In this document: positions 1-64,000 of the stretch, piece after piece
How positions within the stretch are numbered: the first letter of the stretch is position 1
Layout of the letters: each line of letters starts with the position of its first letter
Assembly (NCBI GenBank): GCA_013426185.1
Contig: CP058602.1
Location: 74,231 to 138,230 of the forward strand
Length of the DNA: 64,000 nucleotides
Source: Candidatus Woesebacteria bacterium
GTDB taxonomy: Bacteria > Patescibacteriota > Microgenomatia > UBA8517
Direction: 5' to 3'
Translations under genes and position numbers: made by a program
The notes under the pieces: generated by a model
Databases searched by the model: none
Told to the model about the DNA's origin: nothing
Seen by the model: only the letters and a program-made list of their open reading frames with translations

Positions 1-245
1 CTTATTTGAAAGTTAATCAAAAGGAAAGGGCAGAAGCTGAAGAGAAAGAAATGGCAATTTTAAAAGAGTTTCTGCCTGAGGAGGCAAGCGAAGAAGAAAT
101 CTCAAAAGTGATTGATGAGGCAATTTCGCAGTTTGGTGCATCGCCAGCTAATTTTGGCAAAATTATAGGTTTTGTGATGGGGAAAATGGGGAATAAAGTT
201 GATGGCAACACCGTTTCGCAGTTGGTTCGCAAAAAGCTTGCTTGA
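1..245 (+). CDS. GatB/YqeY domain protein, C-terminal part (probably truncated by window start)
   Basis: ORF 6..245; C-terminal motif GKIIGFVMGKMGNKVDGNTVSQLVRKKL typical of YqeY family. Confidence 0.55.
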   Translation, partial: YLKVNQKERAEAEEKEMAILKEFLPEEASEEEISKVIDEAISQFGASPANFGKIIGFVMGKMGNKVDGNTVSQLVRKKLA

Positions 246-646
246 TTTCTTTCTTTATGATTAGAGTTAGAGTTTTTAAAACGTCAAATTATCCTGTGTC
301 AGCGCCGCCTTTAAAGAGGAAGGTTAGGGATTTTCTTTTGGCAAATTCTGTTACTTCTGATGCTGAAATTTCTATCGCCTTGGTAAGTAAACCTAAAATG
401 CTTGAGCTTGTCAAAAAATATCTTAAGGAGAATAGTTTACACAATGTTCTTTCTTTTACCGAAAGTGAAGTTGGCCCAAAGTTTGTCTATCCGCCTGATT
501 CTTTTCTTCAATTGGGTGAAGTTGTAGTTTGCTATTCGCAAGCGGTTGAGGAGGCAAAAAGGGATAATATGACGATCGATGAAAAAGTCTGGCAGCTGGT
601 GGAGCATGGAATAATGCATCTTTTGGGGCATCATCATGAAGAGTGA
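242..646 (+). CDS. ybeY: rRNA maturation endoribonuclease YbeY
   Basis: 134 aa; metal-binding motif HGIMHLLGHHH (H-x3-H-x5-H). Confidence 0.8.
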   Translation: MISFFMIRVRVFKTSNYPVSAPPLKRKVRDFLLANSVTSDAEISIALVSKPKMLELVKKYLKENSLHNVLSFTESEVGPKFVYPPDSFLQLGEVVVCYSQAVEEAKRDNMTIDEKVWQLVEHGIMHLLGHHHEE

Positions 647-2133
647 GTATGACTTTGTACTTAAAATATAGGCCTCAGAAAATTGCCGATCTTGATCTTG
701 AAGAAGTAAGAACAAGTTTAGAGAAAATGGTAAAAGGGGGAAATATTCCCCATGCCCTTCTTTTTGCGGGACCAAAAGGAACGGGTAAAACTTCTGCTGC
801 AAGGATTGTTGCCAAAGTGTTAAATTGCGAGAAAAACGAAAAGAAGTTGGGGGAGCCTTGTAATGAGTGTGAACAGTGCCTTTCTATTATGAAGGGCTCG
901 AATATTGATGTTGTTGAAATTGACGCTGCAAGTCATAGGGGTATTGACGATATTAGGCTTTTGAGAGAATCAATTAAACTTGCACCTTCAAAAGCAAGAA
1001 GCAAAGTTTATATTATTGACGAAGCTCATATGTTAACTCTTGAAGCTTCGAATGCCTTGCTTAAGACTTTGGAGGAACCTCCAAGCCATGTATTTTTTAT
1101 TTTAGCAACAACAGATCCTGAAAAATTAATTCCTACTATTAGGTCAAGAACGACAATAATTAATTTTAAGAGGGCATCAAAAGTTGAGTTGACAGAATCT
1201 CTTGAGAAAAAAGCGAAGGGAGAGAAAATCAAATTCGAAAAGAAGGCCCTTGAGGCAATAGCTTCTTTTTCTGATGGTTCTTTTCGCGACGCAACTAAAA
1301 TCTTGGAGCAATTGATTGATGAGGGTATAAAGCTTGAATTTGAGGAAGTTAAAAAATATCTTGATAAACTGGCAAATTTTGATTTGGATGATTTTGTTCA
1401 AGCTTTGTCCCAAAAAGATTTAGATTTTCTTCTTGAGTCAATTAATAAAGCTTCAGAAGGGGGATCCGAGATGGAATTACTGCTTGATAAGCTGCTTCTA
1501 AGGTTGAGAGATGAACTGATTGGAAGTCTTGAAATTGGTGAAGAAGGTGCTTTATTCAAACGAAGTGAATTAATTCAATTGATTGAACTTTTGCTTGAGG
1601 CAAAAAGGGAAATGTTATCTTTGTCTGATTTTGAATATTTGCCTCTTGAAATAGCAGTTATTAAGTGGTGTGGTGAAGTAAAGGAGAAGGGCGAAAAAGA
1701 GGGTTCGGAGACCAAGAATAAAATGGAGGTGGAGGAAAAAGATAAGGAAAAGAAAGTTAATGATCTAAAGAATGCAGAACCCGAACCTGTAGATAGCAAG
1801 ATTACCGAAGAAATGTGGCGGAATATTTTGATACAGGTGGGTAAAGTTAATGCTTCAATTGAGGCGTTGCTGCATGCTGCAAGACCTGAAAATTTTGATG
1901 GTCAAACTTTAAATTTGAGTGTTTATTATAAATTTCATAAAGAAAAGCTTGAGGACGCAAAACACAGGCAAATTGTAGAAATGGTGGTAGGAAAAATTTT
2001 AAACAGGCCTGTAAGATTGGTTTGCTCTTTGAGCACCCCGCCTGTTAAAAAGGTGGTAGAAGAAAATTATAATGAAGATTTACCATCTGAGAAAGATCTT
2101 GTTGATGTTGCTAAAAATATTTTTAGCAGCTAA
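643..2133 (+). CDS. dnaX: DNA polymerase III subunit gamma/tau
   Basis: Walker A GPKGTGKTS, zinc module CNECEQC, sensor motifs; 496 aa. Confidence 0.85.
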   Translation: MSMTLYLKYRPQKIADLDLEEVRTSLEKMVKGGNIPHALLFAGPKGTGKTSAARIVAKVLNCEKNEKKLGEPCNECEQCLSIMKGSNIDVVEIDAASHRGIDDIRLLRESIKLAPSKARSKVYIIDEAHMLTLEASNALLKTLEEPPSHVFFILATTDPEKLIPTIRSRTTIINFKRASKVELTESLEKKAKGEKIKFEKKALEAIASFSDGSFRDATKILEQLIDEGIKLEFEEVKKYLDKLANFDLDDFVQALSQKDLDFLLESINKASEGGSEMELLLDKLLLRLRDELIGSLEIGEEGALFKRSELIQLIELLLEAKREMLSLSDFEYLPLEIAVIKWCGEVKEKGEKEGSETKNKMEVEEKDKEKKVNDLKNAEPEPVDSKITEEMWRNILIQVGKVNASIEALLHAARPENFDGQTLNLSVYYKFHKEKLEDAKHRQIVEMVVGKILNRPVRLVCSLSTPPVKKVVEENYNEDLPSEKDLVDVAKNIFSS

Positions 2134-2143
2134 AATGTAAGTT

Positions 2144-2431
2144 ATGTTTGATAAGTTTAAACAAATTGGAGAACTGGGTAAGCTAAGGTCACAAGCGAAA
2201 GAGTTAGAGCGGCAGCTTGCTTTGGTCAAAGAGACTTTGGAGAAAAATGGCGTAAAGGTAGTGGTAACAGGCGCTCAAAAGATAGAATATTTGGAAATAG
2301 ATGGTGTTGAGAGAAAAGACATAGCAGATGTTATTAACAGTGCTTTTAAAGAAGTCCAGAAAAAATCAGCAAAGAAAATGATGGAAATGGGCGGAGGTTT
2401 AACTGGACTCCTTAAGGGTCTAGGTAGATAA
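2144..2431 (+). CDS. ybaB: YbaB/EbfC nucleoid-associated protein
   Basis: 95 aa, conserved dnaX-ybaB-recR synteny, coiled N-term and Gly-rich C-term. Confidence 0.7.
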   Translation: MFDKFKQIGELGKLRSQAKELERQLALVKETLEKNGVKVVVTGAQKIEYLEIDGVERKDIADVINSAFKEVQKKSAKKMMEMGGGLTGLLKGLGR

Positions 2432-2471
2432 TGAATTTTACTTATTTTGATTAGAGCTTCTTACAATTTTT

Positions 2472-3074
2472 ATGAAATTACCCAAAGTTATTGAAAGCCT
2501 TATTGAATCCTTTCAAAAATTACCGGGTATTGGTCCTAAAACAGCACAAAGACTTACTTTTTATCTTTTGAATGTGCCTCAGAGCCAGCTAGATTATTTT
2601 TCAGAGTCTCTTTTGAATTTAAAAAAGAAGACCGTTTTTTGCTCGGTTTGCAAAAATATTACAGAAGTTGATCTTTGTCCTATTTGTTCTGATTCCTCTC
2701 GTAATAGAAAAGTAATTATGGTAGTTGAGCAACCTCTTGACTTGATTGCTTTTGAAAAAACAGGAAAGTTTAAAGGTCTTTATCATGTTTTGCATGGTAG
2801 AATTAGTCCTCTTGAAAATATTGGTCCTGATGAGATTTTTGTTGATGATCTTTTAAAGCGGATTAGTAGCCAAGATATAGATGAGATTATTATTGCTACA
2901 AACCCCAATATGGAAGGTGAGGCGACGGCGATGTATTTGGCTAAGGAAATAAGGAAAATTAGTGATAGTATTAAAATAACTCGTTTGGGAATGGGAATTC
3001 CCACGGGGGCTGATCTTGAGTATGCTGATGATTTGACCTTAACTCAGGCTCTTGAAGGAAGAAGGCAAATTTAA
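2472..3074 (+). CDS. recR: Recombination protein RecR
   Basis: HhH LPGIGPKTAQRL, C4 zinc finger CSVCKN..CPICSD, Toprim. Confidence 0.85.
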   Translation: MKLPKVIESLIESFQKLPGIGPKTAQRLTFYLLNVPQSQLDYFSESLLNLKKKTVFCSVCKNITEVDLCPICSDSSRNRKVIMVVEQPLDLIAFEKTGKFKGLYHVLHGRISPLENIGPDEIFVDDLLKRISSQDIDEIIIATNPNMEGEATAMYLAKEIRKISDSIKITRLGMGIPTGADLEYADDLTLTQALEGRRQI

Positions 3075-3076
3075 TT

Positions 3077-3631
3077 ATGGGAAATCCTGCCCAAAAAATA
3101 GCAAGCCAGACTAAACGAAATGCGATCAGGATGGCGCAGACTCTTGTGCAGGAGCCTTCTGAGATATTAAAAACAGCTGCAGGCCAGATTTTGCCAACAT
3201 CCGAAGAGAAGTTACCAGATAAATCTAACCAATCCGCATCTTTTCTTAATGTTTCGGAAAATGGCTTTTCTGAAGAGGATAAGAAGAAACAAGAGCAAGT
3301 TGACATGTCTCGTTTGCGTGAGCTTGAGGGCGAATTAAGACAGGTTAGAATAGAAAAGACTGTTCGTGAGCTTCAGGAGAAAATTTCAAATGGCGAGATA
3401 GTTTATCTTGAAGAATATCCTGAAATTCCAGTTGAACAGAAGCAAGTCTTAAAAGCTCAAATGGAAGCTGTTGCCAAAAGAAGAGAAGAAGAGGTAAAAG
3501 CACAATCTGGGCAAGCTGCTTCAGAACCCTCTAGTCGGCCTTCAAGAAGATTGTTTGGTTTTGGTGGATCCAAAAAACATGCCGAGGATCTGCAGAAAAG
3601 TAGAGAAACCAGAATGCCACCTTCAGGTTAG
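3077..3631 (+). CDS. hypothetical coiled-coil protein
   Basis: 184 aa charged low-complexity ORF, no recognisable domain. Confidence 0.4.
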   Translation: MGNPAQKIASQTKRNAIRMAQTLVQEPSEILKTAAGQILPTSEEKLPDKSNQSASFLNVSENGFSEEDKKKQEQVDMSRLRELEGELRQVRIEKTVRELQEKISNGEIVYLEEYPEIPVEQKQVLKAQMEAVAKRREEEVKAQSGQAASEPSSRPSRRLFGFGGSKKHAEDLQKSRETRMPPSG

Positions 3632-3635
3632 GTTA

Positions 3636-3662
3636 CCCTTTAAAGGCCAGGCCTTTAAAGGG
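3636..3662 (+). terminator. perfect 13-bp-stem hairpin immediately after stop codon (ccctttaaaggcc a ggcctttaaaggg)
   Basis: seen in sequence; weak U-tract so intrinsic-terminator status uncertain. Confidence 0.4.
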
Positions 3663-3725
3663 TGGTGGTGATAAATTAAGAAGGATCAGATATAATATGA
3701 CAAAAGTTTTTGGTCTTAATCTGTT

Positions 3726-5138
3726 ATGGATATTTATTTAAGCAATACTTTAACTCATAAGAAAGACAAGTTTATTCCTTTTAAAGAAGGCGAAGTGGGG
3801 ATCTATTCTTGCGGGCCGACCGTTTATTGGAATCAGCATATTGGCCACATGTATGCTTACACTCAATGGGATATTTTGGTTCGTTTCTTCCGCGTTTTGG
3901 GTTATAAAGTCAAATGGGTGATGAATATAACAGATGTTGGTCATATGACCTCCGATGAAGATGCTGGGGAAGATAAGATGGAAAAAGGGGCAAAAAGAGA
4001 AGGCCTTGATGTCTGGCAATTGGCAGAAAAATATATTGCTCAATTTAAAGATAGTTTAAATCTTTTAAACATAAGCTTTCCGGATGTTCTTTGCCGTGCG
4101 ACAGAGCACATAGAGGATCAGATAAAGTTAATTCAAAAAATAGAAGCTAATGGTTTTACTTATAAGACTAAGGTGGGTGTTGTCTTTGATACTTCAAAAT
4201 TTCCGGATTACCCCAAATTTGCCAATCTTGATCTTAAGTCGCAAAAAGCGGGAGCAAGAGTAGAAGTAGATCCGGAAAAGAAGAACCCTTGGGACTTTTT
4301 GCTTTGGGTGACAGGCCAACCTAACCATATTATGCAATGGGATTCTCCTTGGGGCAGAGGTTTTCCGGGTTGGCATATTGAATGTACAGCAATGAGTGTT
4401 AAATATTTAGGCGAAAGGTTTGATATTCACACAGGTGGAAAAGAGCATATACCTGTTCATCATACCAACGAAATTGCTCAAGGTTATGGTGCTTTTGGCC
4501 ATCAAACAGCTAATTATTGGCTCCATAATGACTGGCTTTCTTTAAAAGGTGGAGAAAAAATGAGTAAAAGCAAGGGTAATTTTATTACTGTTCAAGAGCT
4601 TAAAGAGAAAGGTTATAATCCTTTGGCTTTGCGATATCTCTTTATGACCTCGCATTATAAAAAGGGTCTTGAATTTTCCTGGGAAGCGCTTGATGCCGCC
4701 TCAGTTGCCTTATCAAAGCTAAAACAACAGACTCTCTCCTTGCGTGAAGAGGTGTCAAGAGAGGTTCTTTCAAAAGAAAAGCTAGAAAAACTTGAGAGTT
4801 TTAGGGAGAGGTTTCTTCTTTCTTTGGCTGATGATTTGAATATTCCTTCTGCTTTGGCTGTTGTCTGGGAGGCTGCCAAAAGCAACATCCCTTCTGTTGA
4901 TAAGTATGATCTTCTACTTTTCTTTGATGAAGTTTTGGGTCTTAAGATGACTGAAGAAATGCCAAAAGTAGAAGTACCTGAGGAAGTTTTAATATTGGCT
5001 CGCAAAAGATATTCCTTGAGGAAGGAGGGCCTTTTTGATGAAGCGGATAAGATAAGGTCAGAAATTGAAAGTAGGGGTTTTGGAGTAAAGGATTTGCCTG
5101 ATAAAACTGAAGTCTATCCACTTAATAAAAATGCTTAA
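3726..5138 (+). CDS. cysS: Cysteine--tRNA ligase
   Basis: HIGH motif (NQHIGHM), KMSKS motif, class I aaRS, 470 aa. Confidence 0.9.
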   Translation: MDIYLSNTLTHKKDKFIPFKEGEVGIYSCGPTVYWNQHIGHMYAYTQWDILVRFFRVLGYKVKWVMNITDVGHMTSDEDAGEDKMEKGAKREGLDVWQLAEKYIAQFKDSLNLLNISFPDVLCRATEHIEDQIKLIQKIEANGFTYKTKVGVVFDTSKFPDYPKFANLDLKSQKAGARVEVDPEKKNPWDFLLWVTGQPNHIMQWDSPWGRGFPGWHIECTAMSVKYLGERFDIHTGGKEHIPVHHTNEIAQGYGAFGHQTANYWLHNDWLSLKGGEKMSKSKGNFITVQELKEKGYNPLALRYLFMTSHYKKGLEFSWEALDAASVALSKLKQQTLSLREEVSREVLSKEKLEKLESFRERFLLSLADDLNIPSALAVVWEAAKSNIPSVDKYDLLLFFDEVLGLKMTEEMPKVEVPEEVLILARKRYSLRKEGLFDEADKIRSEIESRGFGVKDLPDKTEVYPLNKNA

Positions 5139-5778
5139 AGCGGTCATTTTTGATTTGAACGGCACAATTTTGGATGATGAAGATAATTACACTGACGCGT
5201 TTCGTTATGTACTTCATCTTTTGGGGGTTGAAACTGGTAATGATTTTACTCACACAAGAGGTGTTGGGGTAAAGGAAAATTGGATAGATTTTAAGTTACG
5301 ATACAATATTAAGACTAAAAAGAGTCTTGATGAGCTTGTTTCTTTAACGCAAAAGGCATATCTTAAGGAGTTTGATAAAGTCAAACTGAGGAAGGGTTTT
5401 TTGAAATTTGTCAAAAATCTCAAACTTTTGGGTATCAAAACTGCTATTGCCACCTCAAACGATTACAGTATGGTGGAGAAGTTTTTTGATAAGTTTGGGC
5501 TTGAAGAATATTTTGACGTTGTTACTTCAGCAGAAGAAGTTTCTTTAAATAAGCCATCTCCTCAAATTTTTCTTTTGACTGCTGAAAAATTGGGTCTTGA
5601 GCCATATGAGTGTTTGGTTTTTGAGGATAGTGAAGCTGGGGTTGAGGCTGCTCATTTAGCTGGAATGGCTGTTGTGGGAATAGCAAAAGATGGAAAAAGT
5701 GATTTTAAAAAAGCGCAGAAAGTGATTCACAATTTCAAGGATTTCAAGCTTTTGCCGCAGGAAAGGGTAATTAATTAA
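5131..5778 (+). CDS. HAD-superfamily hydrolase (beta-phosphoglucomutase-like)
   Basis: motif I VIFDLNGTILD, motif FEDSEAGVEAA. Confidence 0.7.
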   Translation: MLKAVIFDLNGTILDDEDNYTDAFRYVLHLLGVETGNDFTHTRGVGVKENWIDFKLRYNIKTKKSLDELVSLTQKAYLKEFDKVKLRKGFLKFVKNLKLLGIKTAIATSNDYSMVEKFFDKFGLEEYFDVVTSAEEVSLNKPSPQIFLLTAEKLGLEPYECLVFEDSEAGVEAAHLAGMAVVGIAKDGKSDFKKAQKVIHNFKDFKLLPQERVIN

Positions 5779-6118
5779 GTTTGATTCTCTTTATTTCAAA
5801 GGTTTCTTTTTCTTTTCTTTGGGGAGAACTTACAACAAGTCCGACAGAGTCAATTCTAGGGAAATTTTTTCTTATCTCCTCCCAAAATTTTTCTGAAAGG
5901 CGGCCCGTATAGCTTGCATATCCTGCTTTTTCGCTTTGATTGCAAAGCTTGTTTTCCCATTCTCTGATGATAGCGAGTATTTTCTCTCCTTCTTTGTTGA
6001 ATTCTTCTTGATTGTCTTCAGGATTAATTGAATATTGCAAGTGAATCTTGCGGAAGCGCTCAAAAGCTTCTCTGTTATTTTCAATCATTCGCTCGTAGTA
6101 TTCTTTAAACTTAGTCAT
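5771..6118 (-). CDS. hypothetical protein
   Basis: 115 aa ORF, no recognisable domain. Confidence 0.4.
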   Translation of the reverse strand: MTKFKEYYERMIENNREAFERFRKIHLQYSINPEDNQEEFNKEGEKILAIIREWENKLCNQSEKAGYASYTGRLSEKFWEEIRKNFPRIDSVGLVVSSPQRKEKETFEIKRIKLN

Positions 6119-6558
6119 AACCTAAATATTAAAACTGTTTTTTTATTTTTTCTCAAGAGGAGAAATTAACTTAAAACTTAAAAGTCAAAAGTCAAAAATA
6201 TAATTCAAAACTCAAAACTCAAAAGTCAAAACTTTCTAATTAGATTATAGATTTTGGATTATAGATTATAGAATTTTGATTTAGGATTTAAGATTTATGA
6301 ATTAAGATAGCAAACAACTCCGACAGCTGACAACTGATAGCTGAAATCCGAATTCTTTTAACTTTTAACTTTGAACTTTTAACTATTTATTAATTTTGCT
6401 TTCTACTTACTACTTTCTACTTGGATCTCTCATAATGCATATACTGTCTTCCGACTAGCTTTGACTGAATCCCGATAGCTTATATCCGACGGCTGATTTC
6501 TGACGTCCGATATCCGACGTTCGATATCCGATATCCGACGACCGACAGCTGACGTCTG
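6119..6558. repeat. mosaic intergenic repeat copy R1 (minus orientation: AT-array, heptamer array, CCGAYATC octamer array)
   Basis: shares long near-identical modules with 14 other intergenic regions in window. Confidence 0.9.
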
Positions 6559-7545
6559 ATGTCCGTTATGCTATATTTTCTTTTAGTGAATAAAAATTAT
6601 CTTCTTTTCTTATTTCTTTTTGTCTTGGGTATTTCTTTTGGCCTTTTATTAGGTCCTAGGTCTTATACGAAAGTAGAAGTTAAACCACCACTTGTTTCTT
6701 CATTTTTAAAAACACCTCTTCCTATTGAAGACAAAAGGATAACATTGATTGCAGTTGGTGATATTCTTCTTGCCCGCAAAGTAAATTATAAAATGGTTAT
6801 GATGAATAATTTTAACTGGCCCTTTGAAAAAGTGGCAGATTTTTTGAAATCTTCCGATTTTACTTTTGCCAATCTTGAGTTGCCGCTTGTTGAAAATTGT
6901 AAGCCGACTGAAACAGGTATGGTTTTTTGTGGTGATAAAAGGGGAGCCTTGGGGCTTGTTTTTGCCGGTATTGATGCCTGTAATTTGGCCAATAATCATT
7001 CTTTAAACTACGGTGAAGATGGCTTGTCTCAAACTAAGCAAATACTTAAAAATGCAGGTATTGCAAGTTTTGGAGGCGCTGATATTTTTAGGAAAGAAAT
7101 AAAAGGTGTTAGGTTTTCCTTTTTGGGTTTTAATGAAGTGGGTTTAGGAGAGGGAGCTTATAAAAAACTTTTATCTCAAGTTGCATCACAAGTAGAATCT
7201 GAGAGAAAGTTGGCGGATGTTGTTGTTGTCAGTTTTCATTGGGGAAATGAGTATACAGAGAATATATCATCAAGACAGAAGGAGTTAGCGCATTTGGCGA
7301 TTGATTCAGGAGGAGATTTGGTGATTGGTCACCATCCGCATTGGGTTCAAGGTCAGGAAGAATATAAAGGCAAGCGAATTTTTTATAGTTTGGGTAATTT
7401 TGTCTTTGACCAGATGTGGAGCGAGAAGACAAAAGAAGGTCTTGTCATTCGTCTCACTTTCGACAGTGATAATCTTTTAAAAGTGGAAGAATTCCCAGTT
7501 AAAATAGAAGACTTTGGCCAACCATATTTGGAAGTGACTTATTAG
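6559..7545 (+). CDS. CapA/PgsA-family metallophosphatase-like protein
   Basis: N-term TM, motifs VVVSFHWGNEY and GHHPHWVQG. Confidence 0.7.
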   Translation: MSVMLYFLLVNKNYLLFLFLFVLGISFGLLLGPRSYTKVEVKPPLVSSFLKTPLPIEDKRITLIAVGDILLARKVNYKMVMMNNFNWPFEKVADFLKSSDFTFANLELPLVENCKPTETGMVFCGDKRGALGLVFAGIDACNLANNHSLNYGEDGLSQTKQILKNAGIASFGGADIFRKEIKGVRFSFLGFNEVGLGEGAYKKLLSQVASQVESERKLADVVVVSFHWGNEYTENISSRQKELAHLAIDSGGDLVIGHHPHWVQGQEEYKGKRIFYSLGNFVFDQMWSEKTKEGLVIRLTFDSDNLLKVEEFPVKIEDFGQPYLEVTY

Positions 7546-7583
7546 TTTGTGATACTTGTTGATTAGTGTAATATAATAGAATT

Positions 7584-8711
7584 GTGTCTAAGTTGAACCT
7601 GGCAGTTATTTTTGGAGCAAAGTCCGCTGAGCATGAGGTTTCCATTGTGACCACTTTTCAAGCTTGGGAATGGATAGACAAAAAGAAGTACAACCCCTTT
7701 CTTATTTATATTGATCAAAATAACAATGCTTATTTATGCCCGCCTCTTAGAAAGGAAAGTTATAAGGATTTTATCAATAAAGTTTTAGAACAGAATAGGC
7801 GTATTGATTTTGTGAAAGGTGGAATAGAGATGAAGGGGGGAATTTTGCTGAAGAAAAGAGTAAATATAGATGTGGCTCTTCTTACAATGCACGGTCTTTA
7901 TGGTGAGGATGGAAAGATTCAAGGCATGCTTGATTTCTTTGATATTCCTTATACCGGCAGTGGGGTTTTGGGTAGCGCTTTAGGGATGGATAAAGTTTTG
8001 ATGAAGGAAATCTTTGAGAAACTTGGTTTGAAAGTTGTTAAATATTTTTGGTTTTATGATATTGAGTATAAAAAAGATAAGTCCTTGTTTTTTAAAAGGG
8101 TAGACAAAGAGCTTGGTTATCCTGTTTTTGTTAAGCCCGCAAATTGTGGTTCAAGTGTTGGAATTAGAAAAGTAAAGAATAGGAAAATGCTAGATGGGGC
8201 TATAAAGCAGGCGGCTAAGTTTGATCACAAGATATTGATTGAAGAGGGTGTAAGTGGTGCTAAGGATATTAACTGTTCAATTTTGGGAGGTTATGATCCT
8301 CAAACTTCAGTTTGCGAGGAAGTTTTAACAGATGAGGAGTTTTTGTCCTTTGAAGAAAAATATCTAAAGGGTGGAAAAACGAAAGGGATGTTAGGTCTTT
8401 CTCGTATTGTGCCTGCTCCTATTCCTGATAAGGCAACAAAGGAAATACAGAGGCAGGCAAAGATGGTTTTTAAGGAGCTGGGTTGCTGGGGAGTTGCAAG
8501 GATGGATTTTCTTTATCAGCCTAAAAGTAGGGCAATCTATCCTAATGAGATAAACACAATTCCTGGCTCTTTAGCCTTTTATTTGTGGAAGGCTAGCGGG
8601 CTTGAACCTTCTTCGTTAATAGACAAACTTGTTAATTTAGCTTTGGAAAGAAAAAAACAACAAGATTCTTTAAGCTTGACTTTTAAGAGCCGAATTCTTG
8701 ATCAAAAGTAG
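7584..8711 (+). CDS. ddl: D-alanine--D-alanine ligase
   Basis: ATP-grasp, N-term LAVIFGAKSAEHEVS, 375 aa. Confidence 0.85.
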   Translation: MSKLNLAVIFGAKSAEHEVSIVTTFQAWEWIDKKKYNPFLIYIDQNNNAYLCPPLRKESYKDFINKVLEQNRRIDFVKGGIEMKGGILLKKRVNIDVALLTMHGLYGEDGKIQGMLDFFDIPYTGSGVLGSALGMDKVLMKEIFEKLGLKVVKYFWFYDIEYKKDKSLFFKRVDKELGYPVFVKPANCGSSVGIRKVKNRKMLDGAIKQAAKFDHKILIEEGVSGAKDINCSILGGYDPQTSVCEEVLTDEEFLSFEEKYLKGGKTKGMLGLSRIVPAPIPDKATKEIQRQAKMVFKELGCWGVARMDFLYQPKSRAIYPNEINTIPGSLAFYLWKASGLEPSSLIDKLVNLALERKKQQDSLSLTFKSRILDQK

Positions 8712-9865
8712 TGGTCTGGTAGTTCGTTTTCAAGAAGAATAACAGCAGGCGGCCTTATAATCTTGGGTATTATTTCTTCTACGTTTTCATCTTTTCCTAT
8801 TGTGATTATCTTAGTTTTCTTCTTTTTTCCTTTTTGTGCGCCTTTGAAGATAGCTTGTCGGTTTGTTTTACCCACAATAATTAGAGTGTCGGCAACCATT
8901 GCTGCCTTTTTGCCCATTTCGTAGTTGACCTCATATTGCTTTTTACCAAGTTCTATGATTCCTGGGGTTACAACTATTTTTTGTCTGTTTTTAAAATCTT
9001 TAAGTTTTTCAAGCGCTCTTTCAAAACCAAGCGGATTTGAATTATAAGTATCGTCAAGGATGGTTATTTTAGAGTTAATTGCTTTTTCCTCCAATCTGTG
9101 ACTTGGATTTTTAAACTTTTTCATTCTTGAGATTATCTCGCTTTCTTTTAAGCCTAGAATTATGCCAATTTTGACAATGCTTTTTTCAAAATCTATGAAT
9201 TTATTAAGCTCTTGGGGCACAAAAAGTTTATTTCTGTCTTTGATAAAAGGTATTAATTCGCTTTTAGCCTCCTTTATTGCTTTGGCACTTCCAAACCTTT
9301 CAAGGTGCATAATACCGAAGATGGTAATAACCCCGAAATCTGGCTTTACAAGCTCACATATTTTTTTGATTTCTCCCTTTTGATAAGCGCCAGCTTCAAC
9401 GATAAATATCTCGTGTTTTTTGTTTAATTTTTTTAAAATGAGACTTGCTATTCCTATTTTTGTATTTATATTTTCTTCAGTTTTGATGACATTAAATTTT
9501 TCCTGAAGCACGAAACTTAGTAATTCTTTAAAGGTTGTTTTTCCATAGCTTCCTGTTATTACAATTCTTTTAAGATCAGGGTATAGGCTGATTTTTATTT
9601 TGGCGGCAAGAAATATCAGTCCTTCAATTAGCTGGAATATTCTTTTATTTATCATATTTGCGATGGCTACTGCTTTTTTGTCTTTTGTGAAGGTGAGTAG
9701 TAGGGAGGTTAAAAAGAAAGTGAGTAAGACTCTTAAGGTTATCTTTAAATGATTTTTCTTTTCTTTGAGGTCCTCAATAGAGTTTTTAGATAGCCAATTT
9801 AGAAACCTTTCGGTATTATACTCTTCAAGTTGAAGCAGATAAATTAGCTTTCTAATCTTTTCCAT
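8702..9865 (-). CDS. Mur ligase family protein, MurF-like, with N-terminal TM segment
   Basis: GSYGKTT P-loop, DDTYNSNP motif typical of MurF; adjacent to ddl. Confidence 0.6.
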   Translation of the reverse strand: MEKIRKLIYLLQLEEYNTERFLNWLSKNSIEDLKEKKNHLKITLRVLLTFFLTSLLLTFTKDKKAVAIANMINKRIFQLIEGLIFLAAKIKISLYPDLKRIVITGSYGKTTFKELLSFVLQEKFNVIKTEENINTKIGIASLILKKLNKKHEIFIVEAGAYQKGEIKKICELVKPDFGVITIFGIMHLERFGSAKAIKEAKSELIPFIKDRNKLFVPQELNKFIDFEKSIVKIGIILGLKESEIISRMKKFKNPSHRLEEKAINSKITILDDTYNSNPLGFERALEKLKDFKNRQKIVVTPGIIELGKKQYEVNYEMGKKAAMVADTLIIVGKTNRQAIFKGAQKGKKKKTKIITIGKDENVEEIIPKIIRPPAVILLENELPDHYF

Positions 9866-10571
9866 TTTCTATAAAGTTTTCAATCAACTTAGCTATTTTT
9901 TTAGGATTTTCTAGGAAAGGAAAGTGGTCTCCTTCCACTATTTTAAGCCTGCTATTTTTTATCAGTTTTTTAATCGTTTTGCCGTTTTCTTTATTTAATT
10001 CTTTGTCGTTTTCGCCCCAGATTATAAGGGTTGGCGCTTTTATCTCGCTGAATTTTTTTTGCAGATCTTCTTTTACTAAATTTTTAAGAAGCGGCAACAA
10101 CTTTCCTGCTTCTTTATAATCCCTGCTCACCAAAAGTCTTTTTAGAAAAGGAGAAAAAGTTGAAATTATCCTTTGAGGAATTATGGCTTTAATTTTGTAT
10201 AAGACTGAAAGTTTTTTGTTTTTTATTCCTGAAGGAGCGATGAGAATAAGCTTTTTGACTAGTTGTGGTTCTTTTTGAGCTATTATTGCTGCTATTTTTC
10301 CTCCAAAGGAATGCCCCGTAAGGTATATGTTTTTTATCTTCTTACTTTTAATCCATTTGATAATCTCTTCTGCATAGTCAAACGAAGATTTAAGTTTAGG
10401 ATTAAACTTGCTTTTTCCGAATCCGGGTAGGTCTGGCAAGAATATTTTGTATTTTTTGTAAAGGTAGGGAACAAGTGGCAGGAAGGATTTTCCATTTGCT
10501 TGCCAGCCATGTAGGAAAATAATCTTTTTATTTCCTTGACCAAACCCCAGATAGTTTATCTCCTTCGTCAT
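9852..10571 (-). CDS. alpha/beta-fold hydrolase
   Basis: HGW oxyanion region, nucleophile elbow GHSFGG. Confidence 0.7.
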   Translation of the reverse strand: MTKEINYLGFGQGNKKIIFLHGWQANGKSFLPLVPYLYKKYKIFLPDLPGFGKSKFNPKLKSSFDYAEEIIKWIKSKKIKNIYLTGHSFGGKIAAIIAQKEPQLVKKLILIAPSGIKNKKLSVLYKIKAIIPQRIISTFSPFLKRLLVSRDYKEAGKLLPLLKNLVKEDLQKKFSEIKAPTLIIWGENDKELNKENGKTIKKLIKNSRLKIVEGDHFPFLENPKKIAKLIENFIENGKD

Positions 10572-10576
10572 TTCTT

Positions 10577-11068
10577 TTGTATTTTAGCATAGGGGAAAGC
10601 GAGAGTGTTCAAACAGAAGAGACGAAAAAAGGTGGTCTTGGTCCTGTCTTCTTTGTTTTAGTTGTTTTTGCGCTAATTGCTGTTGTTTTATGGTTTGGGA
10701 CAAGAGGCAAGAAATCTGTTTCTGAAAATAATCAAGTAGCGTCTGCTGGTAGTTTAGAAACCCAAAAAGAGCCTGTTTCTAGCTCTCAGGAGGTTAGAAC
10801 TATTGAGGTTGAGGCGGGCATGTATTACTTTAAACCAAGTGAGATTAAAGTTAAAAAGGGCGAGAAAGTTAGGATTGTCTTAAAGAATGTTGAGGGAATG
10901 CATGATTTTGTTATTGATGAGCTGAAGGTAAATTCCGGTATTATTCAGTCAGGCCAGACTACCGAGTTTGAGTTTGTTGCTGAGAAGACTGGAGAGTTTG
11001 AATATTACTGCTCAGTTTCAAACCACCGGGCAATGGGAATGAAAGGAACTTTAGTTGTTAGCGAATAG
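10577..11068 (+). CDS. membrane-anchored cupredoxin-domain (type-1 copper) protein
   Basis: N-term TM; copper ligand pattern YYCSVSNHRAMGM (C-x4-H-x4-M). Confidence 0.6.
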   Translation: MYFSIGESESVQTEETKKGGLGPVFFVLVVFALIAVVLWFGTRGKKSVSENNQVASAGSLETQKEPVSSSQEVRTIEVEAGMYYFKPSEIKVKKGEKVRIVLKNVEGMHDFVIDELKVNSGIIQSGQTTEFEFVAEKTGEFEYYCSVSNHRAMGMKGTLVVSE

Positions 11069-11245
11069 GAATTTGTGTTGGGATTTGAAGCTTTTTTACG
11101 AGACTGATATTGAGTGCAGCTAGGATTGGATAATAACACATTGCCGGTGGTAAAACCTAATTAGCAGTGGTGTTGCGGCGAGATCTTTTATCTTTTTACT
11201 CTTCAAGCATTAAGCCACGGGCTTTAGTCTGTGGAGTATCATTTT

Positions 11246-11275
11246 AACTACAAATACATCGATGTATTTGTAGTT
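11246..11275. promoter_or_regulatory. 30-bp perfect palindrome aactacaaatacatc/gatgtatttgtagtt
   Basis: seen in sequence; downstream of cupredoxin gene, followed by AT-rich tract. Confidence 0.45.
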
Positions 11276-11311
11276 ATATTAATTTTGATGAATAGCTGGC
11301 AAGATTAGATT

Positions 11312-11392
11312 ATGAGAAAAATTGAAAAGAAAGTTTGGCCTGAATACTTTCAGGCGATAATGGGTGAGTTTAAGCGGTCTGCCAAATCTTAA
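11312..11392 (+). pseudogene. possible remnant of ASCH/PUA-like domain gene (26-aa ORF MRKIEKKVWPEYFQAIMGEFKRSAKS)
   Basis: N-terminal motif of ASCH-domain proteins followed by premature stop; weak. Confidence 0.25.
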
Positions 11393-11496
11393 TCTTCTTC
11401 CGGGATCGGCTAAGGCGAAGGTTGTTAAGTTTTTGGGAGAAAGCTCTCACTAGGTTTTTGTAGCAGATTCTTGGTGGAGGGATTATGATATAAACA

Positions 11497-12099
11497 ATGA
11501 ATAAAAGAATGGTAAGCTTCATTCACTTTCATAATTCTACCTCTCAAACTTTGGATGTGATTTTGCATGGCGGATCGGTTGGGATTGACTCCCCATTTAT
11601 GCAAAAAGTCTTTCAAGTATCAAAAGATAAAGGAAATAGCGTTATTATGTTTAATTTTCCTTACTTTGAGAGAGGAGAGGACCATTCCTCAGGTCCAAAA
11701 TTGAAAGAAGAACTTTCGACTCTTAAGAGAATGCTAAGGATTGCAGGAGCTAGTGAATTTACTCGCATTCGCCTGATTGGTAAATCGTTAGGTGGAATTG
11801 TTGCCAGCTTTTATCTTGATAGTTTGGACTTTGAGGAAAAGAAGCGCTACGAGGTGATTATCTTGGGTTATGTAACAGGGGATGTTAAGTTAGAAGGTTT
11901 CGGAGGGAAAATTACCATTATTCAAGGAGAAAAAGATAAATTTGGGGATATTGATGTGGTGAAAAAAGATTTGCAGGACGCTGTCTCAAGAAACATAGCT
12001 TACTATCAGATTCAAAATGCCGACCACAGTTTTCGGGATTCAGTAACCAAAGAACCGATTTATGAAGAAGAAGTGATTAGGATTTTGGGGATGGTTTAA
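11497..12099 (+). CDS. alpha/beta hydrolase family protein
   Basis: nucleophile elbow GKSLGG, 200 aa. Confidence 0.6.
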   Translation: MNKRMVSFIHFHNSTSQTLDVILHGGSVGIDSPFMQKVFQVSKDKGNSVIMFNFPYFERGEDHSSGPKLKEELSTLKRMLRIAGASEFTRIRLIGKSLGGIVASFYLDSLDFEEKKRYEVIILGYVTGDVKLEGFGGKITIIQGEKDKFGDIDVVKKDLQDAVSRNIAYYQIQNADHSFRDSVTKEPIYEEEVIRILGMV

Positions 12100-12182
12100 A
12101 TCTGACATCATAAGGCGGGAGGAGCTTGAAGTCCGGGCCTATATCTTCTGAATTATTTCCAATTTTAGGTTAAAATACTTGT

Positions 12183-12223
12183 ATGAGTTTATCAGTCGGT
12201 ATAGTAGGTCTTCCCAATGTTGG
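12183..12223 (+). repeat. diverged duplicate (35/41 nt) of the first 41 nt of ychF, ~140 bp upstream of the real start
   Basis: atgagtttatcagtcggtatagtaggtcttcccaatgttgg vs atgagtcttagtgtaggtatagtaggccttcccaatgttgg at 12325. Confidence 0.6.
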
Positions 12224-12324
12224 CCCTAGCACAACTCTTACTTGCTCACAAATACTACGTGTTTGTGTCGCAAGGGCGAGTATGCGGGGCTTGTCTTGTT
12301 TTATTATAGAAGGAGGTTTAATAA

Positions 12325-13446
12325 ATGAGTCTTAGTGTAGGTATAGTAGGCCTTCCCAATGTTGGTAAATCTACGCTTTTTAATGCGCTTTTGAAGCGTC
12401 AGCAGGCGTATGTTGCTAATTTTCCTTTTGCCACGATTGAACCCAATGTTGGTATTGTTCCTGTGCCTGATAATCGTTTGCAAAAACTGGCTGAGGTGGT
12501 CAAAAATGAGGAAAAGATGAATTCTTTGCCTCCCATTGTTCCTGCAACAGTTGAATTTGTAGATATAGCAGGATTAATTGCCGGTGCTTCAAAGGGGGAA
12601 GGATTGGGAAATAAGTTTTTAAGTCATATTAGGGAGACTTCAGCAATTTGCCATGTTTTGCGCGTCTTTTCTGATCCTATTGTAATTAAAGAAGGCTCAA
12701 GTAACCCCGAGTCCGATTTTGAAGTAGTTGAAACAGAGCTTAAACTAGCCGATCTTCAGACACTTGAAAAACAGCCGACTTTTGCTGATGTCTCAAGAAG
12801 TAAAAAAGACCCCAATGATCCGGAGTTAGCTCGAGCAAAAGTTACTGACAAATTAAGAGAAGCCTTGGAAAAAGGCGTTCCCGCCCGCGAGGTTAACCTA
12901 AATGAGGAAGAAGAAAAAATTGCCAAAACTTTGAATCTTTTAACCTCAAAACCAATACTAGTTGTTTTAAATGTTGATGAGGATGATTTAAGAAGAAGCG
13001 ATGAAGTGGCTTCTTATTTTGCCGAGAGATTAAAAGTTAATCCTGATTGTGTAGTTGCTATTTGCGCCAAAACTGAAAGCGAGCTTTCAAGCCTCGATGA
13101 AAATGACCAAAAAGCTTACCTTGCCGATCTTGGTATTAGCGAATCTGGTCTTGAGAGACTTATCAGAAAGGCTTTTTCTACTTTGGGGTTGATTAATTTC
13201 TTGACAGCTGGTGAAAAAGAGGTTCGTGCTTGGACGATTAAAAAAGGAGCAAATGCTCAAGAAGCGTCAGGCGAGATACATTCAGATTTTGCCAAAAACT
13301 TTATTCGCGCTGAGGTTGTTAGTTTTGACGATTTTGTCTTGCTTGGCGGTTGGAAAGCATCGCGCCAAGCGGGTAAAGTGAGAAGCGAAGGCAGAGATTA
13401 TATCGTATCTGACGGGGATGTAATTGAATTTTTGATAGGGAAATAG
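12325..13446 (+). CDS. ychF: Ribosome-binding ATPase YchF
   Basis: GLPNVGKST P-loop, TGS C-term domain, strong SD aggagg upstream. Confidence 0.9.
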   Translation: MSLSVGIVGLPNVGKSTLFNALLKRQQAYVANFPFATIEPNVGIVPVPDNRLQKLAEVVKNEEKMNSLPPIVPATVEFVDIAGLIAGASKGEGLGNKFLSHIRETSAICHVLRVFSDPIVIKEGSSNPESDFEVVETELKLADLQTLEKQPTFADVSRSKKDPNDPELARAKVTDKLREALEKGVPAREVNLNEEEEKIAKTLNLLTSKPILVVLNVDEDDLRRSDEVASYFAERLKVNPDCVVAICAKTESELSSLDENDQKAYLADLGISESGLERLIRKAFSTLGLINFLTAGEKEVRAWTIKKGANAQEASGEIHSDFAKNFIRAEVVSFDDFVLLGGWKASRQAGKVRSEGRDYIVSDGDVIEFLIGK

Positions 13447-13764
13447 TGCGAAACGGTCGAAGCTAGCCGTAAGATTGTATCTAGTATCTAGTATCTTGTA
13501 TTATGTATTATACAGGGAATAAAAGTAGAAAGTAGAATGTAGTAAGTAGAAAGCAACGGATTTCAGATATCAGCTGTCGGATATCAGATATCGGACGTAG
13601 GCTTTCAGCTATCAGAGCTAGTCGGAGCTGATCAGAAACTTGTATCTAGTATCTTGTATTATGTATTATGCATGAAAATGCATTATCCCCATAATACATA
13701 ATTCATAATACACAATACTAAATTCTTTTCCCTTTGTTCTATGTTCTAATGTATAATTACCCTT
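13447..13764. repeat. mosaic intergenic repeat copy R2 (plus orientation; heptamer module, octamer array, 56-nt palindrome, ccctttgttct module)
   Basis: module sharing with other copies. Confidence 0.9.
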
Positions 13765-14577
13765 ATGACTTATTTTTTTGACGGAAAGGCTTTTGCAGAA
13801 AACAAAAAAGCTAAGCTTGAACAAAGAGTTGAAAAGCTGCGAGGTAAAAAAGTCATTCCTACTCTTGCTTCAATCTTGGTTGGTCCTAATAAAAGCAGTC
13901 TGTTTTATACTAATCTTAAGAAAAAATTTGCGGAGAGCGTAGGTTGTAAATTAATAGTTTTTGAATTTGATTCAAGAGTTACTAAAGAAAGTATTCTTCA
14001 AAAGATTGAAGAGCTAAATAAAGATAAAAATATTGATGGAGTGATGATTCAACTACCACTTCCACCAAATTTTTCGGCTTTGGATAGGGAAGAGGTAATT
14101 AATAGCATTGTAAGAGAAAAAGATGTGGATGGCTTAAGAGAGGATTCGATCTACTTAACGCCTGTAGTTAAAGCTGTTTTGCAAGTTTTAAAGGAAGCAT
14201 CTTCTTATATTGTGCGACCACCTTTAAAGGTGATAGTGGTAGGATCTGAGGGTTTTGAGGGGAGAAAAATATCTAAAGTTCTGTCTGAAATGGGATATGA
14301 AGTCAAAGGGGTTGACAAAAAAAATTTTTTAGAATCGAAAGATTTACTAAAAGAAGCTGACATAGTTGTTTCGGTGACTGGTTGCAAAGATATAGTTAAA
14401 GCGTCTGATATTGCTGATGGCGCGATCTTGGTTGATGTAGGCTATCCCTTGGGTGATATTGAAAAAGAAGCTTATAGTAAAGCTTCTTTTGTTTCTCCTG
14501 TCCCTGGCGGTGTTGGCCCTCTTACTATATACTTCTTGATGGAAAATCTTGTTGAATCTGCGTTTTCAAGAGTTTAA
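13765..14577 (+). CDS. folD: Bifunctional methylenetetrahydrofolate dehydrogenase/cyclohydrolase
   Basis: 270 aa, FolD-like N-term and Rossmann core. Confidence 0.7.
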   Translation: MTYFFDGKAFAENKKAKLEQRVEKLRGKKVIPTLASILVGPNKSSLFYTNLKKKFAESVGCKLIVFEFDSRVTKESILQKIEELNKDKNIDGVMIQLPLPPNFSALDREEVINSIVREKDVDGLREDSIYLTPVVKAVLQVLKEASSYIVRPPLKVIVVGSEGFEGRKISKVLSEMGYEVKGVDKKNFLESKDLLKEADIVVSVTGCKDIVKASDIADGAILVDVGYPLGDIEKEAYSKASFVSPVPGGVGPLTIYFLMENLVESAFSRV

Positions 14578-14624
14578 TATATCTCTTGATAAGTTGACTT
14601 TAAATTGATAAGATTGCGGAAGTT

Positions 14625-15332
14625 ATGACTAAAATAAAAATTTCAGTTGAAAAACTTTTTGAATTAGGCGCTCATTTTGGTCATCAAGTGAGCCGTTCTA
14701 ATCCTAAGGCTAAGGATTTTGTTTATACACAAGAAGGTGGTGTTTTAATTTTTGATTTGCCGAAGACAAAAGAGCTTCTTTCTGAGGCGTTTCTTTTTTT
14801 GGCAAAGATTGCAAAAGAGAAGAAGGGTATTATTTTTCTTGGCACAAAAAGACAAATAAAGAATAAGATTAAAGAGGTGGCTCAATTTTCTGGTAGTTAT
14901 TTTGTTAATGAAAGATGGCTTGGGGGTACTTTGACCAACTTTTCTCAAATCAAGAAATCACTTGGTAAACTTCAAGATTTAAAAGATAAAAGGGCAAAAG
15001 GTGAGTTGGGCGAGTATACTAAAAAGGAACGTTTACTGATTGATAGAGAAATAGATCGGTTGGAAAATCTTTTTGGTGGGCTTTCAGGCATAGAGGATTT
15101 GCCGGCGGTGTTGGTTGTTGTTGATATAAGAAGAGAAAAAACAGCGGTGAGTGAAGCTAAAAAGACTGGAGTTCCAGTAGTTGCTATAGTTGATTCAAAT
15201 TCTGACCCAAATTTAGTTGACTATCCTATTACTATGAATGATGATTCAAAAGAGGCTGTGAGCTATGTCTTGGATTTGATGGCAGAAGTGATAAAAGCAA
15301 CAAGAGATGGTAAAAAAGTTGAAATAGAATAA
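14625..15332 (+). CDS. rpsB: 30S ribosomal protein S2
   Basis: LGAHFGHQ motif, rpsB-tsf synteny. Confidence 0.9.
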   Translation: MTKIKISVEKLFELGAHFGHQVSRSNPKAKDFVYTQEGGVLIFDLPKTKELLSEAFLFLAKIAKEKKGIIFLGTKRQIKNKIKEVAQFSGSYFVNERWLGGTLTNFSQIKKSLGKLQDLKDKRAKGELGEYTKKERLLIDREIDRLENLFGGLSGIEDLPAVLVVVDIRREKTAVSEAKKTGVPVVAIVDSNSDPNLVDYPITMNDDSKEAVSYVLDLMAEVIKATRDGKKVEIE

Positions 15333-15333
15333 G

Positions 15334-15780
15334 ATGGGTAAAATTGATATCAATTTGATTAAAAAATTAAGGGAGGAAACTGGAGTTCCGATAGTTCGCA
15401 TTCGCGATATTTTGGAGGAAGTTGGTGGGGATGAAAAGAAGGCGCTTGAAATTCTAAAAAAGGAAGCTCTGGAAAAAGTTGAAAAAAGAGGTGGAAGGGA
15501 GACTCATCAGGGCAAAATTTTTGCTTATGTTCATCACACAGGGAAAGTGGCGTCTTTAGTTGAGCTTCTCTGCGAAACTGATTTTGTTGCAAGAAATGAA
15601 CTTTTTGAGAGCTTAGGCCGTAATCTTGCTATGCAAGTTGCCTCAATGGGTGATGAAAATCTTGAGACACAGGCTTTTATCAAGGATCCTTCAAAGACAG
15701 TTTCAGATTTAATTAAAGAAGTTATTGCCAAAACAGGAGAGAACATAAAATTGGGAAAAGTGGTAAGGCTTGAGATTTAA
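15334..15780 (+). CDS. tsf: Elongation factor Ts (short form)
   Basis: N-term UBA-like IKKLREETGVPI, 148 aa. Confidence 0.85.
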   Translation: MGKIDINLIKKLREETGVPIVRIRDILEEVGGDEKKALEILKKEALEKVEKRGGRETHQGKIFAYVHHTGKVASLVELLCETDFVARNELFESLGRNLAMQVASMGDENLETQAFIKDPSKTVSDLIKEVIAKTGENIKLGKVVRLEI

Positions 15781-15881
15781 AATATTTCTAGCTTCAGTTT
15801 TCTTCTGGCTAACTAGGGTGTCTTATTAAGGCAGTTGGGTTTGACACTTTTACCTTTTTCTGCTTTAATTACTTCTAGCTT

Positions 15882-16436
15882 ATGGACGAGTCTTCTTTAA
15901 GAACCAAGATGCAGCAGGTTTTTGATTTGGTTGTTTCTGATATTGCTTCAATAAGAATTGGTAGAGCCACGCCTTCTTTGGTTGAAGATTTATCAGTTTT
16001 GGTTTATGGCGGTCAGCAGAAATTAAAGATTCAGGAGTTGGCGACTATTTCGGTTCTTGATCCTCAGACTTTGGAGATTGAGCCTTGGGATAAATCAATA
16101 ATTGGTGAGATAAGGCAAGGAATACTTTCTAGTGGGATTGGCCTTAATCCTGTTATAACCGGTGAAAAAATTAGAATTAATATTCCTCCTTTGACGACCG
16201 AGGATAGAGAAAAGTATTTAAAACTTCTTTCAGCTAAGCTTGAGTCAGGGCGGGTGATGATACGCCAAATCAGGGCAGGTTTTTTGAAAGAGATACAAAA
16301 ATCTTTTGAGGAAAAGGAGATTGGTGAGGATGAGAAGTTCAGAGAGGAAAAAAGATTGCAGGAAATAACTGATGAGTTTGTTGCCAAAATTAACGAGCAG
16401 GGTGAAAGAAAGAAGGAGGAGCTGACTCAGCTTTAG
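15882..16436 (+). CDS. frr: Ribosome recycling factor
   Basis: 184 aa, RRF family similarity. Confidence 0.85.
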   Translation: MDESSLRTKMQQVFDLVVSDIASIRIGRATPSLVEDLSVLVYGGQQKLKIQELATISVLDPQTLEIEPWDKSIIGEIRQGILSSGIGLNPVITGEKIRINIPPLTTEDREKYLKLLSAKLESGRVMIRQIRAGFLKEIQKSFEEKEIGEDEKFREEKRLQEITDEFVAKINEQGERKKEELTQL

Positions 16437-16440
16437 AGGA

Positions 16441-17550
16441 ATGATTACTTCAATTTTAGTTTTTATCTTAGTTCTCTCAATTTTAATTTTGGTCCATGAG
16501 TTTGGCCATTTTATGGCTGCTCGTCGTATGGGTATTTGGGTTCGGGAGTTTGGTATTGGTCTTCCCCCGAGAATTTTTGGAAAGAAGATTGGTGAGACCA
16601 TTTATTCTGTCAACTGGTTTCCTTTTGGCGGATTTGTCAGAATGCATGGAGAAGATTCCTCCGAAAAAATAAGACCCAAAGAAGCGTTTGTTAATAAGAG
16701 TAAAGAAGCGCGTCTTTTTGTTGTCACGGCTGGGGTTTTGATGAATCTTCTTCTTGGTATTTTTGTATTTTCAATTACTTACTTTTTTACTGGTATTCCA
16801 AGGCAAACTGATAGGGTTAAGGTGGTTGAAGTTTTGCCTTCTTCTCCTGCTTCTGAAATTGGGCTTAAAAGTGGAGATGTAATTAAAAAGGTAGATGATA
16901 CTAAAATTACGACTTCAGATGCATTTGTCAATTATGTTGATAGCAAAAAAGGAGAAAAGGTAAACTTGGTGATTGAGAAAGAGGAGAATGGGAATGTCCG
17001 AGAGCTTGAGCTGAAAGTTGTTCCTCGCAAAACGCCTCCTTCGGGTGAAGGCCCCTTGGGGGTGATTATATCAACGACAGAGATTTATTATCCTCCTTAT
17101 TGGCAGCGTCCTTTTTATGGAGCATATTATGGAGTAAAAGAGGCTGTTTTTTGGGGTAAAAACATTGTTTCAAGTTTATTTATGATGATTGTTGGGCTTT
17201 TTAGGGGTGAAGTGCCGAAAGATATTTCAGGCCCTGTTGGAATTTTTGCCATCACTTCAGAAGCTGCCAAGCTAGGTTTTTTCTCACTTCTTAATTTTAT
17301 GGGGATTTTGTCAATCAACTTGGCTATTTTGAATATTTTTCCTTTTCCTGCACTTGACGGAGGCAGACTTCTTTTTATTGGTTTAGAGTATATTTTAGGC
17401 AAAAAGGTGCCTGAAAAATTTGAAGGAGCAGTTCATATGGCGGGAATGGTTTTTTTGATTATTTTACTTTTATTTATTACTGCTTATGATATTAAGCGTT
17501 TGATTTTAGCTGGAGGAATTTCTGGGTTTTTGAATTCTTTTTCAAAATAA
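16441..17550 (+). CDS. rseP: RIP metalloprotease RseP (site-2 protease)
   Basis: HEFGHF zinc motif, PDZ, C-term TM. Confidence 0.85.
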   Translation: MITSILVFILVLSILILVHEFGHFMAARRMGIWVREFGIGLPPRIFGKKIGETIYSVNWFPFGGFVRMHGEDSSEKIRPKEAFVNKSKEARLFVVTAGVLMNLLLGIFVFSITYFFTGIPRQTDRVKVVEVLPSSPASEIGLKSGDVIKKVDDTKITTSDAFVNYVDSKKGEKVNLVIEKEENGNVRELELKVVPRKTPPSGEGPLGVIISTTEIYYPPYWQRPFYGAYYGVKEAVFWGKNIVSSLFMMIVGLFRGEVPKDISGPVGIFAITSEAAKLGFFSLLNFMGILSINLAILNIFPFPALDGGRLLFIGLEYILGKKVPEKFEGAVHMAGMVFLIILLLFITAYDIKRLILAGGISGFLNSFSK

Positions 17551-17551
17551 T

Positions 17552-19015
17552 ATGGATTACGAAAAGAAGGAGCTAAAGAAGAAGAGCCAGAACTTATCTG
17601 ATTGGTATACGGATGTTGTCTTAAAAGCTGAACTTGCTGATTATGGTCCTGTGAGAGGGACGATGGTAATCAGACCTTATGGTTATGCCATTTGGGAGAA
17701 TGTTCAGGCTGCTTTTAATCAGATGATGAAAAATAGAAAAGAAGGAGCTATTAGAAATGCTTATTTTCCTCTTTTTATTCCTTATTCTTACCTTAAGCGT
17801 GAGAAGGAACATGTAGAAGGCTTTTCTCCCGAGCTTGCTTTGGTGACTATTGGAGGTGGCGAAGAGTTGAAAGAACCGCTTGTTGTTAGACCGACTTCGG
17901 AGACTATTATGTATGAAATGTATGCCAAGTGGATTAAAAGTTGGCGAGATTTGCCGGTTCTAATTAATCAGTGGAACAATGTGGTCAGGTGGGAAAAAAG
18001 AACGTTTTTATTTCTTAGGACATTGGAATTTTTATGGCAGGAAGGTCATACTGCTCATGCGACTGAAGATGAAGCAATTCAGATTGCTCTTGAGGTCTTG
18101 GAATGGTATCGCCAGATTTATGAGGATTATTTAGCTTTACCTGTTTTGGTGGGAATCAAGAGCGATTCTGAGAAATTTGCGGGAGCAAAATCAACTTGGG
18201 CGGTTGAGGCTTTGATGCCTGATGGCAAAGCTTTGCAAGGTGCTACTTCGCACAATTTGGGTCAAAATTTTGCTAAGGCTTTTAATATTAATTTTCAAGA
18301 TAAGGACGGCGATATAAAGTATGTTTGGCAAACTTCGTGGGGTCTGTCAACCCGAAGCCTTGGAGGCATGTTTTTGTCTCACGGAGATGATCATGGTTTG
18401 ATAATCCCTCCTAAAGTTGCTCCTTTTAAAGTGGCGATTCTTCCTATTTTTGGTAGTAGGGACGAGGACATATTGGAGTATGCAAAAAGAGTAGCAAATG
18501 AGATTAGTAACATTGAAAAGAGCAATTACCCGGGTGAGGTGGTTATTTTTGATAATAAAGAAATTTCTTTTGGGAGACGAGTAAATGATTCTGAAATTAA
18601 AGGTATTCCTCTTAAAATTGAGATAGGACCTAAAGAATTGGAAGGAGAGACTTTGACTCTGTCCAATCGAGTTGAGCCTTCTAGTAAAAAAGAAGTTCCA
18701 TTGGCCAAAATAGCTTCCTTAGTTGAAGATGAGCTAGGCAATGTGCAGAATTTGATCTTCGCACGCGCGAAGAAGTTTCTTGAAGAAAATATCACTGAAG
18801 TTGATTCTTATGATGAATTTAAAAAGATAATGAAGACAAGAAGAGGATTCATAAAGGCTTACTGGTGCGAAAATAGTGCTTGCGAGGCTAAAATTAAAGA
18901 GGAGACTAAGGCTACCACTCGTGTTAGATTGTTGTCGGAAAAAGAAGGATCTGGCAAGTGCATTCTTTGTGGAAATAAAGCAAGATTCAAGTGGATCTTT
19001 GCTCAGTCTTATTAG
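17552..19015 (+). CDS. proS: Proline--tRNA ligase (archaeal/eukaryote-like type)
   Basis: class II aaRS motifs, C-terminal Cys cluster, 487 aa. Confidence 0.85.
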   Translation: MDYEKKELKKKSQNLSDWYTDVVLKAELADYGPVRGTMVIRPYGYAIWENVQAAFNQMMKNRKEGAIRNAYFPLFIPYSYLKREKEHVEGFSPELALVTIGGGEELKEPLVVRPTSETIMYEMYAKWIKSWRDLPVLINQWNNVVRWEKRTFLFLRTLEFLWQEGHTAHATEDEAIQIALEVLEWYRQIYEDYLALPVLVGIKSDSEKFAGAKSTWAVEALMPDGKALQGATSHNLGQNFAKAFNINFQDKDGDIKYVWQTSWGLSTRSLGGMFLSHGDDHGLIIPPKVAPFKVAILPIFGSRDEDILEYAKRVANEISNIEKSNYPGEVVIFDNKEISFGRRVNDSEIKGIPLKIEIGPKELEGETLTLSNRVEPSSKKEVPLAKIASLVEDELGNVQNLIFARAKKFLEENITEVDSYDEFKKIMKTRRGFIKAYWCENSACEAKIKEETKATTRVRLLSEKEGSGKCILCGNKARFKWIFAQSY

Positions 19016-19024
19016 TCTATTTTT

Positions 19025-19993
19025 ATGGCGAGGAAAAAAGTGGTTGTTCTTGGTGGAGGTACGGGGACTTATCAAGTGCTTCAGGGTTTGAAAAAATACG
19101 ATCTTGATATCTCAGCAATTATTTCGATGTGTGATTCTGGTGGTTCCACGGGTCGCTTGAGAAGGGAGCTTGGAATTTTGCCACCTGGAGATGTTAGGCG
19201 CGCAATTTTGGCTCTTTCTGATTTACCTTTTGCCCAGAAAACTTTGGAAGAACTTTTCAATTTTCGTTTTAAAGAGGGTGAAAGTCTCAAGGGTCATTCG
19301 GTTGGGAATATTCTTTTGGCTGCTTTAACTCAAATAACAGGTAGCATGGATAAGGCAATAGAAGAAGCTGCAAGAATTCTTAATGTTTCAGGGTCTGTTT
19401 TCCCTGTAACTTTGGATAAAACCAATTTGGTGGCAATACTTTCTGATGGTACACGGATTCATGGTGAGGCGAACATTGATAAAAGAGACGTGAAGCTAGA
19501 CTTGTCTATCAAGAGGATTTATCTGTCACCTAGGGCAAGTGTTTATCATAAGGCGGCAAGGGAGATAGAAAGTGCTGATTTAATTGTTGCCGCGCCTGGC
19601 GATCTTTACACAAGTCTGCTACCTGTTTTCTTGGTTAAGGGAGTTGTAGAAGCAATCAATACGTCAAAAGCTGATTTGGCTTATGTAATTAATCTGATGA
19701 CCAAAAGAGAGGAGACTGATGGCTTTAAGGCTTCTGATTTTGTTTCCACAGTTAAGAATTATCTTGGCCCGGCTAGCTCTAGATTGAAATATGTTTTTGT
19801 TAATAAAAAGATAAATGGAAGTAGAGAGCAAGTTTTGAGTTGGTATAAGAGATTTGGCAGCCAGCCGGTGATAAATGATTTAAAAGGGAAAAATAGTTTT
19901 TTGGTAATTGAGAAGGATTTTGTTAGTAAGACGACCTTTTTCCGTCACGATCCTGATAAAATCGCCAAAGCAATATATCAGGTCTTAGAATAA
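19025..19993 (+). CDS. YvcK/CofD-family gluconeogenesis factor-like protein
   Basis: N-term VVVLGGGTGTYQVL, UPF0052. Confidence 0.75.
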   Translation: MARKKVVVLGGGTGTYQVLQGLKKYDLDISAIISMCDSGGSTGRLRRELGILPPGDVRRAILALSDLPFAQKTLEELFNFRFKEGESLKGHSVGNILLAALTQITGSMDKAIEEAARILNVSGSVFPVTLDKTNLVAILSDGTRIHGEANIDKRDVKLDLSIKRIYLSPRASVYHKAAREIESADLIVAAPGDLYTSLLPVFLVKGVVEAINTSKADLAYVINLMTKREETDGFKASDFVSTVKNYLGPASSRLKYVFVNKKINGSREQVLSWYKRFGSQPVINDLKGKNSFLVIEKDFVSKTTFFRHDPDKIAKAIYQVLE

Positions 19994-20238
19994 GAGGATT
20001 CGGACATCGGACATCGGCAACCAGACATCGGACGTCGGCTATCGGCTATCGGAATTCAGTCGGAGCTAGTCAGAGCCGACCGGAAGCTAGTATTTAGTAT
20101 TTTGTATTATGTATTATGCATGAGAATGTATTATCCCCATAATACATAATTCATAATACTAGATTCAGGTTTTTCCCTTTGTTCTTTGTTCTAATTTCCT
20201 GTTGTCTTCTTTTTGGAGAGTTATTATAATCAAAAGCT
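19994..20238. repeat. mosaic intergenic repeat copy R3 (plus; octamer array, palindrome, ccctttgttct module)
   Basis: module sharing. Confidence 0.9.
20202..20230 (+). promoter_or_regulatory. candidate promoter TTGTCT-17-TATAAT, -10 ends 8 nt before rpsF ATG (leaderless-type)
   Basis: seen in sequence; embedded at end of repeat copy. Confidence 0.4.
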
Positions 20239-20523
20239 ATGAGTAAATACGAGTTGACTTTAATTCTTGATTCCAAAGCTACTTCTGCCAAGAAGAAAAA
20301 GGTGCAGGAAATGCTTGAGAAAATTCTATCTCAACTGAAAGGGAAAATAATCAAATCCAGTGATTGGGGAGTTAAGGAATTTGCTTATGATATAAATAAA
20401 AAGAGTTCTGGAGCTTATCTTTTTTTTGAGCTTGATCTTGATACCCGTTCAGCAAAATCTCTAAATGAAAAATTGCGTGTGGAAAATGATATTGTGCGTT
20501 ACCTTTTCGTTAAGTCTAGTTGA
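20239..20523 (+). CDS. rpsF: 30S ribosomal protein S6
   Basis: MSKYELTLIL N-term, S6-ssb-S18 synteny. Confidence 0.85.
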   Translation: MSKYELTLILDSKATSAKKKKVQEMLEKILSQLKGKIIKSSDWGVKEFAYDINKKSSGAYLFFELDLDTRSAKSLNEKLRVENDIVRYLFVKSS

Positions 20524-20553
20524 TTTTTTTTCTCAATTATTTAGAATTAGATT

Positions 20554-21078
20554 ATGGCAAGAAGTTTAAATAAGGTTTTATTAATCGGCAATTTAACTCG
20601 CGATCCTGAGTTGCGTTATACTCCGCAGGGTACTGCTGTTTGTTCATTCGGTTTGGCAACCAACAGACAGTGGGTAACAGATTCTGGTGAGAAAAAAGAA
20701 GATGTGGAATTTCATCGTCTGGTGGCTTGGAATAAGTTGGCTGAGATCTGCGCTCAGCTTTTGAAGAAGGGAAGGAAAGTTTTTGTTGAAGGTAGGCTTC
20801 AAACAAGAAATTGGACAGGCCAGGATGGATCTCAAAGAACTACAACAGAAATTGTCGTCTCGGATATGGTTCTACTTGATCAGAAAAGAGAAGGGGAAAG
20901 CCTTGAGGATTTTGATGTAGCAACTCCTGATGAAGCTCCTGCTCAAGTGCCTGATGTTGAAGTTCCACCTGAAGAGGCGACGGCAAAAAAGGAAGAAAAA
21001 GTAGAAGAGGACAAGAAAAAAGACAAAGAAGAAAAAAAAGAAGAAGACTCTCTAAGTGATGAAGATATTCCCTTCTAA
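20554..21078 (+). CDS. ssb: Single-stranded DNA-binding protein
   Basis: OB fold, acidic tail ending DIPF. Confidence 0.9.
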   Translation: MARSLNKVLLIGNLTRDPELRYTPQGTAVCSFGLATNRQWVTDSGEKKEDVEFHRLVAWNKLAEICAQLLKKGRKVFVEGRLQTRNWTGQDGSQRTTTEIVVSDMVLLDQKREGESLEDFDVATPDEAPAQVPDVEVPPEEATAKKEEKVEEDKKKDKEEKKEEDSLSDEDIPF

Positions 21079-21101
21079 TTATCAATTCGTTTAAACCCAA
21101 G

Positions 21102-21347
21102 ATGTTGAAAAAAACCATTTCATCAAGAAAAACAAGACCAATAAATAATATTTGCCCTTTTTGTGATCAAAAGAAGGATCCTGATTATAAAGACTACCAG
21201 TTTTTGGCTAATTTTTTAACAGATAGGGCAAGAATTATGCCTGCTTCTCGCACTGGGGTTTGTGCTAAACATCAAAGGAAATTAAGCCGGGAGGTTAAAA
21301 GGGCTCGTTTTCTAGCTCTTCTTCCTTATATAGAAAAAATCAGCTAA
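21102..21347 (+). CDS. rpsR: 30S ribosomal protein S18
   Basis: CPFC motif, synteny. Confidence 0.85.
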   Translation: MLKKTISSRKTRPINNICPFCDQKKDPDYKDYQFLANFLTDRARIMPASRTGVCAKHQRKLSREVKRARFLALLPYIEKIS

Positions 21348-21359
21348 ATTTAAGTTTTT

Positions 21360-22598
21360 ATGCATTATACTTTAAAGGTGGATACTCTTTCTTTGCGCAA
21401 ATTAGTTCTTAGGGTTTTGGCTATTTCTCTTATTTTTTCTCTTGGATATGTTTTGGGATCAAGAGGCTACAAAGTTAGTCAGCCTTCCTTTTTGGAATTT
21501 AAGGTAGATAGAAGTGTTCCGGAAAATAAGAATGTTGATTTTAGTCTATTCTGGAAGGTGTGGGACACGCTAGGAGTTTCTTATTATGATAAGAGCAAAC
21601 TCAATCCTTCAAAGATGGTTGAGGGGGCAATCTCAGGAATGGTGGCGGCAATTGGTGATCCTTATACCGTTTATTTGCCTCCCGAGGAAAATAAGGTTGT
21701 AGAGGAGGATTTACAAGGCAGTTTTGGTGGCGTAGGAATTCAGATAGGATTTAAGGGAAAACAACTTGCTGTAGTTGCGCCTCTGCCTGATACTCCTGCT
21801 GAGAAAGCGGGGGTTAAGGCGGGAGATTTTATTTTGGCGATTAAAGATGAAAAAAAGAAAATTGATAAAACCACAGGAGGTATGTCTTTGCCTGAAGCTG
21901 TGCAAATTATTCGGGGTCCGGCAGGTAGCGAGGTTACTTTAACTCTTCTTCGTGATGGGCAAAATGAACCAATAGAGGTCAAATTGGTTCGGGCGGATAT
22001 TAAGGTTCCTTCCGTTATTCTTACTTTTGAAGGCAAAAATAAGGATATAGCTTATTTAAAGCTTCTTAAGTTTGGTGGGGAGACGGAGAATGAATGGAAT
22101 AATGCAGTCTCAAAGATTATTTCAAATAATACAAAAGGGATAATACTTGATTTACGCAACAATCCTGGCGGCTATTTGCAGGGGGCTGTTGATATTGCTT
22201 CTGATTTCTTAAAGTTGGGGACAGTGGTTGTGTCGCAGGAAGTAAATGGTAAAAAAGATGATTTTAAGACAAGTCGTCTGCCTCGCTTGCCAAAATATCC
22301 TTTGGTAATTTTGGTTAATGAAGGGTCTGCCTCAGCTAGTGAGATTTTAGCAGGAGCTCTAAGAGATCAAGCAGAAGTAAAATTGGTTGGAAAGACGACT
22401 TTTGGAAAAGGAACAATTCAGGAACCAAAAACTATCAACGGAGGAGCTGGTCTTCATATCACAATAGCCAGATGGTTGACTCCAAAGGGTGAGTGGGTGA
22501 ATGAAAAGGGCTTGAAGCCTGATATAGAAGTTGATGATAAACCTGATACAACAGAAGATGAGCAGTTTAATAAGGCACTTGAGGTCTTGAAAATTTAG
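21360..22598 (+). CDS. ctpA: Carboxyl-terminal processing protease (S41)
   Basis: PDZ + S41 core (GSASASEILAGAL). Confidence 0.8.
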   Translation: MHYTLKVDTLSLRKLVLRVLAISLIFSLGYVLGSRGYKVSQPSFLEFKVDRSVPENKNVDFSLFWKVWDTLGVSYYDKSKLNPSKMVEGAISGMVAAIGDPYTVYLPPEENKVVEEDLQGSFGGVGIQIGFKGKQLAVVAPLPDTPAEKAGVKAGDFILAIKDEKKKIDKTTGGMSLPEAVQIIRGPAGSEVTLTLLRDGQNEPIEVKLVRADIKVPSVILTFEGKNKDIAYLKLLKFGGETENEWNNAVSKIISNNTKGIILDLRNNPGGYLQGAVDIASDFLKLGTVVVSQEVNGKKDDFKTSRLPRLPKYPLVILVNEGSASASEILAGALRDQAEVKLVGKTTFGKGTIQEPKTINGGAGLHITIARWLTPKGEWVNEKGLKPDIEVDDKPDTTEDEQFNKALEVLKI

Positions 22599-22599
22599 T

Positions 22600-23793
22600 T
22601 TGTTATTGTTATTCTGGATTCTGCCTATGAAAAGATTTGACTTCAAAAGTTTTATTGTAGGAATTTTGATTGGGCTTGTTGTTTTTTCTTTTCTTATAAC
22701 CGGTGCTTTTTTGGATAGAGTAGCCAAATTCAGTTTTCTTGATAAAATTCTTCCTCGCGAGGAGAAGAATCTTAGGGTTGGTGGAGTTGACCAGAAAATA
22801 TTGAACGAAGAGTCGGTTGTTATTGATGTTGCTGAAAAAGCTTCTCCTTCGGTTGTTACTGTTTCAATTAAGACTCCACAACAAAAGGTGCTTGAGTTTT
22901 CTCCATTTTTTGGCTTTAGGCAGGGTGTTCGGGGCGGGGTAGAACAAGATATAGGCACCGGGTTTATAATCTCAGAGGAAGGGCTTATTGTTACCAACAA
23001 ACATGTAGTTTCAAACACACAAGCGAGTTATAAAGTTATTACCAAGGATGATAAGGAATATGAAGTTAAAGAAATTAATCGTGATCCCTCTAATGATTTG
23101 GCAATTTTAAAGATTAATCCTTCAGATCATCCGGGAACAAAGCTTCAAGCTTTAGAGTTGGGAGATTCTTCAAATCTTAAGGTTGGTCAATTTGTAATAG
23201 CAATTGGTACTGCTTTGGGAGAATTCCGCCATACTGTTACAACTGGGGTTATTTCTGGCCTGGGTAGAGGAATTGTGGCAGGTAGTGTTTATGAAGGGTA
23301 TGTAGAGCGTCTTGATAATGTCATTCAAACTGATGCAGCTATTAATCCTGGTAATTCTGGGGGGCCTCTTTTGAACTCAGCTGGTCAGGTAATAGGTATT
23401 AATGTGGCTGTGGCTCAAGGAGCGCAAAACATAGGTTTTGCAATTCCTGTTAATGTTATAAAAGATAGCTTGAGTAAATTTAAGGAGACAGGAAAATTTC
23501 CTGCCAAGCCATTTTTGGGTGTGCGTTATCAGATGATTGGAAAACAAACTGCTATTATGAACGATGTTCCTCAGGGAGCTTATGTAGTTGAAGTTGTGAG
23601 TGGCTCACCAGCTGAGGAGGCGGGAGTTAAAGTGGATGATATTATTACCAAAATTGATGATAAGAAGCTTGATTCAGATAGCGCTTTGGCGGATATTATA
23701 GCTTCCAAGAAACCAGGAGATAAAGTTAGTCTTGATGTCTGGAGAGATGGCGAGAGTTTAAATTTGAGTGCTACTTTAGGTGAGGCTGAGTAA
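22600..23793 (+). CDS. htrA: Trypsin-like serine protease HtrA/DegP with PDZ
   Basis: catalytic TNKHV, DLAILK, GNSGGPL; C-term PDZ. Confidence 0.85.
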   Translation: MLLLFWILPMKRFDFKSFIVGILIGLVVFSFLITGAFLDRVAKFSFLDKILPREEKNLRVGGVDQKILNEESVVIDVAEKASPSVVTVSIKTPQQKVLEFSPFFGFRQGVRGGVEQDIGTGFIISEEGLIVTNKHVVSNTQASYKVITKDDKEYEVKEINRDPSNDLAILKINPSDHPGTKLQALELGDSSNLKVGQFVIAIGTALGEFRHTVTTGVISGLGRGIVAGSVYEGYVERLDNVIQTDAAINPGNSGGPLLNSAGQVIGINVAVAQGAQNIGFAIPVNVIKDSLSKFKETGKFPAKPFLGVRYQMIGKQTAIMNDVPQGAYVVEVVSGSPAEEAGVKVDDIITKIDDKKLDSDSALADIIASKKPGDKVSLDVWRDGESLNLSATLGEAE

Positions 23794-23794
23794 T

Positions 23795-24496
23795 TTATTT
23801 CAGATTTTCTTTAAGGTAAGAGATTATTTTGTCTAATTCTCCATCAAGAATCGCTTCAAGATTGCCAAAGGATTTATTTACGCGGTGATCAGTGATCCTA
23901 TCTTGGGGAAAGTTGTAGGTTCTAATCTTTTCTGCTCTTTTGCCTTGGCCGATAGGGGAGCGGTAGCCTGCTATTTCTCTCATTTTTCTTTCTTCTTCGC
24001 GTTCCCAGAGCTTTGAACGCAAGATAGAAAGAGCAATTTGGCGGTTTTGTTCTTGAAAGCGTTCTTGTGAAGCTGTAACAACAATTCCTGTAGGTTTGTG
24101 AATAAGTCTTACTGCAGTTGAAACTTTGTTTACGTTCTGGCCTCCGTGCCCACCTGCTCTAAAAAATTGAATTTCGAGATCTTGGGGGTTAACTGTGATT
24201 TCATTTTCCTTAATTTCGGGCAAAACAGCAACTGTAGCAGTTGATGTATGAATTCTACCTCTTTTTTCTGTCTTGGGAATTCTTTGTACGCGGTGAACCC
24301 CGCTTTCGTTTTTAAGATTATCAAAAGCATTGGGCCCGCTTATGACAAGGGTATTATCATCAACAAGACTTACTCTCCATCCCTTTTTGGTGGCGTAGCG
24401 CAAATACATTCTCAAAAGCTCAGAAGCCCATATTTTAGCCTCGTCTCCGCCTGCCGCACCTCGAGTTTCAAGATAGACTTTTTGGTTGGGAAGCAT
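23795..24496 (-). CDS. prfA: Peptide chain release factor 1, N-terminally short (lacks domain 1)
   Basis: GGQ motif, P-K-T (PxT) decoding tripeptide; only 233 aa, starts at the domain-2 region. Confidence 0.75.
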
Positions 24497-24514
24497 ATTT
24501 TTGGCTTGGGGAAT

Positions 24515-24817
24515 TTAGCGCAATTCGCTCAATGTTTCAGGTTTTTCTAGTTCTTGCCGTATTCTTTTTTCTCTTTTAAGCCTTCTTTTTTCAGCCTTGG
24601 AGATGACTTTTTCTTTAGCCTTGGATTGTTTGCTTAAGAATGCTTCCACTCGACCTGCCGTATCAATATACTTCATTTGACCTGTGTAAAAAGGATGGCA
24701 GGCGGAGCAAATCTCAACATTGATTTCGGGTACTGTGGCACCAGTGGTAAAAATGTTACCGCAAGCGCAAGTTACTTTTGCTTCAGGATACCATGTTGGG
24801 TGAATTCCCTTTTTCAT
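24515..24817 (-). CDS. rpmE: 50S ribosomal protein L31 with ~30-aa Lys-rich C-terminal extension
   Basis: CxxC...CSxCHPFYTG zinc ribbon. Confidence 0.85.
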
Positions 24818-24839
24818 AGCCTGTCAATTATAACAAGTG

Positions 24840-25281
24840 ATATTTAGGATAGCAAGACGGCTATCAGACATCGGCTATCGGTCGTCAGACGTCGGATATT
24901 GGGATTTAGTCGGAGTTGGTCGAAGTTGATCGAAAGATTGTATCTAGTATTTTGTATTATGTATTATGCAGGAAATACAAGTAGAAAGTAGTAAGTAGTA
25001 AGTAGAAAGCATTAATAAATAGTTAAAAGTTAAAAGAATTCGGATTTCAGCTATCAGCCGTCAGCTGTTGGAGTTCTTTGTTATTTTAATTCCTAAATCC
25101 TAAATCAAAATTCTATAATCTATAATCCAAAATCTATAATCTAATTAGAAAGTTTTGACTTTTGAGTTTTGAATTATATTTTTGACTTTTGATTTTTAAG
25201 TTTTGAGTTAATTTGTTAACTGTTAATTGTTATATTGTAATTTTATTCAATAATCTATAATCTAGAATCTATAATCTAACA
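24840..25281. repeat. mosaic intergenic repeat copy R5 (plus; near-complete octamer/heptamer/AT-array order)
   Basis: module sharing; inverted partner at 26188-26627. Confidence 0.9.
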
Positions 25282-26187
25282 ATGTTCTCAAAACCAAGAA
25301 TCAAAGCATATCTTTATCTTACGCTTGTCGCTTTCATCTGGGGATTGGCAGGACCTGTTATTAAATACACTCTAGGCGGCATCTCGTCCTTACCCTTTCT
25401 CACTTACCGCTTTGCTATATCCTCAATAGTGGCTTTAATCAGCTTTAATTTCATAGCCAAAAGAAAGCTTAACACTAAAGAATGGTTTATTGTCATTATC
25501 TACAGTCTTTTTGCCTCAACCTTTTCCCTTTACTTTCTCTTTATCGGCCTTGAAAAGACGACGATGCTTGACACTGCTTTAATCACTACTTTCAATCCAC
25601 TTCTAATTGCAGTAGCTGGATTTTTAGTCTTCAAAGACAAAATAACCTCAAGAGAAAAAGTTGGCATTGCGCTTGCACTTATAGGAACGGTAATTGCCAT
25701 TATTCAGCCGTTAATTGAAAATGAGAATAGTATACGCCTTCAAGGAAATATCTATGTGGTTTTGTATCTTCTGACAAATACAATTGCCGCTATTTTGGCC
25801 AAAAAACTAACCAAACTTGATATTGCCCCGCTTTTTATAACCAACTTTTCATTCATTATCGGATTTTTAAGTCTTTTGCCTCTTTCCATCTATCAAAATG
25901 TAAATCTTATCTCCATAATTTCCCATCTTGAGCTAAGATACCATCTAGGTGTTTTGTTTATGGCCTTAATTTCGGGAAATCTAGCTTATACCCTTTGGGT
26001 AAAAGGACAGAAAAGTATTGAAATAAGCGAAGCTTCTCTTTTCTCTTATCTACAGCCCATATTCTCTACCCCACTTGCAATACTTTGGCTTAAAGAAGAA
26101 ACTAGCAAAACCTTCTTTCTTGGGGCGCTTTTCATCATCATCGGAGTTATTATCGCTGAGACAAAGAAGAGAAGAATTACAGACTAG
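25282..26187 (+). CDS. EamA/DMT-family transporter
   Basis: 10 TM, duplicated EamA domains. Confidence 0.75.
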   Translation: MFSKPRIKAYLYLTLVAFIWGLAGPVIKYTLGGISSLPFLTYRFAISSIVALISFNFIAKRKLNTKEWFIVIIYSLFASTFSLYFLFIGLEKTTMLDTALITTFNPLLIAVAGFLVFKDKITSREKVGIALALIGTVIAIIQPLIENENSIRLQGNIYVVLYLLTNTIAAILAKKLTKLDIAPLFITNFSFIIGFLSLLPLSIYQNVNLISIISHLELRYHLGVLFMALISGNLAYTLWVKGQKSIEISEASLFSYLQPIFSTPLAILWLKEETSKTFFLGALFIIIGVIIAETKKRRITD

Positions 26188-26627
26188 AGAACAGAGATTA
26201 GAGAATAAAATTCTAAATGACAAATTAACTCAAAACTTAAAAATCAAAAGTCAAAAATATAATTCAAAACTCAAAAGTCAAAACTTTCTAATTAGATTAT
26301 AGATTTTGGATTATAGATTATAGAATTTTGATTTAGGATTTAGGAATTAAAATAACAAAGAACTCCAACAGCTGACGGCTGATAGCTAAAATCCGAATTC
26401 TTTTAACTTTTACCTCTTGCCTTTTACCTACTAGGTTAGAACATAGAACAGAGAACAAAGGGGAAAAGTTTTGAACTTAGTATTATGAATTAAGGGGATA
26501 ACGCATTTTCCTGCATAATACATAATACAAAATACTAAATACAATCTTCCGGCCGGCTCCGACTAGCTCCGACAACCAATATTCGATGTCCGATGTCTGA
26601 TATCCGATGTCTGACGTCAGCTGCTTT
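26188..26627. repeat. mosaic intergenic repeat copy R6 (minus; approximate reverse complement of R5)
   Basis: module sharing. Confidence 0.9.
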
Positions 26628-27278
26628 CTACTCTTTTAAAACGAAGATTGTTCTTGCGGAGATGGTTTGTTCTTGAGTTTCACCTGTTGCAATAATTTTA
26701 TCTCCAGCCTCGATATCGGATACTTTGAGGTCATTATTTTCTTGGTCTAGGATGCTTGTGTCTTTGTTTATTTTGACACTGTAGGGTTGGTCATTTTTTG
26801 ATTCAGCGCTTATTTCTTGTTTTCCAACTTTTTTGACGTTTAGTTTGAAAGAGGCTCTCTTGGTTGGGGTAATAGGCTTAACGTTTACAATGCGTGAAGA
26901 TTCCAAAATATTGCCGTTTTTTTCTGTTCCCATTGCAATTATAAAGTCTCCGATAGCAAGATCCTGAGCTTTGATCTGTTTTGCTTTTTCTCTGTTGTCA
27001 ATGATTGCTGTGTCTTTGTTGTAGCTGATTTGTAAGATTTCACCTGACTTTTCCTGACTTTCTTTATTGATTGCAAAGCGGCTAATTTGGATAGTTGATT
27101 CTGATATATCGGTTATTGTACCGATAAAAGCTTTGGGTTTTTGACTGATTTTAATTATTTTTTCCTGCACTTTTTTCCTAATTTCATCGGATGGGGAGGC
27201 GTTATTATTCTGAGCTTTGATAAAAACAGGGTAGAGAAATAAAAGAGTCAAAATAATAAAAGTGATTAATGTTTGCAT
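26628..27278 (-). CDS. hypothetical secreted protein
   Basis: N-term signal peptide, no domain recognised. Confidence 0.4.
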   Translation of the reverse strand: MQTLITFIILTLLFLYPVFIKAQNNNASPSDEIRKKVQEKIIKISQKPKAFIGTITDISESTIQISRFAINKESQEKSGEILQISYNKDTAIIDNREKAKQIKAQDLAIGDFIIAMGTEKNGNILESSRIVNVKPITPTKRASFKLNVKKVGKQEISAESKNDQPYSVKINKDTSILDQENNDLKVSDIEAGDKIIATGETQEQTISARTIFVLKE

Positions 27279-27283
27279 TTTTT

Positions 27284-27712
27284 TTATTTTTGAAAATCTT
27301 GAGAATAGACTATTGGTAATTTAACACTCGAACTTTTATCATCGCCGAAAAAAGAGGTTATTATTATCTCGTTTAGTCCGCTGACAAGAGGAACATCAAC
27401 ATTAAAACCGCCGTCTTTGTCAGCTTTGGTCAAGAAATCTTTTTCCTCGGTGGAAATGACAACCTGTGCTTCAGATTCAGTTATTCCCTCAATACTAACA
27501 GTATTCTCATTAAAGACTTCGTACTCTTCAGGTTTTAGGATAGTAAGTCCACCTGCGGTTTTGGGAGTAGGGGCGACTTGGCTTTGTTGGGTTTTATTTT
27601 CTTGATTTTGCTCGGGCGCTTTCTGATTTGAATTGGCTCTCCAGACACCAAAAGCTATGACCAGTCCAAAGGCTATTCCTGCCAAAAGAGCAAAAATGAT
27701 TTCTTTGCGCAT
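27284..27712 (-). CDS. hypothetical membrane-anchored protein
   Basis: N-term TM, 142 aa. Confidence 0.4.
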   Translation of the reverse strand: MRKEIIFALLAGIAFGLVIAFGVWRANSNQKAPEQNQENKTQQSQVAPTPKTAGGLTILKPEEYEVFNENTVSIEGITESEAQVVISTEEKDFLTKADKDGGFNVDVPLVSGLNEIIITSFFGDDKSSSVKLPIVYSQDFQK

Positions 27713-27774
27713 ATGGGTTATTGCTCGCTTAATATAAGTTTTAAAACTCCATTTGTCAAGCTAAAAAAGCACTC

Positions 27775-28458
27775 TTGTCAAGACATTTTAAGTTTGCTAG
27801 TATCAAGCTAATGGAAATTAATTACCTTGGCCACGCTTGTTTTAAGATCAAAAGCTCAAACACCAAGCTTTTGATCGACCCCTTTGACCCCAAGATGGTG
27901 GGTATAAAAATGCCTCACGAGGAAGTGGACGGAGTTTTGGTAAGTCACCATCACCAAGATCACAGTTTTATTGAGGCGGCGCGGGGTTATCGTAAGATTA
28001 TCGACGGGCCGGGGGAGTATGAAATTGGAGGAATTTCTATCATTGGTTTTCCTACTTATCATGACAACAAAAATGGGGCAGAGAGGGGAGAGAACACTAT
28101 CTATCTTCTGGAGGCAGAAGGCATTCGAGTTTTACATCTTGGAGATTTAGGCCATGTCTTATCAGAAAAGCAGGTGGAAGCGGTGGGTAATGTGAACATA
28201 TTAACCTTGCCTGTTGGTAATAAATATTCTCTTGGACCAAAAGAGGCGGTGAAAGTTGTAAATGATATTGAGCCTCAGATAGTTATTCCCATGCATTACT
28301 TTTTTGAGGGAATTAACAAAGAATATTTTGATGGTCTTTTGCCGGTTGATAATTTCTTGAGTGAAATGGGCCTGCCGGTTGAAAAATTGCCCAAGCTTTC
28401 CTTAAAGTTGGCTGATTTAACTGAGGACCAAAAAGTTGTTTTACTTGAGAGAAAATAA
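27775..28458 (+). CDS. MBL-fold metal-dependent hydrolase (UPF0173-like)
   Basis: HHHQDH motif. Confidence 0.7.
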   Translation: MSRHFKFASIKLMEINYLGHACFKIKSSNTKLLIDPFDPKMVGIKMPHEEVDGVLVSHHHQDHSFIEAARGYRKIIDGPGEYEIGGISIIGFPTYHDNKNGAERGENTIYLLEAEGIRVLHLGDLGHVLSEKQVEAVGNVNILTLPVGNKYSLGPKEAVKVVNDIEPQIVIPMHYFFEGINKEYFDGLLPVDNFLSEMGLPVEKLPKLSLKLADLTEDQKVVLLERK

Positions 28459-28483
28459 TTCTGCCCTTTCTCCTTAAAAATTA

Positions 28484-29800
28484 ATGGCTGACCAAAATTT
28501 AAAATTACCGCCTTTTTCAGAGGAAGCCGAAGCTTCTGTCTTGGGAGCTATTTTAATAGACAAATATGCAATGGTTGCTTTGGCTGAAATTTTGACCCCC
28601 GATGATTTTTACAGCCTTCGCCATAAATTGATTTTTGAAACTTGTATGGATTTATATGAGGAAAGAGTGCCTCTTGATATTTTGACGGTCAGTGACCGAC
28701 TGAAGAAAAAGAAAGCTCTAAAGAAAGTGGGAGGATCCTCATATCTTGCTGGTCTTGCTAACCAAGTGCCAACAGCAGCTCATGTTGAACATTATGCCAA
28801 GATAGTAAAGGATTTGGCGACAAAGAGGAATTTGATTTCAGCGGCAAGCAAAATTGTTGAGATGTCTTTTGACGAAGGAATGGCAGCAGATGAGCTTCTT
28901 GATAAAGCAGAATCCGAAGTCTTTTCTATTTCTGAAAAGCAACGTTTTAAGACTTTTACTCCTGTGCGTGAGGCGCTAGCTGAGAGCTTTGATCGCTTGG
29001 ATGAACTTCACAAGCAAGCTGAAGGGTTGCGGGGTGTGCCGACTGGTTTTAAGGATCTTGATTCAGCCTTGGCTGGTATGCAAAAGTCAAATCTTTTGAT
29101 TTTGGCAGCTCGCCCTGGAGTTGGTAAAACCACCCTTGCTTTAAATATTGCTCAGTCTTTAGCTGTAGAACACTCGCGTCCTGTGGCTATTTTTTCTCTT
29201 GAGATGAGCAAAGAGGAGTTGGTCGATAGGCTTCTTGTTGCTCAAGCTGATATTGATGCTTGGAAATTGAAAACAGGCAAGTTGTCAGAGGAAGATTTTA
29301 CTGCACTCTCAAACGCGATGGGTGTTTTGGCCGAAGCTCCTATTTATATTGATGATACTCCAGCCCTATCGATTACCGAAATGAGAACAAGAGCAAGGAG
29401 ACTTCAGGTTGATGTGGGTATTGACCTTTTGATTGTTGACTATCTACAGCTTGCAAGATCTCGTCATCTTGAAAATAGGGTACAGGAAGTTTCTGAAATT
29501 TCGCAAGGGTTGAAAAATCTGGCTCGTGAATTGAAGATCCCAGTTCTTGCTTTGTCTCAGCTCTCGCGTGCTGTTGAGCAAAGGGGAGAGAAAAGGCCTC
29601 AGCTTGCAGATTTGCGGGAGTCAGGATCAATTGAACAGGATGCCGATGTTGTTATGTTTTTATGGCGTGATGACGAGGAAAATCTTGAAAATGTCACACT
29701 TGATATAGCAAAACACAGAAACGGTCCACTGGCTTCTATAAAGCTCTATTTCAAAGGGGATAGAATTAGGTTTTATGGAAGAGAGACGAAGAGAGAGTAG
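28484..29800 (+). CDS. dnaB: Replicative DNA helicase DnaB
   Basis: Walker A ARPGVGKTT, DnaB N-term domain, 438 aa. Confidence 0.9.
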   Translation: MADQNLKLPPFSEEAEASVLGAILIDKYAMVALAEILTPDDFYSLRHKLIFETCMDLYEERVPLDILTVSDRLKKKKALKKVGGSSYLAGLANQVPTAAHVEHYAKIVKDLATKRNLISAASKIVEMSFDEGMAADELLDKAESEVFSISEKQRFKTFTPVREALAESFDRLDELHKQAEGLRGVPTGFKDLDSALAGMQKSNLLILAARPGVGKTTLALNIAQSLAVEHSRPVAIFSLEMSKEELVDRLLVAQADIDAWKLKTGKLSEEDFTALSNAMGVLAEAPIYIDDTPALSITEMRTRARRLQVDVGIDLLIVDYLQLARSRHLENRVQEVSEISQGLKNLARELKIPVLALSQLSRAVEQRGEKRPQLADLRESGSIEQDADVVMFLWRDDEENLENVTLDIAKHRNGPLASIKLYFKGDRIRFYGRETKRE

Positions 29801-30062
29801 ACGCCGGAAGACGGTATTTTAGTATCTAATATCTTGTATTATGTATTATGCAGGAAATACAAGTAGAAAGTAGAACGTAGTAAGTAGTAAGTAGTAAGTA
29901 GAAAGCAAAATTCTATAATCTATAATCCAAAATCTATAATCTAATTAGAAAGTTTTGACTTTTGAGTTTTGAGTTTTGAATTATATTTTTGACTTTTGAG
30001 TTTTAATTTTTGAGTTAATTTGTTAACTGTTAATTGTTATATTGTAATTTTATTCCGGGCCT
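29801..30062. repeat. mosaic intergenic repeat copy R7 (plus; heptamer and AT-array modules)
   Basis: module sharing. Confidence 0.9.
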
Positions 30063-30659
30063 ATGTTATTTTACGAAATTTTTCTTAACCTATTAGGTTT
30101 CTTTATTTTCCTTTTTGTTTTCTGGAAAAAGCTGAAAGAGGATTACCTCTCGAGCCAGATTTTTACAACAGCTTTTTATGTTATCTTTTTGGCATCTATT
30201 TTTCTATTGGTTTCTCATTTTTTATTGCCTAACTTTTGGTTTTGGGCTTTATTTTTGGCATTTTTGACTGGAGTTTTTTTGGGAAGGTGGCGATTTTCTC
30301 TTCATTTTTATGAGGTTTATGAGGCAGGAATAGTGGGGCTTTTGCCTTGGTTAAGCTTCTTTTTTCTTCTTGATGCCATGAAGACAACTAGCTGGTATTC
30401 TTTTTGTGGTTTTTTGTTTAGTTGGCTTTTGGTCTTGCTTTATATTTTCCTAAATCTTCACTATAAGAGCTTCAGTTGGTACAAGTCGGGCAAAGTTGGT
30501 TTTTCGGCTTTGGTGGTGACAATAGTCTTCTTTTTGGCAAGGATGATAGTTGCTATTTTTTTTCCCTCTATGGTATCCTTAAGTGGTAGCTTTGAGGCAC
30601 TTATTTCTGGTATCTTTTCTTTTTTTTCTTTTCTGTTATTATTTATTTTGTCAAGATGA
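30063..30659 (+). CDS. hypothetical polytopic membrane protein
   Basis: ~6 TM, no motif recognised. Confidence 0.45.
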   Translation: MLFYEIFLNLLGFFIFLFVFWKKLKEDYLSSQIFTTAFYVIFLASIFLLVSHFLLPNFWFWALFLAFLTGVFLGRWRFSLHFYEVYEAGIVGLLPWLSFFFLLDAMKTTSWYSFCGFLFSWLLVLLYIFLNLHYKSFSWYKSGKVGFSALVVTIVFFLARMIVAIFFPSMVSLSGSFEALISGIFSFFSFLLLFILSR

Positions 30660-31078
30660 AAAAAATTAAGAATAATGATAAGAAAAAACAGTCTAGGGTC
30701 GATAAACGGCCAGTTAGGTTCCCTGCCAATTTGCTTCAGCCTGTGGGAAAGTTTTTACAGGAGAGGTTGGCTAAATTGGAAAAGACGAAGAAAAATATAG
30801 AGGAAGAGGATCCGTTTCGCGATTCTGACCGTTTGTCTGACAATGCTTTTCCCGATACTGACGCAGCTGAACAATTTGGTCACACTCGAGTGTCTGCTAT
30901 TAAGAAGGAACTTGATAGGAAAATAATTCAAACTAGAAAAGCTCTAACGAGACTGAAAATAGGCAAATATGGTATTTGTGAGAATTGCGGCGAGATGATA
31001 GATACCGACCGTCTTCTTGTTTATCCTGAGGCTACTCTTTGTGTTAAATGTCAAAAGGAAAAGGAAAAGGAAAAGTAG
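30656..31078 (+). CDS. DksA/TraR-family C4 zinc-finger protein
   Basis: C-term CENCGEMID...CVKC. Confidence 0.65.
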   Translation: MKKIKNNDKKKQSRVDKRPVRFPANLLQPVGKFLQERLAKLEKTKKNIEEEDPFRDSDRLSDNAFPDTDAAEQFGHTRVSAIKKELDRKIIQTRKALTRLKIGKYGICENCGEMIDTDRLLVYPEATLCVKCQKEKEKEK

Positions 31079-31803
31079 GAAATAACCTCAAGCCTCAAGT
31101 AATTTACGAAGATGGTTTTTTGTTGGTTTTAGATAAGCCCTCTGGTTGGATTACGAATTCTGCTTTCACAGTAGGCAAAAACCCTGTTGTTCAGGACTTT
31201 ATTCTTAATAATTTTGATTTTGAGATAGCCAAAAATCGGGATTTAAGGTCTGGAATAGTACATCGTTTGGATAAAGATACTAGCGGTCTTCTCTTGGTAG
31301 CCAAAACAGAAAGAGCTTTTAGAGCTCTCCAGAGCCAATTTAAGAGGAGGATGGTAGAAAAAAGATACTTGGCTTTAGTTCATCAAAAATTAGAGCCTGA
31401 AGAAGGCGAGATAAAAGCTCCTGTGGGCCGTTTGCCTTGGAATCGGGAAAGATTTGGTGTTTTGCCGGGTGGAAGGGAAGCGTTTACAAAGTATAAAGTC
31501 TTGAAAAATTTTAAGCATCCTGAAAATGCTGATACTTTTTCCTTGGTGGAAGTAGCTCCAAAAACCGGCAGAACTCATCAGATAAGAATTCATTTTAAGT
31601 ATATTGGACATCCTTTGGTCTCAGATGCTTTTTATGCTGGCCGGAAAACCTCGCGCCGAGATCTAGTGTGGTGCCCAAGACTTTTTTTACATGCTTTCTT
31701 TTTGTCGTTTAATCATCCACAGACGAGTAAAAGTTTAGAAATTAAGATTGACTTACCATCTGATCTTAAAAAAACTCTGGATTTTTTGATTGAGTTAGAA
31801 TAA
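31048..31803 (+). CDS. RluA-family pseudouridine synthase
   Basis: catalytic HRLDKDTSGLLLVAK. Confidence 0.8.
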   Translation: MSKGKGKGKVGNNLKPQVIYEDGFLLVLDKPSGWITNSAFTVGKNPVVQDFILNNFDFEIAKNRDLRSGIVHRLDKDTSGLLLVAKTERAFRALQSQFKRRMVEKRYLALVHQKLEPEEGEIKAPVGRLPWNRERFGVLPGGREAFTKYKVLKNFKHPENADTFSLVEVAPKTGRTHQIRIHFKYIGHPLVSDAFYAGRKTSRRDLVWCPRLFLHAFFLSFNHPQTSKSLEIKIDLPSDLKKTLDFLIELE

Positions 31804-32280
31804 TTAACTCAAAACTTAAAAGTCAAAAGTCAAAAATTAGATTACAGAATACAGATTAGAGATTAGAGAATAAAATTCCAAATTCTAAACCCTGAACCAG
31901 AATAAATTCGATTCAGGGCAGGCAAATTCCAAATTACAAATTCCAATATACAAACAATATACAAGTAATAAACAAATTACAAACAGATTGTGAACACTGA
32001 ATTTAGTATTATGAATTATGTATTATGCAGAAAAATGCATTGTTCCCATAATACATAATACAAAATACAAAATACTAGCTTCCGGCCAGCTTCGACTAGC
32101 TCCGACTAAGTTCCGATAGCCGGCAACTGAAGTCTGACAGCTGATAGCTGATATCCGATGTCTGATATCCGATAGCCGATATCCGATAGCTGAAGTCTCT
32201 TGCCTTTTACCTATTATCATACTTGATACGTGATTGTTGATACTTGATACTTTTTAATAAATTATTAAAATACAACTTGT
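31804..32280. repeat. mosaic intergenic repeat copy R8 (minus; AT-array, hairpin array, palindrome, octamer array)
   Basis: module sharing. Confidence 0.9.
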
Positions 32281-32844
32281 ATGATCCAAGCAACAGATTT
32301 AAGAGCGGGAGTGACTTTTCTTTCTGATAATAAACCCTATCGAGTTATCAAATACAACTTGATCAAGATGGGACGGGGTGGGGCAACGGTTCGCGTGACA
32401 GCTAGGGATTTACTTAGTGGTACGGTTGAAGATAAAACTTTTAGCTCAAATGTCAAAGTTGAAGAAGTAACCACTTCAAAACGAAAGCTGAACTTTCTTT
32501 ATTCGGATAAAAGCGTGGCTACTTTTATGGATCCTGAAAGTTTTGAACAGGTTGAAATTCCTGTTGAAGTTATTTCAGACGAGTTGCCTTATATTAAGGA
32601 AGGCGAATCAGTTGATATTTTGTTTTGGGGAGATAAACCACTTTCGATTGATATACCTCCTAAAGTTACTCTGAAGGTAGTTGAGACAGCTCCTGGTGTT
32701 AAGGGTAATTCTGCTACCAATGTGTTTAAACCAGCAAAACTTGAGAATGGTCTTGAAGTAAAAGTGCCTCTTTTTGTCAAGGAAGGAGACTTGATCAGAG
32801 TTGATACAAGAACTGGGGCGTATGTAGAAAGAGCCAATAAATAG
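32281..32844 (+). CDS. efp: Elongation factor P
   Basis: 187 aa, KOW/OB domains. Confidence 0.85.
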   Translation: MIQATDLRAGVTFLSDNKPYRVIKYNLIKMGRGGATVRVTARDLLSGTVEDKTFSSNVKVEEVTTSKRKLNFLYSDKSVATFMDPESFEQVEIPVEVISDELPYIKEGESVDILFWGDKPLSIDIPPKVTLKVVETAPGVKGNSATNVFKPAKLENGLEVKVPLFVKEGDLIRVDTRTGAYVERANK

Positions 32845-32846
32845 GC

Positions 32847-33308
32847 TTATTTAAAAATCCACCATAGTGAGGTAATTATTGTAATAATTTGAGTTGCAAG
32901 GCCGGGTAGGGGAGAGGTGTCAACTTGTAGCGACTTCTGAAATTTTATCCATTTTTCTATGAATTTTGACTTAAGATCTAGGAAAAAATAAGGAGCTTCT
33001 ATCAAGTCGGGTAAAATAGAGAAGAGGCAGGCGAGAATAATTACCACAAATTGCCCAAAATTTTGGGATTTGAGGAGCGCTATACCAAAGCCTGAAAATA
33101 GAGCCAAGGTAGAATCAGCGACTACAATGTAGGTGGATTTCTTGGTTACCTTGCCAAAGGTTTTCTTTTCTGTATTCAAGTGCGGATTCCAGTGCGGGAC
33201 TTTCTCAAGCACAAGATGACTTAGGAAAGCAAGAGGGAGAGAAATAATGGGATTGGGTATCGTGGTTGCGATAGCTGCTCCTACCATAACATGCGGTGTT
33301 TCAAGCAT
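32847..33308 (-). CDS. hypothetical membrane protein
   Basis: 4 TM, 153 aa. Confidence 0.4.
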   Translation of the reverse strand: MLETPHVMVGAAIATTIPNPIISLPLAFLSHLVLEKVPHWNPHLNTEKKTFGKVTKKSTYIVVADSTLALFSGFGIALLKSQNFGQFVVIILACLFSILPDLIEAPYFFLDLKSKFIEKWIKFQKSLQVDTSPLPGLATQIITIITSLWWIFK

Positions 33309-33384
33309 AGGTAAAATAAATCTTAGCTTTTTTAAAAGGATAAATCAATGATAAAGAAAAGTCTTTATTTATTAGCACTTTATG

Positions 33385-33469
33385 TGGGCAAGGAGGGAGT
33401 CGAACCCTCACGATGCTTTCGCACCACAAGTTTTTGAGACTTGCCTGTCTACCATTCCAGCACTTGCCC
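33385..33469 (-). tRNA. tRNA-Leu (anticodon CAA)
   Basis: cloverleaf: 7-bp acceptor gggcaag/cttgccc, anticodon loop cuCAAaa, long variable arm, T-arm gggttcgactccc; CCA not encoded. Confidence 0.85.
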
Positions 33470-33479
33470 GTATCTATAT

Positions 33480-33932
33480 TTTAACATATAACAGTTAACA
33501 AATTAACAAATTAACTCAAAAATTAAAACTCAAAAGTCAAAAATATAATTCAAAACTCAAAACTCAAAAGTCAAAACTTTATGATTAGATTATAGATTTT
33601 GGATTATAGATTATCGAATAAAATTCCAAATTCCAAGTTCCAAATTACAAGAACTAAATTCTAGATTCTAATATCTAAACTCTAAACAAATTCTAAATCA
33701 CAAAGAAAAAATCCAACTTTGAACTTTTAACTATTTATTAACGCTTTCTACTTACTACTTTCTACTTTCTACTTGTATTCCCTGCATAATACATAATACA
33801 AGATACTAAATACTATAAATACCAGCTTCCGGTCGGCTCTGACTAGCTCCGACTGAATTCCGATGTCCGATATCCGATGTCTGACGTCCGACATCCGACA
33901 TCCGACGTCCGAGGTCTGATGTCCGACGTCCG
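33480..33932. repeat. mosaic intergenic repeat copy R9 (minus; 14-unit octamer array at 3' end)
   Basis: module sharing. Confidence 0.9.
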
Positions 33933-33986
33933 ATGGCCTGTCTCCTTATTCTTTACACTTATTCTATTTTTAACTACAATGAGGTG

Positions 33987-35702
33987 ATGGGTAATTTGGG
34001 TCTTTTAAATATAATATTTATTTTTCTTTTGGCCTCTTTTTTGGGAGGACTGGCGGCAAGAATCTTAAAACTTCAACCTTTTGTGGGTTACATTATCATT
34101 GGTATTTTATTTGGCAGTTTCTTACCTAAAGATCTAATTGAAATTGATAAATTGGCTGAAATTGGGGCAATTTTGCTTCTTTTCTCTCTTGGGCTTGAAC
34201 TTTCTTTGTCTAAATTACAAAGGATTCTAAAAGTAGCAGTTTGGGGAGGAATAATTCAGCTAGTTTTTTCATCAGTTCTTTTCTTTATAATTCTCTTGCT
34301 TTTTGGTTTTAGTCAAGTATTAAGTTTGATTTTAGCTATTGGCTTTTCGCTTTCTTCAACAGCCGTCGTGGTTAAGCTGTTGTCTGAGAAAGGTGATTTG
34401 GAAAGCGTTCATGGGGAACTAATGGTTGGTTGGCTTCTGGTTCAAGATTTGGCAGTTTTGCCCATAATGATTTTTTTGACTAGTCTCTCAACTAGAGGAG
34501 GAAATTGGTTTTTGTCTTTGGCCTTAATGTCGGCAAAGGGATTTTTAATTATCGGACTAGTTGTTCTTCTGGGGAGATTGATTTTGCCTTACCTTATTCA
34601 TAAGGTTGCTTCCTTTAATTCGCGCGAGCTTCTTCTTTTGCTCTCTGTTATTTTTGCTTTGGGAACAGCTTTTTTGGTTAATCTCTTTGGTTTTTCTTTT
34701 GCTTTAGGAGCCTTTTTGGCAGGGGTTGTTATTTCTGATTCGCAAGAAAAGCATGCTGTTTTTGCCGAGACTCGTTCTCTTCGAGATTTATTTGTAGCTT
34801 TGTTTTTTGTGACTCTTGGTTTTTCTCTTATTCCCAGCGTATTTATAAAATCTTCCTTTTTGATTTTAATTCTGGTTTTACTTATTTTCTTGGTTAAGTT
34901 TTTGGTCTTTCTTCTTGTTAACTTTACTTTTGGCTATTATGGAAAAGCAGCCATTATTTCAAGTTTGGGATTGACTCAAGTGGGTGAGTTTTCTTTTATC
35001 ATTTTCTCTCAAGCTAATCTTCTTGGTCTTATTTCTCCTGAAAATGCTTCTCTTGGGATCGCAGTTGCTCTTTCTTCTTTGATATTAAGCCCAATTGTGT
35101 TTAAGTATTCTTATACTTTATGGAAGAGATTGAAACTCGCGGCTGAAAATAGACCGTTTTTGTTGAAGTACATGCTTTCGCCTGAGAGGAACAAAAATCA
35201 TAATCTGGGAGAGTTGTCAGGTCATATTGTAGTCTGCGGTTTTGGAAGAGTTGGAAAGTGGGTTTGTAAAGCACTTGAATCTTTGGGAATTGATTTTGTG
35301 ATTGTTGATTATAACGAAAAGGCAATTAGAGAAGCAAAAGAGAAGGGTATTAAGGTTATCTATGGTGATGCTTCAGACCCTGAAATTATTAAGCAAGCGC
35401 AAGTTGCTTCTTCAAAATGCGTGGTAATTGCAATTCCTGATAAACTGGCTCAAGAGGAATTGATCACTCATATTCAAACTATTTCTCCTAACGTAAAAAT
35501 TTTTGCCAGAGCCCATTTTGATGAAGATGCAGTGAGACTGAGATTCTTGAGGGTAGACAAAGTCGTCCAGCCGGAATTTGAGGCGGCAATTGGTATTGTA
35601 AGCTCGGTTCTTTCAGCCCTTGGGAAAAGTAATCCTGAAATAAAGTCTAAAATAAGGAATTTAAGACGGTCCCACACCATTTCAGAAGAGCCGTCTTTTT
35701 AA
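33987..35702 (+). CDS. Kef-type cation:proton antiporter with C-terminal RCK/TrkA-N domain
   Basis: 12 TM + Rossmann GFGRVGK; listed ORF start 33933 lies in the repeat; ATG 33987 has SD gaggtg. Confidence 0.75.
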   Translation: MGNLGLLNIIFIFLLASFLGGLAARILKLQPFVGYIIIGILFGSFLPKDLIEIDKLAEIGAILLLFSLGLELSLSKLQRILKVAVWGGIIQLVFSSVLFFIILLLFGFSQVLSLILAIGFSLSSTAVVVKLLSEKGDLESVHGELMVGWLLVQDLAVLPIMIFLTSLSTRGGNWFLSLALMSAKGFLIIGLVVLLGRLILPYLIHKVASFNSRELLLLLSVIFALGTAFLVNLFGFSFALGAFLAGVVISDSQEKHAVFAETRSLRDLFVALFFVTLGFSLIPSVFIKSSFLILILVLLIFLVKFLVFLLVNFTFGYYGKAAIISSLGLTQVGEFSFIIFSQANLLGLISPENASLGIAVALSSLILSPIVFKYSYTLWKRLKLAAENRPFLLKYMLSPERNKNHNLGELSGHIVVCGFGRVGKWVCKALESLGIDFVIVDYNEKAIREAKEKGIKVIYGDASDPEIIKQAQVASSKCVVIAIPDKLAQEELITHIQTISPNVKIFARAHFDEDAVRLRFLRVDKVVQPEFEAAIGIVSSVLSALGKSNPEIKSKIRNLRRSHTISEEPSF

Positions 35703-35705
35703 TTT

Positions 35706-36626
35706 ATGAAATCTGCCCAATATTTCAAAAGAAGGCCTCGTCGGTCTTTTAAAATCTTTAGTCTTCTAAAATTATTCTTGGTCTTTTTGTTATTGGTCTT
35801 GGTTTTTATTTTGTTTTTTTTAAAGAAAAATATAAGGGCGGAAGATAAGATTTTGCTTGTTGTCCAAGGCAAAAATGTAGTTCGTATAGTTGACTTTGAT
35901 TTTATCTCTTCTGAGATTGTTGTGGTTGATATCCCGGCCAGTCTTGAGGTTGAAGCGTCTCATAATTTAGGGAATTGGGAATTATCAAGTATTTGGAATC
36001 TGGGTGAAAATGAAAAGATAGGAGGAGGTAAGCTTCTGGTTGAGACCTTGAGAAACAATCTCTTTGCGCCTGTCTATTATTTTTCATCAGAGAAAGGCAA
36101 CTCTTTAGTTGAAGGCAGTATCTTTTCAAGTTTGATTTTTCCTTTCCTTGAGAGTAAGTCAAATTTGGGACTAGTGGATAAGATAAAATTGGGCGTTTTT
36201 TCGGCAAGATTTAAAGATTCTAGGTTGACAAAAATAGATTTGTCTAGCACCTCTTTTCTTGAAAGAACACAGCTGAAGAGTGGTAAAGATGGATATCATG
36301 TTAGAGGTGAATTACCGCAAGAGTTGCTTTGGGTTTTTGCTGACCCTTTGTTTTTGAGGAATAAAGTTTTTGTTTCTCTGATTAATGAGACCGGCAGCTC
36401 GCTTGTAGTAGGTAGGGTGAGTAAGATTGTAGAAACTATGGGGGCCAAGTTGGGTGCGGTTAGCAATCAGAACGCTAGCGGAGATGATTGCGAAGTTGCC
36501 GCTCGGGATTACAACCTACTTTCAAATTTGTCTTTGGTTTTTTCTTGCCGTAAAGTGGAAGATGGAAAATTGGAAAAAAACGAGATTGTCCTTAAAATCG
36601 GTAAAAAATTTAAGGAAAGATTTTAA
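35706..36626 (+). CDS. LytR-CpsA-Psr (LCP)-family protein
   Basis: N-term TM; pattern LLVV..V.IPA...G..KI..GGGKLLVETL. Confidence 0.55.
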   Translation: MKSAQYFKRRPRRSFKIFSLLKLFLVFLLLVLVFILFFLKKNIRAEDKILLVVQGKNVVRIVDFDFISSEIVVVDIPASLEVEASHNLGNWELSSIWNLGENEKIGGGKLLVETLRNNLFAPVYYFSSEKGNSLVEGSIFSSLIFPFLESKSNLGLVDKIKLGVFSARFKDSRLTKIDLSSTSFLERTQLKSGKDGYHVRGELPQELLWVFADPLFLRNKVFVSLINETGSSLVVGRVSKIVETMGAKLGAVSNQNASGDDCEVAARDYNLLSNLSLVFSCRKVEDGKLEKNEIVLKIGKKFKERF

Positions 36627-36673
36627 TTTGGAATTTAAAATAGTTTAGACGGGGACAAAAAAGCCGTAGTTTA

Positions 36674-37441
36674 TTATTCTTGTTCTTCATCTTCAGAAGG
36701 CATAAAGTCTTCCTTATTGTGAACTAGCTCTGGCGGGGTAAAGGAAATATAGTCTAATTTTTCAACAGTAAAAGAGGGTATTTCCTTTGTTTTTTTACTT
36801 TTTTTGATTTCTTTAATGAATATTTTTACTTCTTTGTTGTCGATACTCTTAATATAGGCTTGGTATTCATTTCCTAGATTAATAAGCTTCTTGAGGCGGC
36901 TATTGATATCGTCAGGGAGGCGCCCGATATATTCATTGTCAATAGTTGTAATATTAATTCTATGTCCGTGAAAATTTAACTTTATTTCGTCTCCGGCATC
37001 AAGTTTAGCCAAAGTTTTGGGATTGCCAGGGTAGGTAAGAGTTACAATTTTTGTTTTACCCGGCTCTTCAATAAAAAGATCTGCTTTAAGAGATGTGCTT
37101 TTATAGCTTTCTTTTGACTTGAGCTTGCGCCATTTTTCTAGGCATTTTTGAGCGATGATATTATAAGGGTCAAGTGATAACACCTTTTTGGCTGTCATCT
37201 TAGCGTTTTTTATATCTCCTATCTCTGAGTAAGCTCGAGCAAGCCGTCCTAAGGCCTCAATGTTCTCAGGATCTTCTTCGATTATTTCTTTATTTAGCCT
37301 TAAGGCATTTTCCCAATCTCCCGCGAGAGCTGCTGTTATTGCTTCTTTTGCTTTTTGGTCTATAATAGCGTTTTGCATTTTCTTATCTACAAAAGAATAA
37401 ATGTATTGTATAATTAATGTCAATAGTCTATGAGTGGTCAT
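36674..37441 (-). CDS. TPR-repeat protein
   Basis: N-terminal TPR repeats. Confidence 0.55.
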   Translation of the reverse strand: MTTHRLLTLIIQYIYSFVDKKMQNAIIDQKAKEAITAALAGDWENALRLNKEIIEEDPENIEALGRLARAYSEIGDIKNAKMTAKKVLSLDPYNIIAQKCLEKWRKLKSKESYKSTSLKADLFIEEPGKTKIVTLTYPGNPKTLAKLDAGDEIKLNFHGHRINITTIDNEYIGRLPDDINSRLKKLINLGNEYQAYIKSIDNKEVKIFIKEIKKSKKTKEIPSFTVEKLDYISFTPPELVHNKEDFMPSEDEEQE

Positions 37442-38155
37442 TCACATTATGCAACCATAAAACGGCAGAAAGAGGCCAAGGATTCGGCCAAGGGGCGTAT
37501 ATTTTCGCGTCACGCTAAAGCCATTGCTCTTGCTATAAAAGTAGGAGGAAGCGCTGACCCCGAACTTAATTCCAAGCTTCGTTTTGCTATAGAGCAGGCA
37601 AAAGCAGACAATCTTCCTAAAGCAAATATTGAAAGGATTTTACAAAGAAGTCAGGAGATGGGGGACCTCGAAGAGGTTGTTTATGAAGGTTATGGTCCTT
37701 TAGGTGTGGGAGTTGTGGTTGATGCTGTGACCAATAATCGTAACAGGACTTCCCAGGAAATAAAAAATATTTTTGAGAGGGCAGGGGGAAGACTGGCTGG
37801 CCCTGGTTCTGTCTCTTACAATTTTGAACTTAAAGGTATGTTTACCGTCAAAAAAAAGGACGATGTTGAATCTCAGATGCTTAGTCTTATTGATCTGGGG
37901 GTAGAAGATGTTTTTGAAGCAGAAGATGGTATTGAAATTTATGTTGCTCCTGAACAGTTTCAGGAAACAAGAAATAAGCTTTTGGAGAAAGGCTTTGAAA
38001 TTATATCCTCAGAGCTTACAAAAAGACCTAAAAACTATCTGATCGTTGAAAATGAAAACGATGCCAAGAGGATAATGTCTTTTCTTGACGCTCTCGAGGA
38101 GCATGATGATGTTCAGGGTGTTTATTCCAACTTTGATTTTTCTCCCCAGAACTAA
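37430..38155 (+). CDS. YebC/PmpR-family transcriptional regulator
   Basis: N-term MSGHSHYATIKRQK. Confidence 0.85.
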   Translation: MSGHSHYATIKRQKEAKDSAKGRIFSRHAKAIALAIKVGGSADPELNSKLRFAIEQAKADNLPKANIERILQRSQEMGDLEEVVYEGYGPLGVGVVVDAVTNNRNRTSQEIKNIFERAGGRLAGPGSVSYNFELKGMFTVKKKDDVESQMLSLIDLGVEDVFEAEDGIEIYVAPEQFQETRNKLLEKGFEIISSELTKRPKNYLIVENENDAKRIMSFLDALEEHDDVQGVYSNFDFSPQN

Positions 38156-38158
38156 TAA

Positions 38159-38929
38159 ATGACTAAAAGAAAACGTTTTCTTGTCACATCTTTGCTTCTA
38201 ACTTTAGGTTTTGCAGGGGTACAATTCTTAGAACAAAGTTATAAATTTTGGGGTATTGGCGGCTTATCTTTTTTAACTCTAATCTTATTTTATTGGTCTT
38301 TAAGAGAGGGTTTGGCGTTTAATCTTACTCTTTTGAGCTTAGTTTTGCCTGTCTTTTTCACTTTAGGAGTCGGTTTTTTCTGGTTTCTTCTTCCTACAAA
38401 CATCTTTACACAGATTCCGATACTTATTTTTTATGGTTTCTTTATCTATATCCTTTGCCTGACTGAGAACATTTTCACAGTTGCCGCTATTAGAACGATC
38501 GCTCTTTTGAGAGCAGCAAGAGGAGTTGGTTTTGTTTTAACTCTTTTAGTCTCTTTTTTGCTTTTTAATACGATCGTGTCTCTGCGTCAGCCTTTTTGGA
38601 TTTCAAGCCCGCTTGTTTTTTTAGCGAGCTTTCTCATCTTTTTCCAAGGTTTGTGGCACGTTGATCTTTCAACAAGTTTTGATCGTGATTTATTTAACCT
38701 GTCTTTTATTTTTAGCCTTGTTTTGCTTGAAATTTCGGTTGCTCTTTTTTTCTGGCCTACTACGGTTGTGGTTGGTTCTTTGTTTTTGACAGTTTCGGTT
38801 TATGTCCTTTTGGGTTTAGGTCAAGCCAAAATTGAGGGCAGACTTTTTCCACAGACAATCAGGGAATACCTTACAGTGGGTATTTTGGTACTTCTTTCAA
38901 TGTTTTTTGCCACTCATTGGGGCGAATAG
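38159..38929 (+). CDS. hypothetical polytopic membrane protein
   Basis: 7-8 TM. Confidence 0.45.
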   Translation: MTKRKRFLVTSLLLTLGFAGVQFLEQSYKFWGIGGLSFLTLILFYWSLREGLAFNLTLLSLVLPVFFTLGVGFFWFLLPTNIFTQIPILIFYGFFIYILCLTENIFTVAAIRTIALLRAARGVGFVLTLLVSFLLFNTIVSLRQPFWISSPLVFLASFLIFFQGLWHVDLSTSFDRDLFNLSFIFSLVLLEISVALFFWPTTVVVGSLFLTVSVYVLLGLGQAKIEGRLFPQTIREYLTVGILVLLSMFFATHWGE

Positions 38930-39192
38930 AAATTTGGTTTCTTCTTAGTTATTGAAAACTAAAAAAAGACACACGGCGTGTAGGGGAGAGGGGAGTCGGG
39001 TATCCTATAATAATATCCTATAGTTTATGAAAACCGGTCATTTTTCACAGGATAATTTTTATTTTTTCACGAAAGAAAAATAGAATTTAACTTTAGAAAA
39101 AGAACCGAAAAGGAAAAGTGAAGCTAGTTGATATAGTTTGATAGAGTATTAAGCCTCTCTTTTTATCAAAAGCGGAGTGTTTTTGCTAGTCT

Positions 39193-39201
39193 TGTGGATA
39201 A
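39193..39201. promoter_or_regulatory. single consensus DnaA-box (TGTGGATAA) inside ORF-free AT-rich region
   Basis: seen in sequence; isolated, significance uncertain. Confidence 0.25.
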
Positions 39202-39362
39202 CTGTTTTCTGATTTATTGGAAAGTGTTCTTTTAGTTTTGTTTTCTTTATAGAGGGAATTTCTAAAAAACTCTGTCTTTTCCTTTTAATTTTATTAGTTT
39301 CAAAAAAACTGTTCTCTCTTTTTGGTGTGTTTGTTCCTTTTAGTAAAATTCTTTAAAATATA

Positions 39363-39390
39363 ATGTCGCACAAGATAGATTTTACGACAT
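39363..39390. promoter_or_regulatory. dif-like 28-bp site: 11-bp arm ATGTCGCACAA / 6-bp spacer / 11-bp arm TTTTACGACAT
   Basis: 11-6-11 architecture with inverted ATGTCG/CGACAT ends, ~670 bp upstream of xer gene; 10-mer TGTCGCACAA recurs at 40003. Confidence 0.35.
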
Positions 39391-39659
39391 AATGAAAGCT
39401 GTTGGAGTAGGAGGTGCTCCCCCGGGTTTTTATTTTTTTATCCCGGGATTTTTATTTTTGAAATAAATTATTTTTTTATATTTTCTCTTTTTAAATTGTC
39501 TTAGGATTTTTTTATTTCCAAATTAAACCCGAAAAAGCAATCGATATTATAAGAAAGTGTCAAAAGTGCTTTTAGACCGTAATCACGGACAAAAAGGAAC
39601 TTGTTTTAGACGACCAGTTAATCGTCTAAACTGAGAAACCCCCTTTAAAATCGATTTGG

Positions 39660-40000
39660 TGAAGCCAGGTTTGAAGCAAATAAAGAGCAAATTACAAATT
39701 AAAAACAATATACAAATTACAATATACAAATTCTAAATTCTAATATCTAAATCCTAAACCCTGAACCAGAATAAATTCGATTCAGGGCAAGCAAATTCCA
39801 AATCACAAACAAATTAGGAACACTGAACTTAGTTGAATTATGGAAATAATGCATTCACCTGCATAATACATAATACAAGATACTAGATACAATCTTTCGG
39901 CTAGCTTCGACTGAATTCCGATAGTCGAAAGCTGATGGCTGATGACCGACAACCGACATCTGAAGTCTGACAGCTGATAGCCGATGTCTGATGCTGATTA
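39660..40000. repeat. mosaic intergenic repeat copy R10 (minus)
   Basis: module sharing. Confidence 0.9.
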
Positions 40001-40016
40001 GTGTCGCACAATCTTA

Positions 40017-40045
40017 TTGACAAGTTTGTGGGGGAGTTCTACAAT
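40017..40045 (+). promoter_or_regulatory. near-consensus promoter TTGACA-17-TACAAT, -10 ends 11 nt before xer ATG
   Basis: seen in sequence. Confidence 0.45.
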
Positions 40046-40056
40046 GAATTTAGCTA

Positions 40057-41007
40057 ATGCAAGATAACCTGCCTAAAAACAGCGAACTGTCGTCCAAGAT
40101 TTCTGCTTTTTTGGAGTATCTTGAGGTTGAAAAGGGCTCCTCTTCCCTAACGGTAAGAAACTATAGACATTATTTAACTCGCTTTTTGTTATGGCTTGAG
40201 AAACAAGGTCTTAAGCCGACTCTTCAAAGTATTAAGCCTGAAGTAATTCATAATTATCGTCTTTATCTTTCGCGCTTGGTTGATAAAGACGGCAGGACTT
40301 TATCCCGCAAGACCCAAGGCTATCATTCAATAGCGCTTCGCAGTTTTCTAAAATGGTGTTTGAAAAATGATCTTGAAGTTATGTCTCCTGAAAAGATTGA
40401 ATTGCCAAAAATTGCCGAAAGACAGGTGAAGTTTTTAACAGGAAAGGAGGTTGATAGGCTTTTAAACGCACCATCTTTGTCAACTATAGTCGGCAAGCGT
40501 GACAAGGCTATTTTGGAAGTTCTTTTTTCAACTGGTTTGCGTGTTTCTGAGCTTGTTTCTTTGAATCGTGATAATGTGGATATTAAAAGGCGTGAGTTTG
40601 GAGTGGTTGGTAAAGGCGGCCGTGCAAGAGTGGTCTTTCTTTCAAGTCGTGCCGCTTCTTATCTTGATGAATATCTTAAAGCAAGAGAAGATAGTTTTAA
40701 GCCGCTTTTTATTAGGCACAGTAGGAATTTGGCGCCCAATTTGAAAGATAACCAGATGAGGCTAACAGCTCGTTCTGTTCAGCGAATCTTGAAAAAATAT
40801 TCTCGCAAGGTTAAGTTGCCTTTTGATGCGACACCCCATGTTTTGCGTCATTCTTTTGCGACCGATCTTTTAATGGCAGGAGCTGATATTAGATCAGTTC
40901 AGGAAATGCTGGGGCATAAAAATATCCAGACGACTCAAATTTATACTCATGTAACCCACCGTCATCTAAAGGAGATTTACGATACCTATCACGGCCGCTC
41001 TAGTTAG
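40057..41007 (+). CDS. XerC/XerD-like tyrosine site-specific recombinase
   Basis: core-binding N-domain, catalytic R...HxxR...Y (HVLRHSF...IYTHV). Confidence 0.85.
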
Positions 41008-43636
41008 TTTCTTCTTCTTTTTCGTCCTCAGTTATGTTTTTCTCAAGTGTGGCAACGCCTGCTACTGAGTCATCACTCTTGGCAAATCGCATTAGGATTA
41101 CTCCTTGGGTAGCTCGACCCATTTGGGGTATATTTTTAAGAGGCAACTTAATTATTTGTCCCATTGATGAAGTTATAACGACCTGGTCTATTTTTTCGGT
41201 TACGGTTGTCATCGCAGCAAGATTGCCTGTTTTTGGGGTAATTACGGCAGCTTTTACCCCCTTCCCTGCTCTTTTTTGAAGAGGGAAAAGGTCAATGGGT
41301 GTTCTTTTACCAATCCCTTTTTCAGAAACAGTTAGAATGTCTCTAAAGACTTTTCTTCTTTTATCTTTTATCTCAGGGCTTTTAGGATTGAAGACGTCCA
41401 TTCCTATAACTTCATCATCATCTGCAATCTTAATTCCTCTGACTCCTGATGTTGGCCTTCCCATTGCACGCAAGTCTTTTTCGCTAAACCTAATAGACAT
41501 ACCCTTTTTGGTAATAAGTAAGATATTGTCTTCTCCTGTAGTTTTGTCAACTCCGACAAGAGTGTCGTTTGGTTCAAGACGTATGGCAATGATGCCTGAG
41601 GCCCTCATATTCTTAAATGCCGATATTTCGGTCTTTTTTACAATTCCTTTTTTGGTTGCCATTACAAAGTATTTACCTATACCTTCCTTTACCGGAAGGA
41701 TTGACATAATTCTTTCGCCTTGTTCAATATTCAGGATGTTAACGATTGCCTGGCCTTTACTTATTCTGGAACTTTCGGGAATTTCCCAAACCTTGCTTCC
41801 ATAAACCTTGCCACGGTCGGTAAAGAATAGGAGATTGTCGTGCGTGGTGGCAGCAATGATGTGTTCAATTTCGTCCTCTTCTTTAACTGTCATTCCGCTT
41901 ATGCCTTTGCCACCTCGCCTTTGTGATTTAAAAGTGTTTCTTGGCACTCGCTTGATATAGCCTGTTTTGGTAATTGTTATTAGATTTTCTTCAAGAGGAA
42001 TTAGGTCTTCTTCTTTAAATTCGCCTATATCCTGCTTGAAAATGCGGGTTCTTCTTTCGTCTTGAAACTTTTCTTTCATCTCTTGAGTTTCTTTGGTGAT
42101 GATATCTATCACTTTTTGAGGGTCTTTGAGAATATTCGTCAACTCGTCAATTAATTTTTTAACTTCTTCATATTCTTTTTCTATCTTCTCTCGCTCAAGC
42201 GCGGCAAGGCGACGAAGTTGCATATCAAGAATCGCGTTTGCTTGAATTGCTGTTAAGCCAAACTTTTGCATCAAGTTATTTTTGGCGTCTTCTTGGGTTT
42301 TTGAGTTGCGTATTGTTTTTATAACTTCATCCAAATTATCAAGAGCAATCTTTAAGCCTTCTAAAATGTGGGCTCTCTTTTTGGCTGAAGTCAATTCAAA
42401 AATGGTTCTTCTTGTTACTACTTTTTGCCTGTGTTTAATATATTCGGTCAGAATTTGTTTCAAATTGACAAGATGTGGAGTGCCGTCAATTAAAGCTACG
42501 AAATTGGCAGGGAATGTTGTTTGCAATTTTGTGTGTTTGTAAAGATTATTAAGAACTGCTTTTGGTTTTGAGTCTCTTTTAAGATCAATTACTACTCGCA
42601 ATCCTTCTTTATCGGATTCATCTCTTAAGTTAGCGATACCGTTTATCTTTTTATCTTTGACAAGATCCGCAATATCTTTGACCAGTTGAGATTTATTAAC
42701 CTGGTATGGAATTTCGCTTATGACAATTTGAGGCTTACCCTTTTCCTCTTTAATTTCGGCGATGCCACGGACTACTATCTTGCCACGGCCTGTGGCATAG
42801 ACCTCTTTTAAGCTTTGGGCGTTGTAGATTGCGCCGCCTGTTGGAAAGTCAGGGCCGGGTATAATTTTGATAAGATCGTCAATAGTGATATCACTTTCAA
42901 AGCTAAGATTTTGAGGAGTTACTTCCTCCTCGGTTAATTTTTGAGCTTCACCTGACGCAACTAGATTTATTTTCTTGATAACAAATTCCGTTTCTTCTTT
43001 TTGTTTTTCCTGATCAAGAAGAACTACTCTTCCCTTCTTAATGGTTTCAACTATTGCGTCTGCTACTTCTTTTAAATTGTGAGGCGGAATTTTGGTGGCC
43101 ATACCCACCGCAATACCTTCTGAACCCATCAAAAGAAGATTTGGCAAGAGCGCTGGTAAGAATACAGGCTCTTTTAGGGTGGCGTCAAAATTGTCAACAA
43201 AGTCAACAGTATCTTTGTCGATATCAAAAAGCATATATGGAGCGTATTTTGAAAGACGAACCTCGGTATAACGCATAGCAGCAGGTGGATCGCCATCAAC
43301 TGAGCCAAAATTTCCCTGGCCTTGGACAAGCGGATAGCGCATTGAAAAATCTTGTGCTAGCCTTACTAAAGCATCGTAGACAGCCATATCGCCGTGAGGA
43401 TGGTATTTACCTAGTACTTCTCCGACCACTTTGGCTGATTTGCTGAATTGTTTTCCTGGCTCAAGGCCCATCAAATACATGGCGTAAAGAATTCTGCGGT
43501 GGACTGGTTTGAAGCCATCTCTGATATCAGGCAAGGCTCTTGCTACAATAACACTCATTGCATAATCAAGGTAGCTTTTGGAGAGTTCTGAGGTTATTTC
43601 AACTGTTTTGATTTTTCCAATATCCATTTTAGGCAA
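41000..43636 (-). CDS. gyrA: DNA gyrase subunit A
   Basis: AAMRYTE active-site region, 878 aa, C-term beta-pinwheel repeats. Confidence 0.9.
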
Positions 43637-43679
43637 AAAAATAAGGCTATGTGAGCCTATCCAATTTTATCTTGAAGCA

Positions 43680-44260
43680 AGTTATAAAGCAAGAGGAATT
43701 CGGATATCGGATGTCAGACGTCGGACATCGGCTATCGGCTATCAGACTTCAGTTGTCGGCTATCGGAATTCAGTCGAAGCTGGCCGGAAGCTAGTATTTA
43801 GTATTTTGTATTATGTATTATGCAGGAGGGACGAGTAGAAAGTAGAATGTAGGAAGTAGTAAGGGTTTATAATTTCTACTGTATCCGTGTGCTAGTACAC
43901 GGACCAAACCCTTTAGGGGGCCAGCGGCTATTCTCTACTCTCTATTCTCTATTCTGTTTGTGATTTGAAAAATTAGATAATTGTGATTTGTTTAGAATTT
44001 AGATATTAGAATTTAGAATTTGTATCTTGTAATTTGGAATTTGTAATTTTCTCTTTTTTCTTTGTTCTATGTTCTTTGTTCTAACCTAGTAGGTAAAAGG
44101 CAAGAGTTAAAAGGTAAAAGGAATTCGAGTAGAAAGTAGAATGTAGTAAGTAGAAAGCAAAATTCTATAATCTATAATCCAAAATCCATAATCTAATCAT
44201 AAAGTTTTAGCTTTTGAGTTTTAAATTTTTAGTTAATTTGTTAACTATTGTATACTTATT
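43680..44260. repeat. mosaic intergenic repeat copy R11 (plus) carrying a ~100-bp unique insert (43862-43960)
   Basis: module sharing. Confidence 0.9.
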
Positions 44261-45043
44261 TTGATGAAAAGTTGGCTTATTTTGTTTTTTGTATTGTTTT
44301 TATCTTTAGGATTTGCCTTTTACAAATACACAAATTTTCAGTCTCGCCGAAATCTTCCCAAAATTGAGGAAACAAAAACTTTGGGGGCGAAGGAAGAAAA
44401 TAAAGCCTCGCGATTGTTAGAAATCCCCAATGCCCGCTATTATTTTGATTATTTTGAAGCTGATCCAGATAAACTTTTCCTTTTTGGTAATTTTGAAAAG
44501 GGAGAAAAAGCAGAGGATATTAAATTAAGATTTAATTGCCAAAATTTAACAAATGGAGGCTTTTATGATGATAAGTTTAAACCAATTGGTCTTTTCATAA
44601 GCGAATATGAAGAACTTTCTCCTTGGCAGAAAAATCAGCTTTTTAATGGTGTTTTTTCAATCAATATGTTTGGAACGCCAAGGATTACTCGGGAGCGTCC
44701 GCGTGATTCTTTGAGACTTGCTCTTCAAAGCGGTCCTCTTGTTTTTGAAAACGGAGGTAAAGTTGTTTTTAAAAGTAGTTCAGATCATTCTCGCCGTGTA
44801 GTGGTAGCAGTGACTGGTGAAAATAAACCCTTATTTTTGGTCTTTTACTCTATAAATAATTTCATTGAAGGTCCCACTCTTGATGAATTACCTGTTTTAA
44901 TTGAAAAAATTAATGCGGATCTTAAGCTTGGTATTGCCGATGCTCTTAATTTGGATGGTGGAAATGCTAGCGCCTTTTATTCGGATAATTTGATGGTTTC
45001 TGAAACAACTAGGGTTGGAAGCTTCTTTTGCGTGAAGAAATAG
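44261..45043 (+). CDS. hypothetical exported protein, possible phosphodiester glycosidase (NAGPA/DUF2233-like) domain
   Basis: N-term TM/signal; C-term NLDGGNASAF. Confidence 0.4.
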   Translation: MMKSWLILFFVLFLSLGFAFYKYTNFQSRRNLPKIEETKTLGAKEENKASRLLEIPNARYYFDYFEADPDKLFLFGNFEKGEKAEDIKLRFNCQNLTNGGFYDDKFKPIGLFISEYEELSPWQKNQLFNGVFSINMFGTPRITRERPRDSLRLALQSGPLVFENGGKVVFKSSSDHSRRVVVAVTGENKPLFLVFYSINNFIEGPTLDELPVLIEKINADLKLGIADALNLDGGNASAFYSDNLMVSETTRVGSFFCVKK

Positions 45044-45684
45044 TGGCCACACCATGCAACTTATATGGGTCGCTGAATATGGTCGTAGCTGTGGGGGCCG
45101 GTATCAATAATCACGTATCACGAAGCAAGTATCAAGAATGGGTAAAAGGCAAGAGACTACAGCTATCGGATATCAGACATCAGATTTCGGCCATCAGAAG
45201 TTAGTAGAAAGTAGAACGTAGTAAGTAGAAAGCATTAATAAATAGTTAAAAGTTAAAAGTTAAAAGAATTTGGATTTCAGCTATCAGTTGTCTGCTGTCG
45301 GAGTTAATTGTTATCTTAATTCATAAATCTTAAATCCTAAATCTAGATTCTATAATCTGTTTGTAATTTGTTTATTACTTGTATATTGTTTGTATATTGG
45401 AATTTGTAATTTGGAATTTGCCTGCCCTGAATCGAATTTATTCTGGTTCAGGGTTTAGAATTTGGAATTTTATTCTCTAATCTCTAATCTGTATTCTGTA
45501 ATCTAATTTTTGACTTTTGACTTTTGAGTTTTAAGTTTTGAGTTTTGAGTTTTGAATTATATTTTTGACTTTTGAGTTTTAAGTTTTGAGTTTTGAGTTT
45601 TGAATTATATTTTTGACTTTTGAGTTTTAAGTTTTAAGTTAACTTCTAATTTCCCTTTTGTTCTCTGTTCTTTGTTCTATTTTA
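45044..45684. repeat. mosaic intergenic repeat copy R12 (plus; tandem-duplicated AT-array; last module overlaps hppA 3' end)
   Basis: module sharing. Confidence 0.9.
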
Positions 45685-47897
45685 TGGCTTCTTGATATTC
45701 CCCAAGCTAGAATGAGAAGCATAAGTAAGCCGAACACAGTCAATTCAGATTTATTTTGATATTGAACAATAACAGGAGCAGCAATTAAGCTTATAAGGTT
45801 GACGACTTTAATCATCGGATTTAAAGCAGGACCTGCAGTGTCCTTGAGAGGGTCTCCAAAAGTGTCACCTTCTACACTTGCTTTGTGTGATGGTGACCCC
45901 TTCCCCCCCAAGTTGCCATCCTCAATGTATTTTTTGGCATTGTCTAATGCTCCTCCAGCAACAGCCATAAACACAGCCATTAATTGTCCTACCAAGATTA
46001 CTCCTGCTAAAAATGCACCTAAAGCTTCGACCTGAAATACTGCTCCGACAAAAAGAGGTAAGGAGATAGAGATGGCAACTAATGTTAAAAGTTCCCTTTG
46101 CGCAGCGCTTGTAGTGATGGCGACTACCTTGTCATATTCCGGTGATACTTTGCCTTCAAGAACCCCTTTTCTTGCGAATTGTTTTCTTACTTCTTCTACA
46201 ACTTTGTTTGCTGCTTTAGCTACTGCCTTGATTGAATAAGCAGAGAAAATAAAAGGCAATGACCCACCCAACAGTAGTCCGATTATTGTGTCAAGTTTTG
46301 AGATTGTTATTTTCTCAATAACCGTTAACCCCAGTCTTGCCTGGACAACGCCCACATCAGTCACATAAGAGAAAAATAGACTGGTGGCCGCTATTACTGC
46401 GGAAGCAATTGCCACTTGTTTAGTAATTGCTTTAGTGGTGTTGCCAGCGGCATCAAGATCAGCCATTATTTTCCATGCCTTTTTACCAACACCCGACATC
46501 TCACCGATCCCATTGGCATTATCTGCAATTGGTCCAAACGAGTCCATGGCAACATTATTACCAGTTAGAGAAAGCATTCCTATTCCGACCATGGCTACTC
46601 CATAGAGCATGTATATGGGAGCATGGCCCGCAAAGGATAATAGACTTATACCTATTGCGATGGCAATGGCTATAATGCTAAAAACGCTTGCCTCCATGCC
46701 AACTACCAATCCTGAAAGAATAGTGGTTGCTGTTCCTGATTTTGTGGAATCAGCTATTTCTCTAACAGGCTTGTAAGCTGATGAAGTAAAGTATGAAGTT
46801 AATGGATTAAATAAATAAGCTAGTAACACACCAGCTGTATTGAGCAGAGCCAGCCTCCATTCACCAGCGTAGTATAAAGCGAGAGCGAAAGAAAATGCGA
46901 TGACAAGAACGCTTGATAAAGCATAAGATCGAAACATTGCTTCTTCTGGGTTTTCTGTACGAATTAGTTTTGATTTCGCTTTGCCCCAGACAGGGACTAA
47001 CAAAGTTCCTACGATTGATGCTATAACACCTGATGCTCTTACAGCTAGTGGGTATATTATCCAGAAGCTATTTCCAGTTAGTTGAACCAGAACGAGACCT
47101 AAAATTAGTGAGGATACCATTGTCACTTCGTAAGATTCAAACACATCGGCGGCCATCCCAGCACAGTCTCCCACATTGTCGCCTACAAGGTCGGCTACTA
47201 CCCCTGCGTTTCTAGGATCGTCCTCGGGGAGGTTTTCTTCGATCTTTCCTACAAGATCGGCACCGACATCAGCGGCTTTCGTGTAAATACCTCCACCTAT
47301 TCTCATAAAAAGGGCAACTAAAGTCCCTCCAAGACCAAAACCCAGTAAAGCGTCTGGAGATGCTTTACCAAAAATGATAAATATCACAATTCCTCCCAGC
47401 AACCCCAATCCACTAGCGAGCATGCCCGTAAAGGTGCCTGCTTTGTGTGCGATGGCTAGTGCTTCGTTTGCCCTACCCAATTTAGCTTGGTTGGCGACTC
47501 TGACGTTACCTTCTATTGCAACTCTCATGCCCAGTTGGCCCACTAGAGTTGAGAAAGTGGCGCCGATTATGAAAGCTATCGTTCTGCCAATGGCTACAAC
47601 AGGCACCGCCTTGTCCCCAAAAATTTCAATAGATTCTTTGGATGGAGGCACTATATAAACACTTAGAAACAAAACTAAGGTCAATGCTAGTACCGAGATG
47701 ATAATTGTTTTTAGCTGTTTTCTTAAGTAACCTTCAGATCCTTCTTTGATAGCGGTCCACACTTTTACCATCTTGGCATTTCCTTTGGGAGAAGAAATAA
47801 CATTTTTCCAGAGCCATAGAGCGTACATGAGACTTACTAGAGAAGTTCCTAATACAAAGACAATTATGTTCTTTTCAATTAGAGATAGCTCGCTCAT
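45639..47897 (-). CDS. hppA: K+-insensitive/H+-translocating membrane pyrophosphatase
   Basis: GGIYTKAADVGADLVGK, DNVGDCAGMAADVFESY motifs, ~16 TM, 752 aa. Confidence 0.9.
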   Translation of the reverse strand: MSELSLIEKNIIVFVLGTSLVSLMYALWLWKNVISSPKGNAKMVKVWTAIKEGSEGYLRKQLKTIIISVLALTLVLFLSVYIVPPSKESIEIFGDKAVPVVAIGRTIAFIIGATFSTLVGQLGMRVAIEGNVRVANQAKLGRANEALAIAHKAGTFTGMLASGLGLLGGIVIFIIFGKASPDALLGFGLGGTLVALFMRIGGGIYTKAADVGADLVGKIEENLPEDDPRNAGVVADLVGDNVGDCAGMAADVFESYEVTMVSSLILGLVLVQLTGNSFWIIYPLAVRASGVIASIVGTLLVPVWGKAKSKLIRTENPEEAMFRSYALSSVLVIAFSFALALYYAGEWRLALLNTAGVLLAYLFNPLTSYFTSSAYKPVREIADSTKSGTATTILSGLVVGMEASVFSIIAIAIAIGISLLSFAGHAPIYMLYGVAMVGIGMLSLTGNNVAMDSFGPIADNANGIGEMSGVGKKAWKIMADLDAAGNTTKAITKQVAIASAVIAATSLFFSYVTDVGVVQARLGLTVIEKITISKLDTIIGLLLGGSLPFIFSAYSIKAVAKAANKVVEEVRKQFARKGVLEGKVSPEYDKVVAITTSAAQRELLTLVAISISLPLFVGAVFQVEALGAFLAGVILVGQLMAVFMAVAGGALDNAKKYIEDGNLGGKGSPSHKASVEGDTFGDPLKDTAGPALNPMIKVVNLISLIAAPVIVQYQNKSELTVFGLLMLLILAWGISRSHKIEQRTENKREIRS

Positions 47898-48457
47898 TTT
47901 TCAAAAAAAAACAAACTCGTCAACTGCGAGTCTTGAGTTATTCTAGGAATATGTGTTTTTTTTGTCAAGAAGGAAAATTAGTCGGAGCTGGCCGAAAGAC
48001 AATATTGTATCTAGTATCTTGTATTATGTATTATGCAGGAAATACAAGTAGAAAGTAGAAAGTAGTAAGTAGAAAGTAGAAAGCAAAATTAATAAATAGT
48101 TAAAAGTTCAAAGTTAAAAGTTGGAATTTTTTGTTTGTAATTTGGAATTTGTGATTTGTAATTTTCCCTTTGTTCTTTGTTCTAACCTAGTAGGTAAAAG
48201 GCAAGAGGTAAAAGGTAAAAGGAATTCGAGTAGAAATTAGAACGTAGTAAGTAGAAAGCAAAATTCTATAATCTATAATCTATAATCCAAAATCCATAAT
48301 CTAATCATAAAAAGTTTTAACTTTTGAGTTTTAAGTTTTTAGTTAATTTGTTAATTTGTTAACTGTTAATTGTTATATTGTAATTTGTATATTGTTTGTA
48401 TATTGGAATTTGGAACTTGGAATTTGTAATTTTATTCTTTGTTCTTTGTTCTAATTT
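47898..48457. repeat. mosaic intergenic repeat copy R13 (plus)
   Basis: module sharing. Confidence 0.9.
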
Positions 48458-50416
<1,959 letters not shown>

Positions 50417-50461
50417 CTAATTATAGCTTTAAATTGATCTTAAGTTAAGAGCAGGTTAATC

Positions 50462-51088
50462 CTAAAGGTTGATAACCATTCTTGTCAACTGGAGTTTGAC
50501 ATTTGCGTTTGATTTTATGGCCAAAAGAGCTTGATTTGCGTGTATAAGACAACGCGATATTTTAGTATCCCTTTCTTTTTGGTAAATGGATTTTTCGCAA
50601 AATTGAATTAATCCTTCTAGAAATTCTAACGCTTCTTCCCTCTTTTTAATTTTATCAACATAAAGAAGTTGCAGACCCTTTTTTTTGTTAAGGAAAGCTA
50701 AATATTCAGGATTAATATCTTTATTTTCTTCTCTTTTTGAAGTAAGTTTTATTATCTGGCATCTTGAGATAACAGTGGGTATAACACTTTTTATATTTCT
50801 TGTTGTTAGAATAAAAATTATATTTGGCCCTGGTTCTTCAATATTTTTTAGAATAGCGTTTAAGGCTGGGAGAGAGGCTTTTTCTACTTCTTTAATTATT
50901 ACTGCCAGTTTTTGCTGATGTGAGAGTTTGGTTAATTCTTTTAATTCTCGAGCATCTTCAATTGTCTTAAGTTTGAATTCAGAGACAATTGCTTGGTTTT
51001 TTTTTACAATCTCATTTATTTTTTCCTCAATTCTTTTTTTATCAGTAGAGGCAATGATAAACGAGTTCATAAGTGGAATATACAACAT
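50462..51088 (-). CDS. holB: DNA polymerase III delta'-like subunit (short)
   Basis: ALNAILKNIEEP and SRCQ motifs, no Walker A. Confidence 0.55.
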   Translation of the reverse strand: MLYIPLMNSFIIASTDKKRIEEKINEIVKKNQAIVSEFKLKTIEDARELKELTKLSHQQKLAVIIKEVEKASLPALNAILKNIEEPGPNIIFILTTRNIKSVIPTVISRCQIIKLTSKREENKDINPEYLAFLNKKKGLQLLYVDKIKKREEALEFLEGLIQFCEKSIYQKERDTKISRCLIHANQALLAIKSNANVKLQLTRMVINL

Positions 51089-51450
51089 ATAAATTACAAA
51101 TTACAAATCACAAATTACAATATACAGATTCTAAATTCTAATATCTAAATTCTAAATCCTGAACCAGAATAAATTCGGTTCAGGGCAGGCAAATTACAAA
51201 TTACAAACAAAAAATTCCAACTTTTAACTTTTAACTTTGAACTTTTAACTATTTATTAATTTTGCTTTCTACTTACTACGTTCTACTTTCTACTTATATT
51301 TCCTGCATAATACATAATACAAGATACTAGATACAATCTTTCGGTCGGCTTCGACTGAATTCCGATAGCCGACAACTGAAGTCTCACAGCTGATAGCCGA
51401 TCTCCGATATCTGACATCCGATCTCCGAATTCCTCTTGCCACTTTTGGAA
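51089..51450. repeat. mosaic intergenic repeat copy R14 (minus)
   Basis: module sharing. Confidence 0.9.
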
Positions 51451-51471
51451 AAATGGGTTAAATTATTATTG

Positions 51472-53235
51472 ATGACAACTTCTGCTCAAATATCAACTAA
51501 AGCTAATCAGATTAATAATCAGGATGCTACTCTATCGCTTACTTTGGCTGATATCTTAGTGAAGCAAGGGTCAATAACCGAGGATAAAGCTAAGGAGATC
51601 AAGTTAGCTGAAATTCAGACTGGCAAAAACCAAGAGGCAATTGTTAAGTCTTTAGGAATAGTTTCGCCTGCAGATCTAGCTAAAGCGAAAGCTGCCTTGT
51701 TTAATATTCCTTTTATAGATTTGGCTAATGCTCCTGTTTCTCCTGAAGCTATGGCAATTTTGCCCAAGGAAATTGCTGAAAGATTTAAGGTCTTTCCTCT
51801 TTCTATTGATAAAGTCTCCAAGACATTGGATTTAGCGATGGCTGATCCTCTTGATCTTTTTGCTATTGAATTTGTTGAGCAGAAAACTAATCTTCGGGTT
51901 AGACTATATGCTTGTGATGAAGCTAAACTTGAGGAATTTATCACTGTTCGTTATGCCACTTCTCTTTCAAAAGAAGTAACGGAAGCTTTGAAAGATGTAG
52001 CTCCTGAAGTCAAGGAGGGTGCAAATGGAATAGCAGGAACTAAAGTCGGTTTTATTAAGGACGAAAAGATAGCAGAGATTGTGACCCAAATTCTTGATTT
52101 TGCTGTTCGAGCTAGAGCTTCTGATATTCATATAGAACCTCAAGAAAAATCAACTAGGGTTCGTTACAGAATTGATGGAATACTACAGGAGAAATTGACG
52201 ATACCTAAGGCTTTGCACAAAGCTCTTGTCTCAAGGATTAAGATCCTTTCTGGATTGAAGATAGACGAGAAAAGGGTGCCTCAGGATGGTAGGTTTAATT
52301 TTATGGGGGCTTCTGAAGATGTTGATTTGCGTATCTCTACTTTACCTACAGCTTGGGGAGAAAAGGTGGTTATGAGGCTTCTTAAAAAAACTGGTGGGGT
52401 ACCAGAACTACCAGAACTTGGTTTAAGGGGTCTTGCTCTTAAAAATTTGGAAACGGCAATACTTAGGCCTCATGGCATTATTATTATTTGTGGTCCTACT
52501 GGTTCTGGTAAAACTACCACTCTTTACTCTATTATTTCAAAAATTAATACCCCTAAAGTTAATATTGTTACTTTGGAGGACCCGATTGAGTATAAGATTC
52601 CTGGAGTTAATCAGGTGCAGGTTAATCCAGCTGCTGGTTTGACTTTTGCTTCTGGTTTGAGAGCTTTTTTGCGGCAAGACCCGAATATTATTCTAGTTGG
52701 TGAGATTCGTGACCGCGAGACTGCTGATTTGGCTATTCAAGCGTCTTTAACAGGTCATCTTGTCTTTTCTACCTTGCATACTAATGATGCGTCAGGAGCT
52801 TTTCCTCGTCTTTTGGATATGGGTGCTGAGCCTTATCTTTTGGCTTCTTCTATGACGGCTATTTTAGCCCAGAGGGTGGTCAGGAAAATTCACGAGGATT
52901 GTAAAGAAGAATATACCCCTGACCCAAAGGTGATTGAGGATATGAAAAATGTTTTAGGCCCTCTTTGGAATAAAGGTGAAGGAGAAGTTAAACTTTATCA
53001 TGGTACTGGTGATCCTGAATGTGGAGGGTCAGGGTACTATGGTAGAATTGGTATTTTTGAGGTAATGCCTGTTTCTGAAAAAATCAGTCGACTTATTTTG
53101 GAGCATAAGTCTGCTAGCGATATTGAGAAGGTGGCGCGTGAAGAAGGGATGATAACCATGAAGCAGGATGGCTATCTGAAGGTTCTTGAGGGAATTACTA
53201 CCATAGAAGAAGTCTTAAGGGTAGCCCAAGACTAA
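51472..53235 (+). CDS. pilB: Type IV pilus assembly ATPase PilB/GspE
   Basis: T2SSE_N domain, Walker A GPTGSGKTTT, C4 Cys; listed ORF begins with TTG at 51436 inside the repeat, ATG at 51472 preferred. Confidence 0.85.
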   Translation: MTTSAQISTKANQINNQDATLSLTLADILVKQGSITEDKAKEIKLAEIQTGKNQEAIVKSLGIVSPADLAKAKAALFNIPFIDLANAPVSPEAMAILPKEIAERFKVFPLSIDKVSKTLDLAMADPLDLFAIEFVEQKTNLRVRLYACDEAKLEEFITVRYATSLSKEVTEALKDVAPEVKEGANGIAGTKVGFIKDEKIAEIVTQILDFAVRARASDIHIEPQEKSTRVRYRIDGILQEKLTIPKALHKALVSRIKILSGLKIDEKRVPQDGRFNFMGASEDVDLRISTLPTAWGEKVVMRLLKKTGGVPELPELGLRGLALKNLETAILRPHGIIIICGPTGSGKTTTLYSIISKINTPKVNIVTLEDPIEYKIPGVNQVQVNPAAGLTFASGLRAFLRQDPNIILVGEIRDRETADLAIQASLTGHLVFSTLHTNDASGAFPRLLDMGAEPYLLASSMTAILAQRVVRKIHEDCKEEYTPDPKVIEDMKNVLGPLWNKGEGEVKLYHGTGDPECGGSGYYGRIGIFEVMPVSEKISRLILEHKSASDIEKVAREEGMITMKQDGYLKVLEGITTIEEVLRVAQD

Positions 53236-53282
53236 TTGTTTTTTTCTTTTGTATGGTGTAATCTGAATTAAATTACTGCCCT

Positions 53283-54347
53283 ATGCTTGATGTAATACAA
53301 CTTTTAAATCTAGCGGTTGAGAAGAAAGCTTCTGATTTGCATCTGATTGTAGGTGTTCCTCCTTACTTGCGTATCGATGGCCAGCTTTTGCCTGTGAATG
53401 AAGAACCTGTTGTTACCAGTGAGTTTATTGAAAAAGTAGCTACTACCGTTTTGAAACCTGAGCAATATGAGCGCTTTAAAGTTAATCGTGATCTTGATTT
53501 CTCTTTTTTTCTTTCTGATGTCGCTCGTTTTAGGGTTAATGCCTATTTTCAAAAAGGCAATTATTCTTTTTCTTTTCATGTTATTCCTTCTCAGATTTTG
53601 ACAGTAGAAGAATTAGGATTGCCTGAAGTTCTTCATTCTTTCACTCATCTAAGACAAGGATTTGTTTTGATAACCGGCCCTACTGGCCATGGAAAGTCTA
53701 CAACTTTAGCATCAATGCTCAACGAGATTAATAAAAATAGGAGCGAGCATATAGTGACTATTGAAGATCCAATTGAGTTTGTTATTCCACCAGTCAAATC
53801 TATCATCTCCCAAAGAGAAGTTGGTTTTGATACTCATTCTTGGCAGATAGCTCTTCGCTCTGTTTTAAGGGAAGATCCCGATGTGGTGATGATTGGTGAG
53901 ATGCGCGACTTGGAAACCATTTCTGCTGCTTTGACTGTGGCAGAAACAGGACATTTAGTTTTTGCTACTCTTCATACCAATTCAGCTTCTCAAACTATTG
54001 ATAGAATAGTTGATGTCTTTCCTGAAAATCAGCAAGGGCAAGTTAGGCTTCAACTCTCAAATACTCTAGAAGGAGTTTTCTCCATGCGTTTGGTTCCTGC
54101 TATAGGAGGAGGAAGAGTTGTTGCCTATGAACTTATGCTTGGAACACCAGCGGTTAGATCTGTAGTCCGTGATGGTAAAACTCATCTTCTAGATAATATC
54201 ATCCAAACTTCGCAAGAATTTGGCATGTCAACTTTAGAGATGTCTTTAGCTGAATTGGTAAAAACAGGAAAGATTTCTTTTGAGGTAGCTCAATCTTATT
54301 CCCTTAGAGTTGAAGAATTATCTCGTCTTGTTAAAGGTGAAAGTTAA
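53283..54347 (+). CDS. pilT: Twitching-motility retraction ATPase PilT
   Basis: Walker A GPTGHGKSTT, 354 aa. Confidence 0.85.
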   Translation: MLDVIQLLNLAVEKKASDLHLIVGVPPYLRIDGQLLPVNEEPVVTSEFIEKVATTVLKPEQYERFKVNRDLDFSFFLSDVARFRVNAYFQKGNYSFSFHVIPSQILTVEELGLPEVLHSFTHLRQGFVLITGPTGHGKSTTLASMLNEINKNRSEHIVTIEDPIEFVIPPVKSIISQREVGFDTHSWQIALRSVLREDPDVVMIGEMRDLETISAALTVAETGHLVFATLHTNSASQTIDRIVDVFPENQQGQVRLQLSNTLEGVFSMRLVPAIGGGRVVAYELMLGTPAVRSVVRDGKTHLLDNIIQTSQEFGMSTLEMSLAELVKTGKISFEVAQSYSLRVEELSRLVKGES

Positions 54348-54353
54348 AAAGCA

Positions 54354-55565
54354 ATGATGAGGTTTAACTTCAAAGCTAAGGATAAAAAAGGAAGATTAGT
54401 TGCAGGTTTGGTTGAAGCTAATGATGAAAAACATGCGGCATCTTTGGTTCGGGAAAAGGAATTGATTTTACTTTCTCTATCTCCTCAAAGGAAAGACAAC
54501 CTAAGTGTTATCATCAACAAATTTAAAAACAGGATTAAAGAGGATGATGTTTCTACTTTTACTCGTCAGCTAGCGACGATGGTCAACGCAGGATTGCCAA
54601 TTACTGAATTTTTGTTGATTTTGAAAAATCAGGCGCGAGGGGCAGCGCTTAAGGAGATGCTAAGCCAAATCTTGGCTGATGTCCAAGAGGGTCAATCGCT
54701 TTCTAGCGCAATAGGTAAGTATCCAAATGTCTTTTCCCCGACTTATATTGCCTTGTTGAAAGCGGGTGAAGCGGGAGGGGTTTTGGATAATGTTTTATCC
54801 CGTCTTTCTGATAATATGGAAAAGCAAGTTGAATTTAAAGGCAAGGTGAAAGGTGCGCTTATTTACCCTGTGATAGTTGTTATTGGAATGGTTTTGGTGG
54901 CAGCTATAATGATGATTTTTGTCATTCCCAAAATGCTAAGCCTTTATTCTGAGTTTGGAGCTGAGCTTCCGGGACCAACGAAAATTTTGATGTCTGTTTC
55001 CGGTTTTTTTGCTAAGTTTTGGTGGCTGATGTTAATCATAATTGCTTTTTTGATCAATTTCTTGATCACTTATCGCAAGACGAAAACCGGTAGAAGAAAA
55101 ATTGATGAGCTGATTTTGAAGATTCCGATCTTTGGCGACTTGCAGAGACAGGTGGCATTGACAGAATTAACAAGAACTTTGAGTCTCTTGGTTGGCGCTG
55201 GCGTTTCTATTCTTGAAGCTTTAGGAATTTTGTCGCAAATTTCAGGAAATGCTGTTATTGGTGATGCTCTTGAAGATAGTGCTAAACAGGTTGAAAAAGG
55301 TTTCCCTTTAGCCTACGCTTTTTCAAAACATCCCGAAGCTTTTCCTTATATTCTTTCTCAAATGGTGGCAGTGGGAGAAGAGACTGGGAAAATGAGCGAA
55401 GTTTTGGCTAAGGTTAGTCATGTCTTTGAGGTTGAATCGGATCAGAAAGTCAAGGCTTTGACTTCAGCTATCGAGCCGATTGTAATGGTGGTTTTGGGTG
55501 TTGGTGTTGGTTTCTTGGTCATCGCTGTTATTTTGCCGATTTATAATTTGACTAGCCAATTTTAG
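54354..55565 (+). CDS. pilC: Type IV pilus platform protein PilC/GspF
   Basis: two GspF domains, 3 TM, 403 aa. Confidence 0.85.
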   Translation: MMRFNFKAKDKKGRLVAGLVEANDEKHAASLVREKELILLSLSPQRKDNLSVIINKFKNRIKEDDVSTFTRQLATMVNAGLPITEFLLILKNQARGAALKEMLSQILADVQEGQSLSSAIGKYPNVFSPTYIALLKAGEAGGVLDNVLSRLSDNMEKQVEFKGKVKGALIYPVIVVIGMVLVAAIMMIFVIPKMLSLYSEFGAELPGPTKILMSVSGFFAKFWWLMLIIIAFLINFLITYRKTKTGRRKIDELILKIPIFGDLQRQVALTELTRTLSLLVGAGVSILEALGILSQISGNAVIGDALEDSAKQVEKGFPLAYAFSKHPEAFPYILSQMVAVGEETGKMSEVLAKVSHVFEVESDQKVKALTSAIEPIVMVVLGVGVGFLVIAVILPIYNLTSQF

Positions 55566-55617
55566 TTTAGAATTGGGTCTTGACAAAATTTTTCTAATTG
55601 TTTAAATTGAAACTAGT

Positions 55618-56178
55618 ATGAAATTATCTGCCAAAGGCTTCACCTTAATAGAGCTTCTCATAGTCATCGCGGTTTTGGGCATTCTGGCAGTTACTGTTCT
55701 TGCTGCTATTAATCCAATAGAACAGATTAATAGATTTCGTGATACTGGCTCTAGGTCCGATGCAGAGCAATTGATTGGAGCTATTGATAGGTTTTATGCC
55801 TCAAGAGGTTATTATCCGTGGCAGACGGTTGCTGGTACCGCTGGCGCTGCTGTTGCTTGGACGCAAGTCACTACAGCATGGTCGGGAGCTGCCACCACTT
55901 CCGTTTTGAGCCAATTATCTGCAGCAGGTACGAAGGAAATCAAGCAATCTTTTGTTAGTAGGATTACTGCACCTAACTATAATCCTTTATGGATCTATAA
56001 TAGAGGGCAGGCTGGTGACAGTTATTATATCTGTTTTTCACCTCAGTCTAGTTCCTTTAGAACAGAGGCTAACACAAGGTGTGCTAATACCTCTGGATCT
56101 GGTTTGCCAGTTGATTTGAGACCTATAGCAGGTACTGTATGCGGTAACACAATATCTCCATACTCTTGTCTTCCATAA
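55618..56178 (+). CDS. Type IV pilin (probable major pilin)
   Basis: class III signal KG|FTLIELLIVIAVLGILA, Glu+5. Confidence 0.8.
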   Translation: MKLSAKGFTLIELLIVIAVLGILAVTVLAAINPIEQINRFRDTGSRSDAEQLIGAIDRFYASRGYYPWQTVAGTAGAAVAWTQVTTAWSGAATTSVLSQLSAAGTKEIKQSFVSRITAPNYNPLWIYNRGQAGDSYYICFSPQSSSFRTEANTRCANTSGSGLPVDLRPIAGTVCGNTISPYSCLP

Positions 56179-56191
56179 TCTGTTATTTTCT

Positions 56192-57871
56192 ATGAGCTTG
56201 CTCAAGCAAAAAGCAAGTTTTTTGGTTTCAAAGCTTGGTAGTAGTTTTTTTTTGCTTTCTCTGGTTTTGATCTTGTCCTTTGTTTTTTACAGAATCTCGA
56301 TTAGATTTGAATATGTAAATCTAGATGATACTCTTTTGGTAAAGTATCGCCTTCTTTATATATTTAACCCCGCTAATATAATTAATTCTTTTAAAAGTAA
56401 TGTTATGTATCTTTCTGACAGTACCGCTTTTTATTATCGTCCGGTTCTTACAATATCTTTTATTTTAGATGCTTTAATTTTTAAAGATAATTTTTGGGGT
56501 TACCATCTAACTAACATACTGCTTCATCTTGTCTCTGTTGTTTTGTTCTATAGACTTATGCTTCGTCTTCGATTAGAAAAATATGTTTGTTTTTTTCTCA
56601 CACTAGTTTTTGCTCTTCATCCTGTTTTAATGCAGACTATAGTTTGGGTTCCTGGGAGAAATGACAGTCTTCTTTTTATTTTTTTGATTTCGGCTCTCTT
56701 TTATTTTTTGAATTATCTTGAATCATCTAGTCTGAAGGATTTTATCTTTTTTGTCTTTTTTACCTTTCTTGCGGTCTTTGTGAAAGAAACGGCAATAATG
56801 TTTTTGCCTGTCTTATTTCTTTTTATTTTTTTGGTTAGAAGAGACAAAAAAGCTTTTAAGAGATCTTTACCTCTTTTGGGCGTGTTTTTTTTAATGTTTG
56901 CCTTGTGGTACCTAATGGCTACTTCTTTTAGTGATAAGCAAGGTAGTTACTGGAGTTATCTGACAAGTACTAACTGGTTTGATGCTATACCAAAAACTAT
57001 AATACCGGGTTATCTGATCTATTTAGGCAAGATCTTTTATCCTTTTGCTCTCTCCGTCTTTCCTGTAGTCGATCTTCGAGATGCTAATATCTTTCCTGGT
57101 ATTGTAGCTTTTATCCTTCTTGTTTTTTCATTTTTATTTTTTGTTAAAGAGGGTAGAAAAAAGGTTTTTATTTTTGGTTTATTATGGTTTTTTATACTCC
57201 TTTTTCCAACTTTTATCAATCTTATGCCTGGAGAGCCGAATATAATTTACGAGCACAGACTCTATTTGCCCATTGTGGGTCTTCTAATTTCTTTTTCCCA
57301 GATCGAGTTTGTTAAAAGATCTCTCTCTAATAGTAAGGTGGCGTTTTTTTTATCTTTGATTATTACCCTTGTTTTTTTCTATGGTAATAGAAGGCATATA
57401 TTTAATTTCAAAGATAGCCTTTCTTTTTGGGAAAGTGCTTATTCCACTTCTTCTAAGCATTTTGTAACGGAAGTGGGCCTTTCGGGTGTTTATCTGTCTC
57501 GAGGTGATCTTGATAAGGCAGAGCCGGTCTTTAAGAAATTAGATGAGATAAAGCCAAATACGATAATATCACATTTGGGTTATGCTTCTTTGTTTTATCA
57601 TAAAGGGGAATATGAGAAGTCTTTGCAAGAGTTAGATGAGGTTTTGAAGATTAATCCGAAATTACCAAGAGCAATGCAATATATAGCATCAATCAAAGAA
57701 CATCAGGGTAAATATGATGAGGCTGAGAAATATTATCTTGAGGCTGTTGAGATTGATGACAAAAATGTAGATCTTTTAATGTCTTTGGTTTCCTTTTATG
57801 TTAAAAGGGGTAAAATTGATAAAGCTAAAGAAGTGTATAAAAAAGTTCAGGATATGGGAATTTCCTTTTGA
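56192..57871 (+). CDS. polytopic membrane protein (~12 TM) with C-terminal TPR repeats; GT-C/PMT-like candidate glycosyltransferase
   Basis: TM-rich N-terminal 400 aa + TPR block; located between pilin and pilD. Confidence 0.5.
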   Translation: MSLLKQKASFLVSKLGSSFFLLSLVLILSFVFYRISIRFEYVNLDDTLLVKYRLLYIFNPANIINSFKSNVMYLSDSTAFYYRPVLTISFILDALIFKDNFWGYHLTNILLHLVSVVLFYRLMLRLRLEKYVCFFLTLVFALHPVLMQTIVWVPGRNDSLLFIFLISALFYFLNYLESSSLKDFIFFVFFTFLAVFVKETAIMFLPVLFLFIFLVRRDKKAFKRSLPLLGVFFLMFALWYLMATSFSDKQGSYWSYLTSTNWFDAIPKTIIPGYLIYLGKIFYPFALSVFPVVDLRDANIFPGIVAFILLVFSFLFFVKEGRKKVFIFGLLWFFILLFPTFINLMPGEPNIIYEHRLYLPIVGLLISFSQIEFVKRSLSNSKVAFFLSLIITLVFFYGNRRHIFNFKDSLSFWESAYSTSSKHFVTEVGLSGVYLSRGDLDKAEPVFKKLDEIKPNTIISHLGYASLFYHKGEYEKSLQELDEVLKINPKLPRAMQYIASIKEHQGKYDEAEKYYLEAVEIDDKNVDLLMSLVSFYVKRGKIDKAKEVYKKVQDMGISF

Positions 57872-58677
57872 AAGAAATGATTTTACTTATTATTTTTATT
57901 CTTGGTTTAATTTTTGGTTCTTTTGTTTCGGCTGTTACCTATCGCCTTCCAAAAGGAATTTCTTTTATTTCAGGTCGGTCTTTTTGTCCTAATTGTAAGC
58001 ACAATATTTCTTGGTACGACAATATTCCTCTTTTTTCTTTTTTGCTTCTTCGCGGCCGTTGCCGGTATTGTGGCAAAAAAATTTCTTGGCGCTATCCCCT
58101 ACTTGAGCTAATAACAGGATTGGGGTTTGTTTTGATTTATTTGTCTTATCTCTCCTGTCTTGGACAAGGTCCGACCCTGTCCAGTAATTTTTTTTGCAGT
58201 CAGGCTGGAAGAATGGGATTTTTTACCCTTCCCTATTGGTTCTTCACTTTTATCTTGCTTCTTGTTGTTTTTGTCATAGATTTTGAACATAAAGTTGTCT
58301 TTGACAGCTTGGTCTTTATTCTTTTTATTTTTTTTCTTGCCACTTCCCTTTTCTTTTCGGATAGCACTTTGTATCTCAACTTGTTGGTAGCTTTTTCTAT
58401 TTCATTATTTTTCTTATTTTTGCATCTTTTTACCTCTGGTCGGGGTATGGGGCTTGGGGATGTTAAATTAGCCTTGCCTCTTGGTTTTTATCTTGGATTT
58501 CCTCTTAGTTTGGTTTGGCTTTTTCTTTCTTTCTTGACTGGAGCAGCAGTTGGAATTATATTGATATTATTGGGCAGGGCTAAATTTGGAAAGCCGATTC
58601 CATTTGGTCCTTTTATGATCTTTTCTTTTTGGGTGGTGTTATTTTTAGGCGAAAGAATAATTTTTTTCTTAAGATGA
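57868..58677 (+). CDS. pilD: Prepilin peptidase (A24 family)
   Basis: N-term CxxC...CxxC zinc motif, DiS_P_DiS + peptidase A24 TM core. Confidence 0.85.
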   Translation: MKEMILLIIFILGLIFGSFVSAVTYRLPKGISFISGRSFCPNCKHNISWYDNIPLFSFLLLRGRCRYCGKKISWRYPLLELITGLGFVLIYLSYLSCLGQGPTLSSNFFCSQAGRMGFFTLPYWFFTFILLLVVFVIDFEHKVVFDSLVFILFIFFLATSLFFSDSTLYLNLLVAFSISLFFLFLHLFTSGRGMGLGDVKLALPLGFYLGFPLSLVWLFLSFLTGAAVGIILILLGRAKFGKPIPFGPFMIFSFWVVLFLGERIIFFLR

Positions 58678-59324
58678 AAAGAAAAAGTGCTTTTACTTTA
58701 ATTGAGCTTTTGGTTGTGGTTGCTTTTTTGTCTTTGATGGTTTTGGTGGCTATTTTTGCTTTTAAAGGACCCTTGTTTAAGGGTTATGATGCGAGGAGAA
58801 AGTCAGATCTCAATAGGATTAAAATAGCTCTTGAAGAATATGAGAAAGATCATAATTGTTACCCTCCTTATTTGCCTTCTTGCAAGGGTTCAGATGCTGG
58901 TATTTTAAAATCATATATACCCATTATCCCTTATGATCCTCATACTAAAACTGATTATCTTTATTATCCTGATCCTACATCAACTTGTGCTAAATGGGCT
59001 TGGCTTTTTACCAATCTAGAATATACTGGTGATCCGAAAATTACAGAAATCGGTTGTCAAAACGGCTGTGGACCAAATCAAGCTTATGGTTTTAATTATT
59101 ATGTGACTACTCCTGGTGCTCCTGATCCTTTTAAGTCTGGTAGCGCCAATGTCCCCCCTGATGTCAGTGGTAATTATTATGGTTGTTTTTCTGGGGTTTG
59201 CCAACCAATAGGAGTTAACTCAGATACTCATCTACCAGTCTGTCAACCTAATTTTACTAGTTCTGATTGTCGTAACTTATGTCAAGACGAATCTGGTCCC
59301 ATAAACGAATGCAACTCTTACTAA
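58674..59324 (+). CDS. Type IV pilin-like protein, Cys-rich C-terminus
   Basis: SAFTLIELLVVVAF prepilin motif; listed ORF start 58629 overlaps pilD, ATG 58674 preferred. Confidence 0.75.
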   Translation: MKRKSAFTLIELLVVVAFLSLMVLVAIFAFKGPLFKGYDARRKSDLNRIKIALEEYEKDHNCYPPYLPSCKGSDAGILKSYIPIIPYDPHTKTDYLYYPDPTSTCAKWAWLFTNLEYTGDPKITEIGCQNGCGPNQAYGFNYYVTTPGAPDPFKSGSANVPPDVSGNYYGCFSGVCQPIGVNSDTHLPVCQPNFTSSDCRNLCQDESGPINECNSY

Positions 59325-59881
59325 GCTTAAAAAAAGATTTTTGGAAATTGTTTTTTTTGTTTTTTTTGGTTTCTCTAGCTTCTGCTTTGGGTTTTAATGA
59401 ATCTGACAAAAGAGAAAGAGATGTCAGAAGGAATGAAGATATTAGTAATATTGCCAAGGCAATAGAAGCTTACAGGCAGGCTTTTGGCTATTATCCTGAA
59501 TCAAAAGATGGAAAAATAGTAGCTTGCGCGGGTAATGATACCAAAGTTTTAAGGGATAAAAATGTTCTTGGAATAAGAGAAAAAGGAGCTAGCCGAGATA
59601 AACTGGTTGGTCTTGCTCCTTGTGAGTGGGGTCAAGATCCTCTAAGAGATGTTTCAGATGGTAATTACCCTGCTTTTTTAGACAAACTTCCTCAAGATCC
59701 AGAGTCTAGTCGTGGTTTTAGCTACCGCTACGATTTTGAAAACGGTCGTTACTTTGTTTATGTAGCTTACGAGACAAAAAGAATGCCTGACTATAGCAAG
59801 AATGTATTAAACAAAAAAGTTGCTTGTGGATACAAATTTTGTAATGGAGCTCGTACAAATGGCATTGAAATAGTCAAATAA
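59279..59881 (+). CDS. pilin-paralog-like protein lacking canonical prepilin cleavage motif
   Basis: hydrophobic segment then RDVRRNEDISNIAKAIEAYRQAFGYYP resembling neighbouring pilins. Confidence 0.5.
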   Translation: MSRRIWSHKRMQLLLSLKKDFWKLFFLFFLVSLASALGFNESDKRERDVRRNEDISNIAKAIEAYRQAFGYYPESKDGKIVACAGNDTKVLRDKNVLGIREKGASRDKLVGLAPCEWGQDPLRDVSDGNYPAFLDKLPQDPESSRGFSYRYDFENGRYFVYVAYETKRMPDYSKNVLNKKVACGYKFCNGARTNGIEIVK

Positions 59882-59903
59882 TGATGTTAATATGAATTAG
59901 ATT

Positions 59904-60467
59904 ATGCATAGCCTGCCTTATCAAGAAAGAAAATCTCCAGCTTTTACTTTAATTGAGCTTCTGGTTTCAATAACTATTTTAGGGATATTAGCCGTTGTTG
60001 TTTTGGGTGGTTTTAGATCGTCACAGATGAGATCGCGTGATGCAAAAAGGAAATCTGATTTAAAGCAAATTGCCAATGCTTTGGAGATGTTTTATTCAGA
60101 TAAGGGGTTTTATCCGCCTTCAACAGCTGATGGCAGAATTAGAGCTTGCCCTTACTATGCACCTCCCGATACTCCAATAGTTTGTAATTGGGGATCCATT
60201 GATTACACTAGCGAGTTTAAAGATGCTAGTAGCGGAGTGATCTACTTCAAATCACTTCCCAAAGATCCTTCGGGATTTTCTTATTATTATCGTTTAACCA
60301 ACGATGGCAAGGGATTTCAACTTTATGCACACCTGGAAAATGATCAAGATCAGAATTGCATTGATTCAAATTGCTCTATGGTGTCTGGGCTTCCTAGCGG
60401 TGTTAGTTGTTCTGGGGTTTGCAATTTTGCTATTACCAGTGCAAATGTCACAGCAAAAACTAATTAG
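59904..60467 (+). CDS. Type IV pilin-like protein
   Basis: PAFTLIELLVSITILGILA; RDAKRKSDLKQIANALEMFY. Confidence 0.8.
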   Translation: MHSLPYQERKSPAFTLIELLVSITILGILAVVVLGGFRSSQMRSRDAKRKSDLKQIANALEMFYSDKGFYPPSTADGRIRACPYYAPPDTPIVCNWGSIDYTSEFKDASSGVIYFKSLPKDPSGFSYYYRLTNDGKGFQLYAHLENDQDQNCIDSNCSMVSGLPSGVSCSGVCNFAITSANVTAKTN

Positions 60468-60476
60468 TATAATAAT

Positions 60477-60965
60477 ATGAGAAAAAGAAGCGGTTTAGGT
60501 TTTACCCTGATCGAGCTTTTGGTAGTTATTTCTATTATTGGAATTTTGGCAACATTGCTTTTGGCAAATTACAGCGCGACTCGTGAGAGAGCAAGAGATG
60601 CGCAAAGAAAGTCTGACTTAAGAAACATCCAGACAGCTTTGAGAATGTTTTATAATGATTTTAATAGATATCCTAGTTCCAGCAGTGGGCAGATAGTTGG
60701 TTGCGGGACCAGTGGTAATACTGTCTGCGGTTGGGGTGGAACTTTTTCGGCAGGTTCAACCAATGTTGTCTATATGAATATTCTTCCTAAAGATCCGCAG
60801 AGTAATAGGAGCTACAATTATGTCGCTGCAGGTGGTGAGTATACTCTTTCTGCGTGTTTAGAAAACAAGGGTGATGATAAATGCAAAAAGGATGCTAGTG
60901 GTAATTTGGTTTCTTGCTCTTGGATGTCAGGGGTTGATGGTTGTGTTTATGAGGTCAAGCCGTGA
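60477..60965 (+). CDS. Type IV pilin-like protein
   Basis: LGFTLIELLVVISIIGILA; RDAQRKSDLRNIQTAL. Confidence 0.8.
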   Translation: MRKRSGLGFTLIELLVVISIIGILATLLLANYSATRERARDAQRKSDLRNIQTALRMFYNDFNRYPSSSSGQIVGCGTSGNTVCGWGGTFSAGSTNVVYMNILPKDPQSNRSYNYVAAGGEYTLSACLENKGDDKCKKDASGNLVSCSWMSGVDGCVYEVKP

Positions 60966-61419
60966 TATGCTAGTATCAAGTATCACGAAGCAAGTGTCAG
61001 GAATAGGTAAAAGGCAAGAGGTAAAAGAATTCGGACATCAGACATCGGCCGTTGGCTGTCGGATGTTAGAACTTAGTCGAATCTAGCCGGAAGCTAGTAT
61101 TTAGTATTTGGTATTTTGTATTATGTATTATGGGGATAATGCATTTTCTTGCATAATACATAATTCATAATACTAAGTTCAGTGTTCCTAATCTGTTTGT
61201 AATTTGTTTATTGGTATTTGTATATTGTTTGTATATTGGAATTTGTGATTTGTAATTTTTGTTTAGGATTTAGATATTAGAAATTAGAATTTAGAATTTG
61301 TAGTTTGGTTTGCTGGTTCTTGAATGTAGTAAGTAGAAAAGTATTGTGATTTTTAAAAGTTTTGGCTAGACTTATTTTAGTTGGTTGTTGAGGTTTGGAA
61401 GTTGCTAGTTGTGTTTACA
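60966..61419. repeat. mosaic intergenic repeat copy R15 (plus) inside the pilin array
   Basis: module sharing. Confidence 0.9.
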
Positions 61420-61887
61420 ATGAAAATTAATAACAAAAAAAATTACAAAATGATTGGTTTTACCTTAATTGAACTTTTGGTAGTTATTGCTATTATTGGT
61501 ATTCTTGCTTCCTTAGCCTTGGTTTCCTATACTCGCTCGCAAAAACAGGCAAGAGACACAAGAAGGAAGTCAGATTTGAAACAGTATCAAGTTGCTTTGG
61601 AAAATTATGCTAATCAGAATAATGGTATATATCCTGTTAAAACGACTACTTTTCAAGCTGTTAGTTTTTGCAATTCTGGCCAAGCACTTTATGGGCTTTC
61701 TTGTCCAGACGATCCTGACGCTACAAGACATTATAATTATCTAAGTCTGAGCGACGGTTCTGAATATGCGCTTTGGGCTCAACTTGAGGCTTATCAAACT
61801 GGACAGTATTGGGTTGTTTGCTCAAGTGGTAAAAGCGGAGAAAGTACTACTCAGCCTTCAACTAGTAGTATTTGTCCGGTTCCATAA
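61420..61887 (+). CDS. Type IV pilin-like protein
   Basis: MIGFTLIELLVVIAIIGILA; RDTRRKSDLKQYQVAL. Confidence 0.8.
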   Translation: MKINNKKNYKMIGFTLIELLVVIAIIGILASLALVSYTRSQKQARDTRRKSDLKQYQVALENYANQNNGIYPVKTTTFQAVSFCNSGQALYGLSCPDDPDATRHYNYLSLSDGSEYALWAQLEAYQTGQYWVVCSSGKSGESTTQPSTSSICPVP

Positions 61888-61889
61888 TT

Positions 61890-62339
61890 ATGGTCTTATT
61901 TGATAACAAACATCTTAATGAAAAGTATCTTAAGGGTTTTACTTTAATTGAGCTTTTGGTGGTTATTTCTATTATTGGGATTTTGATTTCCCTTTCCCTT
62001 TTTGGAATTCAAAATTCGCGAAAGAGCGCAAGAGATGCTAAGCGCAAATCAGACCTTGAATCCATACGCTCTGCGCTTGAGATGTATAAAGCGGATAATG
62101 GCAGATATCCGTCTACTAGTTCTGGTATGAATGCTTCATCCCTCGCTATTTCAAGCTACATTTCTTCTGTTCCCACGGATCCTATTAGTGGAAGAATTTA
62201 TGTATATCGTTGCACTAATGTTAGTGGGTCTAATTGTCTTGCTTATGATTTATGTGCAGCTCTTGAGACAGGAAGCGGTTCCATATCGTGCGGCATAAGT
62301 TGTGGGGTAAGTTGTAATTATAAGACAACAAATCCTTGA
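61890..62339 (+). CDS. Type IV pilin-like protein
   Basis: KGFTLIELLVVISIIGIL; RDAKRKSDLESIRSALEMY; ATG 61890 preferred to TTG 61872. Confidence 0.75.
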   Translation: MVLFDNKHLNEKYLKGFTLIELLVVISIIGILISLSLFGIQNSRKSARDAKRKSDLESIRSALEMYKADNGRYPSTSSGMNASSLAISSYISSVPTDPISGRIYVYRCTNVSGSNCLAYDLCAALETGSGSISCGISCGVSCNYKTTNP

Positions 62340-62350
62340 AAAATGTTTTT

Positions 62351-62956
62351 ATGGAATTAAAAACTGCCTTTAAAAATCGAGGTTTTACTTTAATCGAACT
62401 CCTTGTTTTCCTTCTTGTTGTTTTCATCTTAGTTGGTCTTGGTTACGCCAACTTTCGTAAGTACGCTCAAAAACAGGCTTTATGGGCCGTGGCAAGGCAA
62501 ATAGAAGGCGACCTCCACCTTGCTCAAAGTTATGCAATGTCTGGTAAGGATGCATCAAGTTGTATTTCTGGAACCTACCTTTATGGTTATCAACTTTTTA
62601 AGCTTAGCGATCGTTCTTATAGTATTCGCCGTGTTTGCCGTAGCCCACAAGGTACCTTTATTTATAGCGATGTGTCTCCTTATCGTTATATACCAGAAGG
62701 ATTTGAGATAGATAGAAACTTCTCTTTAGTTTCGTTTCGATCAGTTGTTGGTGGAGTTGATAGCCCCGTGTCTATTAATATTAGACGTAATTTAGCACCA
62801 AGTTCTTATATTGTTATAAATGTTTTATCAACAGGGGCGATTTCTTTATCTTATAGTGATGGAGGATCTGCTATATTTCCTACTTCTACACCTACACCAC
62901 CCGGAGATGTGTTACCGCCACCTGGCATACCCATTAGTACGCCCATTTTGTATTAG
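62351..62956 (+). CDS. minor pilin/pseudopilin-like protein with Pro/Thr-rich C-terminus
   Basis: RGFTLIELLVFLLVV; ATG 62351 preferred to TTG 62336. Confidence 0.7.
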   Translation: MELKTAFKNRGFTLIELLVFLLVVFILVGLGYANFRKYAQKQALWAVARQIEGDLHLAQSYAMSGKDASSCISGTYLYGYQLFKLSDRSYSIRRVCRSPQGTFIYSDVSPYRYIPEGFEIDRNFSLVSFRSVVGGVDSPVSINIRRNLAPSSYIVINVLSTGAISLSYSDGGSAIFPTSTPTPPGDVLPPPGIPISTPILY

Positions 62957-62982
62957 TTTGTTCATTTTATAATGAGTGAATT

Positions 62983-63435
62983 ATGAGAAAAAATCTTTTG
63001 AATTCAGGGCAGTCTCTGATCGAGCTTTTGGTGGCTTTGACTTTGATAATGCTTGTAGTTGTGGCGGTTGTCGGTTTAGCGGCCGTTTCTATCAAAACTT
63101 CCTATTTTGCCAAAAGAGAAACAGCTGCCAAAAGATATGTTGAGGAGGCGATGGAATGGTTGAGGGAACAAAAGAAAAGTGATTGGACTGATTTCTTGTT
63201 TACTAAGTCAACTACCACGAGTCAGACGTATTGTTTTAACTTGTCGCCTGTTACTAGCTGGCCAGTGGTTGGTTCTTGTAGCGGCGCGACTTTGGGTGGA
63301 ATTTATAAGCGGGAGGCGACTTTATTAAGGTCGTCTGATAACAAAAATGTAACAGTGACGGTGGTTGTTTCTTGGAGCGATTCATCAGGAACCCATGACA
63401 CAAAATTGGTTTCTGTCTTTACCGCGCCTAATTGA
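62983..63435 (+). CDS. minor pilin/pseudopilin-like protein
   Basis: N-term GQSLIELLVALTLIMLVV. Confidence 0.65.
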   Translation: MRKNLLNSGQSLIELLVALTLIMLVVVAVVGLAAVSIKTSYFAKRETAAKRYVEEAMEWLREQKKSDWTDFLFTKSTTTSQTYCFNLSPVTSWPVVGSCSGATLGGIYKREATLLRSSDNKNVTVTVVVSWSDSSGTHDTKLVSVFTAPN

Positions 63436-63436
63436 T

Positions 63437-63913
63437 ATGTTTAAGAATAATCTGAAGGAAAAGGGATTTACTTTAATCGAGATGCTTGTTGTTATTGCTC
63501 TTTTTGCGGGTCTTGCTGTTTTGGTGGGTAGTATGGTGGGCTCATCCATGAAGGGAACGAAGAAAAGTGAATCGGTGATGAAAGTTAGAGCGGAGCTTGA
63601 AAATGCCGTTTCTATTTTAGAGAGGTCTTTAAGAGAAGCTAAAAAAGATTCGGTTATATGTAATGGCAATAGTACTGTTTCTTTTACTGATCAAAATGGT
63701 TTTAATGTTACTCTCAGTTGCTTGCCCCTTAGTAAGAACAGTGTTGAACTCATTAATAGTTCAAATATAAACTTAACAGCTTGTAACTTTGATTGCACTA
63801 ATCTCTCGAAAGGTGTTGTAGTTATAACTCTTACTGGCAGTAGTGCAAGTTCTAGTGGTGTTGAGGCTGACATTGCTACTGTTTCGGCGAGGGTTGTTTT
63901 AAGAAATTACTAG
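63437..63913 (+). CDS. minor pilin/pseudopilin-like protein
   Basis: KGFTLIEMLVVIALFAGLA; ATG 63437 preferred to overlapping 63365 start. Confidence 0.7.
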   Translation: MFKNNLKEKGFTLIEMLVVIALFAGLAVLVGSMVGSSMKGTKKSESVMKVRAELENAVSILERSLREAKKDSVICNGNSTVSFTDQNGFNVTLSCLPLSKNSVELINSSNINLTACNFDCTNLSKGVVVITLTGSSASSSGVEADIATVSARVVLRNY

Positions 63914-64000
63914 GCTGAATTTTTGTAATTTGGCTGGCTCTTGACTTTGCTTTTATTTATTTCTAAACTGAATTAATCTATGCGATACCCTGCCAAGCTC

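Follow-up and report, generated by a model that had tools for sequence, protein, structure and literature searches.

Type IV pilus loci that lack PilQ have already been published for CPR bacteria (Patescibacteria; Méheust et al., 2019, PMC6744442). A single-locus type IV pilus has been reported from a Microgenomates genome (PMC7143001), and pilus function has been shown experimentally in Saccharibacteria (PMC11623550; PMC9894109). From another field comes TfpW, a GT-C glycosyltransferase with 11 TM helices, a C-terminal TPR region and a DDx motif, whose gene lies immediately downstream of pilA (bioRxiv 10.1101/2020.04.19.049825). The locus described here was found in a stretch of 64,000 nucleotides (the window), of which positions 51472-63913 read as the opening 12.5 kb of an operon-like locus 15.7 kb long. 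Taken together, the evidence makes it quite probable that we are dealing with a complete type IVa pilus of monoderm style, from a Woesebacteria-like Microgenomates/CPR bacterium, with PilA1 as main subunit, Pln2-Pln7 as a fixed set and a GT-C enzyme that glycosylates PilA1. The initial annotation, which proposed a type IV pilus locus belonging to a CPR bacterium, is in this respect borne out by Pfam and NCBIfam hits and by the nearest PilD loci, which are from Woesebacteria/Microgenomates MAGs. The proposed series pilB-pilT-pilC-pilin-TM/TPR protein-pilD followed by nine prepilin-type genes is present with all its open reading frames, on the plus strand and about where they had been placed, but the prepilin cleavage motif is found in only eight of the nine. 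The core machine comprises:

51472-53235, plus strand: pilB, extension ATPase, 587 aa (PF00437 T2SSE, E=1.3e-126; PF05157 MshEN, E=1.7e-15)
53283-54347, plus strand: pilT, retraction ATPase (TIGR01420 PilT/PilU, 444.9 bits, cutoff 319.1; PF00437, E=8e-45)
54354-55565, plus strand: pilC, platform protein (PF00482 T2SSF in two stretches, E=1.7e-60)
57877-58677, plus strand: pilD, prepilin peptidase, 266 aa as called (PF06750 A24_N_bact, E=6e-35; PF01478 Peptidase_A24, E=6e-13)

Matches above curated cutoffs were obtained for PilT, PilM, T2SSE, T2SSF, the A24 peptidase and N_methyl, and nine proteins carry an N_methyl class III signal (Pfam/NCBIfam). PilB scores 557 bits with the PilB model TIGR02538 and 559 bits with GspE, both below the equivalog cutoffs, as are the scores of PilC with the GspF and PilC models of NCBIfam. 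For pilB the ATG of the called genes is used (587 aa, as also called in L085/L086), the longest reading frame starting at TTG 51436; that of pilD starts at 57868.

The window was initially thought to show a pilus without alignment components (no pilM/N/O/P/Q), as expected of a cell with a single membrane. The first part of this is an artefact of the window edge because the Logan contig L001, which is 100% identical to window positions 61217-64000 (2784 nt), continues past the window end with genes for a 287-aa PilX-like protein, PilM, a PilN-like and a PilO-like protein, the last three sitting 0.8-3.1 kb past the end. PilM is matched by PF11104 (E=9e-49) and TIGR01175 (180 bits, cutoff 133). 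The PilN-like protein begins with MAEINLYPE (family consensus INLLPxE), and PF05137 matches four of its 10 orthologues; the profile of the PilO-like protein matches Myxococcus PilO (PDB 3jc8, E=1.4e-6), and PilX_N matches nine of the 13 orthologues of the 287-aa protein. The PilN-like and PilX-like proteins of the window genome itself give no direct Pfam hit. Downstream of pilO follow KH-domain, S16, RNase III and NusB genes. The second part stands: no secretin was found among the 20 scanned window ORFs of at least 316 aa outside the pilus locus, a set that does not include the 301-aa ORF at 25282-26187, nor downstream on L001 through pilO. This would fit a single-membrane envelope.

Between pilC and pilD lie the first pilin gene and its neighbour:

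55580-55608, plus strand: promoter-like TTGACA-17-TAAATT directly upstream of PilA1 (10/12 consensus positions; a consensus match only)
55618-56178, plus strand: PilA1, candidate major pilin, 186 aa (PF07963 N_methyl, E=1.5e-7)
56192-57871, plus strand: GT-C glycosyltransferase with C-terminal TPR, putative pilin glycosyltransferase, 559 aa (PF13231 PMT_2, 39.9 bits, cutoff 26.1)

PilA1 has the leader MKLSAKG/FTLIE, 4 Cys, 40% Gly/Ala/Ser/Thr and a Ser/Thr-rich stretch in mature residues 61-110, and it matches PDB pilins of Geobacter, Neisseria and Pseudomonas. From its position and the consensus promoter match we infer that it is the major pilin. The pilA1 genes vary between related genomes, in which two sequence types occur, and L003 and L009 have tandem copies. 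What had been described as a TM/TPR protein turned out to be a GT-C glycosyltransferase: besides the PMT_2 match and TPR repeats (residues 430-555) it has about 11-12 hydrophobic segments and a DD motif (residues 45-46) after TM1. Its gene starts 13 nt past pilA1 and overlaps pilD by 4 nt. Orthologues occupy the same slot in L012 (PMT_2 plus TPR) and L083-L087, and a TMEM260-like GT-C is found there in L003 and L005, L003 adding GT4, GT2 and a methyltransferase. In L040 the slot is filled by a 609-aa TPR protein that weakly matches Wzy_C, the family to which TfpO and PglL belong, at 27.0 bits and thus short of the Pfam cutoff of 31.7. Of 16 loci with this type of PilA1, five have a glycosyltransferase in the slot and 11 have none there, versus 0 of 18 with the other type (Fisher p=0.016), the loci being phylogenetically non-independent. 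By analogy with TfpW of P. aeruginosa, and with gene neighbourhood as the link to the pilin, PilA1 is the most likely target of the GT-C/TPR enzyme, which would O-glycosylate it at the outer membrane face, using a polyprenyl-phosphate sugar donor. PMT_2/TPR proteins could instead glycosylate other envelope proteins.

Downstream of pilD the array continues with six pilin-like genes:

58674-59324, plus strand: Pln2, GspG-like pilin with large disulfide-rich head, 216 aa, 11 Cys (N_methyl, E=3e-4)
59327-59881, plus strand: Pln3x, pilin-like, no prepilin cleavage site, 184 aa if started at TTG 59327 (190 aa in the called gene, which starts at ATG 59309)
59904-60467, plus strand: Pln4, GspG-like pilin, 187 aa, 6 Cys (N_methyl, E=1.5e-7; T2SSG, 24.9 bits, cutoff 21)
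60477-60965, plus strand: Pln5, GspG-like pilin, 162 aa, 6 Cys (N_methyl, E=2.4e-7; T2SSG, 25.7 bits, cutoff 21)
61423-61887, plus strand: Pln6, GspG-like pilin (N_methyl, E=1e-6; T2SSG below cutoff)
61890-62339, plus strand: Pln7, GspG-like pilin, 149 aa, 6 Cys (T2SSG, 37.7 bits, cutoff 21; N_methyl, E=6e-8)

Multiple alignment might have revealed no common motif; instead, seven proteins share R-D-x-x-R-K/N-S/E-D-L/I…A-L/I-E…Y-P, and the pilins with Cys-rich heads are homologous paralogues, both as initially annotated. The motif (RDxxRKxDL…ALExY…YP…LPxDP) corresponds to the core of the GspG family (PF08334, T2SSG), which scores above cutoff in three of the seven; the shared motif thus reads as an ordinary GspG/T2SSG signature. 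Pln7 matches GspG of PDB 5wda with E=1.9e-12. Pln6 is called from ATG 61450 as a 145-aa protein, and the called gene is also present on L001. The AlphaFold2 model of Pln2 (pLDDT 90.3) retrieves with Foldseek only type IV pilins and pseudopilins among its top 22 PDB hits, CofA being first (prob 1.00), although this best E-value to solved pilins, 0.016, is not significant. In the Pln2 family 10 of the 12 recurrent Cys columns are at least 97% Cys (65 homologues); position 87 of the window protein is Tyr, where 97% of the homologues have Cys.

To judge from the sequences, Pln2-Pln7 are ancient orthologues in fixed order, each with a disulfide-braced head of its own, and they most likely serve as specialised subunits, of low abundance or accessory, and not as variable copies. 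It is also conceivable, if unlikely, that one PilB/C/MNO machine makes several fibres, with at least two of the seven GspG-like pilins being major and forming a heteropolymer or alternative filaments. Pln4-Pln7 are indeed of major-pilin size (133-174 aa when mature) with canonical signals, and each forms its own positional orthologue clade conserved over a long evolutionary distance; precedents exist in a monoderm pilus that is heteropolymeric (reference in PMC11623550) and in the two filament types of TM7x (PMC11623550). However, pilA1 alone has its own promoter-like site with a counterpart in a relative (L083 has a similar TTGACA-N-TATAAA just upstream), and the Pln2-Pln7 genes are packed with spacers of -4 to 22 nt, as in minor-pilin operons.

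Pln3x is the exception among the nine. It has no Pfam hit and scores below cutoff with GspG TIGR01710 (E=5e-4), and it has RD..R..D…YP…P.DP…Y in common with its paralogues. Of 21 ORFs that have Pln3x as their best BLAST match and were taken as its positional orthologues, none matches the prepilin motif regex on the longest ORF, and none of 11 database homologues, read by eye, has a GFTLIE motif; by eye, the L027 orthologue has a G/MTLPEF-like site. The AlphaFold2 model (pLDDT 82) has a long N-terminal helix and a β head; as modelled, both Pln2 and Pln3x show the pilin lollipop fold; C. difficile PilA1 is among the top Foldseek hits of both, with E-values that are not significant. Since a canonical cleavage site is lacking, Pln3x probably either remains anchored in the membrane or is built into the fibre without processing.

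The last three genes of the array were taken for minor pilins or pseudopilins, and their best hits agree with this, albeit weakly and below all curated cutoffs (GspH/ComGD, PilV/GspI/ComGE and GspJ, respectively):

62351-62956, plus strand: Min8, GspH/FimU/ComGD-like minor pilin, 201 aa as called (N_methyl, E=1.2e-5)
62983-63435, plus strand: Min9, PilV/GspI/ComGE-like minor pilin, 150 aa, G/QSLIE (N_methyl, E=1.6e-3)
63395-63913, plus strand: Min10, GspJ/PilW-like minor pilin, 172 aa as called (N_methyl, E=3.4e-6)

The best NCBIfam matches of Min8 are PRK10506, ComGD and GspH, those of Min9 ComGE, PilV and GspI, and Min10 matches GspJ TIGR01711 with E=3.2e-9. Min8 keeps its position in 29 loci, the exact sequence of Min9 is present on L001 and L002, and the leader of Min10 may start at ATG 63437. 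Together with the PilX-like protein the three look like a GspH/I/J/K-type tip set. In the proposed mechanism PilD would cleave the prepilins, the tip complex of Min8, Min9, Min10 and the PilX-like protein would prime assembly on PilC/PilMNO, PilB would then polymerise mainly PilA1, the pilin with a promoter-like site to itself, and PilT would retract the fibre for host-cell attachment, twitching or DNA uptake, as experiments on Saccharibacteria have shown for their pili.

That the locus encodes not a true surface pilus but a short, non-retractile pseudopilus of the ComG/T2SS kind for DNA uptake or protein export appears quite improbable. The GspG-like pilins (PF08334; PDB GspG, E=2e-12), the equal scores of ATPase and platform with GspE/GspF and PilB/PilC, the weak ComGD/GE/GF and GspH/I/J matches of the minor pilins and the natural competence of CPR bacteria (PMC10187176) could all be understood in this way. 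However, a PilT-family retraction ATPase scores above cutoff, the place of GspC/L/M is taken by PilM, a PilN-like and a PilO-like protein and a pilin of PilX_N type, no GspD is present in the sequence scanned, and the scores with the ComGC and ComGA models are far below the cutoffs. Moreover, comparative genomics describes and draws such CPR loci as type IV pili (PMC6744442), and DNA uptake is compatible with a type IVa pilus, so that a separate system is not needed.

The true pilus thus remains the preferred reading, and its pilin array is an old, stably inherited set that is not changing fast. In a neighbour-joining tree of 13 genomes (the window and 12 related Microgenomates) there is one clade per array position, with a median identity of 49.5% for the same position between genomes versus 29.7% for paralogues within a genome. 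Orthologue heads are 37-49% identical, and gains and losses of Cys come in pairs. Of 31 related loci, 28 have a monotone gene order, and in L083 the order is the same and the locus lies between the same housekeeping genes. No two paralogue genes have an exact DNA word of more than 24 nt in common; the longest words always lie in the FTLIELL-coding stretch, outside of which no common tracts were found. At the DNA level, five independent samples yield contigs that are 99.1-100% identical, with no difference in gene content in the recovered parts of the locus, and the array contains no truncated or silent pilin cassettes. One heptad-periodic spacer precedes pilB and another interrupts the array:

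51089-51471, no strand: heptad-periodic mosaic spacer between the holB-like gene and pilB (repeat families D1, D6-D8, D13, D14, D18)
60966-61422, no strand: heptad-periodic mosaic spacer between Pln5 and Pln6 (families D5, D6, D12, D15, D17, D19; inverted pair I12)

The former has a lag-7 base-match fraction of 0.56 versus 0.28-0.29 at neighbouring lags, and close-strain contigs break there; the latter consists of 7-nt units (lag-7 match fraction 0.52) and has no Rfam match. The repeat family occupies 14 intergenic gaps of the window, and the repeat noted at 60966-61419 is one copy of a genome-wide heptad-periodic intergenic family. It is a repeat copy, as supposed, but hardly a recombination substrate, being intergenic, the only copy in the array and absent at this site in the close relative L083, which has the same gene order and a gap of 8 nt there. 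Although paralogue heads differ strongly (median identity 26% versus 39% for stems), PilA1 types vary and are duplicated in tandem in some relatives and one repeat copy lies inside the array, the initial view of a diversifying adhesin or antigen family in which this repeat promotes paralogue recombination is largely refuted and extremely improbable, because the positional clades, the conserved heads and Cys pairs, the lack of long shared words and the near-identical strains all argue against it.

When compared with known systems, the locus is a well-preserved example of the CPR pilus type already described. As in Méheust et al. (PMC6744442), PilB/T/C/D/M/N/O and pilins are co-localised without PilQ, and the Cys-rich pilins fit the CPR-enriched disulfide oxidoreductase noted there; as in Microgenomates Ch65 (PMC7143001), major and minor pilins share a single locus. 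From these two the locus does not differ in any fundamental way. The monoderm type IVa pili of Firmicutes (Clostridium, Streptococcus sanguinis; Melville and Craig, 2013, cited in PMC6744442) likewise have PilB/T/C/D/M/N/O without a secretin and several pilin genes per operon, and C. difficile PilA1 is among the top structural hits of the Pln2 and Pln3x models; here, however, the pilin genes are more numerous (11, counting the PilX-like one), their globular domains are GspG-like, and sequence similarity to the Firmicutes pilins is insignificant. Saccharibacteria TM7x (T4P-1/T4P-2, PMC11623550) likewise has a CPR pilus in which the major pilin is small and many minor pilins are homologous to T2SS pseudopilins; a large protein of PilX type is its candidate tip, one pilin departs from the canonical signal peptide, and O-glycosylation of pilin is predicted. 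Its 12 pilins, however, are distributed among four loci and belong to two systems, whereas here all are in one locus and the glycosyltransferase gene is physically linked to pilA1. The T2SS, with which seven paralogues share the GspG core, differs in that GspC/D/L/M genes are lacking here and PilT and PilMNO are present, and in that the paralogue heads carry two to five extra disulfides. TfpW of P. aeruginosa is of the same GT-C class, with about 11 TM segments, DD after TM1 and C-terminal TPR, and its gene likewise directly follows that of the major pilin (here the candidate pilA1), but the likeness is one of architecture: Pfam assigns the protein here to PMT_2 (protein O-mannosyltransferase/ArnT-like) and not to an Emb-like family, and the organism probably has no outer membrane. 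In the portion of the CPR pilus literature searched, the six extra GspG-like orthologues in fixed order, the uncleavable paralogue and the glycosyltransferase slot were not found. The GT-C with TfpW architecture, the paralogue without cleavage site and the putative GspH/I/J/K-type tip set are modestly new points in an otherwise familiar pilus.

The pilus genes lie in a tightly packed run of open reading frames on the forward strand (51.4–63.9 kb, ORF survey), with intergenic distances of −4 to 52 nt and, as single exception, a gap of 457 nt. Family searches bear out the initial annotation in that the pilB-pilT-pilC-pilD locus with its pilin genes is real. PilB is an extension ATPase of the PilB/GspE family (Pfam: PF00437 T2SSE, E = 1e-126, with MshEN as N-domain); it may be of either subfamily, since the equivalog models for PilB and GspE both score about 557 bits, each under its own cutoff (NCBIfam). 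PilT is a PilT-family retraction ATPase (TIGR01420, 444.9 bits versus a cutoff of 319.1), PilC a platform protein with two T2SSF stretches (E = 2e-60), and PilD a prepilin peptidase (A24_N_bact, E = 6e-35; Peptidase_A24, E = 6e-13). The class III signal (G/A↓F-T-L-I-E; N-terminal methylation motif) is present in nine of the ten pilin-like ORFs of the window, the exception being the paralogue Pln3x; of the nine genes after pilD that had been described as prepilin-type, eight therefore keep this designation and Pln3x loses it. The set of genes corresponds to a retractile pilus of type IVa that has no outer-membrane channel.

Features of the pilus locus referred to in the text
55618–56178 (+), pilA1, candidate major pilin gene, directly after pilC
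56192–57871 (+), gene for a 559-aa GT-C/TPR protein
58674–63913 (+), array of nine pilin-like genes after pilD: the GspG-like paralogues Pln2, Pln3x and Pln4–Pln7 and the minor pilins Min8–Min10
58674–59324 (+), Pln2
59309/59327–59881 (+), Pln3x, without cleavage motif
60966–61422, mosaic spacer between Pln5 and Pln6, which fills one of the window's 14 large intergenic gaps
62983–63435 (+), 150-aa pilin

An exact-sequence look-up with the 150-aa pilin as query returned two Logan contigs. Contig L001, which overlaps the window end (61217–64000) and reaches past it, matches the window without a difference over the 2784 bases of overlap, so that it stems from this genome or from a very closely related strain.

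Genes on contig L001 past the window end
287-aa PilX-like protein, pilin-like N-terminus without Glu5; 9 of 13 orthologues match PilX_N
PilM; PF11104, E = 9e-49; TIGR01175, 180 bits versus a cutoff of 133
PilN-like protein, 173 aa, single TM, starting MAEINLYPE; 4 of 10 orthologues match PF05137
PilO-like protein, 238 aa, single TM; family profile versus Myxococcus PilO (PDB 3jc8), E = 1.4e-6
KH-domain, ribosomal S16, RNase III and NusB genes, opposite strand, after the PilO-like gene

The window genome's own 287-aa protein gives no match to PilX_N (Pfam). For this protein and the PilN-like one, Pfam and NCBIfam scans yielded no usable match, and comparison of their alignment profiles with PDB sequences yielded nothing relevant; both were settled through alignments of orthologues. 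In the 173-aa family the N-L-x-P-x-E start is invariant, with the consensus INLLPxE, the PilM-binding signature of PilN. A PilM-PilN-PilO alignment subcomplex is thus encoded just outside the window, PilN being assigned only through orthologues and motif. The claim that alignment components are missing has to be given up: it was an artefact of the window end, since L001 continues with precisely these genes, and the locus illustrates the false "missing component" signal that a window edge can produce.

The companion claim, that outer-membrane components are absent, holds as far as the data reach. Neither the locus nor the 3.2 kb past it shows a secretin domain (PilQ/GspD), and the 20 window ORFs of at least 316 aa that were scanned outside it, a set without the 301-aa ORF 25282–26187, have none either. 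The combination of a secretin (PilQ/GspD) with PilP/GspC that characterizes diderm type IVa pili and type II secretion systems does not occur within the DNA covered. CPR bacteria have been reported to be without a secretin (PMC6744442). A ComG competence pseudopilus is disfavored by its own models (ComGA 258 bits versus a cutoff of 300, ComGB 158 versus 240, ComGC at most 20 versus 75) and also by the presence of PilT and PilM.

The initial annotation had singled out a motif shared by seven of the pilins. The alignment of all ten that it proposed confirms this: seven have R-D-x-x-R-K/N-S/E-D-L/I … A-L/I-E-x-Y/F … Y-P and, further downstream, a common L-P-x-D-P … Y-x-Y … L-E pattern. The motif is, however, not private to the array but forms the core of the GspG/T2SSG family. 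Pln4, Pln5 and Pln7 match PF08334 with 24.9, 25.7 and 37.7 bits (cutoff 21 bits), Pln6 remains under the cutoff, and PilA1, Pln2 and Pln3x match GspG in NCBIfam only, under the cutoff (E = 8e-7 to 5e-4). Pln7 aligns with the solved GspG structure 5wda (E = 2e-12). The ComP_DUS matches of Pln4, Pln6 and Pln7 are far under the cutoff and were dropped as evidence for a DNA-receptor pilin. As to the last three genes of the array, which had been described as minor pilins or pseudopilins, this designation has behind it best matches to GspH/ComGD (Min8), PilV/GspI/ComGE (Min9) and GspJ (Min10) that are all sub-cutoff (NCBIfam). Min10 is followed by the gene for the 287-aa PilX_N-type protein, and the order Min8-Min9-Min10-PilX-like matches that of the canonical H-I-J-K core minor pilins (FimU, PilV, PilW, PilX), which makes the four a candidate set of this kind.

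Pln2, the largest of the GspG-like paralogues, was modeled with AlphaFold2 using 65 homologues (pLDDT 90.3). Among PDB structures, Foldseek places type IV pilins or pseudopilins in all of the top 22 ranks for this model (e.g., CofA, probability 1.00, E = 0.016), and its cysteine-rich C-terminal part is therefore read as an elaborated pilin head with no recognizable added module. Residue 87 is Tyr; 97% of 65 family members have Cys there, so that 11 cysteines remain, possibly with one partner unpaired. Pln3x retains the paralogue-invariant residues D32, R35, D38, Y56, P57, P122, D124, P125, Y133, E149 and C172 and is by these residues homologous to the array paralogues. Its AlphaFold2 model has a lollipop shape (pLDDT 82), for which Foldseek ranks pilins first in the PDB, but with E of at least 0.4. 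The motif Gly/Ala-Phe-Thr-Leu-Ile-Glu is absent from Pln3x, from 11 database homologues (by eye) and from 21 positional orthologues (motif regex), many of which start M-K-x-F-T-K-x-E, i.e., without Gly at −1; only in the orthologue from the related locus L027 was a G↓MTLPEF-like site seen by eye that the regex had missed.

The array had been interpreted as a product of adhesin or antigenic diversification. This interpretation does not survive the comparison with other genomes. In a scan of species-representative genomes with PilD the best matches were Woesebacteria/Microgenomates MAGs with at most 49% identity (PilB up to 75%). In related loci, BLAST-labeled ORFs have the order pilB-pilT-pilC-PilA1-pilD-Pln2-Pln3x-Pln4-Pln5-Pln6-Pln7-Min8-Min9-Min10-PilX-like-PilM-PilN-PilO, and of the 31 loci in which at least five pilin genes follow pilD, 28 have their labels in this order monotonically. 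A neighbor-joining tree of the GspG-like pilins, built with those of the window and of 12 loci in full synteny with it, has one clade for each array position, without exception. The median identity is 49.5% for the same position between genomes versus 29.7% for paralogues within a genome, and the head domains of orthologues are 37–49% identical versus 26% for the paralogues of the window. The cysteines of the heads are conserved among orthologues, and the variable ones are gained or lost pairwise, as expected of structural disulfides. In L083, a genus-level relative with 67–77% DNA identity, both the gene order and the flanks (gyrB/holB and KH/S16/rnc/nusB) are the same, and contigs from five independent samples, 99.1–100% identical to the window, have the same gene content in the parts of the locus that they cover. 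Nor does the array fit antigenic variation of the pilE/pilS type, with its silent partial cassettes and its shared DNA tracts for gene conversion: all copies are full-length with N-termini of their own, they are positional orthologues across genomes, and the longest exact DNA word shared by any two paralogue genes is 24 nt, always in the segment coding for FTLIELL. Because of the positional clades, conserved heads, strain identity and synteny, the array is best understood as an old, vertically inherited and subfunctionalized set rather than a diversifying or recombining one. It should be noted that several of the relatives (L004, L005, L009, L013, L016 and others) are MAGs titled "uncultured Gammaproteobacteria"; their pilus loci are Microgenomates-like, and the labels are probably wrong because their PilB is 66–71% identical to that of the window and synteny is complete.

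The repeat inside the array (60966–61419) had been proposed to promote recombination among the paralogues. Only one copy lies within the array and it therefore cannot mediate exchange between them. It belongs to a spacer type found in 12 of the 14 large intergenic gaps; all 14 gaps together make up 7.3 kb or 11.5% of the window, an unusual load for a small, dense CPR genome. These spacers are mosaics of short runs of different 7-nt units (e.g., TCCGATA, AAGTAGT, TTTTGAG, ATTCTAA and TTGTATT), with a lag-7 base-match fraction of 0.51–0.61 versus about 0.3 in coding DNA and at lags other than 7. Both orientations are represented among the copies, whose arms are up to 205 nt long and match at 95–98%.

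Heptad-periodic spacers in the window and in relatives
6119–6558, 13447–13764, 24818–25281, 26188–26627, 29801–30062, 31804–32280, window
33309–33932, 43637–44260, 45044–45638, 47898–48457, 51089–51471 (upstream of pilB, the second copy at the pilus locus), 60966–61422, window
19994–20553, 38930–40056, window, weaker heptad signal
5976–6351, 19201–19651, L083
1801–2301, L005, upstream of pilB

L083 has a gap of 8 nt at the Pln5-Pln6 site and a spacer of the same style between pilC and pilA1 instead. Since the sites differ in relatives and L083 has no spacer where the window has one, such elements appear either to be mobile or to have independent origins. The repeat core TGTATTATGTATTATG has no match in 82 related loci; the spacers of L083 and L005 are built from other units. 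An Rfam scan of 50900–64000 returned no family, and the literature on Microgenomates yielded nothing specific on heptamer intergenic repeats. The short-read contigs L085, L086, L087, L001 and L002 from the five samples (99–100% identical) all end inside the two spacers at the pilus genes, at ~51327–51357 and ~61035–61217, and at its tail L086 passes into another repeat module; this is either strain-level mosaic variation or an assembly chimera. We regard the spacer 60966–61422 as a separate feature of the genome whose location within the operon is incidental. A tyrosine recombinase gene (40057–41007; Phage_integrase plus SAM-like N-domain, XerC/D-like) adjoins the 1.1-kb gap 38930–40056 with its partial spacer. 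Elsewhere the window encodes a membrane H+-pyrophosphatase (45639–47897, −; E = 4e-224) and a PGA_cap capsule-synthesis-like protein (6559–7545, +).

PilA1 differs from the array pilins in several respects. Its gene has a TTGACA-17-TAAATT element 10 nt upstream, which is the one site used from the consensus scans because it recurs in L083 (promoter scan, 47 sites versus 34 in shuffled sequence; terminator scan, 14 versus 10.9). PilA1 has the highest Gly/Ala/Ser/Thr content of the pilins (40%) and a Ser/Thr-rich stretch, and of all the pilins it varies most between relatives, with two sequence types and with tandem copies in the related loci L003 and L009. We infer from position, promoter-like site and composition, the usual marks of a major pilin, that PilA1 is this subunit.

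The gene that follows pilA1 after 13 nt and overlaps pilD by 4 nt had been annotated as a "TM/TPR protein", which is to be corrected to GT-C glycosyltransferase: the product matches PMT_2 with 39.9 bits (cutoff 26.1) and has about 11–12 hydrophobic segments, DD (residues 45–46) just after TM1 and four to five C-terminal TPRs (residues 430–555). The same gene is found in L012 and L083–L087. In other relatives with the same PilA1 type the slot between pilA1 and pilD is occupied by small glycosylation islands: a TMEM260-like GT-C, a GT4, a GT2 and a methyltransferase in L003 (3472–8670), a TMEM260-like GT-C gene with an adjoining IS200-like transposase in L005 (7080–9833), and, in L040 (6566–9949), a TPR protein of 609 aa that resembles Wzy_C weakly (27.0 bits versus a Pfam cutoff of 31.7). 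The slot holds a glycosyltransferase in 5 of the 16 loci that have the PilA1 type of the window and in none of the 18 that have the other (Fisher p = 0.016, which ignores shared ancestry). The pilin glycosyltransferase TfpW of Pseudomonas aeruginosa is described as a GT-C protein that has 11 TM helices, a DDx motif and, at its C-terminus, a TPR domain; its gene directly follows pilA, as does that of the oligosaccharyltransferase TfpO (bioRxiv 10.1101/2020.04.19.049825). The GT-C/TPR protein resembles TfpW in its GT-C domain with DDx in the first external loop, in its C-terminal TPR and in the position of its gene directly downstream of the candidate major pilin gene. From this TfpW-like architecture and neighborhood we read it as a putative pilin O-glycosyltransferase that would work like TfpW.

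Taken together, nine prepilins would be processed by PilD, and the H/I/J/K-like set would prime assembly on PilC/PilMNO. PilB would polymerize mainly PilA1, glycosylated outside the membrane; Pln2 and Pln4–7, whose heads are conserved and braced by disulfides, would enter the fiber as specialized subunits, Pln3x would stay uncleaved, and PilT would retract the fiber. By analogy with pilus experiments in Saccharibacteria (PMC9894109, PMC11623550), host attachment, twitching and DNA uptake are likely roles. It is a rather doubtful, bolder proposal that Microgenomates have a compositionally complex pilus made of seven GspG-like pilins that form an ancient set of fixed composition, with unprocessed Pln3x, its cleavage site lost, as membrane-anchored or terminal subunit and interchangeable GT-C cassettes, placed between pilA1 and pilD, decorating the major pilin; if true, the type IV pilus would have been elaborated in this lineage in connection with the recognition of hosts. 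For the ultrasmall CPR bacteria, which are uncultured, no organelle is a better candidate for attaching to hosts, moving and taking up DNA than the type IV pilus. With the pilins being a conserved functional set and not a variation system, the search for determinants of host specificity is redirected to better candidates, namely the PilX-like tip protein and PilA1, which is variable and has the glycosyltransferase slot next to it.

The passages and abstracts of the cited CPR pilus papers contain no mention of a fixed six-paralogue order with positional orthology, of an uncleavable Pln3x family or of a variable glycosyltransferase slot adjoining pilA1, and within this scope these three are the incremental points. 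Co-localized PilB, PilT, PilC, PilM, PilN, PilO and PilD and an expanded pilin family have been described across the CPR, with PilQ lacking and with a CPR-enriched disulfide oxidoreductase proposed to fold the pilins (Méheust et al., 2019; PMC6744442), and a complete Microgenomates genome is described to have all type IV pilus genes in one locus, without pilQ (PMC7143001). Since both report CPR pilus loci without PilQ, the locus is a further example of a kind already described, which adds little new in kind but can serve as a complete and clean reference operon of the Woesebacteria type.

What the first reader, a model, noticed from the sequence alone, without database searches (positions are those of the whole stretch)
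56192..57871. Multi-TM + TPR membrane protein wedged between major pilin and prepilin peptidase: candidate pilin glycosyltransferase
The protein is 559 aa. The N-terminal ~400 aa hold ~12 predicted TM helices; the C-terminal ~150 aa are TPR repeats. This architecture matches GT-C-fold glycosyl/mannosyltransferases (PMT/ArnT-like). Its position directly after a pilin gene parallels pilin-glycosylation arrangements such as TfpW next to pilA in Pseudomonas. A pilin-modifying enzyme would be notable in a minimal genome.
Basis: inference. Interest (0 to 1): 0.55.

Follow-up and report, generated by a model that had tools for sequence, protein, structure and literature searches.

The report
Pilin-linked membrane glycosyltransferase in Patescibacteria
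A gene sitting between the main pilus-subunit gene and the pilus-processing peptidase of a tiny-genome (Patescibacteria) bacterium encodes a lipid-sugar-dependent membrane glycosyltransferase with an outward-facing protein-binding TPR domain, and it most likely sugar-coats the pilus subunits, much as TfpW does in Pseudomonas.

Summary
ORF 56192-57871 (+) encodes 559 aa, with pilin 55618-56178 upstream (13-nt gap) and PilD downstream (overlapping or 5 nt apart), inside pilB-pilT-pilC-pilin-X-pilD-pilins.

The N-terminal ~400 aa match Pfam PMT_2 above threshold. The AF2 model (pLDDT 93.5) hits only GT-C enzymes (STT3, ArnT, PMT, PglB, Emb) in the PDB. Invariant D45-D46, Y82-R83-P84, R156-x-D158, K198-E199 and E354-H-R356-x-Y358 correspond to catalytic and donor-binding motifs M1-M4 and M7 of metazoan TMTC O-mannosyltransferases. 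An 11-helix, N-in topology puts the four TPRs outside the cell.

The family is very large: 51,037 cluster representatives. At 79 species-representative loci none lies near T4P genes, and 33 have a small GT2 within 6 kb.

One clade is different. In at least 8 lineages, with GT identity as low as 32% and PilB ~69%, the pilin-GT(-PilD) order is kept. dN/dS is 0.16-0.29.

P. aeruginosa TfpW has the same architecture and gene position. Sequence-level membership in the TfpW family could not be tested.

Pilin targeting is inferred, at about 0.55. No donor-synthesis gene lies in the window. This is a new member of a known kind and is moderately interesting.

The parts
56192..57871 (+). GT-C/TPR glycosyltransferase gene (559 aa), the finding itself
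   Evidence: ORF. Pfam PMT_2 plus TPRs. AF2 pLDDT 91.8. dN/dS 0.16-0.29.
56192..57415 (+). Membrane GT-C catalytic domain, aa 1-408, modelled as 11 TM helices with the N-terminus in the cytoplasm
   Evidence: PMT_2 at 42.7 bits. Foldseek top 31 hits are all GT-C enzymes. Positive-inside count is 17 versus 7.
56324..56329 (+). Codons for D45-D46, the GT-C 'DD' catalytic motif in external loop 1 (TMTC motif M1; TfpW DDX)
   Evidence: Invariant or near-invariant in 70- and 28-sequence alignments. Kept in all pilin-linked orthologues. Motif definitions from PMC7801869 and the TfpW preprint.
56435..56443 (+). Y82-R83-P84 in external loop 1 (the YRP end of TMTC motif M2, SHKSYRP)
   Evidence: R83 and P84 invariant, Y82 >=90% conserved.
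56657..56665 (+). R156-N157-D158 in external loop 2 (TMTC motif M3, RxD)
   Evidence: Invariant in the family alignments. One pilin-linked orthologue, L104, has L in place of R.
56783..56788 (+). K198-E199 in external loop 3 (TMTC motif M4, KE(T/Q)). In TMTC models these residues bind the donor phosphate and the metal.
   Evidence: Invariant. Role taken from PMC7801869.
57020..57064 (+). Y277-x6-P284-F285-x5-P291 in external loop 4, a proline motif resembling TfpW YX6PFX7P and EmbC YX6PX5P
   Evidence: G279, K280, P284 and P291 are >=90% conserved.
57251..57265 (+). E354-H355-R356-L357-Y358 in external loop 5 (TMTC motif M7, ERxxY; arginine that binds the donor phosphate)
   Evidence: R356 and Y358 invariant, E354 and H355 >=90% conserved.
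57416..57868 (+). C-terminal TPR domain, aa 409-559, 4 TPRs plus a capping helix, predicted to lie outside the membrane
   Evidence: Pfam TPR_8, TPR_19 and TPR_2. AF2 helices 409-554. More conserved than the TM domain.
55618..56178 (+). PilinA (186 aa): type IVa-like prepilin, candidate major pilin and proposed acceptor. Conserved aa 1-70, then a hypervariable S/T/G/A-rich loop at about aa 70-105.
   Evidence: N_methyl and TIGR02532. Orthologue alignment A3. Orthologues precede the GT in L001, L002, L093, L097, L101, L102, L104 and L105.
55580..55608 (+). Promoter-like site TTGACA-17-TAAATT just upstream of pilinA
   Evidence: Consensus scan only, 10 of 12 matches. Not evidence of function.
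57868..58677 (+). Prepilin peptidase PilD. Its start overlaps or abuts the GT stop codon.
   Evidence: A24_N_bact 119.6 bits, Peptidase_A24 49.6 bits. Junction sequence.
51436..55565 (+). PilB (51436-53235), PilT (53283-54347) and PilC (54354-55565): the T4P motor and platform genes upstream in the same orientation
   Evidence: ORFs. T2SSF for PilC. T2SSE and MshEN annotations of the syntenic genes in L001 and L002.
58629..63913 (+). Array of at least 9 further pilin-like genes downstream of PilD, possible additional acceptors
   Evidence: ORFs with FTLIE-type N-termini. N_methyl hits. Syntenic in L001, L002, L101 and L105.

Best explanation
The gene encodes an inverting-type GT-C glycosyltransferase that uses a polyprenyl-phosphate-linked sugar on the outer face of the cytoplasmic membrane.

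Shown here:
- The fold.
- The Pfam family.
- Conservation of the motifs.
- Gene order across the clade.
- Purifying selection.

Inferred:
- The 11-helix N-terminal domain carries the active site in its external loops. D45-D46 would act as catalytic base or metal site. R83, K198-E199 and R356 would hold the donor phosphate.
- The C-terminal four-TPR domain, also outside the cell, would act as the acceptor-protein docking module, as in TMTC1-4 and TfpW.
- The gene is co-transcribed between pilinA and pilD, and that order is kept across a whole clade. The acceptor is therefore most likely the membrane-anchored (pre)pilin made from the gene just upstream, and possibly the other pilins of the operon.
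- The pilin would be O-glycosylated on Ser/Thr of its exposed, hypervariable alpha-beta loop before or around PilD cleavage and PilB/PilC-driven assembly.
- The lipid-linked donor would be made by a small GT2 polyprenyl-phosphate glycosyltransferase encoded elsewhere in the genome. Paralogues of this GT in other Patescibacteria sit directly behind such a GT2, sometimes with GtrA.
- The sugar is unknown. Likely benefits are pilus stability, masking from phages, or tuning of host binding.
For: Enzyme identity:
- PMT_2 lies above the gathering cut-off.
- The N-domain AF2 model has pLDDT 93.5. All 31 top Foldseek PDB hits are GT-C enzymes: STT3/OST, ArnT 5f15/5ezm, Pmt4, Pmt1/2, PglB, EmbA/B/C, ALG3 and DPY19. 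Their probability is ~0.9-1.0 and TMq 0.33-0.54. Later hits have probability <0.15.
- Invariant D45, R83, P84, P144, G155, R156, D158, K198 and E199, with near-invariant D46, Y82, H143, E354, H355, R356 and Y358. These map onto TMTC motifs M1-M4 and M7.

Topology:
- K+R is 17 inside versus 7 outside for the N-in / TPR-out model.

Three-component logic in relatives:
- A GT2 lies directly upstream in 19 of 79 loci and within 6 kb in 33 of 79. GtrA is present in 4.
- The paradigm is described in PMC11127046.

Pilin linkage:
- The order pilinA-GT-PilD, or at least pilinA-GT, is found in the window, L091/L092, L093, L097, L001, L002, L101, L102, L104 and L105.
- Across these, PilB falls to 69% identity, PilC to 61%, pilinA to 46-62% and the GT to 32-34%.
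- None of the 79 other loci has PilB, PilT, PilC or PilD within 6 kb.
- The catalytic motifs are kept in the pilin-linked orthologues.
- dN/dS is 0.16-0.29, and the TPR domain is the more conserved part.

Precedent:
- TfpW has 11 TM helices, DDX in loop 1, a proline motif in loop 4 and a periplasmic TPR domain.
- Its gene lies immediately downstream of pilA, and it is necessary and sufficient for pilin glycosylation.

The pilinA alpha-beta loop is S/T-rich and hypervariable in the orthologues.
Against: - No biochemical or glycoproteomic evidence exists, and neither acceptor nor sugar is known.
- No GT2, GtrA or sugar-nucleotide gene lies in the 64-kb window, so the donor pathway for this organism is unverified.
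- The whole gyrB-holB-pilB...pilin region is syntenic across the clade, so part of the conserved order may be inheritance rather than selection.
- S/T-rich patches also occur in several other pilins of the operon, so they do not single out pilinA.
- One member of the NJ clade, P0110/L103, is not T4P-linked.
- One pilin-linked orthologue, L104, has lost the conserved arginine of the RxD motif.
- Sequence homology to TfpW could not be tested.
Confidence: 0.55

Rival explanations
1. It is an active GT-C/TPR glycosyltransferase, but it is not pilin-specific. It would be a general protein O-glycosyltransferase, or an enzyme that decorates another envelope molecule such as an S-layer-like protein, a lipoglycan or a wall polymer. 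Its place in the pilus operon would reflect co-expression with envelope functions or historical accident.
For: - The family is huge and almost never T4P-linked: 0 of 79 species-representative loci and 51,037 cluster representatives.
- In other Patescibacteria it sits with a GT2, or GT2 plus GtrA, next to ribosomal or cell-wall genes.
- The whole region is syntenic in the clade.
- S/T-rich patches are not unique to pilinA.
Against: - The exact pilinA-GT-PilD order, with tight spacing, persists while the GT itself diverges to about 32% identity.
- TPR-bearing GT-C enzymes studied so far (TMTC, TfpW) are protein-specific.
- The GT evolves at pilin-like rates, faster than PilB or PilC.
Confidence: 0.3
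2. It is a non-catalytic pilus assembly factor. The TPR domain would scaffold or stabilise pilins or machinery parts, as the PilF/PilW/Tgl TPR proteins do, and the membrane domain would be only an anchor.
For: - JGI names for homologues include 'PilF' and 'TadD'.
- NCBIfam gives weak TPR-only similarity to PilW, Tgl and GltE.
- L104 lacks the RxD arginine.
Against: - Those hits are far below their cut-offs (37 versus 154 bits) and cover only generic TPRs.
- All catalytic and donor-binding motifs of an active GT-C are invariant under purifying selection.
- Patescibacteria are generally held to lack an outer membrane, so they would have no secretin for a pilotin to serve. This rests on general knowledge and was not tested here.
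Confidence: 0.05
3. It is a Wzy_C / O-antigen-ligase-type O-oligosaccharyltransferase (PglL/TfpO/PilO-like) that transfers preassembled undecaprenyl-PP-linked glycans to pilin.
For: It has the same biological role and a similar gene position: tfpO lies downstream of pilA in P. aeruginosa group I strains.
Against: - There is no Wzy_C hit in Pfam, only PMT_2.
- The fold hits are all GT-C, not the Wzy/ligase fold.
Confidence: 0.02

Closest known systems
TfpW, the P. aeruginosa Pa5196/PA7 (group IV) pilin D-arabinofuranosyl transferase
   Same: [quoted passage not shown]
- DD(X) motif in external loop 1 and a Tyr/Pro motif in loop 4.
- Large external C-terminal TPR domain, with ArnT-like modelling.
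- Gene immediately downstream of the major pilin gene.
- The proposed role, O-glycosylation of pilin Ser/Thr from a polyprenyl-P-sugar, is the same.
   Different: - The host here is a Patescibacteria lineage, not a gammaproteobacterium.
- Size is 559 aa versus 646 aa.
- The loop-4 motif spacing is Y-x6-P-F-x5-P versus Y-x6-P-F-x7-P.
- The gene lies between pilA and pilD, and there is no tfpX.
- No D-Araf pathway genes were seen in the window. Paralogues of this GT pair with a GT2 of the GtrB/DPM1 type, which suggests a different donor.
- Sequence similarity to TfpW could not be measured here.
Metazoan TMTC1-4 cadherin/protocadherin O-mannosyltransferases (CAZy GT105, from my own knowledge)
   Same: - 11 TM GT-C domain plus a C-terminal lumenal or external TPR domain.
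- Motifs M1 (DD), M3 (RxD), M4 (KE[T]) and M7 (E-x-R-x-Y) match, and the YRP end of M2 matches.
- Pfam PMT_2 clan.
- A protein-specific acceptor that is itself an adhesion molecule.
   Different: - There is no DUF1736 (loop-4) signature and no DW motif M5.
- The H and K of motif M2 are not conserved.
- Only 4 TPRs are present.
- The lipid carrier would be bacterial, and the sugar is unknown.
PMT/POMT (GT39) and ArnT (GT83) GT-C enzymes
   Same: Same fold, with Foldseek hits 9i5k, 6p25, 5f15 and 5ezm, the same Pfam clan (PMT_2/PMT) and an acidic loop-1 motif.
   Different: - PMTs carry a MIR domain in a lumenal loop rather than C-terminal TPRs.
- ArnT modifies lipid A rather than a protein.
- There is no significant sequence hit to any solved structure.
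GtrA/GtrB/Gtr* three-component extracytoplasmic glycosylation systems
   Same: Paralogues in other Patescibacteria show GT2 (GtrB-like), with or without GtrA, directly upstream of the GT-C gene. The logic is described in PMC11127046.
   Different: - Classical Gtr* enzymes modify O-antigen and have no TPR domain.
- In this window the GT2 and GtrA partners are absent.
PglL / TfpO (PilO) / TfpM pilin O-oligosaccharyltransferases
   Same: Pilin O-glycosylation, with tfpO also directly downstream of pilA.
   Different: They belong to a different family (Wzy_C) and use a different donor, Und-PP-oligosaccharide. There is no Wzy_C hit here.

Membership tests
GT-C superfamily, PMT_2/ArnT-like (Pfam PF13231 clan) | Significant match to the family HMM | tested here: met
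   PMT_2 scores 39.9 bits (full length) and 42.7 bits (N-domain) against a cut-off of 26.1. 25 of 28 family N-domains hit PMT_2 and 2 hit PMT.
GT-C superfamily, PMT_2/ArnT-like (Pfam PF13231 clan) | GT-C membrane fold | tested here: met
   AF2 N-domain model has pLDDT 93.5 and pTM 0.93. Foldseek PDB ranks 1-31 are all GT-C enzymes, and non-GT-C hits have probability <0.15. E-values are modest (2e-3 and weaker), so the weight rests on the exclusivity of the hit list.
GT-C superfamily, PMT_2/ArnT-like (Pfam PF13231 clan) | Acidic DD/DE/DxD motif in the first extracytoplasmic loop | tested here: met
   D45-D46 follow TM1. D45 is invariant, and D46 is invariant in A4 and >=90% in A1.
GT-C superfamily, PMT_2/ArnT-like (Pfam PF13231 clan) | Use of a polyprenyl-phosphate-linked sugar donor; catalytic activity | not testable with these tools
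   Indirect only: conserved K198, E199 and R356, and GT2/GtrA adjacency of paralogues.
TMTC family (metazoan O-mannosyltransferases) | [quoted passage not shown] | tested here: met
   AF2 helices, a hydropathy model and the positive-inside count of 17 versus 7. This is a prediction, not an experiment.
TMTC family (metazoan O-mannosyltransferases) | Conserved motifs M1-M7 of Eisenhaber et al. 2021 | tested here: inconclusive
   M1, M3, M4 and M7 are present. M2 is partial (YRP only). M5 (DW) is not identified. M6 (PxxP) was not checked rigorously.
TMTC family (metazoan O-mannosyltransferases) | DUF1736 signature in loop 4 | tested here: not met
   No DUF1736 hit in the query or in any of the 28 family N-domains. 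I therefore call it TMTC-like, not a TMTC member.
TfpW family (pilin-linked GT-C/TPR) | Gene immediately downstream of the major pilin gene | tested here: met
   There is a 13-nt gap after pilinA. The order is conserved in at least 8 lineages.
TfpW family (pilin-linked GT-C/TPR) | 11 TM helices, DDX in loop 1 and a periplasmic C-terminal TPR domain | tested here: met
   compared with the TfpW description.
TfpW family (pilin-linked GT-C/TPR) | Proline-rich motif YX6PFX7P in loop 4 | tested here: inconclusive
   The window has Y277-x6-P284-F285-x5-P291. The Y-x6-P part matches, the spacing to the last P differs, and the residue after P284 varies in orthologues.
TfpW family (pilin-linked GT-C/TPR) | Detectable sequence homology to TfpW (AAM52060.1). 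Published TfpW homologues share 30-47% identity. | not testable with these tools
   No TfpW sequence was obtainable.
TfpW family (pilin-linked GT-C/TPR) | Associated D-Araf donor pathway (PRPP-dependent polyprenyl-P-ribose synthase and DprE1/E2-like epimerases) | tested here: inconclusive
   None was seen among the window ORFs scanned, but the window is only about 8% of a ~0.8-Mb genome.
PglL/TfpO O-oligosaccharyltransferases (Wzy_C) | Wzy_C / O-antigen ligase domain | tested here: not met
   PMT_2 is the only non-TPR Pfam family found.
TMEM260 / DUF2723 GT-C | DUF2723 HMM match | tested here: not met
   No hit in the N-domain scan at E<=0.01.
T4P TPR pilotins (PilF/PilW/Tgl) | Match above the NCBIfam cut-off; a lipoprotein without a polytopic domain | tested here: not met
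   TIGR02521 scores 37.1 against 154, and Tgl scores 27.3 against 225. Both cover the TPR region only. The protein is polytopic.

The most novel reading that the evidence does not exclude
A clade of Patescibacteria has captured a TMTC-like, TPR-guided GT-C enzyme into its type IV pilus operon as a dedicated pilin O-glycosyltransferase.

If so, this would be the first enzyme identified for pilus glycosylation in the candidate phyla radiation. It would also be a bacterial counterpart of the metazoan enzymes that O-mannosylate cadherins: the same enzyme design decorating adhesion molecules in both domains.

The fast-evolving GT and the hypervariable S/T-rich pilin loop would then reflect an arms race with phages or tuning of host recognition in episymbionts.
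Probability: 0.35. Interest if true: 0.65.

Novelty: new member of a known kind. Interest (0 to 1): 0.45.

Why it matters
Type IV pili are central to the episymbiotic lifestyle of Patescibacteria. For Saccharibacteria, pilin glycosylation has so far only been predicted, and no enzyme has been named (PMC11623550).

This locus offers a concrete, testable candidate enzyme-substrate pair: pilinA plus the GT, with catalytic residues D45 and D46 to mutate. It can be reconstituted heterologously, so an uncultivated organism is not a barrier.

It also gives a functional foothold for a very large, uncharacterised bacterial family of TMTC-like GT-C/TPR proteins, with 51,037 cluster representatives. It links that family to the GT2/GtrA three-component logic.

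If the link to TfpW is confirmed by sequence, pilin-linked GT-C/TPR enzymes would span both Pseudomonadota and the CPR.

Tried and rejected
- Foldseek of the full-length model against the PDB returned only TPR proteins. I re-modelled the N-domain alone, which solved the problem.
- phmmer and profile searches against PDB sequences found only TPR matches and no GT-C hit. The GT-C assignment therefore rests on Pfam and fold.
- NCBIfam gave only sub-threshold TPR hits, including PilW, Tgl and TadD-like names. I rejected these as generic TPR similarity.
- The PADLOC scan, run in case pilus-glycosylation defence models exist, found nothing relevant.
- tblastn against plasmids, run in the hope of an annotated TfpW-like homologue, found no match.
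- A search for donor-pathway genes in the window found nothing. This covered tblastn with six GT2/GtrA queries, HMMs built from 38 GT2 and 4 GtrA neighbours, and Pfam on 30 window ORFs. Only housekeeping genes turned up.
- Ser/Thr composition of the pilins was tried as a discriminator. PilinA has 9 S/T in its richest 20-aa window, but pil6, pil7 and pil9 have 10, so this is not discriminating.
The close clade had to be found through the metagenome scan and the representative search.
- The NJ clade is not purely T4P-linked. P0110 lies among [FeFe]-hydrogenase maturase genes.
Full report
**1. Observation**

ORF 56192-57871 (+) starts with ATG and encodes 559 aa. It lies in a same-strand type IV pilus (T4P) operon:
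- PilB, 51436-53235
- PilT, 53283-54347
- PilC, 54354-55565
- a 186-aa prepilin, 55618-56178, with the leader MKLSAKG|FTLIELL (N_methyl and TIGR02532)
- the target ORF
- PilD, 57868-58677 (A24_N_bact plus Peptidase_A24)
- at least 9 further pilin-like ORFs running to 63913

The target starts 13 nt after the pilin stop. Its TGA stop overlaps a TTG start of PilD, or lies 5 nt before an ATG start. No terminator-like site separates the three genes. A promoter-like site lies just upstream of the pilin (consensus match only).

The window has about 37% G+C. Its closest named relative is a 785,860-bp Patescibacteria contig (AP024680.1, KatS3mg088), so 'minimal genome' is apt.

**2. What the protein is**

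Pfam results:
- PMT_2 (PF13231) covers aa 94-236 at 39.9 bits against a cut-off of 26.1. It scores 42.7 bits on the N-domain alone.
- Strong TPR matches cover aa 430-555.
- Of 28 family N-domains, 25 hit PMT_2 and 2 hit PMT. None hits DUF1736, DUF2723 or Wzy_C.
- NCBIfam gives only sub-threshold TPR similarities.

Structure:
- AlphaFold2 with a 70-sequence alignment gives pLDDT 91.8 and pTM 0.91 for the whole protein. The N-terminal 420 aa alone give pLDDT 93.5 and pTM 0.93.
- Foldseek of the full model was swamped by TPR proteins.
- The N-domain model returned GT-C glycosyltransferases in ranks 1-31: STT3/OST, ArnT 5f15/5ezm, Pmt4 9i5k, Pmt1/2 6p25, PglB, EmbA/B/C, ALG3 and DPY19. Probability was ~0.9-1.0 and TMq 0.33-0.54.
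- After rank 31, probability drops below 0.15. The E-values are modest (2e-3 and weaker), so the argument rests on the exclusivity of the hit list together with the Pfam match.
- Sequence searches against solved structures found only TPRs.

**3. Catalytic anatomy**

In alignments of 70 and 28 homologues, the invariant or near-invariant residues are:
- D45-D46
- Y82-R83-P84
- H143-P144
- W152-x-P-G-R156-N-D158
- K198-E199
- G279-K280...P284...P291
- E354-H355-R356-x-Y358

These correspond to motifs that Eisenhaber et al. defined for human TMTC1-4 (PMC7801869):
- M1: DD in external loop 1
- M2: the YRP end of SHKSYRP
- M3: RxD in loop 2
- M4: KE(T/Q) in loop 3, which binds the phosphate and metal
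- M7: the arginine of loop 5 that binds the donor phosphate

Motif M5 and DUF1736 are not found. The protein is therefore TMTC-like rather than a TMTC member.

A model with 11 spanning helices fits the data. In this model, hydrophobic helix 262-282 lies in loop 4, as in TMTCs. Short loops then carry 17 K+R on the inside and 7 on the outside, with the N-terminus inside and the TPR domain outside.

**4. Family and contexts**

The N-domain alone finds 51,037 cluster representatives at E<=1e-3. Of these, 15,784 reach 1e-10 and 775 reach 1e-30. Only one exceeds 50% identity. Homologues occur in Patescibacteria, Omnitrophota, Elusimicrobiota, Bacteroidota, Margulisiibacteriota and other phyla.

I scanned 79 species-representative loci at about 30% identity:

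| Feature near the GT gene | Loci (of 79) |
|---|---|
| PilB, PilT, PilC or PilD within 6 kb | 0 |
| ~235-aa GT2 (PF00535) directly upstream, often overlapping | 19 |
| GT2 within 6 kb | 33 |
| GtrA present | 4 |
| Tandem paralogues | 7 |

This is the GtrB/GtrA/GT-C three-component layout for extracytoplasmic glycosylation from a polyprenyl-phosphate sugar (PMC11127046). It supports the donor type for the family.

**5. The pilus-linked clade**

The same order, PilB-PilT-PilC-pilinA-GT-PilD-pilins, occurs in several loci:
- L001: GT 68% identical.
- L002: GT 51-53% identical.
- L091 and L092: GT 96% identical, DNA 93% identical to the window.
- L093 and L097: short contigs carrying pilinA-GT.

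L001 and L002 are close relatives of the window, with GyrB 90-92% identical. On their own they say little.

The exhaustive representative search and an NJ tree of 346 N-domains then picked out more distant candidates. I looked up the context of five of them:
- P0121 (L101) and P0133 (L105) have the full operon order.
- P0128 (L104) shows pilinA-GT-PilD on a 2.9-kb contig.
- P0125 (L102) shows pilinA-GT.
- P0110 (L103) is not pilus-linked and sits among hydrogenase maturase genes.

In L101 and L105, identities to the window are PilB ~69-70%, PilC 61%, pilinA 46-54%, PilD 43-45% and GT 32-33%.

The arrangement therefore survives while the GT diverges as far from the query as the GT2-linked paralogues are. 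All catalytic motifs persist in these orthologues, except that L104 has Leu in place of R156.

dN/dS is 0.16-0.29, and the TPR domain is more conserved than the membrane domain. Within the operon the GT evolves faster than PilB, PilT and PilC, at rates like those of the pilins.

**6. The candidate acceptor**

PilinA has a conserved N-terminal ~70 aa that ends in GYYPW. A hypervariable, S/T/G/A-rich stretch follows:
- window: QTVAGTAGAAVAWTQVTTAWSGAATTSVLSQLSAAGT
- L093: carries an insertion, TPTSPSLPLTT
- L104: NTGTTDTNTTLSWTT...

A conserved C-terminal half with four Cys completes the protein. The variable stretch is the alpha-beta loop, which from general knowledge of the Neisseria and Pseudomonas systems is a known site of pilin O-glycosylation.

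The evidence is weak, however. Other pilins of the operon have equally S/T-rich patches.

**7. Comparison with known systems**

The best functional match is TfpW of P. aeruginosa Pa5196/PA7 (bioRxiv 10.1101/2020.04.19.049825):
- It has 646 aa, a cytoplasmic N-terminus and 11 predicted TM helices.
- It has an essential DDX motif in periplasmic loop 1 and a YX6PFX7P motif in loop 4.
- It has a periplasmic C-terminal TPR domain, and ArnT is its best modelling template.
- Its gene lies immediately downstream of pilA.
- It is necessary and sufficient for pilin arabinosylation.

The window protein shares every architectural feature. It has a similar loop-4 motif, Y277-x6-P-F-x5-P291, with different spacing. 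I could not obtain a TfpW sequence, so membership by sequence is untested.

A paper on Saccharibacteria pili states that pilin glycosylation there is only predicted and remains unexplored (PMC11623550). Searches of the held library found no description of a GT-C gene inside a CPR pilus operon.

**8. Mechanism and confidence**

| Claim | Confidence |
|---|---|
| Active GT-C enzyme using a lipid-phosphate sugar, with active site and TPRs outside the cell | ~0.9 |
| Acceptor is pilinA and/or other pilins of the operon | ~0.55 |

The second figure rests on conserved tight gene order and the TfpW and TMTC precedents.

The main rival, at ~0.3, is an envelope or general protein glycosyltransferase that merely resides in the operon. 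A non-catalytic TPR assembly factor (~0.05) and a Wzy_C-type O-OTase (~0.02) are disfavoured or refuted.

The main gap is the donor pathway. No GT2, GtrA or sugar-activation gene lies in the 64-kb window.

**9. Verdict**

This is a new member of a known kind, a TfpW-like pilin-linked GT-C/TPR enzyme, found in an uncultivated small-genome lineage and belonging to a vast TMTC-like family. Interest is moderate (0.45). It is not surprising in principle, but it provides a directly testable enzyme-substrate pair for CPR pilus glycosylation.

Noticed in passing
window ~6163-6538, 13456-13750, 19996-20167, 24862-25281, 26220-26618, 29820-30055, 31802-32190, 33486-33926, 39679-39984, 43689-44260, 45203-45680, 47976-48460, 51089-51439, 61004-61308: A dispersed intergenic repeat family occurs at 14 or more sites, in both orientations, with copies 70-97% identical. 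Each copy has a conserved head (CCTGCATAATACATAATACAAGATACTAAATACAAT-CTTCCGG...CGACTGAATTCCGATAG) followed by a run of degenerate 7-nt units (TCCGATA/TCTGATA/GCCGACG). Many copies end just upstream of a start codon in the same orientation: pilB, gyrA, the H+-PPase, the Na+/H+ exchanger and PGA_cap. There is no Rfam match. The repeat is also present in relatives L091 and L092. This is unusual for a ~0.8-Mb genome, and its function is unknown (shared promoter/leader, regulator-binding array or mobile element).
   Followed up: partly
window 58629-63913: At least 9 pilin-like genes follow PilD, some overlapping. Several have Ala or another residue instead of Gly at the -1 cleavage position (SA|FTLIE in 58629-59324, PA|FTLIE in 59904-60467). 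ORF 59279-59881 has no canonical prepilin motif but is syntenic in relatives.
   Followed up: partly
L104:582-2208: One pilin-linked orthologue of the GT has Leu in place of the otherwise invariant Arg of the loop-2 RxD motif (PGLNDLL). All its other catalytic motifs are intact.
   Followed up: no
L002:7884-9551 (P0005): The public gene call for this orthologue (516 aa) starts at L-D-D, which cuts off TM1. A longer ORF starting at 7884 restores the N-terminus. This is probably a mis-called start.
   Followed up: partly
L077, L084, L034, L035, L061, L073, L085: Outside Patescibacteria (Planctomycetia, Omnitrophota, Bacteroidota MAGs) the GT-C/TPR gene often occurs as 2-3 tandem paralogues. This suggests families of acceptor-specific enzymes.
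   Followed up: no
window 10577-11068: A small cupredoxin / plastocyanin-azurin-like copper protein (PF13473, PF00127) is encoded in this small Patescibacteria genome. A 2-phospho-L-lactate transferase CofD-family protein is encoded at 19025-19993.
   Followed up: no
window 51436-53235: The listed TTG start of PilB probably over-extends the gene by about 14 codons. Relatives are 581-587 aa, and an ATG giving MTTSAQIS... lies downstream. The intergenic repeat described above runs up to this region.
   Followed up: no
window 55830-56306 vs L093: Between near relatives, DNA similarity is high through pilC and the pilin 5' half (about 91%), is lost across the pilin 3' half, and resumes at about 74% in the GT. 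This is the mosaic pattern expected for diversifying or recombining pilin alleles together with their linked modifying enzyme.
   Followed up: partly
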